Below, piece after piece: positions 1 through 64,000 of a DNA stretch of 64,000 bases (position 1 is its first letter; each line of letters starts with the position of its first letter). The notes below the pieces were generated by a model, which made no database searches, was not told the origin of the DNA, and was given only the letters and a program-made list of their open reading frames with translations. A program made the position numbers and the translations under genes. This DNA comes from Spirochaetota bacterium (GTDB lineage Bacteria > Spirochaetota > UBA4802 > UBA5550), in contig OY760686.1 of NCBI GenBank assembly GCA_963663865.1, forward strand, positions 576,001-640,000, written 5' to 3'.

Positions 1-473
1 ATTGACCGGAGTTCATCGACTGTCCAGCCGTAGAATTCCGCGGCTGCAGGATTGGCGTTGATTATTCTGCCGCTATCTGGATCGACGATCATCATGACAG
101 CCCTGCTGCTTTCGAAGAGGCTGCTGTTCACAGAATCAGTCAGGCTGTTTTTCTCGTCAGGGAGCTCCTGAAAGCTGAGAAAGTAAAATGCCTTTTGTCC
201 GTTATCTCCGTAAGAACAGATGTCAGCTTCTACCTTTCCACCCGGCATTGTTACAGCCACGTGCAGTATATTGCGTCCATTAAGAGAAAGGGCTTCCCTT
301 GAGATGCCATCGCGGCTGAACAGATTGAAGCCTATATCGGCTGCAGATGAGGCCCCGGTGAAGAGAAGCGCCGCGCTGTTGGCGCAGACAGCCTCACCGT
401 CAGAGTTGAACACAATGACGGGTAGGGACAGACAGTCAATGATAGGTTTGAAGACATCAGAGGACTCTTTCAT
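1..473 (-). CDS. PAS-domain signal transduction protein (N-terminal part; runs off window edge)
   Basis: Not in the ORF track. The minus strand from ATG at 473 reads MKESSDVFKPIIDCLSLPVIVFNSDGEAVCANSAA...VMMIVDPDSGRIINANPAAAEFYGWTVDEL, with PAS signatures and no stop before the edge. Confidence 0.8.
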   Translation of the reverse strand, partial: MKESSDVFKPIIDCLSLPVIVFNSDGEAVCANSAALLFTGASSAADIGFNLFSRDGISREALSLNGRNILHVAVTMPGGKVEADICSYGDNGQKAFYFLSFQELPDEKNSLTDSVNSSLFESSRAVMMIVDPDSGRIINANPAAAEFYGWTVDELRS

Positions 474-616
474 GGACACTGATTATAACATCGCTTTGTT
501 TCTGATTCAAGAAAAATTGCGGAAGCGCAGTTTAATAATTAGCGAATAAATAGAAACACGGGATATATGCCTATAGAAATGAAGCTGGTTTGGGTCCGGC
601 TTTGAGAAAGACCGTC

Positions 617-2017
617 TCAGTCTGCTGAAGACTCAACGGCTGTCTCAGTTTTAACCCCCTTGGCTATGCCGCTTTTCCACCTTCCCGAATAGTAGTAAAG
701 AAAGCTGACAGTCACCATGATAACAGAACTTAGAGCAATGGCCGTCCAGATGCCGTCAATGCCAAGCCCGGTCTGCGAGAGCCAGTAGGCAACAGGTACC
801 CTTACAAACCAGAGCGATACGAGCGAAAAGATCATGGTCATAAGGGTCTTCCCGGCTCCGATAATAACACCGTTTGAGATGAACATAAAGGCGAAGAATA
901 TGTATGAGGCCCCCACAATGTGAAGATAGGATTTGCCGATATCCATTGCATCCGAATCGATACCCATGCCGAACGAGAGCAGCACGTTTTCAGAAAAAAG
1001 CATAATCAGTACTGAAACACTCAGCGTGATGGCTGCTGTCATGATGAGCCCCCACTTGAAGACCTTTCCCACCCTTTCATACTTTTCGGCCCCTATATTC
1101 TGGCCGGTGATTGCCGATACCGCCATGCTGATTGACATGGCGGGCATTATCGCGAAAGAGTCAACCCTTGCCGCGGCGCCGAACGCGTTCAGCGCCTGAT
1201 TGCCGAAGCTGTTCACAAGGCCTGTAATGAAGATCATTCCAAGGGATATCAGCGACTGCTGAATCATTGTCGGAAAGCCGATTTTCAATATGCTCAGCGC
1301 GGTTTCAGGCTTAAACTTCAGCATTGAGGGCGAGAAAGCCAGGGCGTGCCCTTTTTTGTTGAGGTACACTATGCTGAAAAGAAACGCAAAAAGCTGCGCA
1401 GCCGAGGTTGCGAGTGCGGCGCCATTGAGTTCCATTTTAGGGAAGGGGCCGAATCCACCGATGAGAAGAGGATCAAGTATCGCGTTAATTACAACACCAG
1501 ATGAAAGGAATATTAGCGGAGTAATGGTGTCTCCTATACCTCTGAGAATCGCGGCTATCAGGGCGCCCAGGAACATAAACGGGAGCCCGAGAAATATTAT
1601 TCTCAGGTATCCGGTTGCCATAACGATATTCTCCGGGGGCGTGTTCATGGCCTCAAGAATATTCCCGCAGGCCAGGTACGATACGACGGAAAGTACAACT
1701 GAAACAATCAGCGTTATGGTGAAGGCGTTTCCTACAGTGCAAGAAACCATCTCTTCTCTGCCGGCGCCGTAGTGTTGAGAGACCAGTACGGTTGCAGCGG
1801 TCGTAAGGCCTATTGATATGCCTATGATGAGAAAGATAACTGGAAAGCTTACGCCTACGGCTCCGACGGCATTCTCTCCGACGAGATGGCCAACCCATAC
1901 CGTATCCACGATGTTGTGAAAGACCTGTATGAGGCTGCTGATAAGCATGGGAATTGAAAAGTAGAGAAGATGTCTGGGGATGCTGCCCTTCGAAAAATCT
2001 GTGCCGTATTGATTCAT
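617..2017 (-). CDS. MATE family efflux transporter
   Basis: About 12 hydrophobic segments; MATE motifs 'IVDTVWVGHLVGENAVGAVG', 'LRGIGDT..PL' and 'GQNIGA'. ATG at 2017 (MNQYGTDF) preferred over the track start 2065. Confidence 0.92.
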   Translation of the reverse strand: MNQYGTDFSKGSIPRHLLYFSIPMLISSLIQVFHNIVDTVWVGHLVGENAVGAVGVSFPVIFLIIGISIGLTTAATVLVSQHYGAGREEMVSCTVGNAFTITLIVSVVLSVVSYLACGNILEAMNTPPENIVMATGYLRIIFLGLPFMFLGALIAAILRGIGDTITPLIFLSSGVVINAILDPLLIGGFGPFPKMELNGAALATSAAQLFAFLFSIVYLNKKGHALAFSPSMLKFKPETALSILKIGFPTMIQQSLISLGMIFITGLVNSFGNQALNAFGAAARVDSFAIMPAMSISMAVSAITGQNIGAEKYERVGKVFKWGLIMTAAITLSVSVLIMLFSENVLLSFGMGIDSDAMDIGKSYLHIVGASYIFFAFMFISNGVIIGAGKTLMTMIFSLVSLWFVRVPVAYWLSQTGLGIDGIWTAIALSSVIMVTVSFLYYYSGRWKSGIAKGVKTETAVESSAD

Positions 2018-2250
2018 AATAAGCTCCTGAAAGGTCAACGCTATTTCAGGGGCCTGATCTGACAATCGAAATATTATAAAAGTGAAACGATGAGCGGTCT
2101 GCCGGCCTGAAATTGCACTTGGTTCGAGATAGAAAAGAATGTGAATACTGCTTGCTTTATGTACGTGATGTGTTAGACTCAGCGGCTATATCTTCAAATA
2201 TAGCATTTCCCCAACGCAGGAAACACGGAGAGGATAACATTGACGCAGAT

Positions 2251-5200
2251 ATGAGTCAGGAAAAGCTTATTAACTCGACAGAGCTTGAAATAGCAGTCGC
2301 ATGCGGCAGTGACGGCGGGCTTGTTGTCAGCTCCATGAGCCGTGCCATGCGGAAGCTGTGCGGCGGAAAGGCAGCGGAACTTCCAGTTGAGGAGCTGCTT
2401 GCCAACGTGATTGAGGAAGAAAGCCTCCTCGCTCTGGCAGCTGCTCTGCGCGAGTCGCATCGTGATTCGAAGCCAGTTAAAGTCAGGTTGAAAGGGCGGA
2501 AGCGTGGCGGCTTCGATTGTGTCATTATTCCCCCCCCAAATGAAAGGGATGGTAAATGCCGCTGTGCACTTTTCGAGTGCCGGGATTGTGATGAGTCAAA
2601 GCGGGTCGACAGACGCCGGTTCAACCTCCTGAAAGCTGTGATTGATATTCTTCCGGGAACTGTTTTCGCGAAAGATATTGAAGGACGAAAGATACTTTCC
2701 AACAGCCTCGATGCAAAGATAATGGGGCTCAATTCTCCGGAAGAGGCTGTGGGAAAAACAGACTTTGAGGTTTTCCCGAAGGAACAGGCGCAAGAGTTTG
2801 CGCGTGAAGATAAAATCGTACTCTCCGGGGGCTCCGTGAAAGGCAGTCCAAAGACCTTTACGGATAAGGACGGCTCGGTCATATATTTTCTTACATCAAA
2901 AGTTCCTCTAAGGGACGAAAATGGTGATATAATTGGGCTTGTCGGCGCCAGCTATGACGTCACTGATTTGACGCTTGCACAGAAGGAGCTTGCCGAGAGT
3001 AAGAAGCAGCTTGAAAAGTCAAATCATAAGATGCAGCAGCTGATTGAGGAGCTTCAGGCCACGAACGAAGAGTACGAGGCCATGAACGAGGAGCTCATCG
3101 CCTCTAACGAGGAGTACGAGTCGATTAACGATGAGCTTATTGACAGCCAGAAGGAGCTGATAAGCAGGGAAAAGGCGGTTGCTGAAAGCGAGGAAAAGTA
3201 CAGGCGGCTGCTGTCGTCGCTTACGGAATATATCTACAGAATAAACATCAATGGAAACAAAGTCTCTATAGAGCATGGACCGGGCAGTTATGCCATAACG
3301 GGGTACACGAGCGATGAGCTCTCTGAGAGGCCTGATTCCTGGCATGATTTCATACATCCTGAGGACAGGGCTAAAATCGCACTCTTCACGTCAAATATTC
3401 TCAATAAGGGAGATATTCCGTCCGCCGAGTTCCGTATTATTACAAAGAAGGGTGAGGATAAGTGGGTCAGAAGCACAGTAGTGCCGGTAAGGGACTCAAA
3501 GGGCGATGTGACATCATACGACGGACTGATTCAGGACATTACCGCCGAGAAGCTGGCCAAACTTCAGCTTGAGAAGGCCTACAGGGAAACAAAGATCCGC
3601 TACGAGGTCAGCCGTTCACTCGCGACCGCGGAGACGGAGCAGGATGTTCTAAACGCTTTGATCGCCCACGCGGGGATTTATCACGAGGCCTTCGTTGCAA
3701 TTCTTTTAAGGGACACTGATGTTCCCGGATACACGTTTTACACGGGAGTCTATAACTCTTTCAATAGCGGTATTGAACCAATTGCTCTGGACGGCGTCCC
3801 TTTTAATGAAAAGCTTATTCATGTGCTGCAGGATCTGCCTCCGGATGAAGAATCGATTGTGGATGATGCTGAAAACGATGAAAGGCTTTCGGCAAACGGG
3901 AAGAGCTTTGCTGCCCGTGTCGGATGGAGGAGCAGGCTGTCTCTGCCGCTGAAGGGCAGGGATGGTTTTATCGGATACCTCGCGGCACAATCGCCGGTTA
4001 AAGGCCTGTTTTCTGATGAGAGAGCAGATCTTTACCGCACCCTTGTCGAACTTGGTGTCGGAGCTATTAAGTCGGCCAGGCTCAGGGCCGCGATAAGGGA
4101 ATCTGAGCACAGGCTCAGTCTGCTGATAGAACAGTCGCCCCATGCGGTGATTGAATCGGACCTTCAGGGTAATGTGCTCTCGTGGAACCCGGCAGCGGAG
4201 CGCATCTTCGGGTATTCCAAAGAGGAAGTCTTAGCCCTGGAATCTCCAACGGTGCTTATCAGAGAGGCCGATATTGAGTCAGAGAGGCTGGTTTGGGATA
4301 GGCTTCTGACAGAAAAAAGCACTATCAGGCGTGAGCTCATCAATATAAAAAAGGACGGCTCGGAGATTATATGTGAGTGGATAGGCTTCCCGCTTATTGA
4401 CGATAGCGGCAATATTATACGGATAACTTCGCTTGTTCAGGACATAACCGACAAGAAGAGAGCGGAAGAAAGAATTGCCAGGAACCTCATGGAGACAGAG
4501 ATTAGGCTCAATGTAAGCCAGTCGCTTGCTGTGGCGGAGACGGAAGAGGAAATTCTCAATGTTATAATATCGCACTCAAGGCTTTATCCCGAGGCCTTTG
4601 TGGGAATAATGATACTGGACAACGATGAGGGGCGTACCTCTTTCACTGTGAGGCGCATTGACCCTGCTGACAGTGGTATTCCGCCATTCGCGAAGATAGG
4701 CGATACCCTCAGCGAGGAAACCTTCCCTGTGCTCAAGGTCTTTAATCCCCGCGATGAAGTTGTCATAAACGATATTTATACCGATCACCGTGTAAGCCCG
4801 GATTTGCGTTCCAGGTTCGAAAATATCGGCCTTATGAGCCGGCTGAGCCTCCCGCTCGGCAAAGGCCCCGAGTTTGTAGGTTACATGGCAGCGCAGTGCC
4901 GGCAGGCAAACTTCTTTGATGAGTCGAGAACACACCTGTTCCGCACGCTTGCCGAGCTGGGCTCGTCGGCCCTCAGAGCGGCAAAATTAAGGGAGGGGAT
5001 TCGCGCCTCGGAGGAGCGGCTTTCGATGTTTGTGGAGCAGTCGCCCTTTGGTGTGATTGAGTGGGACAGGGAAGCCAGGGTCATGTCCTGGAACCCCGCC
5101 GCAGAGAGGATATTCGGCTACACCTCGCGGGAGATTATGGGCAAAACGGCCTCTGAGACAATTGTTCAGGACAGGATGCTTTTCGGCAGGGACATGGAGT

Positions 5201-6531
5201 GGGAGGGGCTTCTTGAATCAAAGAGCAGCAACACTGTAACAAGGCCTAACAGGCGCAAGGATGGTACGGAGATTTTCTGCGAGTGGAACTCGTTTTCGCT
5301 TGTAGGAAGAAACGGTGAAGTGGTGGGAGTGGCTTCTATTGTGCAGGACATCTCTGATAGAATCAAGTCGGAAGAGGAGAAGAAGCAGCTCGAACTTCAG
5401 CTTGCCCAGGCACAGAAGATAGAGTCTATCGGAAGGCTCGCCGGCGGCGTGGCCCACGACTTCAACAATATGCTGACCGTCATACTGGGGCATACCGAGC
5501 TTCTAAAGCTGGGGCTTTCGAGGGACAGCGGGCTTATTGAAGGGGTTTCTGAAATTGAGAAAGCCGCGATACATTCGAGGGACATCACCAGACAGCTGTT
5601 AGCCTTTTCGAGAAGGCAGATTATTTCTCCCCAGGAGATAGACCTGAACCGCCGCGTCAGGAACATCAGGACAACGCTTGCCAGGCTCATAGGAGAAAAC
5701 ATTGAGCTGAAATTCAGGGCGGGAAGGGGCCTCTGGACTGTGGAGTTCGACCCGACACAGATTGATCAGATCGTCGTAAATCTAGCAGTAAACTCCCGCG
5801 ACGCAATGCCGAACGGGGGGCTCCTGATAATAGAGACACGCAATGTGACCGTCGATGACCATCAGATATCAGAATTCTTTGAGGTCATCCCCGGAGACTA
5901 TGTCATGCTGAGCGTAACTGATAACGGCACGGGTATGGATGAAGATGTAAAGAAAAACATATTTGAGCCGTTTTTTACCACCAAGGAGCAGGGAAAGGGC
6001 ACTGGGCTTGGAATGGCCACGGTTTACGGTATGGTGAGGCAGAATGGCGGATTTGTGAATGTTTACAGCGAGGGCGGGAAGGGTACATCGGTAAAGGTCT
6101 ATATCCCCAGGTTTGACTCGCCCGGAACGCGGGCGGCGGACAATCCCGAGGTCGAAACCGTTAAGGGGACGGGGGATGTGCTTCTTGTTGAAGACGACCC
6201 GCTGGTCAGACGGATGGCTGAGTCGATGCTCAAGAGCCTGGGGTACACCGTAGCCGCTGCGCAATCTCCTGAAGAGGCATTATTGCTTCTTGGCAACCCT
6301 GAGACGAAGGTTGACCTGCTCATAACTGACGTCGTTATGCCGGGGATGAGCGGTTCCGAGTTGAGCGAGAGGGCCGCAAAGCAGAGGCCAGGGCTCAGCG
6401 TCCTGTTCATGTCCGGATACACCTCGGATGTAGTAGTTCTGCAGGGGGTACTTGAGGATAAGATGAACTTTATTCAGAAGCCCTTCAGTATGGCTGAACT
6501 CGCACAGAAGGTGAAGCAGGCGATGAAATGA
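2251..6531 (+). CDS. Multi-PAS/GAF hybrid sensor histidine kinase/response regulator
   Basis: Several PAS domains ([12 protein letters not shown]), H-box '[13 protein letters not shown]', HATPase '[15 protein letters not shown]' and receiver 'LLVEDD...DVVMPGMSG...KPF'. Start uncertain (track 2113). Confidence 0.93.
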
Positions 6532-6554
6532 AAGTGTCTTCGGCTCTTTTCAAT

Positions 6555-7166
6555 TTAAGGTTCTATACCAATGATAACTAGCGGAACGGCAGGAACCCCC
6601 CTCCCCTGTCTTACAACATTGTAAAGCTCCCCCTCACAGTAAGATACACCGGAGCTCATTTGTGACTGAAGTGATTTCATGGGTAGTATCTCTATGCCAA
6701 CATCAATTTTATCGCCCACATAAAAAGCGAGATGTTTTACGAAGAGGTCGTAAGCTACAAAAGAATATTTGCCAAATTGAACTTCAATTGCAACTCTATC
6801 TTTAACAAAATCTGTCTGATTGTAACTGAATATTGGAGATTCTCCAGTTTCTTCGATTTCTTTTTTTTGATGTTCTGGTTCCATTGTCATTGTTTTTCGG
6901 ATTAATTTTTCATTCTTTGTGACCCAATAACTAACCCTGCTTTCATTCCAGTTTAGATGTGACAATTTATTTTTAAATTCATTATTCATGTCGATGGGGC
7001 TGTAAAGCAATTTACCTTTCATTGTTTTTTCTTTCGACACTTTTGTTTTGCATATTTCTGCATCAATAGAGGTTATTACTTTTTGGATTTCCTCCCATTG
7101 CTCAGGTTTGTGAACTAATAAAAATTCTAATCCGTTTAAATGAGAATACTTTTCAATTATTTTCAT
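6555..7166 (-). CDS. Type II restriction endonuclease, BglII/BstYI family
   Basis: 'NQTDFVKDRVAIEVQFGKYSFVAYDL' is the D..EVQ catalytic motif of BglII/BstYI. AT-rich and directly downstream of an MTase. Confidence 0.88.
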   Translation of the reverse strand: MKIIEKYSHLNGLEFLLVHKPEQWEEIQKVITSIDAEICKTKVSKEKTMKGKLLYSPIDMNNEFKNKLSHLNWNESRVSYWVTKNEKLIRKTMTMEPEHQKKEIEETGESPIFSYNQTDFVKDRVAIEVQFGKYSFVAYDLFVKHLAFYVGDKIDVGIEILPMKSLQSQMSSGVSYCEGELYNVVRQGRGVPAVPLVIIGIEP

Positions 7167-7167
7167 A

Positions 7168-8097
7168 TTAATTCCCGCTTGTAGCCTTTTTCAAATCAAA
7201 TAATTTCAGCTGATGCATGTTGGAATTATCACTCTCAATTTTAAATCCCATATTTTTATTGTTTGGATCATATACAGGCTTGTTCATCGGTCTTGTTCTC
7301 AATTGGCCTTCAGATAACAATTTTAATCTCTCTTTTGCAATTTTTATGTAATCCTCTACGATTTCAGACCCTGCCCCTTTTCTGTTATTCTTAACTGCTG
7401 CAATAATTGAAGAACCTACACCAAGAAAAGGATCAAAAATCCAGTCGCCTTCATTCGTCATTGATAATACAAGTCGCTCTATGAGCTCAACAGGGAATTG
7501 ACATGGATGTATTGTTTTTTCAACATGATTATTTTTAACGTTTGGAATTGCCCACAGATCACCCGGATTTTTCCCAAGCGGATTGCACGAGTTTTCCCCA
7601 ATTCTGGGGCCTTTAAAGTGTTTTTTATTTGGATATTTTTGAGGGATGCGAACGGGATCCAAATTAAAAGTATAATTATCCTCTTTTGTATACCAGTTGA
7701 TAGTTTCATATCTGCCGGAAAAACGGTTTTTACAGTGCAGCCCATGTTCGAAATGCCATACTATTCTATTTCTTAACTTCATACCAAGACTATTAAAAAT
7801 TGGATAAAGAAGGATATCAAGGGGTACAATTTGTCCATTATTTACAAAATTTCCTACTTGCCAGCAAATGCTGCCATCTGTTTTCAGGATTCGATGACAT
7901 TCTTTAATGACCTCCTCCTGCTGTTTCATGTAGGTATCTAAGTCTATTTTTTTTTCATATTCTTTTCCTATGTTGTAAGGGGGAGATGTAATGACAAGTT
8001 TAATAGATTGGTCAGGAATAGTATTGAGAAAATCAATACATGAACCTTCATAGATAATGGCCTCTTTATCTGAGTTAAATATATTTGATATTTCCAT
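7168..8097 (-). CDS. Site-specific DNA amino-methyltransferase (beta class, probably N4-cytosine)
   Basis: Motif IV 'TSPPY' precedes 'HPCQFP' and motif I 'DPFLGVGS'. Likely start ATG 8097 (MEISNIF). Confidence 0.92.
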   Translation of the reverse strand: MEISNIFNSDKEAIIYEGSCIDFLNTIPDQSIKLVITSPPYNIGKEYEKKIDLDTYMKQQEEVIKECHRILKTDGSICWQVGNFVNNGQIVPLDILLYPIFNSLGMKLRNRIVWHFEHGLHCKNRFSGRYETINWYTKEDNYTFNLDPVRIPQKYPNKKHFKGPRIGENSCNPLGKNPGDLWAIPNVKNNHVEKTIHPCQFPVELIERLVLSMTNEGDWIFDPFLGVGSSIIAAVKNNRKGAGSEIVEDYIKIAKERLKLLSEGQLRTRPMNKPVYDPNNKNMGFKIESDNSNMHQLKLFDLKKATSGN

Positions 8098-8253
8098 GGG
8101 TTGATCTCTGAATATGATAATATAAGCTGTATAGATATAAATTTGTTTAGTGTTAGTCAAGGAAATTTTATGCCCCAACGAGTTAATCAATAATACGGTC
8201 TGTGTACGAGAGCGAGGATTTTCTTACGGCAGAAGGAACGGTGTTGGAGATTG

Positions 8254-8690
8254 AAAAAGGTGAAACCCGCTTGGCATCTCTCTTTTTCACGAAAATCTGC
8301 TGATTAGTAATCCGGAGAAAAAAAAGGACATCAGTATTACTGAACAACTTAACAGCTGTATTTAGAACAGCGGGTCTGTCCGCCGATTGTCTTACAGCGT
8401 CGGTATCGGCCATATTTTTTTCGGCCGAGCTGATACTGGCATGGACATATTACTTTGTTTTGAGCAGGATAGTGCTTCGCTGCATGAGAAAGGTCACAAG
8501 GAAGACCAATTCCTCGTGAGATGATATCTTCTTTAATCAAACTGCATTCCGAGGGCTTTTCCACATTTACCCGGCGGTGATAATATACTTCGGCGCGCTT
8601 TTTATGCTTCTATCCTATGAAGCGGCTGTATCTGTGATTCAGAGTACGGCTTACCTCTATATGTGCGCGACCGGAATCCTGATGTTTTGA
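8254..8690 (+). pseudogene. Decayed duplicate of the mscS promoter and 5' coding region (copy of ~42233–42670)
   Basis: Colinear with 42233–42670, e.g. GTGAAACCCGCTTG, AGCAGGATAGTGCTTC, TGCATGAGAAAGGTCACAA, GCTGTATCTGTGATTCAG. The ATG is lost, TGG became TGA at 8517–8519, and there are indels. Confidence 0.9.
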
Positions 8691-8944
8691 CAACCCTGCA
8701 GACTTTTATAAAGATTCGTATCCATATATCTGTCATGGATATCGTGCTTGATTATTGCGATTATGAGCACTTTATTCCCGACGGTGGCGATCACTACATT
8801 GTGAATTTTCCTTTTATAGAGAACGACTACTATTACAACATTCTCTTCAGCTTTGGAAGCAAATGCGAGTGTCTGGAACCGCTTCATATCCGCAGAGAAA
8901 TGCAGCGAAGAATTCATGAGATCACTGCGATATATGAGGATTGA
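8691..8944 (+). pseudogene. C-terminal (WCX-like) fragment of a YafY/WYL-type regulator
   Basis: 'IKIRIH...YIVNFPFIENDYYYNILFSFGSKCECLEPLHIRREMQRRIHEITAIYE' resembles the YafY C-terminus. No HTH or WYL part upstream; it abuts the mscS remnant. Confidence 0.65.
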
Positions 8945-9079
8945 GAAAAACTGATAGGGGGGGCAGTGATCAGGGGACTGAATTTGAAATGCCCTTTCTT
9001 CCACCACTGCAAATTTTACTTGAAATATACTCTATAAGTAAATAGTCTTATCGGATAATAACACTCTGGATATAATTCT

Positions 9080-11977
9080 ATGAAGAAACCTACTGAACAG
9101 GAAAAGAAAAAACAGCCGAAAAAGAAGCCCTCAAGCCAAAAGCCCCGCCCGGTTGAAGATAAACCGGTACAACAGGCTCAAACCACCGGGGACGCTCCAA
9201 ACAGGGGGAGATTGCCGGTGAGGATAATCAAGTCCGTGTTGAAGACGCTCTTTGTCCGGATTCCAGTCGCCTTTGCTGTTATTGTGCTTGTGGCCCTTAT
9301 TGCCGCCAAGGCATATCTGTCTTCGGAAAGGGTACAGGAGCTTGCGGTTTCATCCTTTAATTCGATGTCGTACGGAGAGCTTGACCTTAAAGTAACAGAA
9401 TTTGATCCATTTTACGGGTTTGTGATTGAAAACATCGTTATAAAAAATGGAGAGGAATTTGAAAAAACCGTATTCTTCGAAATGGAAAAGCTAGCTGTTA
9501 AATACAACTTTTTCAGGATGTTCAGCGCGAGCGTGAGAATACCTGAAGTCGGTATTTATAAGCCGAGAATATATCTTGAAGAAAAAAACGGTGTCTGGAA
9601 TGCAGCCAGGCTCATGAAACCTGCCGAGGCTGCTCCTGTTAAACCGAAAGAGCCTGAGGAAGAAAAAACGGAGGCGGCAGGCCCACCATCAAGCGAGATT
9701 AACCTTCCAATAAACGCGGACTTTTTCTTCCACTTTATTCTGGATGATATGCGGCTCTATGCCAAATCGTCGAGCTTCGACGCGAAAATGGAAGGGCTGA
9801 CTTTTACAGCGGATATTGATGTTCCGCCATTTAAAAGGATTCCCCTTTCCGTAGAGGCAGTCAACATTCTCAGAAAAATGAATATCAGTCTTAATCCGGC
9901 CGAAACAATAGACATTTCGTTTGTCTCTCCCGACGCTGAACTGAAGCGCCCGCTTGTACTTAACTGGAAGCTGGAGTTTAACGGAGGCGAGGGAGAAAAA
10001 AAATTCAACAGCAAATTTGCTTTCGGTACATACGATACTCCTGTCAGGTTCAAGAGAACACATCTTGCCCCGTTGAGCTTTATGGTCGGCTACGACATGT
10101 TTTATAATCCGGCCGAAGACCATCTGCGGTTGAATAATCTGGGAATATCATTTAAAGGCAAAAAGTGGCTTAGTCTTGCCGGCGATGTCAGGGATGTGAC
10201 CGGTAAAATCTCTGTTGATGTCAATATGACGGAAAGCTCCATATCTCTCAACGAATTATATCCCTATTATGTCAGTGTTACGGGCGACAGGAGCATGTTT
10301 TTCGGAGGGTTGATATCGCTCCACCCATTTTCCGTCAAGGGAGGGTTGGATGACCTCAATGTCCGGGGGACACTGTCCATGAAGGGAATACGCTTCAGCA
10401 TGCCCGGAACATCGGTCTCAATACCCTGGTTCGCCCTGAACTATGCCGCCGCGATGCGTGGGCCGGACATGGCGCTTGACGCGGCTTTAAGCATTCCCGG
10501 ACTGAGCTATGCGCTTGAGGGAGAAAGGTCAGGCAGCAACGGCGTCCATCTCGCTCTCGGTGTAAAGGGCTTTAACAATTTCAGCCGCGTTATTCTTGAT
10601 AAGTTCAGGTTCAGGTTCTACAATCCTCAGACTGGTTCAGATGCTCTGAGCTTCAATCTCGGAGCCGATGTCAGCCTTGCTCCTGCGATGGCAGGTTCTG
10701 TTGATTTGACAGGCTTCAGGTTTGTGAAAGGCCCGCTTCTTCCTATGCTGCCGGCAGGCATCAGGGAGTCGCTTGCCGGTCTGCCTCTGTCAAAACCAGT
10801 GAGCGCAGCAATGAATGTAAGATTCGGCCTGTCTGACGCGAAACAGGCCGCTAAAGTTAGATTTTCAGCGGCGGTTCCCGATTTCGAAATAAACGACCTT
10901 CTTCTTCAGGTCGACGCAGAAAACTATCCGCTCAGGCAGCGGGCGGTTATAAACAGCTTCAACCTTTCGAGCAAAGAGCGTCACCTCGATGTGAGCGCCT
11001 CAGGGAGGGTTGACTTAAAGACAGCTCCGCTCTCTGATTCAGACCTCAAGGTGTCGGTATCTCTCGACAGCCCGAAACCCAACATGCTTGGCCCGGTACA
11101 GCAGTCCGGGGCGCTTCGTCTTTCTGCTTCAATGAAGGGCGACCTTAAGACCGGGAAGGCTTCGGGAAGCCTGTACTTCAAGGACTTTGACATAAAGTAT
11201 CCAGACCTGAAGTTCTCGCTTGAGAAGCTGTGTATGGATTTCCCGTTCAGCTACTCTTTTGCTCCGGCCGGAAGCGGAGAATCACTTCTTGCCGTCAAGA
11301 AAGACCAGATCATTGACAGCGACAGGTTCAGGAAAACTCCCAACTTCACCATAAAGTCAATCAAGGCCATTCACCCCGCACGAGATATTCAGTTTGAATA
11401 TCTGAAGGATTTTCAGGCTTACATGGCATTCGGAAATGAACTTTTCCAGATTCTGGATATGCGGGCCTATGTGCTTGACGGCTCACTGTACGCCAAAAAC
11501 ATTCTTTTTGACCTGGGCGGATTGGACACCTCAAGAATGGAATACAAGCTTATACTCGATATAACAAACGTTGACATCAACAAGCTTGACGAGCCGGATC
11601 CGGCGAAGAAGACTCGTGCAGCAGAGCTTTCGATGAATGCAAACTTCTCAGGCAGGGGACTTAATGTCGAGAAGGAGCTGACTACATCCGGTTATATCAA
11701 TATACACAAGGTAGGCAAGGAGTTTGCGGACAGGCTTATGAAGGGCCTCAGCGAAGAGAAGGGGAAATCAAAGCTCGGCATCGCTCAGTACGCTGTTGAA
11801 AACTCTGTGGTAAAGGGCTTTAACTTTAACCTGAATAAGGGGCTAATGTACGTAACCGTAGACTTCGACAAAATGTTTCTTAACAATCTTGTCAGAGTCA
11901 AGGACAACAGGGTAATTTACGACAGGGTTCCGATTCAGGAATTCGTAAGGAATATAATGCAAAGTGAGGGTAAATAA
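9080..11977 (+). CDS. Large membrane-anchored envelope protein (AsmA/TamB-like, beta-rich)
   Basis: 965-aa ORF with an N-terminal TM helix followed by amphipathic beta-strand pattern; operonic with a YdbL-like gene. Confidence 0.6.
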   Translation: MKKPTEQEKKKQPKKKPSSQKPRPVEDKPVQQAQTTGDAPNRGRLPVRIIKSVLKTLFVRIPVAFAVIVLVALIAAKAYLSSERVQELAVSSFNSMSYGELDLKVTEFDPFYGFVIENIVIKNGEEFEKTVFFEMEKLAVKYNFFRMFSASVRIPEVGIYKPRIYLEEKNGVWNAARLMKPAEAAPVKPKEPEEEKTEAAGPPSSEINLPINADFFFHFILDDMRLYAKSSSFDAKMEGLTFTADIDVPPFKRIPLSVEAVNILRKMNISLNPAETIDISFVSPDAELKRPLVLNWKLEFNGGEGEKKFNSKFAFGTYDTPVRFKRTHLAPLSFMVGYDMFYNPAEDHLRLNNLGISFKGKKWLSLAGDVRDVTGKISVDVNMTESSISLNELYPYYVSVTGDRSMFFGGLISLHPFSVKGGLDDLNVRGTLSMKGIRFSMPGTSVSIPWFALNYAAAMRGPDMALDAALSIPGLSYALEGERSGSNGVHLALGVKGFNNFSRVILDKFRFRFYNPQTGSDALSFNLGADVSLAPAMAGSVDLTGFRFVKGPLLPMLPAGIRESLAGLPLSKPVSAAMNVRFGLSDAKQAAKVRFSAAVPDFEINDLLLQVDAENYPLRQRAVINSFNLSSKERHLDVSASGRVDLKTAPLSDSDLKVSVSLDSPKPNMLGPVQQSGALRLSASMKGDLKTGKASGSLYFKDFDIKYPDLKFSLEKLCMDFPFSYSFAPAGSGESLLAVKKDQIIDSDRFRKTPNFTIKSIKAIHPARDIQFEYLKDFQAYMAFGNELFQILDMRAYVLDGSLYAKNILFDLGGLDTSRMEYKLILDITNVDINKLDEPDPAKKTRAAELSMNANFSGRGLNVEKELTTSGYINIHKVGKEFADRLMKGLSEEKGKSKLGIAQYAVENSVVKGFNFNLNKGLMYVTVDFDKMFLNNLVRVKDNRVIYDRVPIQEFVRNIMQSEGK

Positions 11978-12557
11978 AACCATGAGACTTTTCGCAGGAA
12001 TAATAATACTGTCAATAGCCGCATCCATCTCGACGTCATGTTCGTCTTCGTCATGCTGTATGATCGCCCCGCCGTCAATAAACATGACGGGGCCTAAAAC
12101 TGTCATTGAGCGCCAGATAGTCGGCGACTACATGGAACTTGAGAAGGACGCGTGGCTGATATCAACGATTCAGGCCCCCGGAACCATGAGCGGCGGAGCG
12201 GCAGATGAGGAGCTGCTGAAAGCTGTTCGGAAGAGGGAGGCCCTTGCTGACAGGATTGCCGTATATAAAAAGGAAGGTGCGGTAGGGGAGGCTTCGACTG
12301 GCTATGCGGTGTACAGGCCAGTAAATGAATATGAAAAAGATTCCGAGAAGAAATCCGAATTATTAAAAATACTGGAGCAGGAGAACAGCGCACGAAAGGA
12401 GATGTTCTCAAGAAGCCTTTTCCTGAGCTCGAAGAAAGAACCGTCCTCAGCTGAAGTATCTGCATTCGGAAGGCTGTTCGCTGAGGAGCAGCGGTCCCGT
12501 GCCATGAAAGGCGAGGCAATTCAGGAAAAATCGGGTAAATGGAGTATTAAAAAATGA
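11964..12557 (+). CDS. DUF1318/YdbL-family probable lipoprotein
   Basis: Signal peptide with Cys; 'YKKEGAVGEASTGY', 'ENSARK..F' and C-terminal 'GEAIQEKSGKW'. Confidence 0.75.
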   Translation: MRVNKTMRLFAGIIILSIAASISTSCSSSSCCMIAPPSINMTGPKTVIERQIVGDYMELEKDAWLISTIQAPGTMSGGAADEELLKAVRKREALADRIAVYKKEGAVGEASTGYAVYRPVNEYEKDSEKKSELLKILEQENSARKEMFSRSLFLSSKKEPSSAEVSAFGRLFAEEQRSRAMKGEAIQEKSGKWSIKK

Positions 12558-15500
12558 AGAATTTTATTCTCCCGCTTTTCGCCGCGGCGGCCGTACTTAT
12601 GCCTTCCGGCCTTCTCAATGCGGCCGGTGAAGTCGAATTCAGCTACAGAACCATCCTTGACAGGGAGTTCAGGTTTAATGAGGGCGAATCAATTCCCGTA
12701 ACGGTTGAAAAGTCCATTCAAACCGGGGGAGACATTTCAGCTGACGGAAACTTTCTTTACTATTCGTCAAACAGGGAGAGCGGCAACTACGATATATACC
12801 TCAGGGAGTTGAGCAGCATCACAACCGTAAGGATAACGACGCATCCCTCAAAGGATACCGCGCCGGCTGTGTCTCCTGACGGTAAATACCTTGCCTTTGC
12901 TTCAAACAGGGAAGACCCTGAGGGCGACATTTACGTTATGAAGATTGACGCCTCTGAGGTCATTGAAGACGCAAAAAGCTCTGTAGAGGGATTTGCAGGA
13001 ATAGGCTCAGATGCCAAAAATATTACTCAGTATCAGGACCCTGTCTCAAGGACGGTTCTGATTATACGCGACGCTGACCCGGCATGGTCTCCTGACGGCA
13101 AGTGGATAGCGTTTTCGTCCAAACGAAACGGGTCCGAGAATATATGGCTTATTGGAAGAGACGGCAAGGGGCTTCGTCAGATAACAAAAAAGGGCGGGAT
13201 TCATCCCAGGTTTTCAGCGGACGGCAGACGCATAATTTACATTTCGCATCGCGAAGGCTCTGAGAAGGGAGATGTTTTTTCAATAACGGTGAGCGGAAGC
13301 GGAGAGAAACAGCTGACCTCTACGGAGACCATGAAGCTGTATCCGTCTTTCGGGCGCGGCGGAGACTTTTACTACACTGAGATTTCTGAAGATACAGACG
13401 GCAACGGATCAATCGGCCTGAATGATTCAGCCTCACTTGTCTACAGCAGCCCGTCCAAAGGGCTTTCGTACGCCATAACTCTTTCCAACGAGTCGTCATT
13501 CGGAGGGAAGTGGCTTCCGGTTTTTACTACAAAGGCTTTCAGCGGAGTGGTGCTTTACTCGGTACAGAAAGGCGACAGTATAAACCTTGCGCTTATTCCC
13601 GAGACGGGCATTATCCCCATTAAAATTGATGCCATGCGGCAGTACGATTTCGCGCTCAAATATAGAAATGAATATGAAAACGAAGAAAAGTATCTGTTAG
13701 GTCTTGAGATGGTTTATAACTACTACGGAAACGCGAAAGGTGATGAGCCGGTAATCTATTCGGCAAGGGCCCTTGCCGCAGCGGCCGTGGAGTATAAAAA
13801 AGCCGGCCGGAGTTCAGACCTGAAGAGGGTCCTCGGTCTGCTTGAAAAATACAACACTGAGAAGAACAATCTTTTCACGAAGGCAATGCTCGATTCAGCC
13901 AGGGCGCGTTCAGCGGGGAAAAGCGACATAGATGTTCTGAAACAGGCAGTGAGAAAGTCCGAAGGCGATAAGTCGCTGAAGGTTTATCTTCCCTATCTTC
14001 TTGAACTCTATGGAGACTCTGCTTCATCGCTCGGTCTGACGTCTGAAGCCTTAGATGCTTACGGAGCCATAATGAAAGAACATCGGGACTATCCCAAACT
14101 CAGCATGAGGGGAGTAGTCGGAAAGCACGCGCTTCTGTCTCTCGGCGGATTGAGCGCTGCCATTCCGCCTTCAGCCGTTGAGATTTTGAGCGGCGAGCCT
14201 GACTTTGACAGAGCGCTTGTGGTTAAGAAGTTTTTACAAAACGTTAAATCCGAAAAAAATTACGCGAAAAGGCTCAGCCTTCTTAAGCAAATTGCTTCGT
14301 CAAATGCTGATAACAAGGTCATTGTCCCCCTGACGGATTATGCCGCCGGCCTGACATACTTTCAGCAGGGCAGTGTCGACTCTGCGGTTGAAAAGCTCAG
14401 TGAGGCCGTTAAGGCGTCGAGAAAAACTGACCTGGTTTTTTACAGGGCCAATCTTCTGTTGGCGGATATTGAGGCAAAGCGTGGTCATGCCGAAAGCGCC
14501 GAACAGTACATTTCATCGGCAGTTTACTCATACAGACCTCTGTGGCAGGAAGACGATTTCCGCGGCAGGATAAGCTGGCTTATTAAATACTATGAAAACT
14601 ACGGCAACATGCCGCTGGTAAAAAAGAAAGGCGGAGTATACACGAACATTCTTAAAAAATACTCCGAGCTTATGGGCTTTGTTCACAAGAGAAAACGCTT
14701 TGAAGTCCTTTACAATGCCTATGGAGCGAGGTCACATGTCGCGTACATCGACCAGGCAGTGAAAGAGGGCGGAGAGACGGCGCTTAACAGGCTCCTTAAA
14801 GATTATGAAAAGGACCTTGGAGCTCAAAAGCTGAATTTCGATAAGGCCTTCATTTACGGGCTTGCCTATATCAATTCAAAATCCGGGATGTACAGGGAGA
14901 AAGCGGGCGAGCTGGAAAACGCGGTTTCCACAATGGCAGAGGCAGTCGTACATACTGACTGGGCCCTGTTCATTGATGATATGTTTGTTGATGCCTATGT
15001 TTTAAAGGGGTGGATATGGCTCTACGCGGACCTGAGGCGTTCTTCCTCGGAAGGCTCTGAACAGCGAATGATTGGGCGTTACTTCCCTTCTTATCTGCTT
15101 GAAAAAAACGTTCCGCTGTTTGAGAAGGCGATTATTGCAAATGATGAGAAGAAATTTCCGGACAGGGAGGGGCTGTTGTACCTGAATCTCGGGAACACAT
15201 ACTTTCTCCTCACGAATTACGCCGCGTCACTCAGGCAGTACCAGCAAGTGACAGAGTATATTCGTGATTTCTCTGACAGAAAAATAGAACTCAATTTCAG
15301 GTTTCACCTCGCCTACTGTTACTGGCAGAGCGGTGAAAACGACAAAGGCCGAGCAGAGATTAACAGGGCCCTGGCGCTGATTGACGAAGGAAGCTTTAAT
15401 CCTCAGACACGTTATACAGTTTACAAGTATTTAGCTCTGTTTGACCGTGCTGAAGGCAACTTTAAAGGGGCGGCAGAATGGTATGGCCGAATCCTTGATT

Positions 15501-16642
15501 ACGCGCAGAAGCACAAAATCAAGATCGACAGGGCGCGTTACCTGCAGGAGCTTGCGGCGTGTTACTACGAGCTTGGAAACTACGACCTGGCCGTAAAAGA
15601 GATAAAAAAAGCTGACATTCTTCTAAAAGAATATCCGGAAGATTCCAGAAATTACAAATTAAAGTGGTATGTGTTTGGTCTTTTCCCGGTGCCATTTTGG
15701 GACCTGGGTCAGGACAGCGTTGTTATAGGTGAAAATAAAATATTTGAGCCCCTTGATACAAGAAGCAAGAAAATGCTAAGCCTTTCGATGCTTGAAGCAA
15801 TTGAAAAGAAAAAAGGCAATTACAAAGACGCGATAGAGTATCTTAACGCAAAGGTCAGGTTCGTTAAAGATAAAAAAACGGTTGTCGACACAGAGACGCT
15901 GATAACCTCACATAATAATATTGGTTATTATTATTACAAGTCCGGCGAAACCGTCCGTGCGGCGGACTCGTTCAGAGAGGCCTGGAATATCTCGTCTGAC
16001 AGAGATGTTAATAATCTTAAAGGCGCCTATGTTTCATTGATGAATCTCGCGAATCTTTACGCAGTCATGGCAGAGAAAGGCGGGAAAGATACGTCTGAGA
16101 TGGAGAAAAATTTATATGCTATCCTCGATAATATAAACAGGTACAGAGTGGAATACGAAAACCTTGAATATGAATCAAGGCTGGAAGCTCTGCAGGAAGC
16201 TGCAAAGGCCCAGGGAACTGAAGTAAGCGAAAAGGAGAAAGCCGACCTTAGAAAGCAGGTGGCTGAACAGGCTTCAGGAATCTATTACAGGCTCGACGCG
16301 GCGGCAGGCATTTTAGGGTTTTATCTTGCGGAGTTAAGGATAAACAGCTTGCCTGAAAAGACCGATCCGGCTGAAATACTCAGGGAGCATGAAGTAATAA
16401 TAAGGTCCTATTCAGATTCATACAGACTTTTTAAAATGTCCGCAGAATCTGCCGAGCTTAATCCGACAGAGGCAGGTACAGAGCTTGCTCTGCGTATGCG
16501 GGTTAATATGGCGGTATGCCTCAAAAGACTTGGAAGATTCGGTGAAGCGGCCCAGGCTCTGGACAGGGCGCAAAAAGCAGCTCTGGAAAACGGATTCAAG
16601 GACCTGGCTGCAAAAATTGCGTCAGTTTCCGCATATAAATAG
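12554..16642 (+). CDS. Exported TolB-like (PD40 repeat) + TPR protein
   Basis: Signal peptide; PD40 repeats 'PAVSPDGKYLAFASNR' and 'PAWSPDGKWIAFSS'; C-terminal TPR-like helices. Confidence 0.8.
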   Translation: MKNFILPLFAAAAVLMPSGLLNAAGEVEFSYRTILDREFRFNEGESIPVTVEKSIQTGGDISADGNFLYYSSNRESGNYDIYLRELSSITTVRITTHPSKDTAPAVSPDGKYLAFASNREDPEGDIYVMKIDASEVIEDAKSSVEGFAGIGSDAKNITQYQDPVSRTVLIIRDADPAWSPDGKWIAFSSKRNGSENIWLIGRDGKGLRQITKKGGIHPRFSADGRRIIYISHREGSEKGDVFSITVSGSGEKQLTSTETMKLYPSFGRGGDFYYTEISEDTDGNGSIGLNDSASLVYSSPSKGLSYAITLSNESSFGGKWLPVFTTKAFSGVVLYSVQKGDSINLALIPETGIIPIKIDAMRQYDFALKYRNEYENEEKYLLGLEMVYNYYGNAKGDEPVIYSARALAAAAVEYKKAGRSSDLKRVLGLLEKYNTEKNNLFTKAMLDSARARSAGKSDIDVLKQAVRKSEGDKSLKVYLPYLLELYGDSASSLGLTSEALDAYGAIMKEHRDYPKLSMRGVVGKHALLSLGGLSAAIPPSAVEILSGEPDFDRALVVKKFLQNVKSEKNYAKRLSLLKQIASSNADNKVIVPLTDYAAGLTYFQQGSVDSAVEKLSEAVKASRKTDLVFYRANLLLADIEAKRGHAESAEQYISSAVYSYRPLWQEDDFRGRISWLIKYYENYGNMPLVKKKGGVYTNILKKYSELMGFVHKRKRFEVLYNAYGARSHVAYIDQAVKEGGETALNRLLKDYEKDLGAQKLNFDKAFIYGLAYINSKSGMYREKAGELENAVSTMAEAVVHTDWALFIDDMFVDAYVLKGWIWLYADLRRSSSEGSEQRMIGRYFPSYLLEKNVPLFEKAIIANDEKKFPDREGLLYLNLGNTYFLLTNYAASLRQYQQVTEYIRDFSDRKIELNFRFHLAYCYWQSGENDKGRAEINRALALIDEGSFNPQTRYTVYKYLALFDRAEGNFKGAAEWYGRILDYAQKHKIKIDRARYLQELAACYYELGNYDLAVKEIKKADILLKEYPEDSRNYKLKWYVFGLFPVPFWDLGQDSVVIGENKIFEPLDTRSKKMLSLSMLEAIEKKKGNYKDAIEYLNAKVRFVKDKKTVVDTETLITSHNNIGYYYYKSGETVRAADSFREAWNISSDRDVNNLKGAYVSLMNLANLYAVMAEKGGKDTSEMEKNLYAILDNINRYRVEYENLEYESRLEALQEAAKAQGTEVSEKEKADLRKQVAEQASGIYYRLDAAAGILGFYLAELRINSLPEKTDPAEILREHEVIIRSYSDSYRLFKMSAESAELNPTEAGTELALRMRVNMAVCLKRLGRFGEAAQALDRAQKAALENGFKDLAAKIASVSAYK

Positions 16643-16672
16643 ATTTTGCTTTATTGCCCGGAGGGGATCAAG

Positions 16673-17704
16673 ATGCCGCATAAAACTGTAATAAGCCTGA
16701 TAGTCCTAATTGCCTTTGCCGCAGCCGTGCCGCTCTATTCAGCCGAGGTAACTTTTTTCCTCGGGAAGGTCGATGCTAAAAGGCATGGACGTGTTTTCAA
16801 TGTATCAATGGGAGCAAAACTCGAGGCCGGTGATTACATTGAAACTGGTTCAAGAAGCACGCTTGAAATATCTTACAATGACGGAAGCAGAATAACTGTT
16901 AAGGAAAAAAGTGCAGTAAGAATCGGAACGCCGTCGGTCCCTTCATCGGAGAGCATTACCGTTGTGTCAGGAAATGTGAGAGGACGTTTTGCAAAGCTGA
17001 AAAAAGGTACGAACAAAGTATATACACCGACAACTGTGTGCGCCATTAGAGGAACTGAGTTTGACATTACTGTAAGGGGAGGAGACTCAAGGGTTGATCT
17101 GAAGGAGGGAAGCCTTGAACTGAGCAATCAGTACGGTTCAAAGGATATGTCTGCCGGAGAAAAGGTGCAGGGCGAGATTTCGGGACCGCTGAAGGAAGCG
17201 GAAAAAACCCCTGAGGAGTGGACAGCCGATAAGGAAAAGAACCTCGCTGAAAATCCGGGAGAGAGCGCACAGAGATTCAGGAAGCATCTTTCAGATTCAG
17301 AAAAGTTCGGAAAGAGCAGGTCGGAGGCTATCGAAAAGACATCAACGGTAGTAAAGTCGGCTGGAAGCGTTGATGAAATAGAGAAAGCCGGGAAAGATAT
17401 AGAGGCGGCAGAAGAGACTGCGGAAGATGATCTGTATCTCTCGGAAGGTACGGCGCTTTCTGTTTCATCGATAACTGAGGATTTTGAGACCAGGAAGGGG
17501 GACATCTACGAAAGCTTTAAAAAGCTTCGGGATGAAGCGAATCGGGTATCTGAGCAGAAAATGCAAAACTACCAGGCGATTCAGGCAGTGAAAGAGGAGT
17601 ATAAAAAAGCGCGCGAAGCGATAATGAACAAGTTTCAGGACGACAGAAACAGGATTCTTGACGGTGTTAAATCCAAAAATCTGAAGCCGGATATGAACTT
17701 TTAG
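16673..17704 (+). CDS. Exported FecR-domain protein with coiled-coil C-terminus
   Basis: Signal peptide; FecR motifs 'GDYIETG..S', 'TPTTVCAIRGTEF' and 'EGSLEL'. GGAGG RBS upstream of ATG 16673. Confidence 0.8.
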   Translation: MPHKTVISLIVLIAFAAAVPLYSAEVTFFLGKVDAKRHGRVFNVSMGAKLEAGDYIETGSRSTLEISYNDGSRITVKEKSAVRIGTPSVPSSESITVVSGNVRGRFAKLKKGTNKVYTPTTVCAIRGTEFDITVRGGDSRVDLKEGSLELSNQYGSKDMSAGEKVQGEISGPLKEAEKTPEEWTADKEKNLAENPGESAQRFRKHLSDSEKFGKSRSEAIEKTSTVVKSAGSVDEIEKAGKDIEAAEETAEDDLYLSEGTALSVSSITEDFETRKGDIYESFKKLRDEANRVSEQKMQNYQAIQAVKEEYKKAREAIMNKFQDDRNRILDGVKSKNLKPDMNF

Positions 17705-17786
17705 AAGAACATCTTTAGAACAGACCTAAATCAAAGCTTACTCTCTACCCGAATAACTGTAATAATAGCGTTAAAGACGTTTATAC

Positions 17787-17822
17787 AAAAAGAGAGCAGC
17801 CTCTCAGGGCTGCTCTCTTTTT
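17787..17822. terminator. Bidirectional rho-independent terminator
   Basis: AAAAAGAGAGCAGCC-loop-GGCTGCTCTCTTTTT between convergent genes. Confidence 0.85.
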
Positions 17823-17839
17823 GTATGCATGGATCAGGA

Positions 17840-20800
17840 TTATGACCTGATAACTTTTCTGTCTATCGTCACAATCTGCTCATTCTCTTTTTCTATCAGG
17901 TCGACCACATCGTCTCCTGACCTGAAGCGAAGTACGTTGAGCATGAATATCTCAAGCTTGTTGATGATATTCGGAGGCAGAATCTCTCCGTCAATTTCAA
18001 CTGACATTACCGGCAGGCGGTTGTCTCTCGCCCAGGGGGTAATGAGACCTTCAATAACTCGGCCAATCAGGCAGGCAAAAGGCGAAATATTTACCACGCC
18101 CGAGTAGTCGTCCATGAGCGCTGTTGCGGCCGCTCCGGACGAGATTGAGATTTCTGATTCGAGCTCATTTGTAACGAAAAGTGTATTCGCGTTGCGCATG
18201 ATCCTGTTCATATCATGCGGTGTTTTTGGAATAAGGCCTGTGGCTGACAGAGCTTTTTTGACCTTCTTGTCTACATGGTGTTTCCACATCTTCTCAATGT
18301 GCCACATGATGATATCTCTGTGCGTCTTTGAGAAAAGTTTTTTGTAGAAAGGCAGAAGAGCATATTTCTTGTCAAGCTCATACTTTCTGGTATAGTCGCA
18401 GTAGTAAATCCATTCCGCAATGCCCGAAACCTTGGCAATAATTCCGCGCTTGCTCATGAGCATAATAAGCTCGTCGACAGCGAAGTCATCGCGGCGCACG
18501 TAAATTTCCCCGACGACAAGCACCTTTGGTGTCTTTGCCATTTCCCGTTTAAGCGGAATGCGGGAAATTTCAGAGGCTATCCGTCTGAGAGCCGGAACCA
18601 TCTTTGAAGCGTCTTTTTCTGAGATGTCAATGAGCTCCTGCCACAGCTCATCGTATTTTGCAATGGCTGTCTGCGGGTCAACGGCGCATGTTCTCAGTGA
18701 AGTCTCAATATCCTTCATATAATCAGAAGCTACAACGCTCCACCACATATGCTTTGAAAACTCAGGGCCAAGCTCGTTGTATGAATTTTCCGAATCAAGC
18801 GTTACAACGATAACATTCTCAAGTCCCATATCCTTAAAGAGGTTTTCGTAGAAAATGTAGTACTGCCCCGTACGACAGGGTCCTCTTGTTGTCGGGCAGA
18901 ACACCATGTATATTTCAGTCCGGTCATATCTGTCGGACATGAGATACTGAAGGGCCTCGCCGAGAACAAGCTGTGACGGAAGGCACTCCTTGCCTGACAT
19001 GTTATTTCTTGCCATCTGGAGCACGAAAGAGTCCGGAACAGGAAGCGCTTCGGCGTTTACCCCGACGCCTCTGAGAGCCGCGGCCATAAGCTCTGTTGAC
19101 AGCCTTCCCATGTTTGCCAGAAGCATCTTGACCCTGGGGTTGTTGAAAATAGGTATTTGCTCACCAGTCTTTTCATCGAGAAGGTGCAGTGGATCAGCTC
19201 CGTTATTAATGAAGCGGAGGCCGTTGTCAAAACGCTCTTTTTCCCCGTGAGAGATGTTTCTGTAGCCTTCAATGATATCAAGGAAGGCTTCAACGCGCGT
19301 GTCAACACCGGCGTCGGCAGAATGCGAATCAAGCTCAAGAACCAGGAAGGGCTTAATCCCCATGAACCATCTGACATAGTGCAGCATGAATGAATCGGGA
19401 GCGCATGAAAAGTTTGTGATATACGTGACGAAAATGTTATCCTCTTTCTTCAGGAAGGAGGCTGCCCTCATGTCCTGCTGTCCGTAATACCAGTACATGT
19501 TGTCAAAAATCTTTGCTTCTTTGAAAGGAAGCATGTCGAAAGGTATTATCGAATAGCCGCGGCTCGTAAACTTCAAGGGTATTCCCATATTCGCATCTTT
19601 TGTGAAGGCGTTGTATGGGCGACCGAGCAGGGCAATGACAGGCCTGTCAGCTTTGCGTGCATCTTCGAGGGCTTTTACTCCCATCTCCTGATACGCTGCA
19701 GCGAATTCGAGCTGTTTAGCGTATGCCTTATTGAAAGCCGAGCGCGTCTCGCTGTCTGACACGCCTAATGATTTCCCGAGTTCGTAGAATCCTTCAAGGG
19801 CCTTCTCTGTTCCGTATTTAAAGCTTACAATGGGAGCGAGGAAGCGTGATTCATCAATATCCGGGAATGCCTTCTTGATATAGTATGGAAGACTCTGCGT
19901 GATGGGGCAGAAGTTGGCGTGAACATCCTTTTCGTAGCTCGGCATATCCCGGAAATGCGGCACAAAGATATAGTCGAAACCTCTGGATATAATGTTCTGA
20001 ACCGCGCCGTGAGCAATCTCTGCCGGAAAGCAGTAGGCGCTTTCCATCCTGGCGACTCCCTCATGTTCTATTTCATCAGAGAGTGCGATCTCAATACCGA
20101 GTTCATGGAAGAACCAGGAATAGAGCGGCCACAGGGTGTAGATGGAGAAGGCTTTTGGAATACCTACGGTAAAATCACGTTTTTTTGAGAATGTCTCAGT
20201 AGACGGGGCGAATGTCTTAAAGAGCATTTCGTCGCGTTTCTCAATGTAATTGAAAATGCTGTTTTCTTCGAATACCTTTTTCTTTCTTATGTTGGCGTAC
20301 TTGTTACAGCGTCCTCCAAACATGTACTTGTGCCCGTTAACGTTAAGAACTCGTATCGGACAGTAATTGTCGCAGGCCTGGCATTTAAACTCGCGTTCAT
20401 ATACAATCTCTGAGGCGAGAATGGTGTCAATATCGAATGAGCCTTTCTCAATGAATCCATCCTGGAGCTTTTGTTTAGCGAGGATTCCGACGCCGAAGCA
20501 GCCGAGCAGCTCCGGGTCTGGCGGAATTACAATGTTTTTGTTGAGGAGCATGGCGAATGCGAGAGGAACAGCTTTGTTCTTCGCGACACCGCCCTGAAGA
20601 ACGATGTTCTGGCCTACCGACCTGTTGCCTACGACACGGTTCAGGTAGTTCGCGACAATTGAAGTTATGATGCCTGCTGTAATATCCTCCCTTGACGAAC
20701 CATGCTGTATGGCCTTTCTAATGTCGGAGTTGATGAACGCTGAACATGTTTCGCCGAATTTGAGAGGAGCCTGCGCTTTAACCGCGATATCGCCTATCTC

Positions 20801-22162
20801 TTCAACGTTGGTTATGTTAAGGTCTCCCGATGCTGACTCCTCAAGGAAGGAGCCGGTACCGGCTGAACATGCTTCGTTCATGGCATAGTCGATGGGGACC
20901 TTGTTTTTCAGGTAAACGTACTTGGCGTCCTGTCCGCCAATCTCAAAGATGGTGTCGATGTCTGGCTTGAAATAGGTTGTTCCAACAGCGTGGGCGATTA
21001 TTTCATTGTAAACGGCCGGCGTCTCCAGAAAAACACCGAGTATTTCACGTGATGATCCGGTCGTTGAGGCGATTGATATGCTGATCTTTTCGTCGCCTAT
21101 TTGCTCCTTGAGCTGCTTTTTTACTTCCACAAGGCAGTTTTTAAGGGCGGCAACAGGATCGCCATGCGTGCGGCCGTAGTGGGCAGCAACTATCTCTTCT
21201 GTTTCAATGTCGATGAGGGCGACTTTTGTAGTCGTTGAGCCGCCGTCCACGCCGAGAATATATTCACCGCCTGCTCTGGCTTTGCCGCGTCTGGGTTCAA
21301 GATAGGTGACTTTACCTTCGGCTGTTGTGAGAGACGGCAGTCTTGAGAAGCCGGCGTTGTTGGGTTTGTATCTTTTTGATTCATCGGGAAGAGTGCTGCC
21401 GGCTTCCTTTGCAAGAATCGCTGCGCCAAGGGCTTCAAAGTATGAAGCTTCTTCCGGGATGATGAAGTTTACTTCAGGGAGCTTTTCTTTTACGTACTGA
21501 ATGATGTACTTATTTCTTGTTACTCCGCCCGCGAGAATTACAGAGCCTTTCTCTATGTGAGCTCTTCGGAGGAAGTCAACTACCTTTGTGGCCATGACAT
21601 CGCTGAGCGACAGAACTATGTCATCTTTTGTGGCTTCGCCTTTGTTGAGTTTGTGCGTACAGTCGCTCTTCATAAAAACGGAGCAGCGAGATGAAAGCTT
21701 ATGGACTTTTGATCCTTCTGCTACCGAGCTAACGTCAGTGAGTTTCATGTTCATTCGGCCGAGCTGCTGCTTGAAAAATTCGCCTGTTCCTGACGCGCAT
21801 TTATTGCCGGAGAAGCTGGTAATGATTTTCCCGTCTGAATCAATGGTATAAACAACAAAGTTTTCACCGCCAAGAGAGACGACAGCACGGGCGTCATATT
21901 TAAGCGCTTTTAGTGATTCTTCAATACAGACTGATTCAAGAACATTGTTGATATTAATCAGATAACGGCCCTCAGTTCCAGTCGCAAGACATTTTGTGTC
22001 AGATGGTATGTCCGCCCTGCTCAGAAGTGACTTTAGCTTGTCGAAGAAATTTCCTTCATGGTCAAGGACTTCCTTCCAGACGATTTTGTCATCTTCCAGC
22101 ATGACCGCCTTAATGCTTGATGAACCTATATTGATTCCAAGACTGCGCATGATATCCTCCAA
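17840..22162 (-). CDS. Fused acyl-CoA dehydratase activase (two BadF/BadG/BcrAD ASKHA domains + DUF2229/dehydratase-like domains)
   Basis: 'GINIGSSSIK', 'NKCASGTG', 'GVDGGSTTTK', 'EIGGQDAK', 'MNEACSAGTG', 'YCFPAEIAHG', 'GRPYN', 'NFSCAPD' and 'TRVEAF'. Confidence 0.9.
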   Translation of the reverse strand: MEDIMRSLGINIGSSSIKAVMLEDDKIVWKEVLDHEGNFFDKLKSLLSRADIPSDTKCLATGTEGRYLININNVLESVCIEESLKALKYDARAVVSLGGENFVVYTIDSDGKIITSFSGNKCASGTGEFFKQQLGRMNMKLTDVSSVAEGSKVHKLSSRCSVFMKSDCTHKLNKGEATKDDIVLSLSDVMATKVVDFLRRAHIEKGSVILAGGVTRNKYIIQYVKEKLPEVNFIIPEEASYFEALGAAILAKEAGSTLPDESKRYKPNNAGFSRLPSLTTAEGKVTYLEPRRGKARAGGEYILGVDGGSTTTKVALIDIETEEIVAAHYGRTHGDPVAALKNCLVEVKKQLKEQIGDEKISISIASTTGSSREILGVFLETPAVYNEIIAHAVGTTYFKPDIDTIFEIGGQDAKYVYLKNKVPIDYAMNEACSAGTGSFLEESASGDLNITNVEEIGDIAVKAQAPLKFGETCSAFINSDIRKAIQHGSSREDITAGIITSIVANYLNRVVGNRSVGQNIVLQGGVAKNKAVPLAFAMLLNKNIVIPPDPELLGCFGVGILAKQKLQDGFIEKGSFDIDTILASEIVYEREFKCQACDNYCPIRVLNVNGHKYMFGGRCNKYANIRKKKVFEENSIFNYIEKRDEMLFKTFAPSTETFSKKRDFTVGIPKAFSIYTLWPLYSWFFHELGIEIALSDEIEHEGVARMESAYCFPAEIAHGAVQNIISRGFDYIFVPHFRDMPSYEKDVHANFCPITQSLPYYIKKAFPDIDESRFLAPIVSFKYGTEKALEGFYELGKSLGVSDSETRSAFNKAYAKQLEFAAAYQEMGVKALEDARKADRPVIALLGRPYNAFTKDANMGIPLKFTSRGYSIIPFDMLPFKEAKIFDNMYWYYGQQDMRAASFLKKEDNIFVTYITNFSCAPDSFMLHYVRWFMGIKPFLVLELDSHSADAGVDTRVEAFLDIIEGYRNISHGEKERFDNGLRFINNGADPLHLLDEKTGEQIPIFNNPRVKMLLANMGRLSTELMAAALRGVGVNAEALPVPDSFVLQMARNNMSGKECLPSQLVLGEALQYLMSDRYDRTEIYMVFCPTTRGPCRTGQYYIFYENLFKDMGLENVIVVTLDSENSYNELGPEFSKHMWWSVVASDYMKDIETSLRTCAVDPQTAIAKYDELWQELIDISEKDASKMVPALRRIASEISRIPLKREMAKTPKVLVVGEIYVRRDDFAVDELIMLMSKRGIIAKVSGIAEWIYYCDYTRKYELDKKYALLPFYKKLFSKTHRDIIMWHIEKMWKHHVDKKVKKALSATGLIPKTPHDMNRIMRNANTLFVTNELESEISISSGAAATALMDDYSGVVNISPFACLIGRVIEGLITPWARDNRLPVMSVEIDGEILPPNIINKLEIFMLNVLRFRSGDDVVDLIEKENEQIVTIDRKVIRS

Positions 22163-22383
22163 AATGCATATAAAACCGCATCATATTGTAGATTTAACTT
22201 TTAATCGGAAATGCAACAGGTAAAGCCCGCCGGAGACCGTCATTCTGGCGGGGAGCCGGTTTTGTTTCCTGTTTTTATTACTCTTTATTCATATTCAGAA
22301 TGCTGATTATATTTGTCCAGAAATATTTCAATGTTTTTAATAGCCGGCGGGGACGTAAGATTGATCACCGCCGGGACAAAGCC

Positions 22384-23598
22384 CTACCCCTCGCTTTCAG
22401 GGACGGGGACTTCCCTGAATTCACTGTGCCCCGAGTTAGCGAAAAGCGCCCAGCCGGCAGCTGAGACTACACCTGCCGAAAGCACCAGAATGCTGAAGAC
22501 AAGCGCTCTGTTCTGCCATGGGAGCGTGACAAATGACATTGAAGAAGCTCCTGTAAGCATAAAGAAGAAGTTTATCAAAGATGAAGAAGATCCGGCCCTT
22601 TTGCCGCCAATATTAAGGAGAATTCCGCTCCCGAGGGGGCGGAGAAGGCTGCATGCCAGAGATGCCGGGAAAAGGCAAATTATCAGTCCGGCCGGGCTTT
22701 TATGCCCGTACAGAATCAGTGCAATCCCTGAAAGCGTTATAACTGTGTACACAGATGTCAATAATGCCGGCATGCTTAGCCTCTTTTCCGCTTTTATGTA
22801 GAGAATCGGACCAATGATTGAGGCGGAAGCGTTTACGGCAAAGAATAATCCAAAGTCAGAGGGGCTTACCCCGAACTGTGTCATGAAAATAAGGGATGAT
22901 CCTCCGATAAAACCGAATATGATTATTGCGGGTAGCGAGAAGAGAATCAGGTTTTTTCTGAATTTGTTATTTGAGAGAATGCTGAATAAGCCCATCAAGG
23001 ACCGTGCCATCGGTTCCGACTCCTGGCGCCCGGAGGTCTCCGGAATCAGGCGGAGCCCAACTATGGAAACAAGACCAAAGCAGGCGAGGATTACGAAAAC
23101 TGTATGCCATGTTGACCAGCTTATAATAAGAGAACCCAGCGTCGGAGCGATAACGGGGGCAATTACCATAAGTGATGTCAGAAGAGCGAGCGCCTTCTTG
23201 CGTGACTGGCCTTTGAAAACATCCTGAACTATCGCAAGCGTTATTGTCGCAGGGGCGCCTGCTCCGATTGCCTGCAGAATTCGCATGGCTATCAGCATCT
23301 CAGCGTTTTGTGCAAGAGCACATCCGGCGCTTGATAAGGAGAACAATGATATTCCCGCGGCCAGGGCGGGTTTTCGGCCAGTTCTGTCTGAAATGGGGCC
23401 CCAGAGAAGCATGGAAAATGAAAAGAATACGAAGAAGAGAACCAGAGTCAGGTTCAGGTAACCCGTATCAGTGCCAAATTCTGCGGCTATGCCCTTGAGA
23501 GAGGGGAGGTACATGTCTGTTGAAAGCGGCGGATACGCGCTCATGACAACGAGCAGCAGTAGCAGCATGATTTTCTGCTTTTTGGAATGTTTATACAT
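22384..23598 (-). CDS. Bcr/CflA family MFS multidrug efflux transporter
   Basis: 'PLSTDMYLPS', motif A 'GPISDRTGRKP' and 'APVIAPTLG'. Start uncertain (track 23694). Confidence 0.9.
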   Translation of the reverse strand: MYKHSKKQKIMLLLLLVVMSAYPPLSTDMYLPSLKGIAAEFGTDTGYLNLTLVLFFVFFSFSMLLWGPISDRTGRKPALAAGISLFSLSSAGCALAQNAEMLIAMRILQAIGAGAPATITLAIVQDVFKGQSRKKALALLTSLMVIAPVIAPTLGSLIISWSTWHTVFVILACFGLVSIVGLRLIPETSGRQESEPMARSLMGLFSILSNNKFRKNLILFSLPAIIIFGFIGGSSLIFMTQFGVSPSDFGLFFAVNASASIIGPILYIKAEKRLSMPALLTSVYTVITLSGIALILYGHKSPAGLIICLFPASLACSLLRPLGSGILLNIGGKRAGSSSSLINFFFMLTGASSMSFVTLPWQNRALVFSILVLSAGVVSAAGWALFANSGHSEFREVPVPESEG

Positions 23599-23728
23599 AA
23601 TGAAAATGTTCTCCTGGCTTTTAAAAATATTTGCTTTCACGTATAATGTTATAAGATATAAGTAGCATGGAAAATTATGGGGTATAATTGTCAAGTGTCA
23701 TTGTTGAAAAAAATATTAAAAAATAAAA

Positions 23729-23752
23729 GACTCATATTTCATTGTGAGTCGA
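23729..23752 (+). promoter_or_regulatory. Shared 24-bp regulatory box, copy 1 (upstream of IS110-like gene)
   Basis: GACTCATATTTCATTGTGAGTCGA, matching consensus GWCTYAWRWTKCATYRTGARDCGA seen four times in the island. Confidence 0.65.
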
Positions 23753-23863
23753 ACTATTACATGCAATGTGGTTCATTATTTATGATAAGTATAAAACTTA
23801 TAATGATTATAGTAAAATTATGCAGTATCATCCGCCAATAACAAGGTTGATAATAGATAATGC

Positions 23864-25003
23864 ATGATTATGGAGCTTGTAATGGATGGTGCCTGCAGGT
23901 CTGTATGCGGAATGCTAATTGATGAAAATGTTATCAAAGCATGTATTACTACCTTTGAATCAAAAGGAATAACAAAGATTAAAAAAAAGAGCTTTGATGC
24001 TAGTTGCTCAAGAATCTCAGATGTAAAAAATTGGCTTAAAACACATGAAGTGAAATCGGTAGGCGTCATATCCCCCGGTCCGAGTTGGAGGTCTGTGTGG
24101 GGGGGGCTTGAAAAAGAATTCGATCTATGCCTGACACATAAAGCTGATCTGGAGAATATTTGTTTTAATGATTATAATTGTAAAGAAGAAACTGAGATTA
24201 TAGCTGAATTAATCTATAAAGGTCAATTGAGAACAAAATACGTCCCGTCAATTTTAATTTGGGAACTCAGGGATTTAACAAGGTTAAGGTGTTCATTAGT
24301 GCATAATATTGCTTTGTTGGGTGCACAGATTCACAATACAATGCAGAAAGAGGGTGTTTTACTGCCAGAGATGGATAATGATGAAAACACAGGATTTATT
24401 AAAAAATACATTTTTAATAAATGGAAAGCAATCGAATCAAAATGGAATTGTGAGATTAGCGATCATTCAAAATTTCTTCTTAACTACTATTCGAGTTGTT
24501 TGGAAAATGAAGAAGAAAAAATAAAGTTAGTTTCGACGAGAATAGATCAAACCTTATTACCATTTAATAAGATTATTCGTAAAGTAATGATGATTCCGGG
24601 CATGTATAAAACAATTGCTCAAAATATATTGGCTGAAACTGGATTTAAAATGAATCATTTTTCATCACCGGAGGAATTAGCTGCCTGGGCGGGGGTATTT
24701 ACTAATAAAAATAAAGAAAATAATATGACAGGAAAAAATGGGAAGACCGGCCGGGATTGGATTCGAAAATTTCTTAAAGAAGCATCTATATCTATAGTAA
24801 ATGTAAGAAAATCTGAACTGTCAGCATACTATAATAAACTTCTTCCACGTTTTGGAATTAGAGCCTCTATGAAGAGAATTGAATACTCAATATTATATTT
24901 TATTTACATGATTATAGAAAACGACAGGTGTTATAGCGAACTAATCAATGAATTTTTAAAAAAAGAAGAAGAATATTTCAAAAACAAAGATCATGTGAGG
25001 TAA
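23864..25003 (+). CDS. IS110-family recombinase-derived protein with degenerate catalytic motifs (intact ORF)
   Basis: IS110 scaffold is kept ('WELRDLTRLR', 'MIPGMYKTIAQNILAETG.KMNHFSSPEELAAWAG', 'LSAYYNKL'). The usual GxDVH, MESTG, KTDxxDA and ESAGK motifs read GMLID, VISPG, YNCKEET and KENNM. Confidence 0.8.
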   Translation: MIMELVMDGACRSVCGMLIDENVIKACITTFESKGITKIKKKSFDASCSRISDVKNWLKTHEVKSVGVISPGPSWRSVWGGLEKEFDLCLTHKADLENICFNDYNCKEETEIIAELIYKGQLRTKYVPSILIWELRDLTRLRCSLVHNIALLGAQIHNTMQKEGVLLPEMDNDENTGFIKKYIFNKWKAIESKWNCEISDHSKFLLNYYSSCLENEEEKIKLVSTRIDQTLLPFNKIIRKVMMIPGMYKTIAQNILAETGFKMNHFSSPEELAAWAGVFTNKNKENNMTGKNGKTGRDWIRKFLKEASISIVNVRKSELSAYYNKLLPRFGIRASMKRIEYSILYFIYMIIENDRCYSELINEFLKKEEEYFKNKDHVR

Positions 25004-25164
25004 CATATTATTGATATTTTTTTAAAATCGTTTCAATTACAATTCTAAGCTGAAAAGATATTTTAATCCAGGCTGTATATCTGCATAGTAGCCGCATTCC
25101 TTTAGTTTATCTATTCTCCATCTCCTTGAACCAGTTTCCGAATAATCTCTGATTAAAAAAATGA

Positions 25165-25188
25165 GTCTTATAATGCATCATGAATCGA
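25165..25188 (+). promoter_or_regulatory. Shared 24-bp regulatory box, copy 2 (upstream of GH3-1)
   Basis: GTCTTATAATGCATCATGAATCGA, preceded by an A-tract. Confidence 0.6.
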
Positions 25189-25425
25189 CTTCGGTATTAT
25201 TTGAAGATCTAATTAGTCAATTAAATGCACAATAATAATCAATGTATAAGGGGGGCTATTAATTGTGAAATTTTAAGTTCAGATTATTTGTTAATTCAAC
25301 AGGGACAGTAGTTTAAAAAAAGTTCGAGGAGGGAATAAAGGGAAAATCTAAAGTTAGCAAATTGTGAATAACACATACTGAGTTGTTAATTTGTATGAAT
25401 ATTAATAGTAAAGGAGATCAATAAT

Positions 25426-27546
25426 ATGTTTATTAATACCCTAAAGAGGATTCTGGTCCTGGCTCTATTTATTTCAGTTATAGCAGTTGTGACAGGGTGT
25501 GGAGATTCGGATGACGGAAAATCTGTGACTCAGCCTGATCTGGGATACCGAAACTCTACTATTCTGGATGTTGATGGGTTTCAGTTTAAAGATCTTAACA
25601 AAAACGGAGTGTTAGACGCATACGAAGACTGGCGACTTCCCGCTGAAGACAGAGTAAGCAATCTTTTATCCCTAATGTCGATTGAGGAGAAAGCCGGACT
25701 ATTTTGTGCGCCTCAAACCTCAATGGGTGGAACTTTGGAGGCCGTCATTGATACTTATAAAACGTTAACCGAACAAAATTTGAGAACAAGAATTATCGGA
25801 ATGTCAAATTTTAAGCCCAATGTCCGTGCTCAGGCAAACAACCTTATTCAGGAAATGGGTGAAGAGAGCAGGCTGGGTATTCCATGGCTCAACATGTCAG
25901 ATCCGACTTTAGCAGCCGGTGCTGATTATGGACAGGGTTCCACTGTAGGCGAAGGAGCCGGCGGGATGGCAGACTTTTCTATTTGGCCGGCTAAACTCTC
26001 ATCAACCTCAGCTTATGATGTTGAGCATGTCAGAAAGTGGGCAAAGGCCTCACATGAGGCATGGCTTGCTATTGGAGTCAGAGTGTTCCTCGGACCTCAA
26101 ATCGATCTTCCGACGGAACCTCGCTGGGGAAGAAATACCAGTACCTTTGGTACTGATGTAGAGATGGCTTCCGCAATGACTGCTGAATGGATAAAAGTAT
26201 TTCAGCCAAATGGGAAGGAGCTTGGAAAGGATGCAATTGTGTGTGTTATGAAACACTGGCCGGGTGAAGGACCTCAAGAGGGAGGATATGATGGTCATGT
26301 TGCTGCTGGAAAGTGGGCAATTTATCCAGGAAATAATTTTGATTATCACCTTAAACCGTTCATTGCCGGATTTGAGGCTGGTGGTATTTCCTGTATGACA
26401 TATTACCCAATTCCGGCATCTGGAAACTGGACAGCAGCTGATGGAGTTATAGACGGACGGACAATTGAACAGGTCGGGGCAGGGTTTAACGCTGAACTTA
26501 TGACAAAAATGTGGAAAGAGCATTACGGCTATGATTATACATGGTTTGTTTCAGACTGGATGATTTTTGAGAATAGTCCGCTTGTTGACCCAAGTGTTTT
26601 TATGGGAGCGTGTCATGGAACTGAAGTGCTGACTCACGAACAGCGTGTTGCAAAGTCTATACTTGCCGGTCTGAATATTTTCGGCGGTACAGAAGACCCT
26701 TCCTGGTTTGTTGGTGCTTACAATGAAGGACTTGTCGCTGAGGAAGATATTAACTATACAGTCGGAAGAACTCTGGAAATAATGTTCAAACTCGGTCTGT
26801 TCGAAAATCCATATGTTGACGAAAATGCAGCAGCAGAAGCTTTCGCAAAACAGGAATACTGGGATCAGGGTGCCGCGGCAATGGCTAAATCTCAGGTTTT
26901 AATAAAAAATAAAGAAAATCTTGTTCCGTTAGATGAAGGAAAGAAAATATTTCTTTATGGATCTGATTTTAGATCTTCTGACGAAGGTGCTGATGTAAAT
27001 TCACAAATTCTTGATGTCGCAGAAGATTACGGAGATGTAATTAATGATAATGATGAGTATGGCAGCGATGATGAAAAAATTATAGCTGCTGATTATGTTA
27101 TACTCAGGATTACATCGCCTAAATGGTATAGCGCGATGGCTCCATTTCCCCTTTCGAGGGATGAGGTTCAATATAGTCAATATATAAACCATAACGGAGT
27201 TAAATGCTATAATTATGACAATACTCTGGGTGCTGTTGATCATGTTGTAGAGGTTCTTAATACTGCAGGAAATCCCAACAACACTAAAGTTATTGTCCAG
27301 GCTTCAATATCGACTGTAGTTATAACGGAAATCACCGCTTTGTCTGATGCGTGTGCTGTTGATTTCGGTGGAATCCCAGATCGCTATGTGTTCAACAATC
27401 TTTTCGGGCGTTCACATTATTCAGGTAAACTGCCCGTAGGACTTCCTGACTCGGATGATCTGGTTCAAAACGGATATGCTGATATCCCCGATGACGATAG
27501 TGTAATATATCGCAGAGGGTATGGATTAACCACAAGCGCAAAATGA
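25426..27546 (+). CDS. Glycoside hydrolase family 3 lipoprotein (GH3-1)
   Basis: Lipobox VVTGC; 'KDLNKNGVLDAYEDWRL', 'EPRWGR', 'KHWPG', nucleophile motif 'VSDW' and 'LGLFENPY'. AAGGAG RBS. Confidence 0.9.
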   Translation: MFINTLKRILVLALFISVIAVVTGCGDSDDGKSVTQPDLGYRNSTILDVDGFQFKDLNKNGVLDAYEDWRLPAEDRVSNLLSLMSIEEKAGLFCAPQTSMGGTLEAVIDTYKTLTEQNLRTRIIGMSNFKPNVRAQANNLIQEMGEESRLGIPWLNMSDPTLAAGADYGQGSTVGEGAGGMADFSIWPAKLSSTSAYDVEHVRKWAKASHEAWLAIGVRVFLGPQIDLPTEPRWGRNTSTFGTDVEMASAMTAEWIKVFQPNGKELGKDAIVCVMKHWPGEGPQEGGYDGHVAAGKWAIYPGNNFDYHLKPFIAGFEAGGISCMTYYPIPASGNWTAADGVIDGRTIEQVGAGFNAELMTKMWKEHYGYDYTWFVSDWMIFENSPLVDPSVFMGACHGTEVLTHEQRVAKSILAGLNIFGGTEDPSWFVGAYNEGLVAEEDINYTVGRTLEIMFKLGLFENPYVDENAAAEAFAKQEYWDQGAAAMAKSQVLIKNKENLVPLDEGKKIFLYGSDFRSSDEGADVNSQILDVAEDYGDVINDNDEYGSDDEKIIAADYVILRITSPKWYSAMAPFPLSRDEVQYSQYINHNGVKCYNYDNTLGAVDHVVEVLNTAGNPNNTKVIVQASISTVVITEITALSDACAVDFGGIPDRYVFNNLFGRSHYSGKLPVGLPDSDDLVQNGYADIPDDDSVIYRRGYGLTTSAK

Positions 27547-27638
27547 TGTATAGTTTTGGGATGATTTATTGGGTGACATGATGAATTGATGAACATGCAT
27601 TATGTCACTCATATAGCTGCCAAAAAACAGTGTTGTAA

Positions 27639-27683
27639 TATGAATCTCAGCTCAAAGATTATTATAAAGAGCTGAGATTCATA
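27639..27683. terminator. Strong hairpin after GH3-1 (probable terminator)
   Basis: TATGAATCTCAGCTC-N15-GAGCTGAGATTCATA perfect inverted repeat. Confidence 0.6.
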
Positions 27684-27808
27684 AATAAATGTAGCTTATA
27701 ATCTGGACTCTCCGAGCAAAACCTCACCCCACCTCAGCTTTGTTATAAAGAGAAGTTTCCGAGCGTATCCTAGAAAACGGGATGTATTCAATTCATTCTA
27801 AAATATGT

Positions 27809-27832
27809 GTCTCAAGTTGCATCGTGAAGCGA
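27809..27832 (+). promoter_or_regulatory. Shared 24-bp regulatory box, copy 3 (upstream of GH3-2)
   Basis: GTCTCAAGTTGCATCGTGAAGCGA, with a TGTTAATCT extended -10-like element about 30 bp downstream. Confidence 0.55.
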
Positions 27833-28100
27833 AATCGTTGTGAATTCATGACTTAATCAGGTGTTAATCTTTAATGTATCTATTGATGCAAGGTCTTTTT
27901 CAATCAAGCTGCAGGCACAGGTGCTCTCGACACCTGTCTGATATAGCGTTGGATTGTAAGGTATAAACTGTAAAGAACAAAGTTATAGCATATAAATAAT
28001 ATATGGGGTTGTGAGCATGACCTGTTTTATAAAATAGAACCGGCATCACTTTGTCCCAATATATATTTATATAGATATCAACATATTTTTAGGAGGGTCA

Positions 28101-30254
28101 TTGATAATGATCAAAAAAGTAATTTCAGTTGTTACGCTGATTACAGCTGTCTGTGCATTTATGGGATGCGACGGTGATGGTGGATCGGAGAAAAAAGAGA
28201 CCAGTGATGAATGTGTCAGTATCTATTGTAAAGACGGAGAACTGGTGCAGCCTGTTATAAAGGTTGCTTCAGAACTTGAATCAGGGGTTCAGGTAAGCCT
28301 TTCAGCCGACTTGATGAAATCAAAAACTGTTATTGAGGTTGATGGATGGAGATTTAAGGACTCTAATGGTAATGGAGTTCTTGATGATTATGAAGATTGG
28401 CGCCTTTCCGCCAAGGAAAGAGCAACCGCTCTGGTCAATATGGAGGACTTCACCCTTGAACAAAAAACTGCATTGCTTGGTATAGGCGGCGGTTCAATGA
28501 GTGATGATGGCTCAGTGACTGCGGAAAATACACAGGGAATAGAAATACAGGAAGGTGTCAGGTTTGCTCTCTTGAGGATGATGGGCGGTTTCGGAACAGC
28601 AAAGTCTCCTGAGAATGTTGCTCTGTGGATGAATAACACACAGGCGTATTGTGAAAGCTCGTCACACGGACTCTGCTTTGTAATGTGGTGCGACCCGGAG
28701 AGCTATCAGGGAGGAGAGTCCGACACATGGACCAGAAACTTCCCAAGTCCAATGGGAATGGTTGCTACAAATGATCCTAATGTTGCACGTCAATACGCGG
28801 ATTGTGTTAGAGAAGAATATATGGCTGTCGGGATGAGGGGACAGTATGGCCCACTGGCGGACTGTGCAACCGAACCGAGGTGGACACGCTGGGAAACAGC
28901 TTTTGGTGACGCTCCAGAGGTTACCGCTGAATACACAAGACAGGTAATAAAAGGCTTTCAGAATGACGGGGATACAGCGAATGGTATAGCTGCGATTATG
29001 AAGCATTTTCCGGGACACGGTCCGCAGCAGGATGGAGAAGATCCTCATCAGAGCATGATGGGCGGAACAGATTACAGGGGAGAATTCCTTGTTTATCCAG
29101 GCGGACAATTTGAGAGCCATCTGATTCCATTTAAAGCGGCTATTGAAGAAGGAGCTATGGGTTGTATGCCATGTTATGCCGCGACGATTGGAATTGGTGA
29201 TCCAGAGCAAGTATCTTCGTGTTACAGTACATTTCTCATTAATGATCTGCTTCGAGATGAGCTCGGATTTGATGGCATGATAACTGCAGATTGGGGTGCA
29301 ACTGGTAATGACGCTTTTGGAATGAAGGGGCTGCCAATGAGCTACTATTGTGCAAAGTTCCTTGAAGCAGGTTCAGACCAGCTGGACAATGATGGTGCTC
29401 TGATGAAAACTGCGTACGAAGAAGGATTCATATCAATGGATCAGATTAACGTATCGGCTATCAGATGTGTAGAATTCATTATGAAGTTGGGATTGATGGA
29501 GAATCCGTATGTTGATGTTACTGCGGCAGTGTCAAAGCTTAGAACAGAAAAAAATGTCACTAACGCTAAAAATGCTCAGAAAAAATCGATTGTGCTTCTG
29601 AAAAATGAAACAAAAAATGACAGCGTTTCTTTGCCATTCTATAATGACGGAGATACTTATTCAAAAACACTGCAGGACCAGAATGGAGACGGACTTGTTA
29701 AGATATGGTATAATGGTACAGATCCAACAAGTACAGTTCTTCAGGATACTCAATATGTAGAAAACAGCGGTGTAACAAACATTTCCTTCACGGCTGATCT
29801 TTCTGAAGCTGATTTCGCAGTAGCGCGTTTCCAATCTGTTAACAACACAAAGAACGGTATACAGGATTTAAGATTTACTTCAATGCCTTCAAAACTTCAG
29901 TCGGCGATTGAAGCTCAGGCAACAAACACAAATTTAAAGATTATTGCTGTTATGGAAATGGGCGATGCTTCAATAATAGCCGGAGGAGAGGGAGGAATTG
30001 ACGTTTTAACCCCCTGCGATGCTTTCCTCGTTGATTTCAGCGCAAGCGATACTGAGTTGCTGGAAGTGTTGTTCAAGATAGATTTTGAAGATTTCACAAG
30101 CTCTCTTCCAACTGAGATTTGTTCATCGCAGGCGGCAGCTGAGGAGCAATTTGAAGATGTAGGATCAGATTCTTTTGATCCGACCTTCGCCAGAGGATTC
30201 GGAAAAACATATTCCGGAACGCAATCAAGCGGCGGCGGTGGATGGCCATTTTAA
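28101..30254 (+). CDS. Glycoside hydrolase family 3 lipoprotein (GH3-2)
   Basis: Lipobox AFMGC; 'KDSNGNGVLDDYEDWRL', 'EPRWTR', 'KHFPG', 'TADW' and 'SIVLLKN'. AGGAGG RBS. Confidence 0.9.
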   Translation: MIMIKKVISVVTLITAVCAFMGCDGDGGSEKKETSDECVSIYCKDGELVQPVIKVASELESGVQVSLSADLMKSKTVIEVDGWRFKDSNGNGVLDDYEDWRLSAKERATALVNMEDFTLEQKTALLGIGGGSMSDDGSVTAENTQGIEIQEGVRFALLRMMGGFGTAKSPENVALWMNNTQAYCESSSHGLCFVMWCDPESYQGGESDTWTRNFPSPMGMVATNDPNVARQYADCVREEYMAVGMRGQYGPLADCATEPRWTRWETAFGDAPEVTAEYTRQVIKGFQNDGDTANGIAAIMKHFPGHGPQQDGEDPHQSMMGGTDYRGEFLVYPGGQFESHLIPFKAAIEEGAMGCMPCYAATIGIGDPEQVSSCYSTFLINDLLRDELGFDGMITADWGATGNDAFGMKGLPMSYYCAKFLEAGSDQLDNDGALMKTAYEEGFISMDQINVSAIRCVEFIMKLGLMENPYVDVTAAVSKLRTEKNVTNAKNAQKKSIVLLKNETKNDSVSLPFYNDGDTYSKTLQDQNGDGLVKIWYNGTDPTSTVLQDTQYVENSGVTNISFTADLSEADFAVARFQSVNNTKNGIQDLRFTSMPSKLQSAIEAQATNTNLKIIAVMEMGDASIIAGGEGGIDVLTPCDAFLVDFSASDTELLEVLFKIDFEDFTSSLPTEICSSQAAAEEQFEDVGSDSFDPTFARGFGKTYSGTQSSGGGGWPF

Positions 30255-30284
30255 GTAGTATGTTTAACAAAAAGAATTACTAAA

Positions 30285-30333
30285 TAATAATAAAAAGGCA
30301 TCCGCTTATATTGTGGATGCCTTTTTATTATTA
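30285..30333. terminator. Bidirectional rho-independent terminator
   Basis: TAATAATAAAAAGGCATCC-loop-GGATGCCTTTTTATTATTA between convergent genes. Confidence 0.85.
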
Positions 30334-30446
30334 ACGCAGATTTTATTTAAGGATGTTTAGTTGATAATAACTATACGTTTCAATAATAAATAACTTTGTA
30401 GTTGAAGATTGGGATATGTTTAAACATTGCTTAATAAATTATAACA

Positions 30447-31559
30447 TTATGGACAATTGATTAGATTTTTCTTGTACTCAGTAGGTGAAACTCCTTTGTA
30501 CCTTCTGAACGCCCGGTTAAAAGAGGCCTTAGAGTTAAATCCTGAATTTAATGCAATGTGTAAAAAATTGGTTTTGTCCGGATTCTTCATGTTGCGGATT
30601 ACATCGTCAATTCTTAATCTATTGATATAATCTGTAAAACGAATTCCAAATTCTGAATTTATTACCTGTGAAAGAGTGTTTTTGTGAACACCAATGTAGT
30701 TTGCTATCGTTGATATCTTGATCTCTGAATCAAGATATAGTTTATTATTTTTTACTGTGTTGATAAATGTCTTTAATATAATGTCCTTCTTGTCTAATGG
30801 TATCACCTTCATATAGTTCGATTTGCTTCTGTGTGTTGTCTGAGAAATAGAATTTATTATTGAATGATATGAAAGGAAGAGTATTATAATAATTGTTTCA
30901 AATAACTCAAAAAATGATAAATTACTCAAAAATGATTGATTTCCTTCTATAATTGATTCGAAAGACATGTCGATAAAATGAGACACTATAAAGAAAAAAG
31001 AGTATAAAATAATTGTTCTTGCCAAAAGATAATTTATAATCTTAGAAAACCACTTCAGGTTTCTGTCTGGGCTTTTCTTTGTCAAAGGGAAAATAAATAT
31101 TTTAAGAACTCCTAAATATACAATCAGATGGATTGATGTAAGAATAGCATTTATCCGGCCAAGCTGGTCCCAAAAAAAACCATAGTTTGTGTAGAGATAT
31201 AAGTGTGCTGATGTGCTGAATAGAATTGCAATCACAGGAGGCAGATGTGGGTATATACTACCTTTATTAAGTGCTACCCCGAAGATTGATAAACCATAAA
31301 GATATATTAGGATATTCACCAGTATTGCACTGGTCATATCTGGTATTGCTAAAGTTAAAAAGAGATATTTCTGATCATAGCCTATACCTCCAAAAAAGAA
31401 TGTTCTAGACATCCAAAAAATAAAACTGTTAAAGGCTTTTATTGCAATGAAATAAATAAGAATAAGATTAGAACGGTTTTTATTTTTTGATAAAATAAAT
31501 ATTGTTAATACGCTCTGCAGTAGAAGAAAAAAAAGCGTAGAAATGATTAAATATAGCAT
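30447..31559 (-). CDS. Membrane-anchored AraC-family transcriptional regulator
   Basis: Multi-TM N-terminus; AraC HTH 'LYLDSEIKISTIA...LSQVIN...FTDYINRLRI...IALNSGFNSKASFNRAFRRYKGVSPTEYK'. Confidence 0.92.
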   Translation of the reverse strand: MLYLIISTLFFLLLQSVLTIFILSKNKNRSNLILIYFIAIKAFNSFIFWMSRTFFFGGIGYDQKYLFLTLAIPDMTSAILVNILIYLYGLSIFGVALNKGSIYPHLPPVIAILFSTSAHLYLYTNYGFFWDQLGRINAILTSIHLIVYLGVLKIFIFPLTKKSPDRNLKWFSKIINYLLARTIILYSFFFIVSHFIDMSFESIIEGNQSFLSNLSFFELFETIIIILFLSYHSIINSISQTTHRSKSNYMKVIPLDKKDIILKTFINTVKNNKLYLDSEIKISTIANYIGVHKNTLSQVINSEFGIRFTDYINRLRIDDVIRNMKNPDKTNFLHIALNSGFNSKASFNRAFRRYKGVSPTEYKKNLINCP

Positions 31560-31628
31560 ATATTACCCATTTACGCTAAATCCGGATATTACATATTATA
31601 CCCGGATTCAGCGTCATATCAACAAAAA

Positions 31629-33812
31629 TTATTCAGGGAAAGACAGTCCATACTCTATTTTGCACCAGTCGGAAGAGCTGATGTTATCATCAGCTACTGC
31701 TGGATTCTGTAATTCCGCATCCTCATTAGTCGAGTAAAGGCTTGCGGGTAATTTCCCAGTGATTTCAAGTGAATTTACCGAGTGTAATACATCAAACAGA
31801 TATTTTGTTGGCGAGCCCCAATAAGCGATCAGACAGTCACAGTTGTTATAGAGTTCATCAAGAATTGCTGATGATCTTTTCATTTTGACGATAACAATCA
31901 AAAGGCTGTTATTATCATTCGATCCACCAATAAATTGATAAAGTTCTTTAACCTTATTTAAACCGTTTATATAGAATTCGTCCGCGTAACCATCGTCTTC
32001 ATTCGTAAGGTTATAATAGTAACTCAAAAGACCATCAGGATCACCTGTCTCGTCATTAATCCTTTCTGGAGCATCTACTGTAATAACGGTGTAGTCTGAA
32101 TAGTGAGCTCTTGCCTCTTCGATTGTTGGATAAGCCCCTTCAGTTAATCCCATATCACTCCAACTAAAACTGTTGATTACAGTAGAATAACCGGAAGCTA
32201 ATTGATATTGATAATCAATTTCAATTGAGCTGTACCCGCTTACATAGTAGCTGTTTGAGCCAGCTTGTTTGTAGGGTATCCCTGCATCCATTGGTAAAAA
32301 TGCTTTGTTATTTTTTACTGTATTTTTAAGTAATATAATTTGATTGAGAAGAGTATCTGTTGCTCTGGAAGAGTAATCAGAATTGTCTTCAATGCTTTCG
32401 GCTGAAGAAGCATCAATTACACCATCATCATTAACTATATAGGGATTGTCGAAAAGCCCCAGATTAAACATAAGTGTTAGTATTTTTTCTGAAGAAGTAT
32501 CAAGGCTTCCGCTCTCAAGTTCAGAAATTCCGTTAGAAAGGGTTGCAGCATCTTCAATTTTTACATTGTTTATTACATCACACCCGGCATTGATCATGGA
32601 AATAGCTCTATCCAGAGTCGAAGCTTCGGTTACGTTTAACATGTTTGTTCGATAAAGTGCGTCAGTTTCTGAAAATACCAAACCACTGAAGTCATGTTCA
32701 GCCAGCTTGGTTTTAAGTATATCACTGTTATATGATATCTCCGTTGCCTGAACGTCAGAGACACCCTCTGGAGCACCATAACCGGCCATAACACCGGAAA
32801 CGCCTGATTCAATAGCTTTATCAACAGGTAAAAGATGGGTGTTAAAGTTGGTGGCGTTTCCGTAGGCTATAAGTCCGGAAGAGATTGATGCTTTGGCGTC
32901 AATGCCATTCTTTTGGGGCCCCATTCCCGGAAAGTGTTTAATTACACTTGCGACGCCTTCGGAGTTAAGCTCTTCTTGTCCCTGCAAACCTTTAATAATG
33001 CCAGCTGTAATTTCTCCGACAGTTTCAGCATTTTCTCCAAAGCAATTTTTACTTCCATTCCATCGTGGTTCAGTCGCTATATCGGATTGTGGAGCAAAGG
33101 CTAAACGTACGCCGATAGACCTGTAACAGTCTTTAAGGTATGAGCCGAATTCAAAAGGTAATTCAGTGTCGCTAATCGAGCCAGCGGCAATTCCAGGTGC
33201 AGGAGCGAAGTCGATCATGCCTACGGCAGTCGTCGGATATGACGGGAGCATGTCTGAAGTTAATAGAATCGGAATGCCAAGTCTTGATGATTCAGCAATT
33301 TTTTGTAACTCATTTGCATAATTTGCTCTTGCTTTGATCTTGTAATTGTTGGCATTCGTAAAAAATAATCTTGCATTTTGGTTTGTGATTGCATCATTTT
33401 CTGTGCCAATCATAGCGCCAGTGCTGTCCCCGGGCCCTGGGAGGATAGTGTTGAATAACAAACCGGCTTTCTCTTTGTTGTTCATAAGACTTAGCAGGTT
33501 ATTTACTCTTTCCGAGGTCGTTTTGGACCAATCTTCATAAATGTCAACTTCTCCGTTGCCGTTTAAATCCTTATAATAAGTAATACAGCCATTTTCATCT
33601 TCTATTTGAATGATGTCTTTAATTCCTGCATCTGGAACAAGTGTTTGTGTAGACGGACAAACAGGATTGTCATCGTCATCATTTGGTATAGGCTCGCTGC
33701 TGGTATTATCACCACAGCCCGCGAATAAAATGGAAAACAATGTTCCGAGCGCTGCCAAAAAAATTTTTTTTGATGTTAACATACTTATATCTCCTATGGA
33801 ATTTCTTTTCAT
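31629..33812 (-). CDS. Glycoside hydrolase family 3 lipoprotein (GH3-3; atypical nucleophile motif)
   Basis: Lipobox LFAGC; 'KDLNGNGEVDIYEDW', 'EPRW', 'KHFPG' and 'LGLFDNPY'. The (S/T)DW position reads 'FSET'. Confidence 0.85.
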   Translation of the reverse strand: MKRNSIGDISMLTSKKIFLAALGTLFSILFAGCGDNTSSEPIPNDDDDNPVCPSTQTLVPDAGIKDIIQIEDENGCITYYKDLNGNGEVDIYEDWSKTTSERVNNLLSLMNNKEKAGLLFNTILPGPGDSTGAMIGTENDAITNQNARLFFTNANNYKIKARANYANELQKIAESSRLGIPILLTSDMLPSYPTTAVGMIDFAPAPGIAAGSISDTELPFEFGSYLKDCYRSIGVRLAFAPQSDIATEPRWNGSKNCFGENAETVGEITAGIIKGLQGQEELNSEGVASVIKHFPGMGPQKNGIDAKASISSGLIAYGNATNFNTHLLPVDKAIESGVSGVMAGYGAPEGVSDVQATEISYNSDILKTKLAEHDFSGLVFSETDALYRTNMLNVTEASTLDRAISMINAGCDVINNVKIEDAATLSNGISELESGSLDTSSEKILTLMFNLGLFDNPYIVNDDGVIDASSAESIEDNSDYSSRATDTLLNQIILLKNTVKNNKAFLPMDAGIPYKQAGSNSYYVSGYSSIEIDYQYQLASGYSTVINSFSWSDMGLTEGAYPTIEEARAHYSDYTVITVDAPERINDETGDPDGLLSYYYNLTNEDDGYADEFYINGLNKVKELYQFIGGSNDNNSLLIVIVKMKRSSAILDELYNNCDCLIAYWGSPTKYLFDVLHSVNSLEITGKLPASLYSTNEDAELQNPAVADDNISSSDWCKIEYGLSFPE

Positions 33813-34181
33813 TTGAAATAAAACACTTTAATAAAAAGATTAAATGTTTAAGCAAGATATCTTAAACATGATTTTGGTTGGAACGTTTTGACGGCTAAGC
33901 TCCAAAAGGCGAGAGGAAATTACGTCTAAATCCATAAGCATCAGGAGGCATAACCACTTCCCGTAATAAAAATGTAATTGTATTTATACCTCCTAAATAT
34001 TAATTAATTCCATAATCCCAGTTTCACCGCAATACAGTAAGCCTTAATGCGGAGTGAATTGCTTGAGACTACATTTTTGGGGCGATTTCGAATGTAAGTT
34101 GTTTGGTAATGAACATCTGACATCAAAGCAAACCCGTCTTAATATCCTATTCTATAATTTTACATTATAATTATAAAAAGG

Positions 34182-34205
34182 TCGTCTCATGATGAAATAT
34201 GAGTC
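34182..34205 (-). promoter_or_regulatory. Shared 24-bp regulatory box, copy 4 (upstream of GH3-3/AraC unit)
   Basis: Minus strand GACTCATATTTCATCATGAGACGA; 21/24 identical to copy 1. Confidence 0.65.
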
Positions 34206-34359
34206 TTGTTTTTTTAATTTCATGCCTTAGATTTAATGAATTTAATAAATATTGAGATCAAAGGTCGTGTAGTAGAAAGGAGATAAGAATTAAAATAATT
34301 CAGTTGCTATTATTTGCATTTATCTGATGAATTGCAGATTATAAATAACTCGAGGTTAA

Positions 34360-35643
34360 GTGATGGCAGACTATTCAAAAATGTGGGAAGACCTTGGTCT
34401 TGATCTGGGTGCTCATGATTCATTGTTGTCAGTACTGGGCGGCGCTTATTCGGAAATATTCCTGTCTCAGAAGAACAGACCCGAAGGAATGAAGTATTTT
34501 GATTTTGTTATGAGTGAAGTTCATGGATTGCGTATTAAGGAGATTGTTGACGCTAAAAAACAGGGCAAGAAGGTGATTGGCTCTTATTGCGTATTTGTTC
34601 CGGAAGAGCTGATTCTTGCTGTTGACGGCGTTTCCGTCGGGCTCTGTGCGGGGGCCGAGTTTAATTTTGAAGGCGCAGAGACAATGCTTCCAAGAAATAC
34701 CTGCTCGCTTATAAAATCAGCATTTGGGTTCAAGCTCGGAAAAGTATGTCCATATCTCGAAGCAAGCGATGTCGTAGTGGGAGAGAACACATGCGACGGT
34801 AAAAAGAAATCGTATGAAATGCTGAAGCCTCTTCTTAAAGACCTGTATATTATGGATATGCCTCAGATGAAGTCTGAAAAAGGACGCGAGCTCCTGAAAA
34901 CAGAATATCTCAGGTTTATTGACAAGCTTGAAGAGGTCAGCGGTAATAAGGTGACAGCAGAATCCCTCAGAAAGGGTATTGAGATAGTAAACGCTAAAAG
35001 AAAGGCTGTCAACAGGCTTTCCAGATTGAGATCTGCTGATCCTGCGCCAATTTCCGGGCTTGATGCATTGCTGGTTAATCAGGTTTTCTTTTATGATGAT
35101 CCCGTAAGGTTTACGGCTTCTGTCAACAGTCTATGCGATGAACTTGAGGAGAGGGTGAAGAACAACATCGGAGTTTTCCCAAAAGGTACTGCGCGGGTTG
35201 TTATGTCCGGCTGCCCCATGGCTGTCCCGAACTGGAAGCTTCCTTCAATCGTTGAGTCAGGAGGCGCTGTTATAGTGGGTGAGGAATCATGTGTCGGAGA
35301 AAGGGGTGTTAGATGGCTTGCTGACACAAAAAGTGAATCCCTTAATGAAATGATTGATAGTCTTACGGAAAGATATTTCAACATTGACTGTGCCGTTTTT
35401 ACGCCAAACCCATCAAGAAGTGAATACCTGCAGGAGATGGGGGACAAACTCAACGCACAGGGGGCAATCCACTATAATCTTCAGTTCTGTCAGCCGTATA
35501 TTATGGAAAGCGCCATGATGGAGAAAAAAGTCGAGAGCTCAGGCCTGCCAATGCTCCGTCTCGAAACCGATTACAGCCAGGAAGATGTTGGTCAGTTGAA
35601 GACAAGGGTCGAGGCTTTCGTTGAGCGAATAAACGGCAAATGA
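34360..35643 (+). CDS. Double-cubane cluster protein (DCCP; 2-hydroxyacyl-CoA dehydratase D-component family)
   Basis: Cys motifs 'YCVFVPEE', 'GLCAG', 'RNTCSLIKS', 'NTCDGKKK', 'EESCVGER', 'IDCAVFTPN', 'QFCQPY'; ends 'GQLKTRVEAF'. Closely follows the C. hydrogenoformans DCCP pattern. Confidence 0.88.
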   Translation: MMADYSKMWEDLGLDLGAHDSLLSVLGGAYSEIFLSQKNRPEGMKYFDFVMSEVHGLRIKEIVDAKKQGKKVIGSYCVFVPEELILAVDGVSVGLCAGAEFNFEGAETMLPRNTCSLIKSAFGFKLGKVCPYLEASDVVVGENTCDGKKKSYEMLKPLLKDLYIMDMPQMKSEKGRELLKTEYLRFIDKLEEVSGNKVTAESLRKGIEIVNAKRKAVNRLSRLRSADPAPISGLDALLVNQVFFYDDPVRFTASVNSLCDELEERVKNNIGVFPKGTARVVMSGCPMAVPNWKLPSIVESGGAVIVGEESCVGERGVRWLADTKSESLNEMIDSLTERYFNIDCAVFTPNPSRSEYLQEMGDKLNAQGAIHYNLQFCQPYIMESAMMEKKVESSGLPMLRLETDYSQEDVGQLKTRVEAFVERINGK

Positions 35644-36395
35644 GATATGCCGGTATTGATTTAGGTTCGCGAACAGTCAAGCTTGCCATTCTGGAAGAAG
35701 GCAGGCTTGTCTTTTCCAGAAAAGCTGCTTCATCCTACAATCCTGTTGAGACAGTGATGGAGCTCATTAACGGGGCTAAATATGATGTTATAACAGCGAC
35801 CGGGTATGGAAGGCATCTTATCAAGGAGAAGCTGGGCTGCGGAGTTATCAGCGAGATATCCGCTTTTGCCCGGGGAGGTTCTTTTCTCGAAAGCAGATGC
35901 ACAGCTATTCTTGATATAGGCGGACAGGATACCAAGGCGATATCTCTTGATCATAATGGAGGCATGTCTCGGTTCGAAATGAACGATAAATGCGCTGCCG
36001 GGACAGGACGATTTCTCGAGGTCATGGCGGCATCTCTGGGTTATTCCTTTGATGAATTTGGTGAAGCGGCCCTTGAAGCAGAACATCCCGTCAAAATCAA
36101 CAGCATGTGCACTGTGTTCGCGGAATCAGAGGTTGTTTCCCTGATTTCGCGAGGTGTTCGGCGTGAGGATGTAGCTCTTGGTATTCACAGGGCAATCATT
36201 GGGCGTTCAGTAAGCCTGCTGAAGCGGGTTGCTTCGCCTGAGGGAGCTCTGCTTTTTGCTGGAGGTGTTGCTCTGAGCAAGACCATGAAGCAATTGCTGG
36301 AAAAAGAAACCGGAAGAGACGTAGTCGTCCCTGATGACCCGCAGATTGTGGGCGCAATAGGAGCGGCGTTGTCATGCAAGCCGTCTGAATTGTGA
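35640..36395 (+). CDS. ATP-dependent activator/reductase (DCCP-R / HgdC-type)
   Basis: 'GIDLGS', 'ATGYGR', 'DIGGQDTK', 'MNDKCAAGTG' and 'CTVFAESE'; overlaps the DCCP stop. Confidence 0.92.
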   Translation: MRYAGIDLGSRTVKLAILEEGRLVFSRKAASSYNPVETVMELINGAKYDVITATGYGRHLIKEKLGCGVISEISAFARGGSFLESRCTAILDIGGQDTKAISLDHNGGMSRFEMNDKCAAGTGRFLEVMAASLGYSFDEFGEAALEAEHPVKINSMCTVFAESEVVSLISRGVRREDVALGIHRAIIGRSVSLLKRVASPEGALLFAGGVALSKTMKQLLEKETGRDVVVPDDPQIVGAIGAALSCKPSEL

Positions 36396-36400
36396 GGGAA

Positions 36401-36901
36401 TTATGCTTTGATGCCGGAAATGTCTTTCTTGAAAATCAGGGCGTCGTTCCCGTCGTTGTCCAGGCATCTTTCAAGGGTACTCCATCCAAGAGAGGAATAG
36501 AAGTTGGAAAGCATTGCGCTGTCCGGGCCTGAAACGAAGAGGAAAATGCGTGTGTGTCCGGATTCCCCGGCATACAATTCGGCAGTTTCAACCAGGCGTG
36601 TGCCAATCCCCATTCTTCTGAATTTAGGATGGACATAAAGCGATGCCAGCCATGGGTTAAGGTCCTTGCGGCTCCACAGATCGTTTGTTTTCAGAGAAAC
36701 CATTCCGGCAGGAATGCCCCTGTGCAGGGCCGCAAAGCTTAGTGGAATTACTCTGCTCATTGCCCTTGCCCGGTATGACTTGAGGTTCATATCAAACGAA
36801 ATGTCACGGTTAAGATACCACTCGGTATGTGACCAGTGTGCGAGTATTGGGGCCAGGTGAGGACAGGCGCTCAGAGGGAATATTTCGATTTCAGGTTGCA
36901 T
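36401..36901 (-). CDS. GNAT family N-acetyltransferase
   Basis: Motif A 'WLASLYVHPKFRRMGIGTRLV' and 'FYSSLGW'. Confidence 0.88.
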   Translation of the reverse strand: MQPEIEIFPLSACPHLAPILAHWSHTEWYLNRDISFDMNLKSYRARAMSRVIPLSFAALHRGIPAGMVSLKTNDLWSRKDLNPWLASLYVHPKFRRMGIGTRLVETAELYAGESGHTRIFLFVSGPDSAMLSNFYSSLGWSTLERCLDNDGNDALIFKKDISGIKA

Positions 36902-37147
36902 ATTTAAACAGAGGTAATGTCTCTTGAATTATATAGTGTCAGATGGAAGTTCGCTAACATACTGTCGAAAAAATTCTGCAAAACAACTGATTTAACAGAA
37001 TATACCTTTTAGCTGAAAAGCTCCACAGGCTTATAACAGCTCAAAAAATCTGTGAAGGGTTAACTCAGAGATGCGTAAAACGAATCTTAGAAATTAACGG
37101 GTTTGTTGCCCCAAAAGATGGGGCCCCGTTTGAAGTCAGATCAGGCA

Positions 37148-37234
37148 TTAGCCTTTTTTTGATTCAGCTTTTTTTCTTTTAATGCGGCGTTTGGCTCTCT
37201 GCCTTTTAATTCTTGCGTTGTACTGCTTGCCCAC
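37148..37234 (-). CDS. Small basic protein, 28 aa (MGKQYNARIKRQRAKRRIKRKKAESKKG)
   Basis: GGAGG RBS 8 nt before GTG; 14/28 residues K/R; hairpin downstream. Not in the ORF track. Confidence 0.65.
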   Translation of the reverse strand: MGKQYNARIKRQRAKRRIKRKKAESKKG

Positions 37235-37396
37235 GTAGTAGACCTCCGGGTTGCGGTGTAATGTTTGTTTATAAGGCATATTGATGGTGCGGGTTTGTCA
37301 ACATTTTTTGCGAAAATACGCGTGATGTGCTGCAGTAACTGTTTAATTGTTGACAAAAAAACAGGCATGAAATAAATCTGTCAACTGTTCGGCGGT

Positions 37397-38305
37397 TTGA
37401 TATTGCTAAAAGATATTGAAAGAGCGTATGCAAAGGTAAATCTTCACCTGAGGGTTTTAAACCGAAGGAAAGACGGATATCACGACATATTCTCTCTCAT
37501 GGCTTTGATTGGACTGTGCGATCTTTTAAAATTGGAAAGGTTTGAGCTGCTGGACGCTGAAGAGTCCATTGTGACTGTGGAGTGTACCGGCGGGATCTGT
37601 TCGTCAGTTATAGAGGCTTTGCCCGATCAGGACAACCTGATTGTAAAAGCCGTAAAGCGTCTTCTTGAGTCTCGTGGCCTGAAAGCCAGGGCGCACTTCT
37701 CAATTGAGAAAAATATCCCCGCAGGAGCCGGATTAGGGGGCGGAAGCGCTGATGCTGCCGCCGCTTTAAGGATGATCGGCACGCGGTTAGGGATAAAGCC
37801 GGAAGAGCTTTTTGATACGGCCGCTGGCGTTGGCGCGGATGTGCCTTTCAGCCTTTTCGGAGGAGCGGCGCTTTGTGAAGGTGTTGGCGACCAAATGACT
37901 CGCGTAACCAACCGGCTTGAGTATTTTCTGGTTGTAGCCAACTGCGGAGTGCATGTAGATACTGGATGGGCGTATAAAGAGCTTTCGCGTGGGACTGTGC
38001 CGCTTAAATCGGGCATTGAAATCCTTAAGGAAAAAGCCCTGATAGAGCAGGCGGTTGCTTCCAGTGATTTGAAGCTGCTGAAGCAGACACTGACAAATGA
38101 TTTCGAATATGCAGTGTTCAGCGCTTATCCGGAAGTGAAAGAACTGAAAAACAGACTTGACGAAGCTGGAGCGGACTTTAGTATAATGACAGGGTCCGGT
38201 TCAACAGTAATTGGCCTTTTCAAAGAACGTGTAACAGCGGAAGATGCGGTTTCTGTTTTTCCTCGTGAATGGTTCGCGTTTGTCACGGAATTTGTGAAAA
38301 CTTAA
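37397..38305 (+). CDS. ispE: 4-diphosphocytidyl-2-C-methyl-D-erythritol kinase
   Basis: 'AKVNLHL', 'DGYHDI', 'KNIPAGAGLGGGSADAAA', 'GADVPF' and 'MTGSGST'. Confidence 0.95.
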   Translation: MILLKDIERAYAKVNLHLRVLNRRKDGYHDIFSLMALIGLCDLLKLERFELLDAEESIVTVECTGGICSSVIEALPDQDNLIVKAVKRLLESRGLKARAHFSIEKNIPAGAGLGGGSADAAAALRMIGTRLGIKPEELFDTAAGVGADVPFSLFGGAALCEGVGDQMTRVTNRLEYFLVVANCGVHVDTGWAYKELSRGTVPLKSGIEILKEKALIEQAVASSDLKLLKQTLTNDFEYAVFSAYPEVKELKNRLDEAGADFSIMTGSGSTVIGLFKERVTAEDAVSVFPREWFAFVTEFVKT

Positions 38306-38332
38306 TGCCCTCTGCGGCAGTTAAGTATATAT

Positions 38333-38404
38333 TGAGGCGTAGCCAAGCGGTAAGGCACCGGGTTTTGGTCTCGGCATTCCAAGGTTCGAATCCTTGCGCC
38401 TCAG
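38333..38404 (+). tRNA. trnQ: tRNA-Gln (anticodon TTG), CCA not encoded
   Basis: TGAGGCG/CGCCTCA acceptor stem, D-arm, anticodon loop TTTTGGT and GGTTCGAATCC T-loop; canonical ispE–tRNA-Gln–prs synteny. Confidence 0.95.
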
Positions 38405-38510
38405 ATCTCTCTTTCTTTCATATTAGCGCTGTGGTTCGGGGTTCATCATACTCCGTTGTTCAGCCTCTCGGAAAAGATCCATTGACCACAGAAAAAAAGA
38501 AGGTTAAGTA

Positions 38511-39452
38511 ATGCTTAATGGTACAATGAAGCTGTTTTCAGGTTCCTCAAACCCGGAATTAGCAAAAGATATAGCCAGATCAGTCGGAGTGGAACTCTCA
38601 AAGATTGATCTTAAGCGATTCAAGGACGGAGAAATCTCCGTTAAGCTTAAGGAGAACGTTCGCGGTCAGGATGTCTTTATCATCCAGTCAACGTGCAATC
38701 CGACGAACGACCATGTAATGGAGCTTCTCCTGATAATTGACGCGGCAATGAGGGCTTCTGCCGGCCGAATAACCGCGGTAATTCCTTATTTTGGTTATGC
38801 CAGGCAGGACAGAAAGGTAGAGCCCAGGGTGCCGATTTCCGCCAAGGTTATGGCGAATATTATACAGGTTACAGGTGCGGACAGGGTCCTTACGATGGAC
38901 CTTCACGCTGATCAGATACAGGGGTTCTTTGATATTCCCGTGGATAATCTTTTCGCCAGCCCAATAGCTCTCGACTACATAAAGTCGCTTAAGCTTGAAG
39001 ATATGGTGGTAGTTTCACCTGACTCGGGCGGAGTGGACAGGGCAAGATTTCTGGCAAGAAATCTCGACGCGGGGCTTGCAATTGTTGACAAGAGGCGTCC
39101 GGAAGCCAATGTAGCTGAGGTTATGCATGTAATTGGCGATGTAAATGGCAAGAACTGTATCATAGTTGATGACATGGTTGATACAGGCGGTTCAATATCC
39201 AAGGGATGTCTTGCGCTGAAGAAATTTGGCGCCAAAGATGTTTACTGTCTGTTCACTCATCCGGTGTTCTCCGGTGATGCCGCGGTGAAGATGCAGGAAG
39301 CCGGATTTAAAGAAATAATAACCACGAATACAATTCCTGTTCGTGATGAAAATCGAGTAGCATGCGTAACTACACTTTCGATAGCTCCACTTCTCGGAGA
39401 AGCTATCAGAAGGATTCACAAGGGTGAGTCAGTAAGTTCGCTTTTTGTATAG
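38511..39452 (+). CDS. prs: Ribose-phosphate pyrophosphokinase
   Basis: 'PYFGYARQDRK', 'DLHADQIQGFF', 'VVSPDSGG' and 'VDDMVDTGGS'. Confidence 0.97.
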   Translation: MLNGTMKLFSGSSNPELAKDIARSVGVELSKIDLKRFKDGEISVKLKENVRGQDVFIIQSTCNPTNDHVMELLLIIDAAMRASAGRITAVIPYFGYARQDRKVEPRVPISAKVMANIIQVTGADRVLTMDLHADQIQGFFDIPVDNLFASPIALDYIKSLKLEDMVVVSPDSGGVDRARFLARNLDAGLAIVDKRRPEANVAEVMHVIGDVNGKNCIIVDDMVDTGGSISKGCLALKKFGAKDVYCLFTHPVFSGDAAVKMQEAGFKEIITTNTIPVRDENRVACVTTLSIAPLLGEAIRRIHKGESVSSLFV

Positions 39453-39490
39453 AAGAAAACCGAATAACGTTTAACAAATAGAGGTATATT

Positions 39491-40099
39491 ATGGGAGCTC
39501 AGGTTTTAACCGCAGAAAAAAGGACTGAAACAGGCAAGAACGCGGCGAGAAGGCTGCGCGGAAGGGGCTTTATTCCGGCGGTGCTCACAGCTCATGGAAA
39601 GACTGAATCTCTTCAGCTTGGAGAGAAAGATTTTTCCAAACTGTTTAAGGGTGGCATTTCAGAGAGTGTGATTTTTGAACTCAATATTGAGGGGGGGGAT
39701 AGTACTCTTGCATTTGTGAAGGACTTCCAGATAGACCCTGTTACTGACGGAATAGTCCATCTCGATCTTTATAAGATAACAAAAGGTGAGAAGATTCATA
39801 CAAGCTTGCCGCTTGAAATAACCGGAACTCCAAAAGGCGCTAAGCTGGGCGGACTCCTTGAGATTTATGAGAGACACATATCAGTTGAATGTCTGCCTAT
39901 GGATCTTCCGGAGAAATATGTTGTCGATGTTTCAGATCTTGGACTTGATGAAAACATCCATGCCAAGGATCTTAATCTCGGCGACAAAATAAAGCTTCTT
40001 TCAAGCCCGGACACGGTTATAGCAGTAATTCACCCGCCTAAGAAAGCAGAAGATGCTGATTCGTCTGAAGGCGGATCGGCTGATAATACCGGCGAGTAA
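39491..40099 (+). CDS. rplY: 50S ribosomal protein bL25 (CTC type)
   Basis: 'GKNAARRLR..GFIPAV' and 'QIDPV...VHLDL', plus CTC C-domain; prs–rplY–pth synteny. Confidence 0.93.
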   Translation: MGAQVLTAEKRTETGKNAARRLRGRGFIPAVLTAHGKTESLQLGEKDFSKLFKGGISESVIFELNIEGGDSTLAFVKDFQIDPVTDGIVHLDLYKITKGEKIHTSLPLEITGTPKGAKLGGLLEIYERHISVECLPMDLPEKYVVDVSDLGLDENIHAKDLNLGDKIKLLSSPDTVIAVIHPPKKAEDADSSEGGSADNTGE

Positions 40100-40121
40100 C
40101 ATTTTTGAAAGTGTTAAGTCT

Positions 40122-40167
40122 AATAGAAGTAGATTTCCGGTGATGGGGGTCTACTTCTATTTTTTTT
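40122..40167 (+). terminator. Rho-independent terminator after rplY
   Basis: AATAGAAGTAGA...TCTACTTCTATT followed by a T-run. Confidence 0.75.
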
Positions 40168-40236
40168 GCTTAATGAAAAGACAGTAATGACTTTTCAGCA
40201 TCTGGGGCCGGAATATAGACAAAGGGAGGATCGCAA

Positions 40237-40866
40237 TTGAAGTTAATTGTAGGCTTTGGGAATCCCGGCGAGCGATATGCCAATAACAGGCAGAACATTG
40301 GTTTTAAAGTTATCGATATTGTCGGAAACAATGAGAACATTGATGTCAGAATAAAGAAGAAGAAATCCCTGATAGGCAGGGGAAAGATCCTCGGCCAGGA
40401 TGTAGTCCTCCTCAAACCGCAGACTTTTGTTAATCTTATTGGTGAATCGGTTCTGTACATAGCTTCTTTCCTCAGGATAAACGTTCGTGATATAATATGC
40501 ATAGTAGAAGACAGCTCTCTTGAACTGGGAGAGATGCGCGTTGATTACATGTATTCCAGTCTCGAACATGAAGGTGTAAAATCGATGGAAAGGGCTTTAA
40601 AGTCAGACAGGTTTGCGAAGATAAGGGTCGGTATATCCGAAAAACCTGACGGAATAACGATGGAGAACTATCTGCTGCAGGATTTTACACTTGAGGAAAA
40701 CCTTATTCTTATTGATGTCCTCAACAAAACTGAAGAGGTTGTCAGAATGCTTGTGAACAGTCCGATAGAGGAAGTCCAGGAGAAGTACAATCCGGAAGGA
40801 GCACCTAAAATCCGCAGACGGACTGTGAAGATGGTCCACATTGATCACAGGAAAACAAAAAAGTAA
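40237..40866 (+). CDS. pth: Peptidyl-tRNA hydrolase (atypical active site)
   Basis: 'MKLIVGFGNPG..Y..NRQNIGF', 'LLKPQTF.NL.GESV' and 'KIRVGI'; synteny. The catalytic RHN reads RQN. Confidence 0.85.
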   Translation: MKLIVGFGNPGERYANNRQNIGFKVIDIVGNNENIDVRIKKKKSLIGRGKILGQDVVLLKPQTFVNLIGESVLYIASFLRINVRDIICIVEDSSLELGEMRVDYMYSSLEHEGVKSMERALKSDRFAKIRVGISEKPDGITMENYLLQDFTLEENLILIDVLNKTEEVVRMLVNSPIEEVQEKYNPEGAPKIRRRTVKMVHIDHRKTKK

Positions 40867-40884
40867 ATGAGTGAACATGAATAA

Positions 40885-40918
40885 AAGAAAAGCCCTCCTT
40901 ATAAAGAGGGCTTTTCTT
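40885..40918. terminator. Bidirectional terminator
   Basis: AAGAAAAGCCCTC-loop-GAGGGCTTTTCTT between convergent genes. Confidence 0.85.
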
Positions 40919-40932
40919 GCGAGAAAGAATTC

Positions 40933-42069
40933 TCAGGAAGCTCTGGATATAGGGAAGTCCTTTCTGTATTTTGCGAAAAGATAAATAATGACGAGGGCGC
41001 TGATGAAAAGCACCCCGGCTGCTCCCGGAAGAACGTACTCGGCGCGGCCCGTAAAGCAGACCGCCATAAAAATTATGGAAAACATCTCTTTCTTTACGAC
41101 ATATTTCATGGTTTTTGAAAAAACTACAAACGGGTCTTTTACCGGAAGCTTTTGAAGGAAGTACGTGTCAAATGCCACCAGAGAGCCGGAGTCGGTTCTT
41201 GTCCTGATAAACCGGACCATAATTCCTACGAAAACGGCAAGTGAAGCGAACATGACAGCTATTGATAAGGTTGAAACTATTCCTCCCATTCTGACCATAT
41301 TGAGATACGACGCTGCAATCAGAAACAGCAAAAGAGTCAGGTTGTCTCCAAGCGTATCAAGCCACCCGCCGAGAACTGAAAACTTAAAAGAGTATTTAGC
41401 AACCTCGCCGTCAACGCCGTCAAAAACTGAAGCGGCCTGAAACAGCAATCCGCTAACTATCATAAAAAACCATGCGTCGCGTGAGGACTCGGGACTGTTG
41501 GCTGACATTATCAAAAACGCTGAACTTGCCACGCCGACCGCGATATTGATGACCGTCAAATAGTTTGGATGAATTCTTGTTTTAACAACAAGGCGGCTTA
41601 TGGGTATAGAGATACGCTTATTGATTTTTTTTGAAATAAAGCCGCCAGTGTTCGCGATTATTGTTTTAATGACCATTTTTACGGCGGTCTTGATGTCATT
41701 CCTGCTGTTTATACAAAGGCTGTTTGTTGAATCAGAAGAGACCCAGCCTTTTCCGCTCCTGCTAAAATATCGTTCGAAATCGTTGAAATAATGCAGCTGA
41801 AGGAAGTGGTTTGAATCAAGAAGCAATGAGTCCTCAGTTGATTTTTCTATGTCACTGGATAATTCGATCAGGTCAGCCGGGACATGGCGGCTTATCTTAC
41901 TCTCATAAAACGACCTTTCTTCGTCGTTAAGCGCTAAAATGATTTTTTTAAAACCTGCTTTGAAGAGGACCATTATGTTGCGTTCCAGAACATAGAGTCC
42001 TGTAATTTTTGATCTATAGGGATATGGGGTGGATGGGCTTTGAATGACTGCAGATGCTGGGATTGACAT
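40933..42069 (-). CDS. CDP-alcohol phosphatidyltransferase family protein with degenerate N-terminal NTP-transferase-like region
   Basis: 'HPNYLT' and the CDP-OH-P signature 'FDGVDGEVAK...SVLGGWLDTLGD'. Confidence 0.85.
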   Translation of the reverse strand: MSIPASAVIQSPSTPYPYRSKITGLYVLERNIMVLFKAGFKKIILALNDEERSFYESKISRHVPADLIELSSDIEKSTEDSLLLDSNHFLQLHYFNDFERYFSRSGKGWVSSDSTNSLCINSRNDIKTAVKMVIKTIIANTGGFISKKINKRISIPISRLVVKTRIHPNYLTVINIAVGVASSAFLIMSANSPESSRDAWFFMIVSGLLFQAASVFDGVDGEVAKYSFKFSVLGGWLDTLGDNLTLLLFLIAASYLNMVRMGGIVSTLSIAVMFASLAVFVGIMVRFIRTRTDSGSLVAFDTYFLQKLPVKDPFVVFSKTMKYVVKKEMFSIIFMAVCFTGRAEYVLPGAAGVLFISALVIIYLFAKYRKDFPISRAS

Positions 42070-42279
42070 TAACTTTGTTCTCCGGAAAATAATATTAAAC
42101 AGATAATCTCCTTAATAAACAGACAGGCAGTTATAAGCGCAAGTATTATTTAAACAGGGCAATATATCCATACGGCATTTATATGTAAACACAGGATAAT
42201 GTCTATGGTAAAGTGTGGCAAGTTCAGGCATTAAAAAAAGTGAAACCCGCTTGACAGCCGTCATTTTTATGAAAATCTG

Positions 42280-43572
42280 ATGGATAAGAATCCGGAGGAA
42301 AAGATGGACATCAATATTACTGAACAGCTTAACAGCGTATTGAGAATGGCGGGTCTGTCCGCGGATTACCTTACATCGGCGGTATCGGTCATATTCTTTT
42401 CAGCCGTGCTGATAGTGGCATGGGCATCTTACTTTGTCCTTAGCAGGATAGTGCTTCACTGCATGAGAAAGGTCACAAAGAAGACCAATTCCTCATGGGA
42501 TGATATCCTCTTCAATCAGACTGTGTTCAGAAGGCTTTCACACCTTTTTCCGGCGGTAATAATATACTTCGGAGCGCCGCTGGCTCTTCCTGGCTATGAG
42601 TCGGCTGTATCTGTGATTCAGCGAGCGGCCTACCTCTACATGTGCGCGGCCGGCATTTTAATGATCGACGCTGTTATAAATGCCTTTCATGAGATATTCA
42701 CGACACTTCCTGCCGCGAAGAACCGGTCAATTAAGGGCTATGTCCAGGTAGTTAAAATATTCATCTACATAATAGGCGCGGGTCTTTTCTTTTCGATACT
42801 CCTGAACAGGGATTTCAGCACTTTCTTCGCCGGATTGGGAGCCATGGCCGCTGTGTTAATGCTGGTATTTAAGGACTCAATTTTGGGGCTTGTGGCCGGC
42901 GTTCAGCTTTCGGCTAACAACATGGTTCAGCTTGGCGACTGGATATCCATGCCGAGCCGGGGCGCCGACGGTGATGTCATAGACATCTCGCTCAACACCG
43001 TGAAGGTCAACAACTGGGACAAGACCATCAGTACTATACCGACTTACGCGCTTGTGTCCGAATCGTTCACAAACTGGCGGGGCATGCAGGAGTCTGGAGG
43101 TAGAAGGATAATGCGCTCTGTCAGCATTGACATGAAGAGCATACACTTCCTGAGCAGGGAGGAGATCGACAGGTTCAAAAAGATACATGTCCTCCGTGAG
43201 TACCTTGAGACAAGAGAAAGGGAGATTGAGCAGTATAACAGGGAAAACTCCGCTGATGAAACAATGCCGGTAAATGGAAGAAGACTTACCAATATCGGCA
43301 CCTTCAGGCGCTACCTTGTTGAATATCTCAGAAGACATCCCATGATTCATCAGGATATGACCTTCCTTGTCAGGCAGCTTGACCCGACAGATAAGGGCCT
43401 GCCGGTTCAGGTCTATGTTTTTTGCAAGGACCAGCGCTGGGTCGAGTATGAGGGAATACAGTCCGATATCTTTGACCACATACTGGCTGTCATACCCCAG
43501 TTCGCCCTTCGCGTCTATCAGAGCCCTTCCGGAGACGACATCGCTTCACTGGCCGACAGGCTGAAGCAGTAA
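42280..43572 (+). CDS. mscS: Mechanosensitive channel, MscS family (YbdG-like)
   Basis: 'GLGAMAAVLMLVFKDSILGLVAGVQL', 'GDWISMP..GADGDV', 'NWDKTISTIPTY', 'SGGRRI' and 'YEGIQSDIFDH'. Confidence 0.93.
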   Translation: MDKNPEEKMDINITEQLNSVLRMAGLSADYLTSAVSVIFFSAVLIVAWASYFVLSRIVLHCMRKVTKKTNSSWDDILFNQTVFRRLSHLFPAVIIYFGAPLALPGYESAVSVIQRAAYLYMCAAGILMIDAVINAFHEIFTTLPAAKNRSIKGYVQVVKIFIYIIGAGLFFSILLNRDFSTFFAGLGAMAAVLMLVFKDSILGLVAGVQLSANNMVQLGDWISMPSRGADGDVIDISLNTVKVNNWDKTISTIPTYALVSESFTNWRGMQESGGRRIMRSVSIDMKSIHFLSREEIDRFKKIHVLREYLETREREIEQYNRENSADETMPVNGRRLTNIGTFRRYLVEYLRRHPMIHQDMTFLVRQLDPTDKGLPVQVYVFCKDQRWVEYEGIQSDIFDHILAVIPQFALRVYQSPSGDDIASLADRLKQ

Positions 43573-43645
43573 TAGAGATATCCCCCCTCTCTAAAGGGGG
43601 ATTTCCCGCTTTACAAATAGAACGGCGTTTCGCTTACATAGCGCA

Positions 43646-46399
43646 ATGAATTCAATTGAAAGCATTAATACTACAACAGCCGCAAGGTTCTTTTGCGGCG
43701 GCGGCGCGGCTCTCAGATCGGCAGAGTCGGTGCTTCAGGACTGTTCCATCGCCCGAATAGCCACGGCGTACTTTGAGCCCTCGGGATGGAAATGCCTGCG
43801 GAATATTCTGAGCGGCAAAGAGGTCAGGCTGCTCATCGGCAGGCCCGATACGGCAGAGGACAGGGTCGCGGCAGTAATAGAGGACTTCTTCAGTTCTCTG
43901 AACTCCGGAAGCTTCGAAGACAGGATAAGCGTTATGGAGGAACTCCGCGGCGCAATAGCCGAAGGACGCTTTCTGGTCGGAGTTTCAGGAGAGGAGACTG
44001 GTTCAACAGTCCTCACTCCGAAGTACCTGTATCACCACGCCAAGCTGTACATAGGCGACCTCAAAAAGGCACTGATAACATCGGCGAACTTCACATGGAG
44101 CGGACTCATCGGCAGCCGGGAGGCCGGCATTGTCAGCGAAAATCCGGAGGATGTGGCCTACTTTGCCGAAAGGTTTGACTTCTATTTCAGCAGGGCTGTA
44201 CCTCTGGCGGAATTGCTTCTGGAAAGGCTTGATGAGTGGCTCAGAACATATTCCCCTTTTGAAATATACATGCTTTCTCTGATATCACTTTACGGACTTC
44301 CTTCGGACGAGAAGCCAGGCAGGCTGCCCCCGCTGGCGGGATACCAGCGGCCTGTGGTGTCAAGGCTGATAAGAAACATAGAGGATTTCGGCGGCACCAT
44401 GCTTGTCGCTTCGACAGGGCTTGGTAAAACAATAATGGCCGCTCATGTAGTAGCCAATCTCAGAAGCCGCGGGCTTGTCGATTCTGCCATTGTGCTTTGT
44501 CCCTCCGGACTCAAGGCTATGTGGCAGCGAACTATGAGGGCGTCAAGGGTTTCGAGCATTGAGTTTTCTTACTATGTTATGTCGGTGGAAGACTGGAGGC
44601 GGGTCAGGGATGTTGCCGTTCTTGAGAGGGAGATCAGACACGCTGATTCAAACACCATCATAATACTGGATGAAAGCCACCATCTCAGAAACGCTGAGAA
44701 TGCCGGGGAGATAAGGCTCAGGCATGAGCGCATACTGAGCATGGTGGGGCAGAAGGCCAGGGTGCTTTTAATGACTGCGACACCGTACAGCAAAAGTGTT
44801 GAGGATATCAACTCGCAATTGAGACTGCTTCCGCTGCATGACGGTGGACAGTCACTGTTCGGAGGGCAGAGTCATGACCACTGGCGGGTACAGAATCCGC
44901 AGGAGCTCTCAGAGCTGAAATGCGGAGTTGTTCTTACAGCACCGAGCGTGGTCAGGCATTTCAGCTCGCGTGATGAAAACGGCAACAGGTATGTTGTCTT
45001 CAATTCCGACGAGAAGCGATATTTTCCGGGCAGGATAAACATAAGCAATATCGAATACCATAACCCGGTAGATGAATATCTTTCCCGGATGCTCAGCGAG
45101 AGGCTTCTTTATGTCAGAGACGATTCGGATGAGAGTTCTTTCTCACTCTTCGGCGATTTTGAGAAGGGCATCAGAAGGCCTCTTTTTGAGGCGCATCTGG
45201 TGCACCGTCTCTGCTCATCACTGGGCGAGGCTGAGGTCGTCCTTGAAAAGATGTGCGATGTGAACGGATTTGAGAAGATGAGGTTTGAGAGGTGCGACGA
45301 GCTGAAAGGACTTGCCTTCGAGGCAAGGAGGCACATTCAGAGATCAGCTTCTGAAGTCTCCGGCGGCCCCGGCGATGAGAAGATCCGGGCGGTGATTGAT
45401 ATACTCAAGAAGTATGAAGACGAGAAGGCGGTTATATTCTGTGTCTACAAGGCGACTGCCGATTATATAGTAAGCCAGATTGAGAGATACATGCCCGGAA
45501 CCGGGATCAAGTCGACTGTCAACCGAAACGCTGATGAGCTTGAACAGATAATCCAGGAGTTCGCTCCGGTGGCGAACAGCATTGATCTCGGCGACAGTGA
45601 CGAGCCGGACCCTCAGACAGAAGCAGGCGGAATAAGGGTACTTGTGGCCACAACGGCCATGTCAGAGGGCTTCAACTTTCAGGATGCCTCAATCATGATA
45701 AACTTTGACCTGCCATGGACCGTCCTCGTGCTTGCCCAGAGGATGGGGCGCATCCTGAGGCCGTGGAAGAGCCCGCGCGATATCAATATATTCACGCTTA
45801 TCCCTTCAACAATGAGCAGTCCTTCAATCAGCCACGCGCTTAACTGGAACAGGAGACTGCATCAGCGCAACAGGGATTTCAGCTCATTCGCGGATATTCC
45901 TGTCATCGTGGAGAGAAGCGACGAGTTTGAGATGTTTGATCTCGCGAGGACAATGAAGCAGTTTGACCGGGTGGAGCTGAATCTTGATGAGGTCTACAGC
46001 TTCATAGAGAAGGCGGACGGGCTGCACACAAGCGGATTCCTCGACGACCTGGCTTCACTCAGCGACGATGATTTCAGGGAGTTAAGACGCCTTCCGGACG
46101 GGGTGCGCAGCTTCAAGGAAAAGAGTCTTGAATCGGAGTTTCTCTACATGCTTATAAGGTTCAGAAACGCTAACTATCCGGCCCTGTTTGATGATAGCGG
46201 CAAATTGATAGTAGACCATGACAGAATTGACGATATTATGGGAATGATACGGTCATCCAGGGATGAAGCATGCTCTCTGACAATACCCGATGTCGACAGA
46301 CTCGACAGCTGGCATGACAGGGCCATCCAGAACTGGGCCCTCGCCAAGGATGTAAGTCCTGAAGAGATTGCCGTAAGGTGCCTGATGGTGCTGAAATAA
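43646..46399 (+). CDS. PLD-nuclease + SF2 (SNF2-like) helicase fusion
   Basis: HKD motif 'HAKLYIGD' + 'SANFT', Walker A 'STGLGKT', 'DESHH', 'TATP', 'SEGFNFQDA' and 'QRMGRILR'. Confidence 0.85.
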   Translation: MNSIESINTTTAARFFCGGGAALRSAESVLQDCSIARIATAYFEPSGWKCLRNILSGKEVRLLIGRPDTAEDRVAAVIEDFFSSLNSGSFEDRISVMEELRGAIAEGRFLVGVSGEETGSTVLTPKYLYHHAKLYIGDLKKALITSANFTWSGLIGSREAGIVSENPEDVAYFAERFDFYFSRAVPLAELLLERLDEWLRTYSPFEIYMLSLISLYGLPSDEKPGRLPPLAGYQRPVVSRLIRNIEDFGGTMLVASTGLGKTIMAAHVVANLRSRGLVDSAIVLCPSGLKAMWQRTMRASRVSSIEFSYYVMSVEDWRRVRDVAVLEREIRHADSNTIIILDESHHLRNAENAGEIRLRHERILSMVGQKARVLLMTATPYSKSVEDINSQLRLLPLHDGGQSLFGGQSHDHWRVQNPQELSELKCGVVLTAPSVVRHFSSRDENGNRYVVFNSDEKRYFPGRINISNIEYHNPVDEYLSRMLSERLLYVRDDSDESSFSLFGDFEKGIRRPLFEAHLVHRLCSSLGEAEVVLEKMCDVNGFEKMRFERCDELKGLAFEARRHIQRSASEVSGGPGDEKIRAVIDILKKYEDEKAVIFCVYKATADYIVSQIERYMPGTGIKSTVNRNADELEQIIQEFAPVANSIDLGDSDEPDPQTEAGGIRVLVATTAMSEGFNFQDASIMINFDLPWTVLVLAQRMGRILRPWKSPRDINIFTLIPSTMSSPSISHALNWNRRLHQRNRDFSSFADIPVIVERSDEFEMFDLARTMKQFDRVELNLDEVYSFIEKADGLHTSGFLDDLASLSDDDFRELRRLPDGVRSFKEKSLESEFLYMLIRFRNANYPALFDDSGKLIVDHDRIDDIMGMIRSSRDEACSLTIPDVDRLDSWHDRAIQNWALAKDVSPEEIAVRCLMVLK

Positions 46400-46411
46400 A
46401 AGGAGGACACA

Positions 46412-46735
46412 ATGGCTTCAAGTGAAGACTTTGTAACCTATATCGCGGGACAGATAGAGGATGCCGGCGTAATATCATGGAGAAAGATGTTCGGGGAATA
46501 CGCTATTTACGCTGACGGCAAGGTCGTTGCCCTGATCTGCGACAACATGCTTTTCGTGAAACCAACCGAAGCAGGACGGGCCTTCATTGGCGATGTAACC
46601 GAGGCCCCGCCCTATCCAAAGGCTAAAAACTCGTTTCTCATAGAGGACGGGATAGACGACAGGGAATGGCTGTCCGAGCTTGTCAGGCTCACGGCCTCGG
46701 AACTGCCTGAGCCGAAGAAGAAAAAGGGGCGGTAG
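46412..46735 (+). CDS. TfoX/Sxy N-terminal domain protein
   Basis: 'RKMFGEYAIY.DGKVVALICDN.LFVKPT' and 'PPYPKAK'. Confidence 0.88.
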   Translation: MASSEDFVTYIAGQIEDAGVISWRKMFGEYAIYADGKVVALICDNMLFVKPTEAGRAFIGDVTEAPPYPKAKNSFLIEDGIDDREWLSELVRLTASELPEPKKKKGR

Positions 46736-46840
46736 AGTGGTAGTGTTATCCCCCCGAATTTGGAATATAGAATTGAAAAAATGTGTAACAAACAATAAAA
46801 AGCTTTACCTTATGGGTTAAGTATAATAATTTATCATTAA

Positions 46841-47173
46841 ATGGACATTGCTTTTAAGACGAAAAAATTAGAGAAAACCTTTAACTCTTTTCGCGAACTG
46901 AATAAGTCTTTTGGTGAAAACAGTGACAAGATAAGGAAAAGAATGGCTGTTTTACGGGCAGCACCTTCACTCGGCGATGTGCCGCATGAAAAGCCAATCA
47001 GAAGACATGAGTTAACCGGGAATAGGGCAGCTGAATTTGCTGTTGATTTGAATCACCCGTTTAGACTGGTGTTTGTACCAAATAATGATCCAATACCCTA
47101 TAAAAAAGACGGAGGCATCGACCTGTTCAATGTAACATCTATTTGTATAACAGGAGTGGAGGACTATCACTGA
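46841..47173 (+). CDS. higB: RelE/HigB-family toxin (killer suppression type)
   Basis: 'MDIAFKTKKLEK' and 'RRHELTGNR..EFAVDL..PFRLVF..VEDYH'; toxin-first arrangement. Confidence 0.85.
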   Translation: MDIAFKTKKLEKTFNSFRELNKSFGENSDKIRKRMAVLRAAPSLGDVPHEKPIRRHELTGNRAAEFAVDLNHPFRLVFVPNNDPIPYKKDGGIDLFNVTSICITGVEDYH

Positions 47174-48255
47174 TGATAACTAATACAAACACATATAATC
47201 CCGATTACGCGGTTCATCCGGGTGAAATACTTGAGGAAACTCTGGCTGCAAGAGATATTAAAAAAAACGATCTTGCGGAAAGATGCGGTCTGTCAGCAAA
47301 AACGATCAGCCAGATTCTCAATAAAAAGGCCCCATTAACCGCTGATACGGCTGTACAGCTTGAGCGAGTATTGGGAATTTCTGCTGATATATGGAATAAT
47401 CTTGACGCTCAATATCGTCTTTTTGAAGCAAAAACAAAGGAAAAAGAGAGAAATGAAGAATATGTGCAATGGGCAAAAGATTTCCCAATAAAGTCTCTGC
47501 AAAAGATGGGTATCATACCTCCAGGGAATGATACTTCACATGTTATAGAAAGCCTGCTTTGCTTTTTCGGTGTAAATACGCCCAAATCGTGGGAGAAGGT
47601 GTACGGGAAGATATATGCTGCATACAGAAAATCTGAAAGGTTTACAGCTTCAGATAAATCAATCATTTCATGGCTTAGAATTGGTATTAAGCATGCTGAA
47701 AGTATAGATACTGAAAAATATGATAGTGAAGTATTTATCAGGAATTTAAAAAGAATTCGAGAGTTGACAATGCAGAAACCTTCAGAATTTGAGCATAAGA
47801 TGAAAGAGTTATGCAGGGAATCAGGAGTCGTTCTGGTTTTTGTCCCAGAACTTCCACGGATGCATCTTTGTGGTGCAACAAAATGGCTGTCCAAAGGGAA
47901 GGCATTGATAATGCTAACTTTTCGATATAAAAGCAATGATCAGTTCTGGTTTACATTTTTTCACGAAGCAGCCCATATATTGTTACATGGGAAGAAAGAA
48001 AATTATATTGATCAAAAGGATACGACACAAAATAAAGAGGAAGATGAAGCTAATAAATTTGCCAGAGACTTCCTGGTGCCGCCTGCAAGATACAAGGATT
48101 TCGTAAAAGACAGCGGAAAAATCCTTCAAAGTGATATTATCAAATTGGCTGCTGAAATAAATATTGATCCAGGGATCATTGTTGGACGCTTACAGCATGA
48201 TAAGCTATTACCTTATAGTTATTTTAATAACCTTAAAATAAAATATTCTCTGTGA
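47173..48255 (+). CDS. higA: HigA-family antitoxin (Xre HTH) fused to ImmA/IrrE-type metallopeptidase
   Basis: 'AVHPGEILEE', 'WNNLDAQY' and HEXXH 'FWFTFFHEAAHILLH'; TGATG overlap with higB. Confidence 0.88.
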   Translation: MITNTNTYNPDYAVHPGEILEETLAARDIKKNDLAERCGLSAKTISQILNKKAPLTADTAVQLERVLGISADIWNNLDAQYRLFEAKTKEKERNEEYVQWAKDFPIKSLQKMGIIPPGNDTSHVIESLLCFFGVNTPKSWEKVYGKIYAAYRKSERFTASDKSIISWLRIGIKHAESIDTEKYDSEVFIRNLKRIRELTMQKPSEFEHKMKELCRESGVVLVFVPELPRMHLCGATKWLSKGKALIMLTFRYKSNDQFWFTFFHEAAHILLHGKKENYIDQKDTTQNKEEDEANKFARDFLVPPARYKDFVKDSGKILQSDIIKLAAEINIDPGIIVGRLQHDKLLPYSYFNNLKIKYSL

Positions 48256-48428
48256 TTTTATAATAATTTATTATGCCTGTTCCATTCCGTCGTTGAATTC
48301 AGACCGGGCGATGTCTTAACACCCCCTTTTATCTTGACTCATAAATCCTCTGATAAAAAATGACCATGTGTTGATGTCTGAGCGCCATGCGCTGCCGGGC
48401 AGTATTTATCATACGAGGAAAGTGAAGA

Positions 48429-49553
48429 ATGAGAAATATAATATTTAAATTAAACATATTGTTGGCTATCGCTGTTTTTTCGCTAATGGCCTGCGATAGT
48501 TCTTCCGGGGGAAATGCCGGAGCCGATCTACCGGGTGATGAGACCCCCGTTGAAGAAACACCTTCAGATGAAACACCGACAGACGAAGAGCCTTCAGAAG
48601 AAGAACCGGACGAAGACACAAGACTTTTTGCGGATCCGGTGCTTGAAGCTGCCGTGAGAAGGACAATCCATAAACCTGAAGGGGAGTTAACGCTGGACGA
48701 CTGCAGAGGCGTGGATGCGCTCAGTATTAATAATTCTGAGTTGAGTGACCTTTCTGGTATAGAGAAGCTGACATCGATGATGTCGCTGTATATTACGAAT
48801 TCAGAGATTAACGATATCTCAGGGCTCTCCGGGTTAACGAATCTTTCTGTTCTGGGGCTTTCTGGAAACAGGATTGCCGATATCTCGCCACTTGAGGGGC
48901 TGATAATGCTGCAGAACCTTGATCTTGAAGACAATCAAATTTGTGACATCGCTCCTCTTCGTAATCTGACTGAACTTCGGCAGCTCAAGCTGAACAACAA
49001 TCTCATCGGGAATATCACTCCGCTTAAAAAGCTGAATAAAATACTGAAGCTGGATCTTTCAGATAATGTAATTCAGGATGTGGCGGTATTTGCCGGTTTG
49101 ACCGATATTAAGGCCGTGCGCCTGAGCAATAACAGCGTTAGTGATATGAGCCCAATTGCCTCTATGACCCAGCTGGAATCGATAAACCTGGCTTATAATC
49201 AGATTGAGAGTGTTCCATCATTGAGCGGGCTTGTAAATGTTACTTCGGTCGAGCTTAACGATAACAGTATTCAGGACATAAGCCAGTTGTCGTCGTTAAG
49301 TGGGCTCCGTTATCTGGATCTGGATAATAACAGCGTATCAGACTTATCACCTCTTTCGGGGATAGAGTACCTTCAGGTACTGCACATAAATAATAACGCG
49401 GTGGAAGACCTTGAGCCTCTGACAGCCTACTTCGGATTGCACAGCATCTACTATTACCTGGACGCCAGGAACAATCCTTTGAGCGAAGCGTCCAGGGATG
49501 TGCATTATCACACACTGCGAGACAGAGGGGTGAATGTAGATATCGATTCTTAA
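48429..49553 (+). CDS. Internalin-like leucine-rich repeat lipoprotein
   Basis: Lipobox LMAC, acidic Pro-rich linker and about 10 22-aa LRRs (LxxLxLxxNxIxDISPL). Confidence 0.9.
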   Translation: MRNIIFKLNILLAIAVFSLMACDSSSGGNAGADLPGDETPVEETPSDETPTDEEPSEEEPDEDTRLFADPVLEAAVRRTIHKPEGELTLDDCRGVDALSINNSELSDLSGIEKLTSMMSLYITNSEINDISGLSGLTNLSVLGLSGNRIADISPLEGLIMLQNLDLEDNQICDIAPLRNLTELRQLKLNNNLIGNITPLKKLNKILKLDLSDNVIQDVAVFAGLTDIKAVRLSNNSVSDMSPIASMTQLESINLAYNQIESVPSLSGLVNVTSVELNDNSIQDISQLSSLSGLRYLDLDNNSVSDLSPLSGIEYLQVLHINNNAVEDLEPLTAYFGLHSIYYYLDARNNPLSEASRDVHYHTLRDRGVNVDIDS

Positions 49554-49760
49554 TTTGTCGTATAACCGCTCCACTGAGGCAAAAATTCTTCTTGCAAATT
49601 CAAAAGAGCTGTTTTAACAAAGGGTATCCTGTTAAGGAAGCTGATTTTTTAGCCCGGGTGAGTCCGGGCATTTTTGGAGAGTGTTGATCGCAGAATAGTT
49701 TTCCGGTTATTGTTTTCACAGTTCCCTTAACAAAATTCTATGTTCAGGAAGGGGGATTTT

Positions 49761-50294
49761 ATGGCTGATGCTGTTGTGAAGAAGATGGATATTCCCGCGG
49801 CCGATTTGAAAAGGCTGGACGGGATTATTGATTCATGCGCCGGTAAAAACGGGGCCCTGCTCTCAATACTTGAGGAGGCCCAGAAGATTAGCCGGCACTC
49901 CTACCTTCCGGAGGATGTTCTCGAGTACATCTCAATGAAGACAGCGACACCGCTGTCCAGAATCTACAATGTCGTAACATTCTATTCGTTCTTTAACCTC
50001 AAGCCCCAGGGCGAACACGTTATAACCATCTGCCGCGGAACAGCCTGTCACACCAGAGGTTCCAGGTCTCTTCTCAACGATATAGCCTCACGATACGGCT
50101 GCGCTGATGAGCTTGAGGGCGGCGAGGCCTCATTCACCACGTCAGACAACAGAATTACAATACAGACAGTTGCATGCTTCGGCCAGTGCGCGCTCGCTCC
50201 GGTAATTGCAGTAGATGGAATCATATACAGCAACGTAACTGCAGCGAAGCTTCAGAAGCTTCTCAACTCCCTTGATAAGGGGGGTAAAAAGTGA
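49761..50294 (+). CDS. hydC: [FeFe]-hydrogenase NuoE-like 2Fe-2S subunit
   Basis: 'VVTFYSFF', 'ICRGTACH' and 'VACFGQCALAPV'. Confidence 0.9.
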   Translation: MADAVVKKMDIPAADLKRLDGIIDSCAGKNGALLSILEEAQKISRHSYLPEDVLEYISMKTATPLSRIYNVVTFYSFFNLKPQGEHVITICRGTACHTRGSRSLLNDIASRYGCADELEGGEASFTTSDNRITIQTVACFGQCALAPVIAVDGIIYSNVTAAKLQKLLNSLDKGGKK

Positions 50295-53200
50295 TGGAGA
50301 AAATACAGACAGTTGAAGAGCTTCAGGGGAGGAGCGCGGAGTTCCGCTCGGCGCTGTTCCCCGACTACCCGGTCTTTTCAGTGGGGATGGGGACCTGCGG
50401 AATCGGCAACGGCGCCGAACAGGTCCATGAGGCCATTGGCAGGGAGATCAAGTCGCAGGGCACGCGGATAGGCCTGAAGGTAACAGGGTGCTTCGGCTAC
50501 TGCGCCGGAGAGACACTCGTCAACCTGTACATGCCGGGCCAGCCGCTTGTGATATTCAGCAAAGTTAAGCCCAGGGATGCCGCGGGACTTGTAAAGTATG
50601 TCCTTAAGGGCGATGTCCCTGCAGGAAGGGCGTTCTGCAAAGTCGAGGACTGGGACTTTGTTACCTCGCGGCACAGCTTCGGAACCGGCTATGATAAAAT
50701 CCCCATGTGGAATGAGGTCCCCTTTTTCAAGGGTCAGAAGAAGTTCGTTTTGCGCGATGCCGGCATTATAGATCCGGAGAGCATTGAGGAGTACATCGCC
50801 GTCGGCGGCTACGGGGCCCTCGGAAAAGCACTCGGAGAGATGGGACCTGACAATGTAATAGACACTGTCAACAGGTCAAAACTCCGCGGTCGGGGCGGAG
50901 CGGGTTTTCCGACCGGATTCAAGTGGAAGCTTATGAAAAAGCAGGAGGCCCCCAAAAAGTATGTTGTCTGCAATGCCGACGAAGGGGACCCCGGCGCATA
51001 CATGAACCGCAACGAGATTGAAAGCGACCCTCACGCTCTGCTTGAGGGCATGGCCATCGGTGCTTATGCCATGGGCTCCGACGAGGGCCTTGTCTACGTC
51101 AGGGCCGAATATCCCCTCGCGGTTAAAAGGCTTACCAGAGCGATAGATGAGGCCCGCGCGGCCGGACTTCTCGGCGAAAATATACTTGGTTCAGGGTTCT
51201 CGTTTGACGTGAGCGTAATTGAGGGGGCCGGGGCCTTTGTCTGCGGAGAGGAAACCGCGCTTATCTCATCGGTTGAAGGCCGCGCGGGCCGTGCCTTACC
51301 GCGTCCGCCATATCCCGCGGAAAAGGGGTTAAACGGCTGCCCTACCAACATAAACAATGTTGAGACGTGGATCAATGTGCCCGCTATTATCAGCGCCGGC
51401 CCGGAGAACTTCGCGTCAATCGGCACGGAGAAGAGCCCCGGGACAAAGGTCTTCTCGCTTGTCGGGAAGGTGAAGAACACGGGGCTTGTTGAGCTTCCTC
51501 TCGGAACCAGACTGATCGACATAGTCTACTCGATGGGAGGGGGAACGGGAAGCCGCAAGAAGATCAAGGCCGTCCAGACAGGAGGGCCGTCGGGAGGCTG
51601 CATACCCGCCTTTCAATTTGACACGCCTGTCGATTATGAGTCGCTTAACGCGCTGGGCGCCATCATGGGGTCGGGCGGTATGGTCGTAATGGACCAGGAC
51701 AACTGTATGGTTGATGTCGCCCGCTACTTTGTCGAATTCACCCACTCAGAGTCATGCGGCCGCTGCACTCCCTGCCGTGAGGGGCTTTCCCAGATGCTCG
51801 AGATACTGAACAGGATAACAAAGGGACGGGGAAGGTCTTCAGACCTTGCCACGCTTGAGAAGCTTGGGGGCGTCATAAAGGATTCGTCGCTCTGCGGCCT
51901 GGGGCAGACGAGCGCAAACCCGGTGCTCACCACGCTCAGATACTTCCGAAACGAATACGAGGAGCACATTGACAGCGGGCGCTGTTCATCAGGGGTCTGC
52001 GAAGACTTGTTCCTTGCGCTGTGTGAGAACAGCTGTCCGATGCACATGAATATTCCGGGGTATCTGCAGCTGCTGAAAGAAGGACGCCTTGAAGAGGCCT
52101 TTGAACTCACTCTGCGCGACAATCCGCTTCCGGGCACCGTGGGGCGAATATGCTACTTCCACTGCAAGATGCAGTGCAGACGCGAGGCAGTGGACGAGCC
52201 CGTATCACAGGGCGAGATTCACCGCTACCTTGCGGATACAATGTATAAGATGGGAAAGGAGAAGGCGGTCTACCGCAGGCTCGTGAAGGAAAAGCTGCCT
52301 CCGACCGGAAAGAGGATCGCCATTATCGGAGCCGGGCCGAGCGGCCTTGCCGCGTCATTTTACCTTGCCCGCCTGGGGCACGATGTGACGGTCTACGACA
52401 GGCACGCTAAACCCGGCGGGATTCTCAGATACGGAATACCGGCGTACCGTCTTCCAAAAGACGTTCTGGATAAGGAGCTCCAGGTTTTCAGGAGCCTTGG
52501 AGTAAAGTTCGAGATGAATACTGATGCCGGAAAGACAATCGGCTATGACAGGCTTCTGTCGGACAACGATGCGATTTTTGCCGCGGTCGGGGCGCAGAAG
52601 GACATTATGCCTGGGATTGAGGGCGAAGACCTCAAGGGTGTCTATCCCGGATATGAGTTTCTTGAGGATTTCGCCATGGGAAAGGTTAAGAAACCGGGCA
52701 AAAAGGCGCTGGTCATCGGCGGCGGAAATGTTGCCGTAGACGCGGCGCGTACGCTTCTGAGACTGGGGACCGAAGTCACAATCGTTTACAGACGCGACAG
52801 AAATGAGATGCCGGCCAATGAGCATGAGATACTTGATGCTGAAGCCGAGAAGGTCAGGTTCATGTTTATGAGGGCCCCTCTAAGAATTCTGGGGGATGAT
52901 GGGGGCCGTGTCAGGGCGCTCGAAGTGGAGAAGATTAGATTCGAGGGATACGATATTTACGGACGTAAGAAGCCCGTCTGCTGCGGTGAGACGGAAGTCA
53001 TTAAATGCGACATGATCGTTCTGGCCGTCGGTGAGAGAGTGCACTTTGAGCAGGCCGATGAGCTTGGTGTTAAAGTCAGAAAGAACGGTTCGATAGACGC
53101 GGACCCGATTTCATTCAGAACGTCTCATCCCCGGATATATGCGGGTGGAGACGCTGTCAGCGGTCCCGCAACTGTTTCGGAGGCGATGGGGATGGCCGTG

Positions 53201-53482
53201 AGGGCGGCACAGTCAATTGACTTTGACCTGATGAAGGAACACCGTTTCGGAAAGCTTTACAGAGAGTTTGACTACAAAAACGAGGCCCCCTTGAAGCCTG
53301 AGGGCGGACGGCAGAGCAGGCCTAAGCCGCTTCCGGTCAAAGAACGAGTAAACAACTTCCAGGAGGTGTTGCCGGGCTATACGGGAGAGCAGGCACTTCT
53401 TGAGGCGGTGAGATGCCTCAGGTGCGATGTGAAGGACTGCGGAGTACAAAACAGGCCCGGGGAGGTTAAGCATGTCAGATAA
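50291..53482 (+). CDS. hydB: NuoF-like (FMN/NADH) hydrogenase subunit fused to GltD/NfnB-like FAD/NADPH domain
   Basis: NuoF part: 'LRGRGGAGFPTG', 'CNADEGDPG', 'ESCGRCTPCREG'. GltD-like part: 'CENSCP', 'GRICYFHC', 'IIGAGPSG', 'VIGGGNVA.DAAR', 'YRR..EMPA', 'EAVRCLRC'. Confidence 0.88.
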   Translation: MMEKIQTVEELQGRSAEFRSALFPDYPVFSVGMGTCGIGNGAEQVHEAIGREIKSQGTRIGLKVTGCFGYCAGETLVNLYMPGQPLVIFSKVKPRDAAGLVKYVLKGDVPAGRAFCKVEDWDFVTSRHSFGTGYDKIPMWNEVPFFKGQKKFVLRDAGIIDPESIEEYIAVGGYGALGKALGEMGPDNVIDTVNRSKLRGRGGAGFPTGFKWKLMKKQEAPKKYVVCNADEGDPGAYMNRNEIESDPHALLEGMAIGAYAMGSDEGLVYVRAEYPLAVKRLTRAIDEARAAGLLGENILGSGFSFDVSVIEGAGAFVCGEETALISSVEGRAGRALPRPPYPAEKGLNGCPTNINNVETWINVPAIISAGPENFASIGTEKSPGTKVFSLVGKVKNTGLVELPLGTRLIDIVYSMGGGTGSRKKIKAVQTGGPSGGCIPAFQFDTPVDYESLNALGAIMGSGGMVVMDQDNCMVDVARYFVEFTHSESCGRCTPCREGLSQMLEILNRITKGRGRSSDLATLEKLGGVIKDSSLCGLGQTSANPVLTTLRYFRNEYEEHIDSGRCSSGVCEDLFLALCENSCPMHMNIPGYLQLLKEGRLEEAFELTLRDNPLPGTVGRICYFHCKMQCRREAVDEPVSQGEIHRYLADTMYKMGKEKAVYRRLVKEKLPPTGKRIAIIGAGPSGLAASFYLARLGHDVTVYDRHAKPGGILRYGIPAYRLPKDVLDKELQVFRSLGVKFEMNTDAGKTIGYDRLLSDNDAIFAAVGAQKDIMPGIEGEDLKGVYPGYEFLEDFAMGKVKKPGKKALVIGGGNVAVDAARTLLRLGTEVTIVYRRDRNEMPANEHEILDAEAEKVRFMFMRAPLRILGDDGGRVRALEVEKIRFEGYDIYGRKKPVCCGETEVIKCDMIVLAVGERVHFEQADELGVKVRKNGSIDADPISFRTSHPRIYAGGDAVSGPATVSEAMGMAVRAAQSIDFDLMKEHRFGKLYREFDYKNEAPLKPEGGRQSRPKPLPVKERVNNFQEVLPGYTGEQALLEAVRCLRCDVKDCGVQNRPGEVKHVR

Positions 53483-55244
53483 GGTGAACATTACAATAAA
53501 CGGAATATCCTGCTCAGCCGGCAGGGAAGCCACAATACTTGAGGCCTGCCGTGAGGCGGGAATTGAGGTCCCTACACTTTGCTTTATGGAGGATGTGGCT
53601 TCTAACGCCTCCTGCGGTGTCTGCGTTGTTGAGGTCAAAAACGCAAAATCTCTTGTGAGGTCATGTGTCACAAAGGTCTCAGAGAACATGGAGATAATGA
53701 CAAACACGGAGAGGGTCCGCACGGCGAGAAAGACAAACGTGGAGCTTCTGCTGGCCAACCATCCCAAGGACTGCCTTACCTGTATGAGGAATCAGAACTG
53801 CGAGCTTCAGACGATTGCCTCAGACCTTGGCATTAAGGAGACATCGTTTGTCCCGACACGCGGGGTCTACGAGTTTGACGAGACATCCCCTTCAATCATA
53901 CGCGATCCAAACAAGTGCATACTCTGCGGCCGCTGCGTTGAGGTCTGCTCCCAGGTACAGACGGTGCACGCCATCAACCTGTCGGGGCGGGGGGCCAAAT
54001 CGAAGGTGTCGACCTTCATGGAAAGGGGGCTTGGCAATATTGCCTGCACAAACTGCGGTCAGTGCGCCCTTGTATGCCCTACCGGAGCTATCGTCGAGCG
54101 CGATGACACCGAAGAGGTCTTCAGGCACATCATGGACCCGAAAAAGGTCGTGATCGTGCAGACCGCGCCTGCCATCAGGGTCGGCATCGGCGAGGCGATG
54201 GGCATGGGGCCGGGGGCGCTCGTCACGGGGCAGATGGTTGCCGGGCTCAGAAGGCTCGGATTTGACCGCGTATTCGATACCGATTTCGCCGCCGACCTGA
54301 CAATAATGGAAGAAGGAAACGAGCTTATCCGGCGCATAAAGGGTAAGGGCGTTCTGCCTATGATAACATCGTGTTCGCCGGGCTGGATAAAGTTTGCCGA
54401 GCACTTTTTTCCCGGTCAGCTTGAGCACCTGTCGACCTGCAAGTCTCCGCAGCAGATGTTCGGTGCTGTCGCCAAGACCTACTACGCGGAGAAGGCGGGG
54501 ATAGACCCGCGCCGCATGGTTGTTGTCTCTGTCATGCCGTGCACGGCAAAGAAGTACGAGGCGAAACGCCCCGAGATGCTGGGAGCGTTTGAGTACTGGC
54601 AGTCGAAAGAAGGCTTCGGGGGCGATGATGTCTTCTACGACATTGACTGTGTTTTAACCACAAGGGAGCTGGCGCGCATGTTTAAAGAAGCCGGCATCCG
54701 CTTTGACAGCCTTCCGGAAGAGAACTTCGACAGCCCGCTTGGTGAGTCAACCGGGGCGGCGGTAATTTTCGGCGCGACCGGCGGCGTCATGGAGGCGGCC
54801 GTCAGGACTGCTTATGAGGCCGTGACGGGCGAGGCCCTTCCAGGGATTGAGCTCAGGGCGGTGCGGGGCTTTCAGGGTATACGGGAGGCCGAGCTTGACC
54901 TTGCCGGAACGAAGATAAAGGTCGCGGTTGCTCACACTCTCGGAAATGCCCGCGTACTGCTTGAGCAGATTGAAAGGGGCGAGTCTCCTTACACGTTTAT
55001 CGAGGTCATGACCTGCCCGGGAGGATGTCTGGGCGGAGGCGGACAGCCCATTCCTACGACCTGGGCTGTCAGGCAGAAGAGGGCCGAATCCATTTACCGC
55101 GAAGACAGCGGAAAGGCGATACGCAAGTCTCACGAAAACCCGGAGATCAAGGCGCTCTACGATGAGTTCCTGAAGGAGCCTCTGGGCGAGAGGTCTCACA
55201 GCCTTCTTCACACAGAATACACTAAGCGCGGCGTCTACGTTTAG
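53472..55244 (+). CDS. hydA: [FeFe]-hydrogenase catalytic subunit (group A)
   Basis: H-cluster motifs L1 'TSCSPGW', L2 'MPCTAKKYE' and L3 'EVMTCPGGCLGGGGQP'; N-terminal 2Fe-2S, His-ligated and 2x[4Fe-4S] motifs. Confidence 0.96.
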   Translation: MSDKVNITINGISCSAGREATILEACREAGIEVPTLCFMEDVASNASCGVCVVEVKNAKSLVRSCVTKVSENMEIMTNTERVRTARKTNVELLLANHPKDCLTCMRNQNCELQTIASDLGIKETSFVPTRGVYEFDETSPSIIRDPNKCILCGRCVEVCSQVQTVHAINLSGRGAKSKVSTFMERGLGNIACTNCGQCALVCPTGAIVERDDTEEVFRHIMDPKKVVIVQTAPAIRVGIGEAMGMGPGALVTGQMVAGLRRLGFDRVFDTDFAADLTIMEEGNELIRRIKGKGVLPMITSCSPGWIKFAEHFFPGQLEHLSTCKSPQQMFGAVAKTYYAEKAGIDPRRMVVVSVMPCTAKKYEAKRPEMLGAFEYWQSKEGFGGDDVFYDIDCVLTTRELARMFKEAGIRFDSLPEENFDSPLGESTGAAVIFGATGGVMEAAVRTAYEAVTGEALPGIELRAVRGFQGIREAELDLAGTKIKVAVAHTLGNARVLLEQIERGESPYTFIEVMTCPGGCLGGGGQPIPTTWAVRQKRAESIYREDSGKAIRKSHENPEIKALYDEFLKEPLGERSHSLLHTEYTKRGVYV

Positions 55245-55382
55245 GTCAGCCGGATTACAGGCGGGGCGCCGCGTTCGGTGTCCCCGCAAAATAGAATTTG
55301 AAAACCCTGCTAAAAAGTACTTGAAAACAGCCGGAAAAAACCTGACCAGTTAAATGCTGTATTAACAAAATCGGAAGGACGC

Positions 55383-55805
55383 TTGATGGAACACGATGTG
55401 AGATGGATGCAAAGGTTTTCAAATTTCAGTCGGGCATTTATGCTTCTTCGGGAGGTCCTTGATTCAACCGACGATGTACTCTCTCTTGAAGCCATTGTTA
55501 AGGAAGGGATAATTCAGCGGTTTGAATACACTTTTGAACTTGCCTGGAACACGCTTAAAGACAAAATGATTGCAGATGGCCTGTTGATTGAAAGGGTATC
55601 TCCGAAATATGTTTTTAAGGCTGCCTACCAGGGCAGATACATTGAAGAAGTTGAAATATGGATAGAAATGGCAAATGACAGAAACCTCATGAGCCATACC
55701 TATGACTTCGCCAAATTTGACGAAGTGGTCGTGAAGCTGAAGGAAAGATATCTGTCGCTTTTAAATAGTCTATACAGCTATTTTAACTCGGAACTGGAAA
55801 AATGA
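55383..55805 (+). CDS. HEPN-domain protein (HI0074 family)
   Basis: 'GIIQRFEYTFELAW' and RX4H motif 'RNLMSHTY'. Confidence 0.9.
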   Translation: MMEHDVRWMQRFSNFSRAFMLLREVLDSTDDVLSLEAIVKEGIIQRFEYTFELAWNTLKDKMIADGLLIERVSPKYVFKAAYQGRYIEEVEIWIEMANDRNLMSHTYDFAKFDEVVVKLKERYLSLLNSLYSYFNSELEK

Positions 55806-56110
55806 GTTTCGGCCTGTCAGAGAAGAATGAGGATATCCTGAAAAGAATTCTGTCGAGGAATATAGCCTCAGGGCAGGTCATTGTGTACGGCTCAAGGGCG
55901 AAGGGAAACTTCACTGAAAGGAGCGATATCGACCTCGTTATAAAGGGAAGCGGAAGAATTGATGACCAGATTATCGCTGAGATAAAAGAAGAGATTGATG
56001 AATCTGATTTTCCGTATCTCGCCGATGTTCAGTACTATGAAAGCATTAAGAACCCCTCGCTCGTAGAGCATATTGACAGGGCCGGGAAGCTTCTTCTCAA
56101 GATTAGCTGA
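55802..56110 (+). CDS. Minimal nucleotidyltransferase (MNT), HEPN/MNT partner
   Basis: 'VYGSRAKGNF..RSDIDLVI'; ATGA overlap with the HEPN gene. Confidence 0.9.
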   Translation: MSFGLSEKNEDILKRILSRNIASGQVIVYGSRAKGNFTERSDIDLVIKGSGRIDDQIIAEIKEEIDESDFPYLADVQYYESIKNPSLVEHIDRAGKLLLKIS

Positions 56111-56256
56111 ATATCCCCCCCCCCCAATAATAGACAAAAAACCAATAATCCGCTTTTTTTTACGTCTTATCCTGCAAGGAGGGACGATTTTGCTCCTCTC
56201 AGGTGTTACATTAATAGGATGATATGATGCCGACCTTCCGGTAAATTTTTTTTAAG

Positions 56257-56754
56257 GTGCTGCTGATGCGAAAGGAATCACTCCAGTTCAACGAAAACAT
56301 GATATATCTGTGGAACAGGGTAGGAGGCGAGGTGGAAAGGATTGCCGACTGTCTGCAGGGAGAAAAAAATCTCCTTTACGGGCTCTTTGATAAGGAGAGG
56401 ATTTGCACTGAGCTCAAGAATCTCGCGATGTTCCATATCCTGTCTGAATACCGCGACTATGTGAGGGAAAGCAAAGCCGCGGACACGGGAATCATGGCGG
56501 GTGATGAGCTGTTCAGGCCCGGGAGCTCCGGGTTCTCATCGCTGAAAACGGCCTTTGAGAAGGGAAATCCCCCGGGGGAGAGCGGGCTTTGCGCCGCTGC
56601 GATTCAGAGGCTTAACGAGGAGAAGATGTTTCCCGATGAATTTCTGGATGAGGAAATCGGCCGCATTGAATTGTACTCTTTCTTCCTGAAGGGATACATC
56701 AGAAGCTTCATTGAAAGGTATTCGTGTCTTTCAGATGATGACGCCCCTCTCTGA
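56257..56754 (+). CDS. Hypothetical protein
   Basis: 165-aa ORF with host-like composition; no recognised motif. Confidence 0.55.
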   Translation: MLLMRKESLQFNENMIYLWNRVGGEVERIADCLQGEKNLLYGLFDKERICTELKNLAMFHILSEYRDYVRESKAADTGIMAGDELFRPGSSGFSSLKTAFEKGNPPGESGLCAAAIQRLNEEKMFPDEFLDEEIGRIELYSFFLKGYIRSFIERYSCLSDDDAPL

Positions 56755-56898
56755 TGGACAAAGAAGACCAGATCATTAAACTACCCGCATTGGCGGCCGC
56801 TTGCCGCCCCGCGCAAAGGACCCTGAGGGCCTGGTGAAACCCGCAGCGCGGAAGATAAATGGCGTCCGTGACGCCTGATAAAGGAAATTGAACTTTTT

Positions 56899-57789
56899 AT
56901 GAGAAAATTACTGATTGCTTGTGCCCTTCTGTGCGCGGCGTTATCGCAGGCCTTCGCCGGAGAAAAAAGACCCAATCACTTTTACGAGTTCGATTTTGGA
57001 GTAAGGGACGGGGGATATGCTGAGCGTAATTACGGCATCTCTCTGTTCGACAGCTACGGGAACGACGGACTGCGTTTTACAGACAGGGCGAGTCTCAAAA
57101 CCGTACGAAACGGCGGTGAGTCCATGATAGAGCGATATGATGCAATGGCCCTGATGCTGGGGCTGAAGGCTGGTAACAATTCGTTTATGACCGCGCTCAG
57201 GGCCGCCAGCGAAAGAAGGGAAGACCTGTTCAGGGACTCCTATTATCTTCTGGGATGGAACTATACGATCAAGATCAGCTCTGATTTCACGGTTGAACCG
57301 GGCATACTGCTTTCCAATGAGTTCAGCTACTGGGACTATTTCGGATTCAACGAAGATATTCCGGGAATCATTCCTCTGGTGTCGCTGACATGGATGAAGC
57401 CCCGCTATGTCGTAAAGGTGGGGGCGTTCAACATGTTCCACTACAGGACTTCCGGGTTTGAATTTATGGTGAGATATATCCCCGTATATGAAGCGGCTGT
57501 TTCCCTGAAGTATAATCTGTCAAAGGGACTGTACCTTGAGGCGTTCGCAGATTCCCATCTCGACACGGTCAACACCTCTGAGATCGAGGAAGACAAGCTC
57601 TGTGTACTGACCGCGCGCACCGGTCTGAGAGCGGGCACTTACCTGAGCAGTAACATCGGTATCTCGGCTGATGGCGGTTATTCTCCTTTTCAGAGCGAAT
57701 GGGAGGGCGATTCGCTTGAGCAGAAAGGCGGGGTCAAGAGGCTCGACGGTTTATGGTTTGCTGACTTGAAGGTGTCGCTGTTCTTTTAA
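56899..57789 (+). CDS. Putative outer-membrane beta-barrel protein
   Basis: Cleavable signal peptide (AFA), aromatic/Gly-rich beta pattern and C-terminal Phe ('LKVSLFF'). Confidence 0.6.
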   Translation: MRKLLIACALLCAALSQAFAGEKRPNHFYEFDFGVRDGGYAERNYGISLFDSYGNDGLRFTDRASLKTVRNGGESMIERYDAMALMLGLKAGNNSFMTALRAASERREDLFRDSYYLLGWNYTIKISSDFTVEPGILLSNEFSYWDYFGFNEDIPGIIPLVSLTWMKPRYVVKVGAFNMFHYRTSGFEFMVRYIPVYEAAVSLKYNLSKGLYLEAFADSHLDTVNTSEIEEDKLCVLTARTGLRAGTYLSSNIGISADGGYSPFQSEWEGDSLEQKGGVKRLDGLWFADLKVSLFF

Positions 57790-57976
57790 CCGGGAGCAGT
57801 GAGCTTTGTGTCTCGCTGGTACTAAAAAGTCCTTGCTTTCAACTCGCGTTCTAATATAATGCAAAAAATGTCCAAAGTGCGGCTGATTGGCCCATTCAGC
57901 AGAGTTCTTTAAACCCCCGGCCCTGTGCAGAAGCGCCTTTCTCCGGTCGTGCGGTTTTAATTCGGAGGATCGTGTT

Positions 57977-58768
57977 ATGAAAGTCACGGAGAGATTCCTG
58001 CTCAGTCTGTTTATCACATTTATCATGATATCTTTTTCTGCCGATGCGTTCGCGGAAACCCCTTCAGAGATGATCGATAACTTCTACACCGCCAGAAAGT
58101 TCATGCGCGGTACAATGCTTGAAATAATGGCATCAAAAGGTCTCTCGACTGCGGGAAGGAAAACCGCCTCGGAGATTCTTTACGACTATACAGTGGTGGA
58201 AACAGCTGAAGAACAGGGCTCTGCCGCTTATGCCGAGGTTGATGTGAAGTTCAGGTCAGTCGAAGAGGGCCTCAGAGACAGGACCGAGTTCTGGAAGCTT
58301 ACCAGGCAGGACGGAAGATGGATCATTGACAATGTTTACATCCCGCTTGACTGGCAGCTCCGCAGGGCTGTCAGGCCCGGAAGTTCGCTCAAAGAGAAGG
58401 TGGAGGCCGTGGCAGCCTTCAGATATCAGTATACAGTAGAGGACGTTCCACCCGGCCCGCCTCTGGTCAAATGCGCGGCATACATAAGGAGAATGGACAT
58501 AGGCAGGGCCTACTACTGGGCCGATGCCGCGGTGAGGCAGACCGGTTCAGCTGAGGCCTACTTTTACAGGGGAATTCTGGGTGCCGCGCTTGGAAGGTCA
58601 TCAGCGGGAATGCGGGACCTGATGACGGCAATCAGAAAAGACCGGCGATATTACTATGTCCTGATGCAGCTGGTTAACTCGTCCAAAGGCGGAGGCGGCA
58701 GCCGCGGCGGTTTCAGTCCTGAGAGTACTACGAGGATAATTCAGGGCGGTGTTGGAAGCCTGTTTTAA
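57977..58768 (+). CDS. Exported hypothetical protein (NTF2-like segment + TPR)
   Basis: GGAGG RBS before ATG 57977; signal peptide; 'WKLTRQDGRWIID' and TPR-like 'AEAYFYRG'. Confidence 0.6.
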   Translation: MKVTERFLLSLFITFIMISFSADAFAETPSEMIDNFYTARKFMRGTMLEIMASKGLSTAGRKTASEILYDYTVVETAEEQGSAAYAEVDVKFRSVEEGLRDRTEFWKLTRQDGRWIIDNVYIPLDWQLRRAVRPGSSLKEKVEAVAAFRYQYTVEDVPPGPPLVKCAAYIRRMDIGRAYYWADAAVRQTGSAEAYFYRGILGAALGRSSAGMRDLMTAIRKDRRYYYVLMQLVNSSKGGGGSRGGFSPESTTRIIQGGVGSLF

Positions 58769-58893
58769 CAGAGGGGGCCTGCACCGCAGGAACGATGGAA
58801 ATACCGCGGGGGACTGACGCGTTTTGCGCCGCCGGCGCTGAACAAAAGGCCTGTCGTGAGGTATATAGAACGTAAATTACAGAGAGGGCAGTC

Positions 58894-59499
58894 ATGACAA
58901 AGCTAAAACTTTTTAAGGTACTTTTCTTCGCGGGGATCGCGCTCATGGGTACCGCTGTATTCGTTGATTCTTTCAAGGTCGCGCTTTTATCGGACGCCAA
59001 GAGCAGCGAGAAACGATTGAAACAGGAACTGAAAGAGGCTTACGATGTGGAAGCACCCGACAGACCGCTTAACGAGGCCGATTATACTCTTGCCCCGGAA
59101 AAGCCCGGAGATGAGGCTTCAGAAGCGGAAAAGGCCGCCTACGAAAAGGCGTTAAAGGAACACGAGGGAAAAACAGAGGCCCTGAAAAAGAAATACGAGT
59201 CCGATCTTGAAAAGTATAAGGCTGATTACAGGGAGTATCAGAGAAAGCAGAAAGAGATGAACTTCAGGCAGACTCTTGACAGCCGCGTCAATAAAGACAG
59301 GGCAGAGGAAATCGATAAGAGCATTGAGTCCTATCAGCTCTGCGTCAACGAGTTCATATTCTCGTCGATATTGAGATTTTTTGGAATGCTCGTTTTCCTG
59401 ACGGGATCGCTTGGAGTACTGGTTCTCGGAGACAACTACGAGAGGCTTGGTGTACTGGCCGTGATAGGATTCGGCTTTAAGACCATACTCGGATTGTAG
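58894..59499 (+). CDS. Hypothetical membrane protein with coiled coil
   Basis: N- and C-terminal hydrophobic helices around a charged coiled coil; GAGGG RBS. Confidence 0.65.
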   Translation: MTKLKLFKVLFFAGIALMGTAVFVDSFKVALLSDAKSSEKRLKQELKEAYDVEAPDRPLNEADYTLAPEKPGDEASEAEKAAYEKALKEHEGKTEALKKKYESDLEKYKADYREYQRKQKEMNFRQTLDSRVNKDRAEEIDKSIESYQLCVNEFIFSSILRFFGMLVFLTGSLGVLVLGDNYERLGVLAVIGFGFKTILGL

Positions 59500-59550
59500 A
59501 TATTCCTACCTTGCTTTCCTGCTTTCTCCACGGGGCTTGAAGGAAGCAGG

Positions 59551-59623
59551 GCGCTTTTACTCCCCCCACGATGCTTGAAGTAGTGAGGTTGCTTCTGCAG
59601 CCCCCTCTTGAAAGAGGGGGAGG
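59551..59623 (+). repeat. ~73-bp direct repeat, left copy (ends in CCCCCTCTT-x-AAGAGGGGG palindrome)
   Basis: Nearly identical to 60168–60240: TTTACTCCCCCCACGRTGCTTGAAGTAGTGAGGTTGCTTYTGCAGCCCCCTCTTRAAAGAGGGGGAGG. Confidence 0.9.
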
Positions 59624-59750
59624 GAGGTAGCTCTGTGTGGTCATGCTTTTCAAGAGGGGGAGGGAGGTAGCTCTGTATGGTCATGCTTTTCAAGAGGGGG
59701 AGAGAGGAGGCTCTGTGTGGTCGTGCTTTTTAAGAGAGAGGAGGTCGGGG
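59612..59750 (+). repeat. Tandem array, 3+ copies of a 40-bp unit
   Basis: Unit AAGAGGGGGAGGGAGGTAGCTCTGTGTGGTCATGCTTTTC at 59612, 59652 and 59692, plus a partial copy at 59732. Confidence 0.9.
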
Positions 59751-59757
59751 TTTAACT

Positions 59758-60126
59758 ATGACATTAATTTTTAACAGAACATCGACAAAGATCTATAGAC
59801 GACTTTTGCGTTCGAACATGACTGAAGCTGAAAAAGTGCTCTGGAAAGTGATTCGGAGGGATTCGCTTGGTGTCAGATTTAGACGACAGTATGGCATTGG
59901 CAAATTTATTGCTGATTTTTACTGTCCTTCCTTAAAACTGGTCATTGAGGTTGACGGCGGTGGCCATTTTACTGTCAGTGGTAAAAAGTATGACCGGGTA
60001 AGAACAGAATATATGAACTCTATTGGTATTGAGGTTATTCGTTATAAGAACCGTGATGTGCTTAATAACATGCAAAGTGTTATTGATAGCTTGCTGGATG
60101 TAATAGATAGATTGAAGAAAACGTGA
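59758..60126 (+). CDS. DUF559 (Vsr-like PD-(D/E)XK) endonuclease
   Basis: 'LRSNMTEAEKVLW', 'RFRRQYGIGKFIADFYC..LKLVIEVDGGGH', 'YDRVRT' and 'GIEVIRY.N'. More AT-rich than its flanks. Confidence 0.92.
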   Translation: MTLIFNRTSTKIYRRLLRSNMTEAEKVLWKVIRRDSLGVRFRRQYGIGKFIADFYCPSLKLVIEVDGGGHFTVSGKKYDRVRTEYMNSIGIEVIRYKNRDVLNNMQSVIDSLLDVIDRLKKT

Positions 60127-60167
60127 CACTGGACTTGTCCGCTCCAGACGGTGCGGGAAGGAGCGAG

Positions 60168-60240
60168 GCGGCTTTACTCCCCCCACGGTGCTTGAAGTAG
60201 TGAGGTTGCTTTTGCAGCCCCCTCTTAAAAGAGGGGGAGG
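60168..60240 (+). repeat. ~73-bp direct repeat, right copy
   Basis: Matches 59551–59623 with a few substitutions. Confidence 0.9.
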
Positions 60241-60416
60241 TACAGGGCTTTTTGTAATCGTGCTCTTGTAAGAGGGGGAGGTACAGGGCTTTTTGTAATC
60301 GTGCTCTTGTAAGAGGGGGAGGTACAGGGCCTTTTGTAATCGTGCTCTTAAAAGAGGGGGAGGTACGGGGCTTTGTGTGATCGTGCTTTTTCAAGAGGGG
60401 GAGAGACGGGGCTCTC
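60229..60416 (+). repeat. Tandem array, 4+ copies of a 41-bp unit
   Basis: Unit AAGAGGGGGAGGTACAGGGCTTTTTGTAATCGTGCTCTTGT at 60229, 60270, 60311 and 60352 (diverged), plus a partial copy at 60393. Confidence 0.9.
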
Positions 60417-60485
60417 CGTAAAAAAATCTTTGACATTTGCATTAAAACATCTTAACCATGCTGTTAAACAAGCTGCAATAAAGAG

Positions 60486-61418
60486 GTGTGTTCTATGCAG
60501 ACCAGCCTTGCGGAATCTTCACTTATATCCAAAACGAACTTCAGCGTTTTCAGGCGGTCTCTCCATATACTTGCCCTCATTCAGCATTCCACTGAAGAAA
60601 ACTGGAATGCCACGACCCTCGCGGATTTGCTCTCTCAGGTCCCCGGAGAAGAAGTCCTCGATTCAAAAGCAATAAGCACATGCCGCAAAAAGCTCGCTGA
60701 GATGGGTTTTCATCTGAGCATCGGGAAGGGCGAAAAACGCCTCTGTCTCGACAGGCCGCTTGAAGACAGCGACGTGCTCGAGATAATGAACTACTACATG
60801 AATAATGTCGTTCAGATGATGGGTGTGCGCGACTGCTTCTCGTCCTATGTGGCCAGCGCCGGGACAAAATCGCTGTGGATTATCGGGCGCATATACTTTG
60901 CCGCGATTGAGCAGCGCACCATTATCGTAGACTACCGCTCTGAAAAGAGCGGACTGCTCAAGCAGTACACGCTTAATCCCTATTACTGGGTTTACAGGGA
61001 CAACGCTGTCTACCTGGTTTCGGAAGAGCATGAAAGGGGCATACTTCTCCTGAGGCTTAACCGGATTGAGGATTTTGAACTCACCGACCATCATTTTAAC
61101 GCCAACCCTCCTGAACCGTCCGAGCTCTTTGCCAACAGCCTCGGGGCATTCCTTGGTGAGGATATTTACAACATAGTGATAGAGTTTCCTGAAAATCTGA
61201 GCAACAGGGTCACCGAAGACTTCGGCAGGCTTGAGCTTCTTGACGTGCCTGGCGCCCCGGAAGGCTTCTGCCGCGCGGGGTTCAGCGCCTGCGATCTGCT
61301 GAGCGTCTGCACCCGGGTCTTTGCATTCGGCGGCGGAGTGAAGCTCATTGCTCCGGATGAAGCGAAAGATGAAATGCGACGGCTCTGCGGGGGCGTTCTT
61401 GCCGCGCATTGTGAATAA
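60486..61418 (+). CDS. WYL-domain transcriptional regulator (wHTH-WYL-WCX)
   Basis: 'AIEQRTIIVDYRS...LNPYYWVYRDNAVYLV...LRLNRIED' and WCX 'FGGGVKLIAPDE'. Start 60486 or 60495. Confidence 0.88.
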   Translation: MCSMQTSLAESSLISKTNFSVFRRSLHILALIQHSTEENWNATTLADLLSQVPGEEVLDSKAISTCRKKLAEMGFHLSIGKGEKRLCLDRPLEDSDVLEIMNYYMNNVVQMMGVRDCFSSYVASAGTKSLWIIGRIYFAAIEQRTIIVDYRSEKSGLLKQYTLNPYYWVYRDNAVYLVSEEHERGILLLRLNRIEDFELTDHHFNANPPEPSELFANSLGAFLGEDIYNIVIEFPENLSNRVTEDFGRLELLDVPGAPEGFCRAGFSACDLLSVCTRVFAFGGGVKLIAPDEAKDEMRRLCGGVLAAHCE

Positions 61419-61514
61419 TAAAAGTGAATACTTCAACGCCCTATGCCTTCTGGACCTTGCTAACAATCCCGCGCGGAACAGCCGTCCGTAAACCGCGCGG
61501 GAAGATACGGATGA

Positions 61515-62144
61515 TTACGCTCCGGCAGTAACAGGGGTCTCCGTGTTGACAGACCGCGATACTGACAGGGCCTCAGAGTACTCCCTGTCCGAGGTCAGTG
61601 CGTAAACAAAGTACTGCACGCCGGGCACAAGGCCGGTGATCGTAACGGACGAGTTTTCCGGAAGTATATGCGCCTTGTGGGACGCGGCTTCGTTTTCAGC
61701 CCGGTCGACCGGAACAGCGAAGACCGTAACATGGGATGAGCTGTCGCCTTCAGGCCGTGTGACTGTGCAGGAAATTTCGCCCGATGCCGCGCCTTCAGCG
61801 CTGATCGACGCGGGAGGCTGCATGCCGTATTCGAGCGAGATTATCATGGGGCGGCCCGACTTGAGAAGCGGAACGTTTTTGCCTATGAAAAGGTTGTATC
61901 CGCTTATCTTTCTTTTTCCGGCTTCCATGATCCATGGTGCACGAATTGCTTCGTCAAGGGTTTTCCATACGGCGATTGCTGTAGTGAAGGCCTCTCTTAC
62001 GAGTCTTTGACGTGGGGTGTTAGGATTGGACGGTTGTGTTGTCTTTCTCGCGTGGGTCTTGCCGTTACGGATGTAGTAGGTTATTCCCTGAATGGTGGCC
62101 GAGTATTCAGGAAACGCAACGTTTGTGATAAATGGTTTTCTCAT
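61515..62144 (-). CDS. Hypothetical protein: basic DUF6266-like N-terminus + FnIII-like beta C-terminus
   Basis: 'ITYYIRNGKTHARK..PSNPNTPRQ..VREAF..A..W', 'SGYNLFIGKN' and FnIII-like 'TITGLVPGVQYFV'; GAGG RBS. Confidence 0.65.
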   Translation of the reverse strand: MRKPFITNVAFPEYSATIQGITYYIRNGKTHARKTTQPSNPNTPRQRLVREAFTTAIAVWKTLDEAIRAPWIMEAGKRKISGYNLFIGKNVPLLKSGRPMIISLEYGMQPPASISAEGAASGEISCTVTRPEGDSSSHVTVFAVPVDRAENEAASHKAHILPENSSVTITGLVPGVQYFVYALTSDREYSEALSVSRSVNTETPVTAGA

Positions 62145-62278
62145 GACAGTACCTCTAATTATTTTTCAGCAATTGCTGAACATGCCGTAACCGCTGCTGC
62201 GGAATCTGGCATTTATGATTAATACGAATGTGGGAAAGCAAAACGGAAAAAAAAACGGATGAAGCGGGAATTTTTTTT

Positions 62279-62370
62279 AACGGACGATACTGGAGCACAA
62301 ACGGTATTGAAACGGTGTACGACTGGAGCAGTAACGGAGATATAACGGAGCAGTAACGGAGCTGTAGAGG
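62279..62370. repeat. 11-bp periodic degenerate tandem array (consensus ~TAACGGAGCAG)
   Basis: GG cores of AACGG/ACTGG/AGAGG end at 62283, 62293, 62304, 62315, 62326, 62337, 62348, 62359 and 62370. Confidence 0.85.
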
Positions 62371-62659
62371 TTAACATGGGGCTCTTGAGGGGGCTGAAAT
62401 GCCCGGAAATGGGCTCTTCGAGCGAAAATCTGGCGGGAAAAGTACAACGTCGACAGTGAAGGGATAGGTTTTGGGGTAGGAGTGGGGTATGATGTGGGGT
62501 GGAGTTTTTAATTTTTCAGGAGGCTTTATGTATCACAGTTCAATAACTTTATCTAAAGCCGATTTTTATAATTATATCACTTATGTATTCAGGGGCATTA
62601 TCGGAACTTATACTTCCAGGATTTCCACGCAAGGCTATGACATGCTCAAGAGATGATAG

Positions 62660-62763
62660 TACCCAATGAGAAAGTCATGGTGAGGCAACTGCGAAAACCT
62701 CAATGAAATTTTTAGCTTATCCGGTAGATATTCGAAAGGCAATTTATTCAATCAAAGCTTAAA
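62660..62763 (+). pseudogene. IS256-family transposase remnant
   Basis: Translates YPMRKSW*GNCENLNEIF then, frameshifted, AYPVDIRKAIYS. This matches the IS256 'YP...SW..NWENL..FF.YP.DIRKAIYTTN' motif. Confidence 0.65.
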
Positions 62764-62958
62764 CGAATATTTTATGATGTTTGTATTACTTTTTTCAGAA
62801 TAATAATAGATATAGTTTGATTTATATATGTGTTACCTCCAAAAATATTGAATGAGGTTTTTGTGCAGAGAATGATAGTTAAGTGCAAAAAGCGCGAAAA
62901 CTTTTTTAATCGGCCATCCGTGGCCTCACAAAATATATTATTCATAAGGAGTAATTAA

Positions 62959-63585
62959 ATGGCATTACCAAACAGTTACACACAAAAACCGAATTCCCTA
63001 CCTGATTATTTTGAAGCAATTCTTAACGCCGAACCTCCAGAACGTTTTACAAATAAATTTTTGTCTCAGCTTGATTTTAAAAGTACAAATGATATAATGT
63101 TTATTGGAATATTAAAAGAACTCGACTTCTTGGATGCTGATGGTGCTCCGAAACAACGATATTACGATTTTCTTGATAGAAGCCAATCAAAAATTATTTT
63201 AGCAGAAGGTATACGAGAAGCATATGAGGATTTATTTAATGTAAATAAAAAAGCTTATGAAATGTCCGCGGAAGATGTTAAAAATAAACTTCGAACTTTG
63301 TATGCTGGTTCTAAAAAAGATGAAATAATAAATAAAATTTCTAAGACATTCACTGCTTTATGTGAATATGCAGATTTTACATCTATTATTAAAAAACATG
63401 AATCAAAAACAGAAACACCGAAAGATACAACTACTCCAGAATCTGGTGCGGAATTGAGTGACCATAGCAAGCCAAAACTTGGATTAAAAACCCTTCAATA
63501 TCATATTAATATTGTTCTTCCAGAAAGTCGTGATCAAGCTGTATATGATGCAATTTTTAAAAGCTTAAAGGATCACTTGGGTTAA
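62959..63585 (+). CDS. DUF5343-like protein
   Basis: 'PERFTNKFL..LDFKS.ND...IGILK.L.FL...G.P...Y', 'TFTALC..ADF' and C-terminal 'LQYHINIVLPESRDQAVYDAIFKSL'; AAGGAG RBS. Confidence 0.75.
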   Translation: MALPNSYTQKPNSLPDYFEAILNAEPPERFTNKFLSQLDFKSTNDIMFIGILKELDFLDADGAPKQRYYDFLDRSQSKIILAEGIREAYEDLFNVNKKAYEMSAEDVKNKLRTLYAGSKKDEIINKISKTFTALCEYADFTSIIKKHESKTETPKDTTTPESGAELSDHSKPKLGLKTLQYHINIVLPESRDQAVYDAIFKSLKDHLG

Positions 63586-63589
63586 TAAT

Positions 63590-64000
63590 ATGAATGATTT
63601 ATATACATTCGTTTACAAAGGAATTCTAACTGATGAAAGTCTTGATAAAGCAGGTAGAAAACGTAAATTACATTTTAATAAAGAAGAAGTAGAATCAATA
63701 AAAAAAGTACTGTCTTTTGAAATGTTAGATCAAGAATTAATAGTTAATGCTGAAAAAATGTCTGTTATATATATAGCAATTCATACATTTGAAAACATGG
63801 TAAGAGATTTCGTAAAGAAGGCTCTAATTGAAGTTTATCATGAAAACTGGTGGGAAAAAGTACCATCAAAAATTATCGAAAAAGTATCAAAGAGAATGGA
63901 AGATGATTCGAAATTTCGTTGGCATGGCGCACGAGGTGGTACAGAAATTGATTATTGTGATTTTGGAGATCTATCATCAATAATAATCACAAATCGTAAT
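63590..64000 (+). CDS. Swt1-like HEPN protein (truncated by window edge)
   Basis: Not in the ORF track. ATG 63590 is open to the edge: 'YIAIHTFENMVRDFV...ENWWEKVP...IDYCDFGDLSSII'. Confidence 0.7.
   Translation, partial: MNDLYTFVYKGILTDESLDKAGRKRKLHFNKEEVESIKKVLSFEMLDQELIVNAEKMSVIYIAIHTFENMVRDFVKKALIEVYHENWWEKVPSKIIEKVSKRMEDDSKFRWHGARGGTEIDYCDFGDLSSIIITNRN

Follow-up and report, generated by a model that had tools for sequence, protein, structure and literature searches.

What keeps a gene of transposase ancestry open once its active site has gone? The question is raised by an IS110-like gene in the window (the whole 64,000-nucleotide stretch of Spirochaetota DNA analysed here, to which all coordinates refer), which lacks the residues required for recombination and lies under the same upstream box as three neighboring GH3 glycosidase genes (Table 1). 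Among RNA-guided DNA enzymes, the IS110 bridge recombinases form the newest class, and what their scaffold might do without cutting is of corresponding interest. On balance, we lean toward the view that the protein has been exapted as a nucleic-acid-binding but non-catalytic partner of GH3/AraC modules, and belongs to a lineage-specific family of IS110 (bridge-recombinase) descendants.

Table 1. Coordinates of the features at the IS110-like locus
Feature	Position	Strand	Remarks
Strain-variable low-GC island	23697..34344		IS110-like gene, three GH3 genes and membrane AraC gene; contig of a relative skips the island
Box copy 1, GACTCATATTTCATTGTGAGTCGA	23729..23752	+	112 nt 5′ of ATG 23864, 130 nt 5′ of ATG 23882; A-tract in front
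IS110-like ORF without DEDD and Ser	23864..25003	+	379 aa; probable start 23882, giving 373 aa
Box copy 2	25165..25188	+	238 nt 5′ of GH3a; TATTAT 6 nt downstream
GH3a, lipoprotein-type GH3 glycosidase	25426..27546	+	706 aa; PF00933 + PF01915; N-terminus ...VVTGCGDSDD
Box copy 3	27809..27832	+	269 nt 5′ of GH3b
GH3b, paralog of GH3a	28101..30254	+	717 aa; PF00933
Membrane-anchored AraC-family regulator	30447..31559	-	370 aa; hydrophobic N-terminal ~240 aa, C-terminal HTH_18
GH3c	31629..33812	-	727 aa; PF00933
Box copy 4	34182..34205	-	370 nt 5′ of GH3c; inverted relative to copy 1; TATAAT 6 nt downstream

The reading frame is intact. In the ORF list of the window it is single and uninterrupted, with no stops as opposed to 14–47 in the other five frames, and an equally long open frame at the same composition has a chance of ~10^-15. 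The ATG at 23882, with a GGAG 6 nt to its 5′ side, is also where the public gene call P0001 begins. All of the motifs listed in a preliminary description of the locus as remnants of an IS110 scaffold, or as substitutions within it, are present in the translation (ELRDLTR; IPG..AQNILAETG..F.SPEELAAWAG; GMLID, VISPG, YNCKEET, and ENNM). The domain architecture, RuvC-like followed by coiled-coil and Tnp, is of the IS110 type, and both diagnostic Pfam profiles score above their cut-offs (PF02371, 36.4 bits against 21.3; PF01548, 30.7 bits against 29), while the NCBIfam equivalog NF033542 stays below its own (79.2 bits against 140). Profile–profile alignment by hhalign to 15 canonical IS110 proteins spans 364 columns with a probability of 100 and an E-value of 2e-54. 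The description of the ORF as intact and IS110-derived is thus well founded. A phmmer search of PDB sequences with the single protein found no match, unlike profile searches, which do reach the IS110 structures 8wt6 and 9t56. PHROGs gave just one generic transposase family, and PADLOC returned no defence family, its sole match being P0046 at 13.5 bits, which is chance level.

Catalysis by IS110 enzymes depends on a DEDD tetrad (D11, E60, D102, and D105 in IS621) together with a serine nucleophile (S241), and mutating any one of these five essential residues is reported to abolish IS621 recombination (PMC11208158). At the equivalent columns, MAFFT alignment with the 15 canonical proteins places L18 for the first aspartate, I69 for the glutamate, and then N, E, and N for the third and fourth tetrad positions and the serine. 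The hhalign alignment reads L, I, Y, E, and K/N, and hmmalign to a canonical profile reads L-I-N-E-N. The three methods differ solely in the poorly aligned loops of the third tetrad position and the serine, and none recovers an aspartate at the first position, a glutamate at the second, or the serine; the tetrad columns thus hold L, I, N/Y, and E, and the serine column N or K. The canonical profile itself aligns to IS621 (8wt6) at its GID, EATG, KTDTVDA, and YESGS motifs, and DEDDS is read in 136 of the 213 rows of its hmmalign alignment. Proper alignment therefore did not restore what the preliminary description, by eye, had called substituted.

The gene is not alone. Nine IS110-like paralogs, 21–52% identical to one another, reside in the 3.16-Mb genome; eight score 409–525 bits against the family profile, and the ninth, N-terminally degenerate, 57 bits. 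Every one of the nine is free of in-frame stops, as compared to 8–47 stops in the other frames, and the chance of each open frame by composition ranges from ~10^-7 to 10^-15. Ribosome-binding sites are weak in some paralogs. The active site is missing from all nine, and the hmmalign residues at the five catalytic columns differ among the paralogs themselves (L-I-N-E-N, N-D-D-D-K, V-Q-K-E-G, S-V-P-I-D, and others), with Asp at the first position in none. The alignment of the nine contains no conserved acidic, Ser, or Tyr column, and the Tnp loop that holds the serine column varies across the family in both length and sequence. What is invariant lies elsewhere: W75, L122, L135, R140, R142, I227, I244, P245, G246, A252, I255, E258, G260, F266, W275, and G277. 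Judged from these alignments, the active site of the family is gone and its recombination chemistry very probably lost. PF01548 and PF02371 match only the nine loci, so that no canonical IS110 is available in this genome for action in trans. There are no near-identical copies of the kind that mobility leaves behind.

When the nine sequences were placed with 31 canonical IS110 proteins, they fell on one side of a branch with an SH-aLRT of 99; on this tree, the family is a single clade that arose once. The Tnp domain is best kept (mean pairwise identity 30%, compared to 25% for the RuvC-like domain and 24% for the coiled coil). These 24–30% identities among paralogs of one genome contrast with 38–47% among the 15 canonical proteins from unrelated sources. 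The family was not found in 121 other genomes of the order. A 192-bit match in the relative G017 was rejected as a family member, being a canonical DEDD/Ser IS110, as was a second candidate in the window (ORF 47143–48255, 13 bits), which is an HTH_3/Peptidase_M78 protein.

All nine paralogs lie within 2 kb of one of the 23 paralogs of a single GH3 subfamily, eight of them within 400 nt, and a membrane AraC paralog lies within 3 kb in seven of the nine modules. The expanded GH3 family is of the secreted or lipoprotein type. KHFPG and SDW motifs define GH3, and the neighbors carry PF00933 with or without PF01915 and read KHFPGxG...TSDWG in the GH3 alignment consensus. Genes of a module are ordered on one strand as IS–GH3–AraC or GH3–IS–AraC, with gaps of 17–200 nt in most modules, an operon-like arrangement. 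Nine paralogs, each bereft of its active site and each adjoining a GH3 gene, look repurposed rather than like a jumping gene. The protein is nonetheless dispensable for such modules, because 14 of the 23 GH3 paralogs and some AraC–GH3 pairs have no IS110-like neighbor, and in G037 AraC–GH3 is present without one. The conserved GH3/AraC synteny anticipated for orthologues stands among the nine paralogous modules of this one genome, which are not independent because they descended from duplications; in other genera, the genomes searched contained no orthologues with that synteny.

A 24-bp box ties these genes together a second time. The pattern G.CT.A...T.CAT..TGA..CGA has exactly four matches in the whole 3,156,400-bp genome, namely those of Table 1, each of which lies upstream of the IS110-like gene or of a GH3 gene and shares its orientation, in agreement with the box sharing first described. 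Because these four sites were the source of the pattern, it is its absence elsewhere that is informative, not the four matches. Allowing one mismatch adds one match, and allowing two brings the genome total to 20. A relaxed form, G-N-[AC]-T-[CT]-N10-RTGARNCGA, occurs 14 times in the genome as against 1–8 times in 10 shuffles, and eight of the 14 sites lie upstream of IS110-like genes (window, L005, and L006) or GH3 genes (three in the window, L67, and L008). With its A-tract, invariant blocks at a period of ~10 bp, and a -10-like hexamer 6 nt downstream of two of the four copies, the box resembles a promoter element or a protein-bound operator, and would most simply be the site of the module's own AraC paralog. 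Its earlier characterization as host-type was too strong, given that a related strain lacks the 10.6-kb island, that the island is low in GC, and that the family is confined to the lineage. A contig from this diverged relative (run X5, depth 72) joins 23696 to 34345, skipping 10,648 nt, and carries 145 different letters at the place of the island, in which GC is 0.33–0.45 compared to ~0.47 in the flanks. The absence from the related strain is equally compatible with an accessory or mobile origin and with a host function.

The preliminary description also raised the prospect of an RNA-guided or RNA-binding role, for which the searches gave no support. Across seven loci, Rfam at its gathering threshold detected only 5S rRNA and two tRNAs, and around the IS110-like gene at E<=5 only three far-sub-threshold matches. 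A 9-mer search of the island for box-like or box-complementary words, conducted without a shuffle control, found besides the boxes only matches of 9–10 nt, none guide-like. For the GH3 leaders, folding does not exceed that of shuffles (z of +1.3, -1.8, and -1.4), and the same is true of the 422-nt spacer 3′ of the IS110-like ORF (z of +0.3). The 185-nt leader of the IS110-like gene reaches a z of -2.9 and, taken as a single sequence, beats all 200 shuffles.

How might such a protein serve its modules? The fold scaffold appears to be kept. A RuvC-like domain comes first, then the ELRDLTR linker and a coiled coil, and the Tnp domain, which is helical, retains its IPG..A..I.AE.G..F..W.G motif. 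In IS621, the Tnp domain is described as holding the bridge-RNA loops and the coiled coil as dimerizing (PMC11208158). By analogy, the IS110-like protein would dimerize via its coiled coil and bind nucleic acid via its Tnp domain. After a single origin, the family may have spread within the genome along with modules of GH3 glycosidases and membrane-anchored AraC regulators, each gene being transcribed from a box-type promoter/operator like the GH3 genes, or in one operon with them. The protein would then act as a non-enzymatic module accessory, at box-bearing promoters or on module transcripts. Conceivably, though we hold it doubtful, the dead descendant goes further and holds RNA and/or joins DNA duplexes via its Tnp domain and coiled coil, as a programmable or architectural co-factor of the membrane-tethered AraC that brings box promoters together or to the membrane, each paralog being matched to its own module. 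If true, bacteria would thereby offer their first example of an exapted bridge recombinase; in a limited full-text search of the literature, no repurposed catalysis-free bacterial IS110 descendant was found, beyond a proposed deep link to Nop5. Should the proteins have retained RNA binding or DNA synapsis, they would reveal what the bridge-recombinase scaffold is capable of apart from cutting, and would supply targeting tools with a naturally "dead" bridge protein. A whole family of such descendants has stayed open through deep divergence, each gene being linked to a glycosidase/regulator module, and the family shares a promoter element with these modules. The IS110-like genes also flag a striking expansion of GH3/AraC sugar-sensing modules specific to this lineage.

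Known systems offer partial parallels. With the bridge recombinases IS621 and ISCro4 (PF01548 + PF02371), the family shares the three-part architecture, the ELRDLTR linker, and the Tnp helices IPG..AE.G..F..W.G. It differs from them in lacking DEDD and Ser, in falling below the NCBIfam equivalog cut-off (79 vs. 140), in the absence of a detected bridge RNA, and in having copies that are not near-identical and are in fixed linkage to GH3/AraC genes. TldR proteins are TnpB-like nuclease-dead repressors whose guide RNA and promoter targets have been demonstrated. The concept is alike, with an RNA-guided enzyme of transposon origin losing catalysis yet remaining beside genes it possibly controls: here too catalytic residues were lost from ORFs under selection, and nine of nine members adjoin a GH3 paralog, all in one genome. 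However, the protein family is another one, and, unlike in TldR, no neighboring guide RNA able to pair with a target near a promoter was found. Nop5/Nop56/58 have been proposed as IS110-like exaptations, with an inactive RuvC-like fold, a coiled coil, a helical RNA-binding domain, and loss of the Ser element (bioRxiv 10.1101/2024.06.21.599552). Nop5 is archaeal/eukaryotic and ancient and has fibrillarin and C/D RNA as partners, whereas the present family is bacterial, young, and lineage-restricted. In Bacteroidetes, nuclease-dead Cas12f homologues reportedly direct RNA-guided transcription together with ECF sigma factors (PMC12259090), a further case of a dead RNA-guided protein tied to a dedicated transcription factor and to genes of polysaccharide-use type. 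The fold is different and the guide demonstrated there; the analogy is a lead only.

An alternative that we consider improbable is historical: an old cargo-carrying IS110-type element, with its transposase at one end and GH3/AraC genes as cargo, multiplied and then lost its chemistry. The GH3 link would then reflect common mobility and not function, and any retention of the dead transposase would serve the element, for instance by maintaining it or by interfering with related elements. Such an ancestry would account for the position of the IS110-like gene as the first gene at one edge in six of nine modules, and for the GH3 paralogs that manage without it. The ~170–185 nt between the gene and the left island boundary resemble a bridge-RNA-bearing left end, a resemblance to which the stable leader adds, and the island is strain-variable and low in GC. 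Natural IS110 elements with large cargo have also been reported (bioRxiv 10.64898/2026.08.14.744561). The copies themselves tell otherwise, for none has an intact active site in a genome without canonical IS110, and the closest pair is just 52% identical, which excludes recent transposition. No end sequences common to them were found except the box, and this recurs within the island, ahead of GH3a and GH3b. The IS110-like promoters carry it just as those of the GH3 genes do, several modules are operon-like, and nine open frames at 21–52% identity require long-term selection.

Far less probable is continued recombination by a non-canonical active site or a partner enzyme, Piv-like or bridge-like, for example by inverting or excising the island between box copies 1 and 4. 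Piv/MooV are IS110-related DEDD invertases that act on inverted repeats beside surface-protein genes. An inverted repeat is present here as well, since box copies 1 and 4 form a 40-nt repeat of 83% complementarity near both island ends, and the island is present or absent depending on the strain. Piv needs DEDD, however, and in this family all five essential residues are replaced, differently in each paralog, with no conserved acidic, Ser, or Tyr column to take their place, when single mutations already abolish IS621 recombination (PMC11208158). Contigs of four sequencing runs contained no strand-changing joint indicative of inversion between the flanking repeats, which is weak evidence as contigs drop rare forms. 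With neither an active site nor such a joint to support it, the idea of box copies 1 and 4 as an inversion switch was set aside.

Selection bears most directly on whether the genes are merely decaying. Only the L003/L004 pair is unsaturated and thus usable for dN/dS, which is 0.24 (NG86) to 0.37 (LWL85). In this pair the IS110-like proteins are 52% identical, compared to 83% for GH3 and 82% for AraC; in L002/L008, the figures are 23% for IS110-like and 70% for GH3. By these measures the IS110-like genes are evolving much faster than their neighbors. Their dS of 1.0–1.7, as against 0.4–0.8 for the neighbors, implies that the history is not simply a common one and that constraint on the IS110-like genes is weak. 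Other assemblies contain intact orthologues of 98.1, 96.9, 97.2, and 80.1% identity, in which every indel stays in frame; scans for orthologue DNA found none in metagenome contigs (query P0193) or genome contigs (alignment A8). A non-functional pseudogene family with frames open by accident, to which the very fast divergence, the weak Pfam and NCBIfam scores, and the weak ribosome-binding sites of some paralogs might point, is scarcely credible in the face of nine open frames out of nine, a dN/dS below 1, an intact orthologue at 80% identity, and a conserved motif set. The suggestion of selection for a non-recombinase role accordingly holds for the intact ORFs, the lost active site, and the dN/dS below 1 in the one usable pair, but not for an RNA role. 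Split gene calls occur in one other assembly; the sequence is otherwise identical there, and the splits look like homopolymer assembly errors.

The IS110-like frame of the window contains no stops, against 14-47 in the five alternative reading frames across it, and the chance of an open frame this long at 33% GC is about 10^-15. The public gene call starts at an in-frame ATG at 23882, preceded by GGAG at 6 nt, and gives 373 aa. The protein falls just above threshold for PF01548 (30.7 bits, cut-off 29), matches PF02371 at 36.4 bits (cut-off 21.3), and stays below the NCBIfam equivalog for IS110 RNA-guided transposases (79 bits, cut-off 140). Profile-profile comparison (hhalign) of the protein and its paralogs with 15 canonical IS110 proteins, those bearing the DEDD tetrad and Ser nucleophile, returned probability 100 and E 2e-54 over 364 columns. 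By homology this is evidently an IS110-family protein, one in which DEDD, Ser, an equivalog-level score and mobility are missing and for which no bridge RNA was found.

The bridge recombinase IS621 requires D11, E60, D102, D105 and S241, and mutation of any one abolishes recombination (PMC11208158). Aligned to the IS621 chain, the canonical profile matches exactly on those catalytic motifs. At these columns the window's protein presents L18, I69, N, E, N by MAFFT, L, I, Y, E, K/N by hhalign, and L-I-N-E-N by hmmalign, its D3 and Ser loops aligning only loosely. None of the three methods recovers Asp at D1, Glu at position 2, or Ser; of the 213 rows in that hmmalign alignment, 136 carry DEDDS, the remainder being mostly fragments or DEDDT. 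The preliminary description, which had called DEDD and Ser substituted, thus read the residues essentially correctly, and recombinase chemistry is evidently absent from this protein.

Searching the 3,156,400-bp genome revealed seven further open frames of 376-420 aa, 23-32% identical to the window's protein. Across the genome's 5,658 stop-to-stop frames with a length of 100 aa or more, the family profile scores eight members at 409-525 bits and an N-terminally degenerate ninth, without a Pfam match, at 57 bits. This ninth frame, directly upstream of a GH3 paralog, retains only the LRELNRYR linker and Tnp-like part. PF01548 and PF02371 match family loci only, and the genome is therefore without canonical IS110. 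Among 1.84 billion cluster representatives, phmmer with the window's protein found five proteins at E<=1e-30: the query, three of its paralogs in this genome or near-identical orthologues, and, in a second assembly, one additional paralog (P0047). No family-level match to the profile was found in 63 other genomes of the same taxonomic family or in 121 other genomes of the order. The best match outside the genome, in a relative (G017), is a canonical DEDD/Ser IS110 and so no family member. In a tree of nine family and 31 canonical rows (30 hand-picked from stored matches, plus G017), a branch supported at SH-aLRT 99 separates the family from all canonical rows, with the caveat that the family's long end branches invite long-branch attraction. 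The simplest reading is one origin, with D1 lost in the ancestor.

All nine IS110-like genes adjoin a GH3 gene of 630-850 aa, and these GH3 genes are mutually paralogous at 24-83% identity. In eight cases the GH3 gene lies on the same strand within 400 nt; at the exception, L006, it is 1.8 kb off, with an IS3-type rve ORF between. Within 3 kb of seven of the nine lies the gene of a 370-450-aa protein whose N-terminal part is hydrophobic and multi-helical and whose C-terminus carries an AraC HTH. The order is IS-GH3-AraC at L003, L004 and L005, and also at L032, the ninth frame's locus, with a 2.9-kb gap; it is GH3-IS-AraC at L007 and L008, IS-GH3 at L002 and L006, and IS-GH3-GH3-AraC(reverse)-GH3(reverse) in the window. 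The family stands in fixed linkage to GH3/AraC modules, with promoter elements in common, although the nine cases are not independent because all are paralogs of one genome. The gene for a 5S rRNA (L034:13584-13700) is found some 600 nt upstream of L006.

This GH3 subfamily, with its lipoprotein-type N-terminus, numbers 23 paralogs in the 3.16-Mb genome and is present in one of 40 relatives searched (G037); a membrane-AraC profile has 27 matches in the former. In the GH3 tree, copies with an IS110-like neighbour are dispersed in an 18-member clade with neighbour-less copies nested between, which fits an old association and later losses. The IS110-like and GH3 trees agree twice, in the L003/L004 pair and in the L007/L008 IS110-like pair, whose neighbouring GH3 genes share one clade; the match is incomplete, the GH3 genes of L002 and L008 being 70% identical and their IS110-like genes 23%. 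In G037, a genome from another family of the order, an AraC-like ORF precedes two or three tandem same-subfamily GH3 genes (L040, L042; G037:C88:89431-96782), and the flanks examined hold no IS110-like gene. Hence the AraC-GH3 pairing evidently predates the IS110-like gene, which joined it in the lineage of the window's genome.

Genome-wide, the strict 24-bp box pattern matches at four places, all inside the island; each copy precedes the IS110-like gene, GH3a, GH3b or GH3c and points in the same direction as that gene. An A-tract precedes every copy, and a hexamer, TATTAT or TATAAT, lies 6 nt downstream of copies 2 and 4; copy 1 is incidentally palindromic, its pairing not being kept in copies 2 and 3. 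The relaxed form G-N-[AC]-T-[CT]-N10-RTGARNCGA has 14 matches against 1-8 in ten shuffles; eight of them precede IS110-like genes (window, L005, L006) or GH3 genes (window three times, L67, L008), because the pattern was written after those sites were seen, the remaining six, which equal chance, serve as the control. Relatives of the box also occur in other modules: at L006, the IS110-like gene and the adjacent GH3 are each preceded by a 26-nt stretch, the two agreeing at 25/26 positions. The spacing of the invariant blocks, about 10 bp, and the adjacent -10-like hexamer fit a protein site. Most simply, the module's AraC paralog would bind there, its conserved HTH reading the half of the box that is conserved. 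One contig of sequencing run X6 matches only window 23707-23747 (40 nt, the box 1 region), with unlike sequence on either side; the box may be present in other contexts in related organisms. The leaders of the L003 and L004 IS110-like genes have diverged except for 22 nt in common, CCCTTGTCGGGRAGGACGACAG, some 141-146 nt upstream of the genes; this stretch may serve as an operator particular to the two modules.

Conserved across the family are W75, the (E)LRDLTRxR linker and IPG..A..I.AE.G..F..W.G, motifs that map to the linker and to the helices with which the Tnp domain opens. IS621 dimerises through its coiled coil and holds the loops of the bridge RNA in its Tnp domain (PMC11208158). On balance we lean slightly towards a protein that would still dimerise, still bind nucleic acid, and act for the GH3/AraC module without cutting. 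It might do so on the long GH3 leaders, or else at the box promoters, where DNA has to be held by an AraC tethered to the membrane. The boldest reading, in which an RNA guide or DNA synapsis would make it a programmable co-factor, is rather unlikely. In kind the protein resembles TldR, an exapted RNA-guided transposon protein, and Nop5, a proposed IS110 exaptation (bioRxiv 10.1101/2024.06.21.599552). Full-text searches of a limited literature collection returned no description of catalysis-free bacterial IS110 homologues and none of an IS110 link to glycosidase/AraC genes.

It is unlikely, if quite conceivable, that the gene is instead a historical passenger, left over from an old IS110 element that carried cargo; elements of this kind have been reported (bioRxiv 10.64898/2026.08.14.744561). 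A non-canonical recombinase or invertase is very improbable; by hmmalign the five catalytic columns differ from paralog to paralog (N-D-D-D-K, V-Q-K-E-G, V-Q-H-E-K, S-V-P-I-D, I-M-Y-E-S and others), and Asp at D1 is absent from every family member. Plain decay is scarcely credible; the frame is open in all nine members.

Pairwise, family members are on average identical at 25% of positions in the RuvC-like domain, 24% in the coiled coil and 30% in Tnp, below the 47%, 38% and 46% of the 15 canonical proteins (from unrelated sources), so evolution evidently quickened once catalysis was lost, most strongly in the RuvC-like domain. The sole non-saturated pair, L003/L004 (50-52% identical, depending on the alignment method), has dN 0.38-0.40 and dS 1.0-1.7, hence a dN/dS of 0.24-0.37 that is rough because dS is high; the neighbouring GH3 and AraC genes give 0.13-0.16 and 0.25-0.31. 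Intact orthologues of four paralogs occur in other public assemblies at 98.1, 96.9, 97.2 and 80.1% identity, the second with one in-frame 3-residue indel; split calls in one assembly, otherwise identical in sequence, appear to be homopolymer errors. The frame has been maintained over the long term.

The surroundings place the gene in variable DNA. The island is missing from one contig of run X5 (depth 72), in which 145 other letters stand in place of 10,648 nt between 23696 and 34345. This contig comes from a relative whose flanking genes have diverged by about 5%, and the island-bearing form of the window is found in the same run at depth 2-8. Island GC is low, and the second assembly holds no orthologue of the window's protein. 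The IS110-like gene belongs to an accessory, variable module; to speak of a domesticated host gene overstates its standing.

Coordinates of features in the window and elsewhere in its genome (G000)
Feature	Position	Strand	Remark
IS110-like ORF	window 23864..25003	+	single uninterrupted frame, 379 aa
Ninth IS110-like ORF	G000:C1:217357-218382 = L032:1453-2457	-	335-342 aa
GH3 paralogs, examples	G000:C1 436213-438570, 522649-524889, 1205942-1210822, 2795589-2797799		
IS3-type integrase-core (rve) ORF	L034:10915-11769 = G000:C1:60915-61772	+	inserted between L006 IS110-like gene and GH3
Shared 22-nt stretch	L036/L037, G000:C1:557056-557077 and 718827-718848 (approx.)		L003 and L004 regions
BglII-type restriction endonuclease and N6/N4 DNA methylase pair	window 6555-8190	-	low GC (0.34)
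1440-aa fused ATPase and dehydratase-like protein	window 17840-22162	-	one side of island
HGD-D and BcrAD activator pair, separate	window 34360-36395	+	other side of island; Pfam
HTH_3 + Peptidase_M78 (ImmA/IrrE-like), leucine-rich-repeat and DUF5343 proteins	window 47143-49553 and 62959-63585		lower-GC stretches

The ATPase part of the 1440-aa protein we take to be of BcrAD/BadFG type, in a dehydratase-like fusion. The two lower-GC stretches that include the ImmA/IrrE-like gene may be further accessory DNA.
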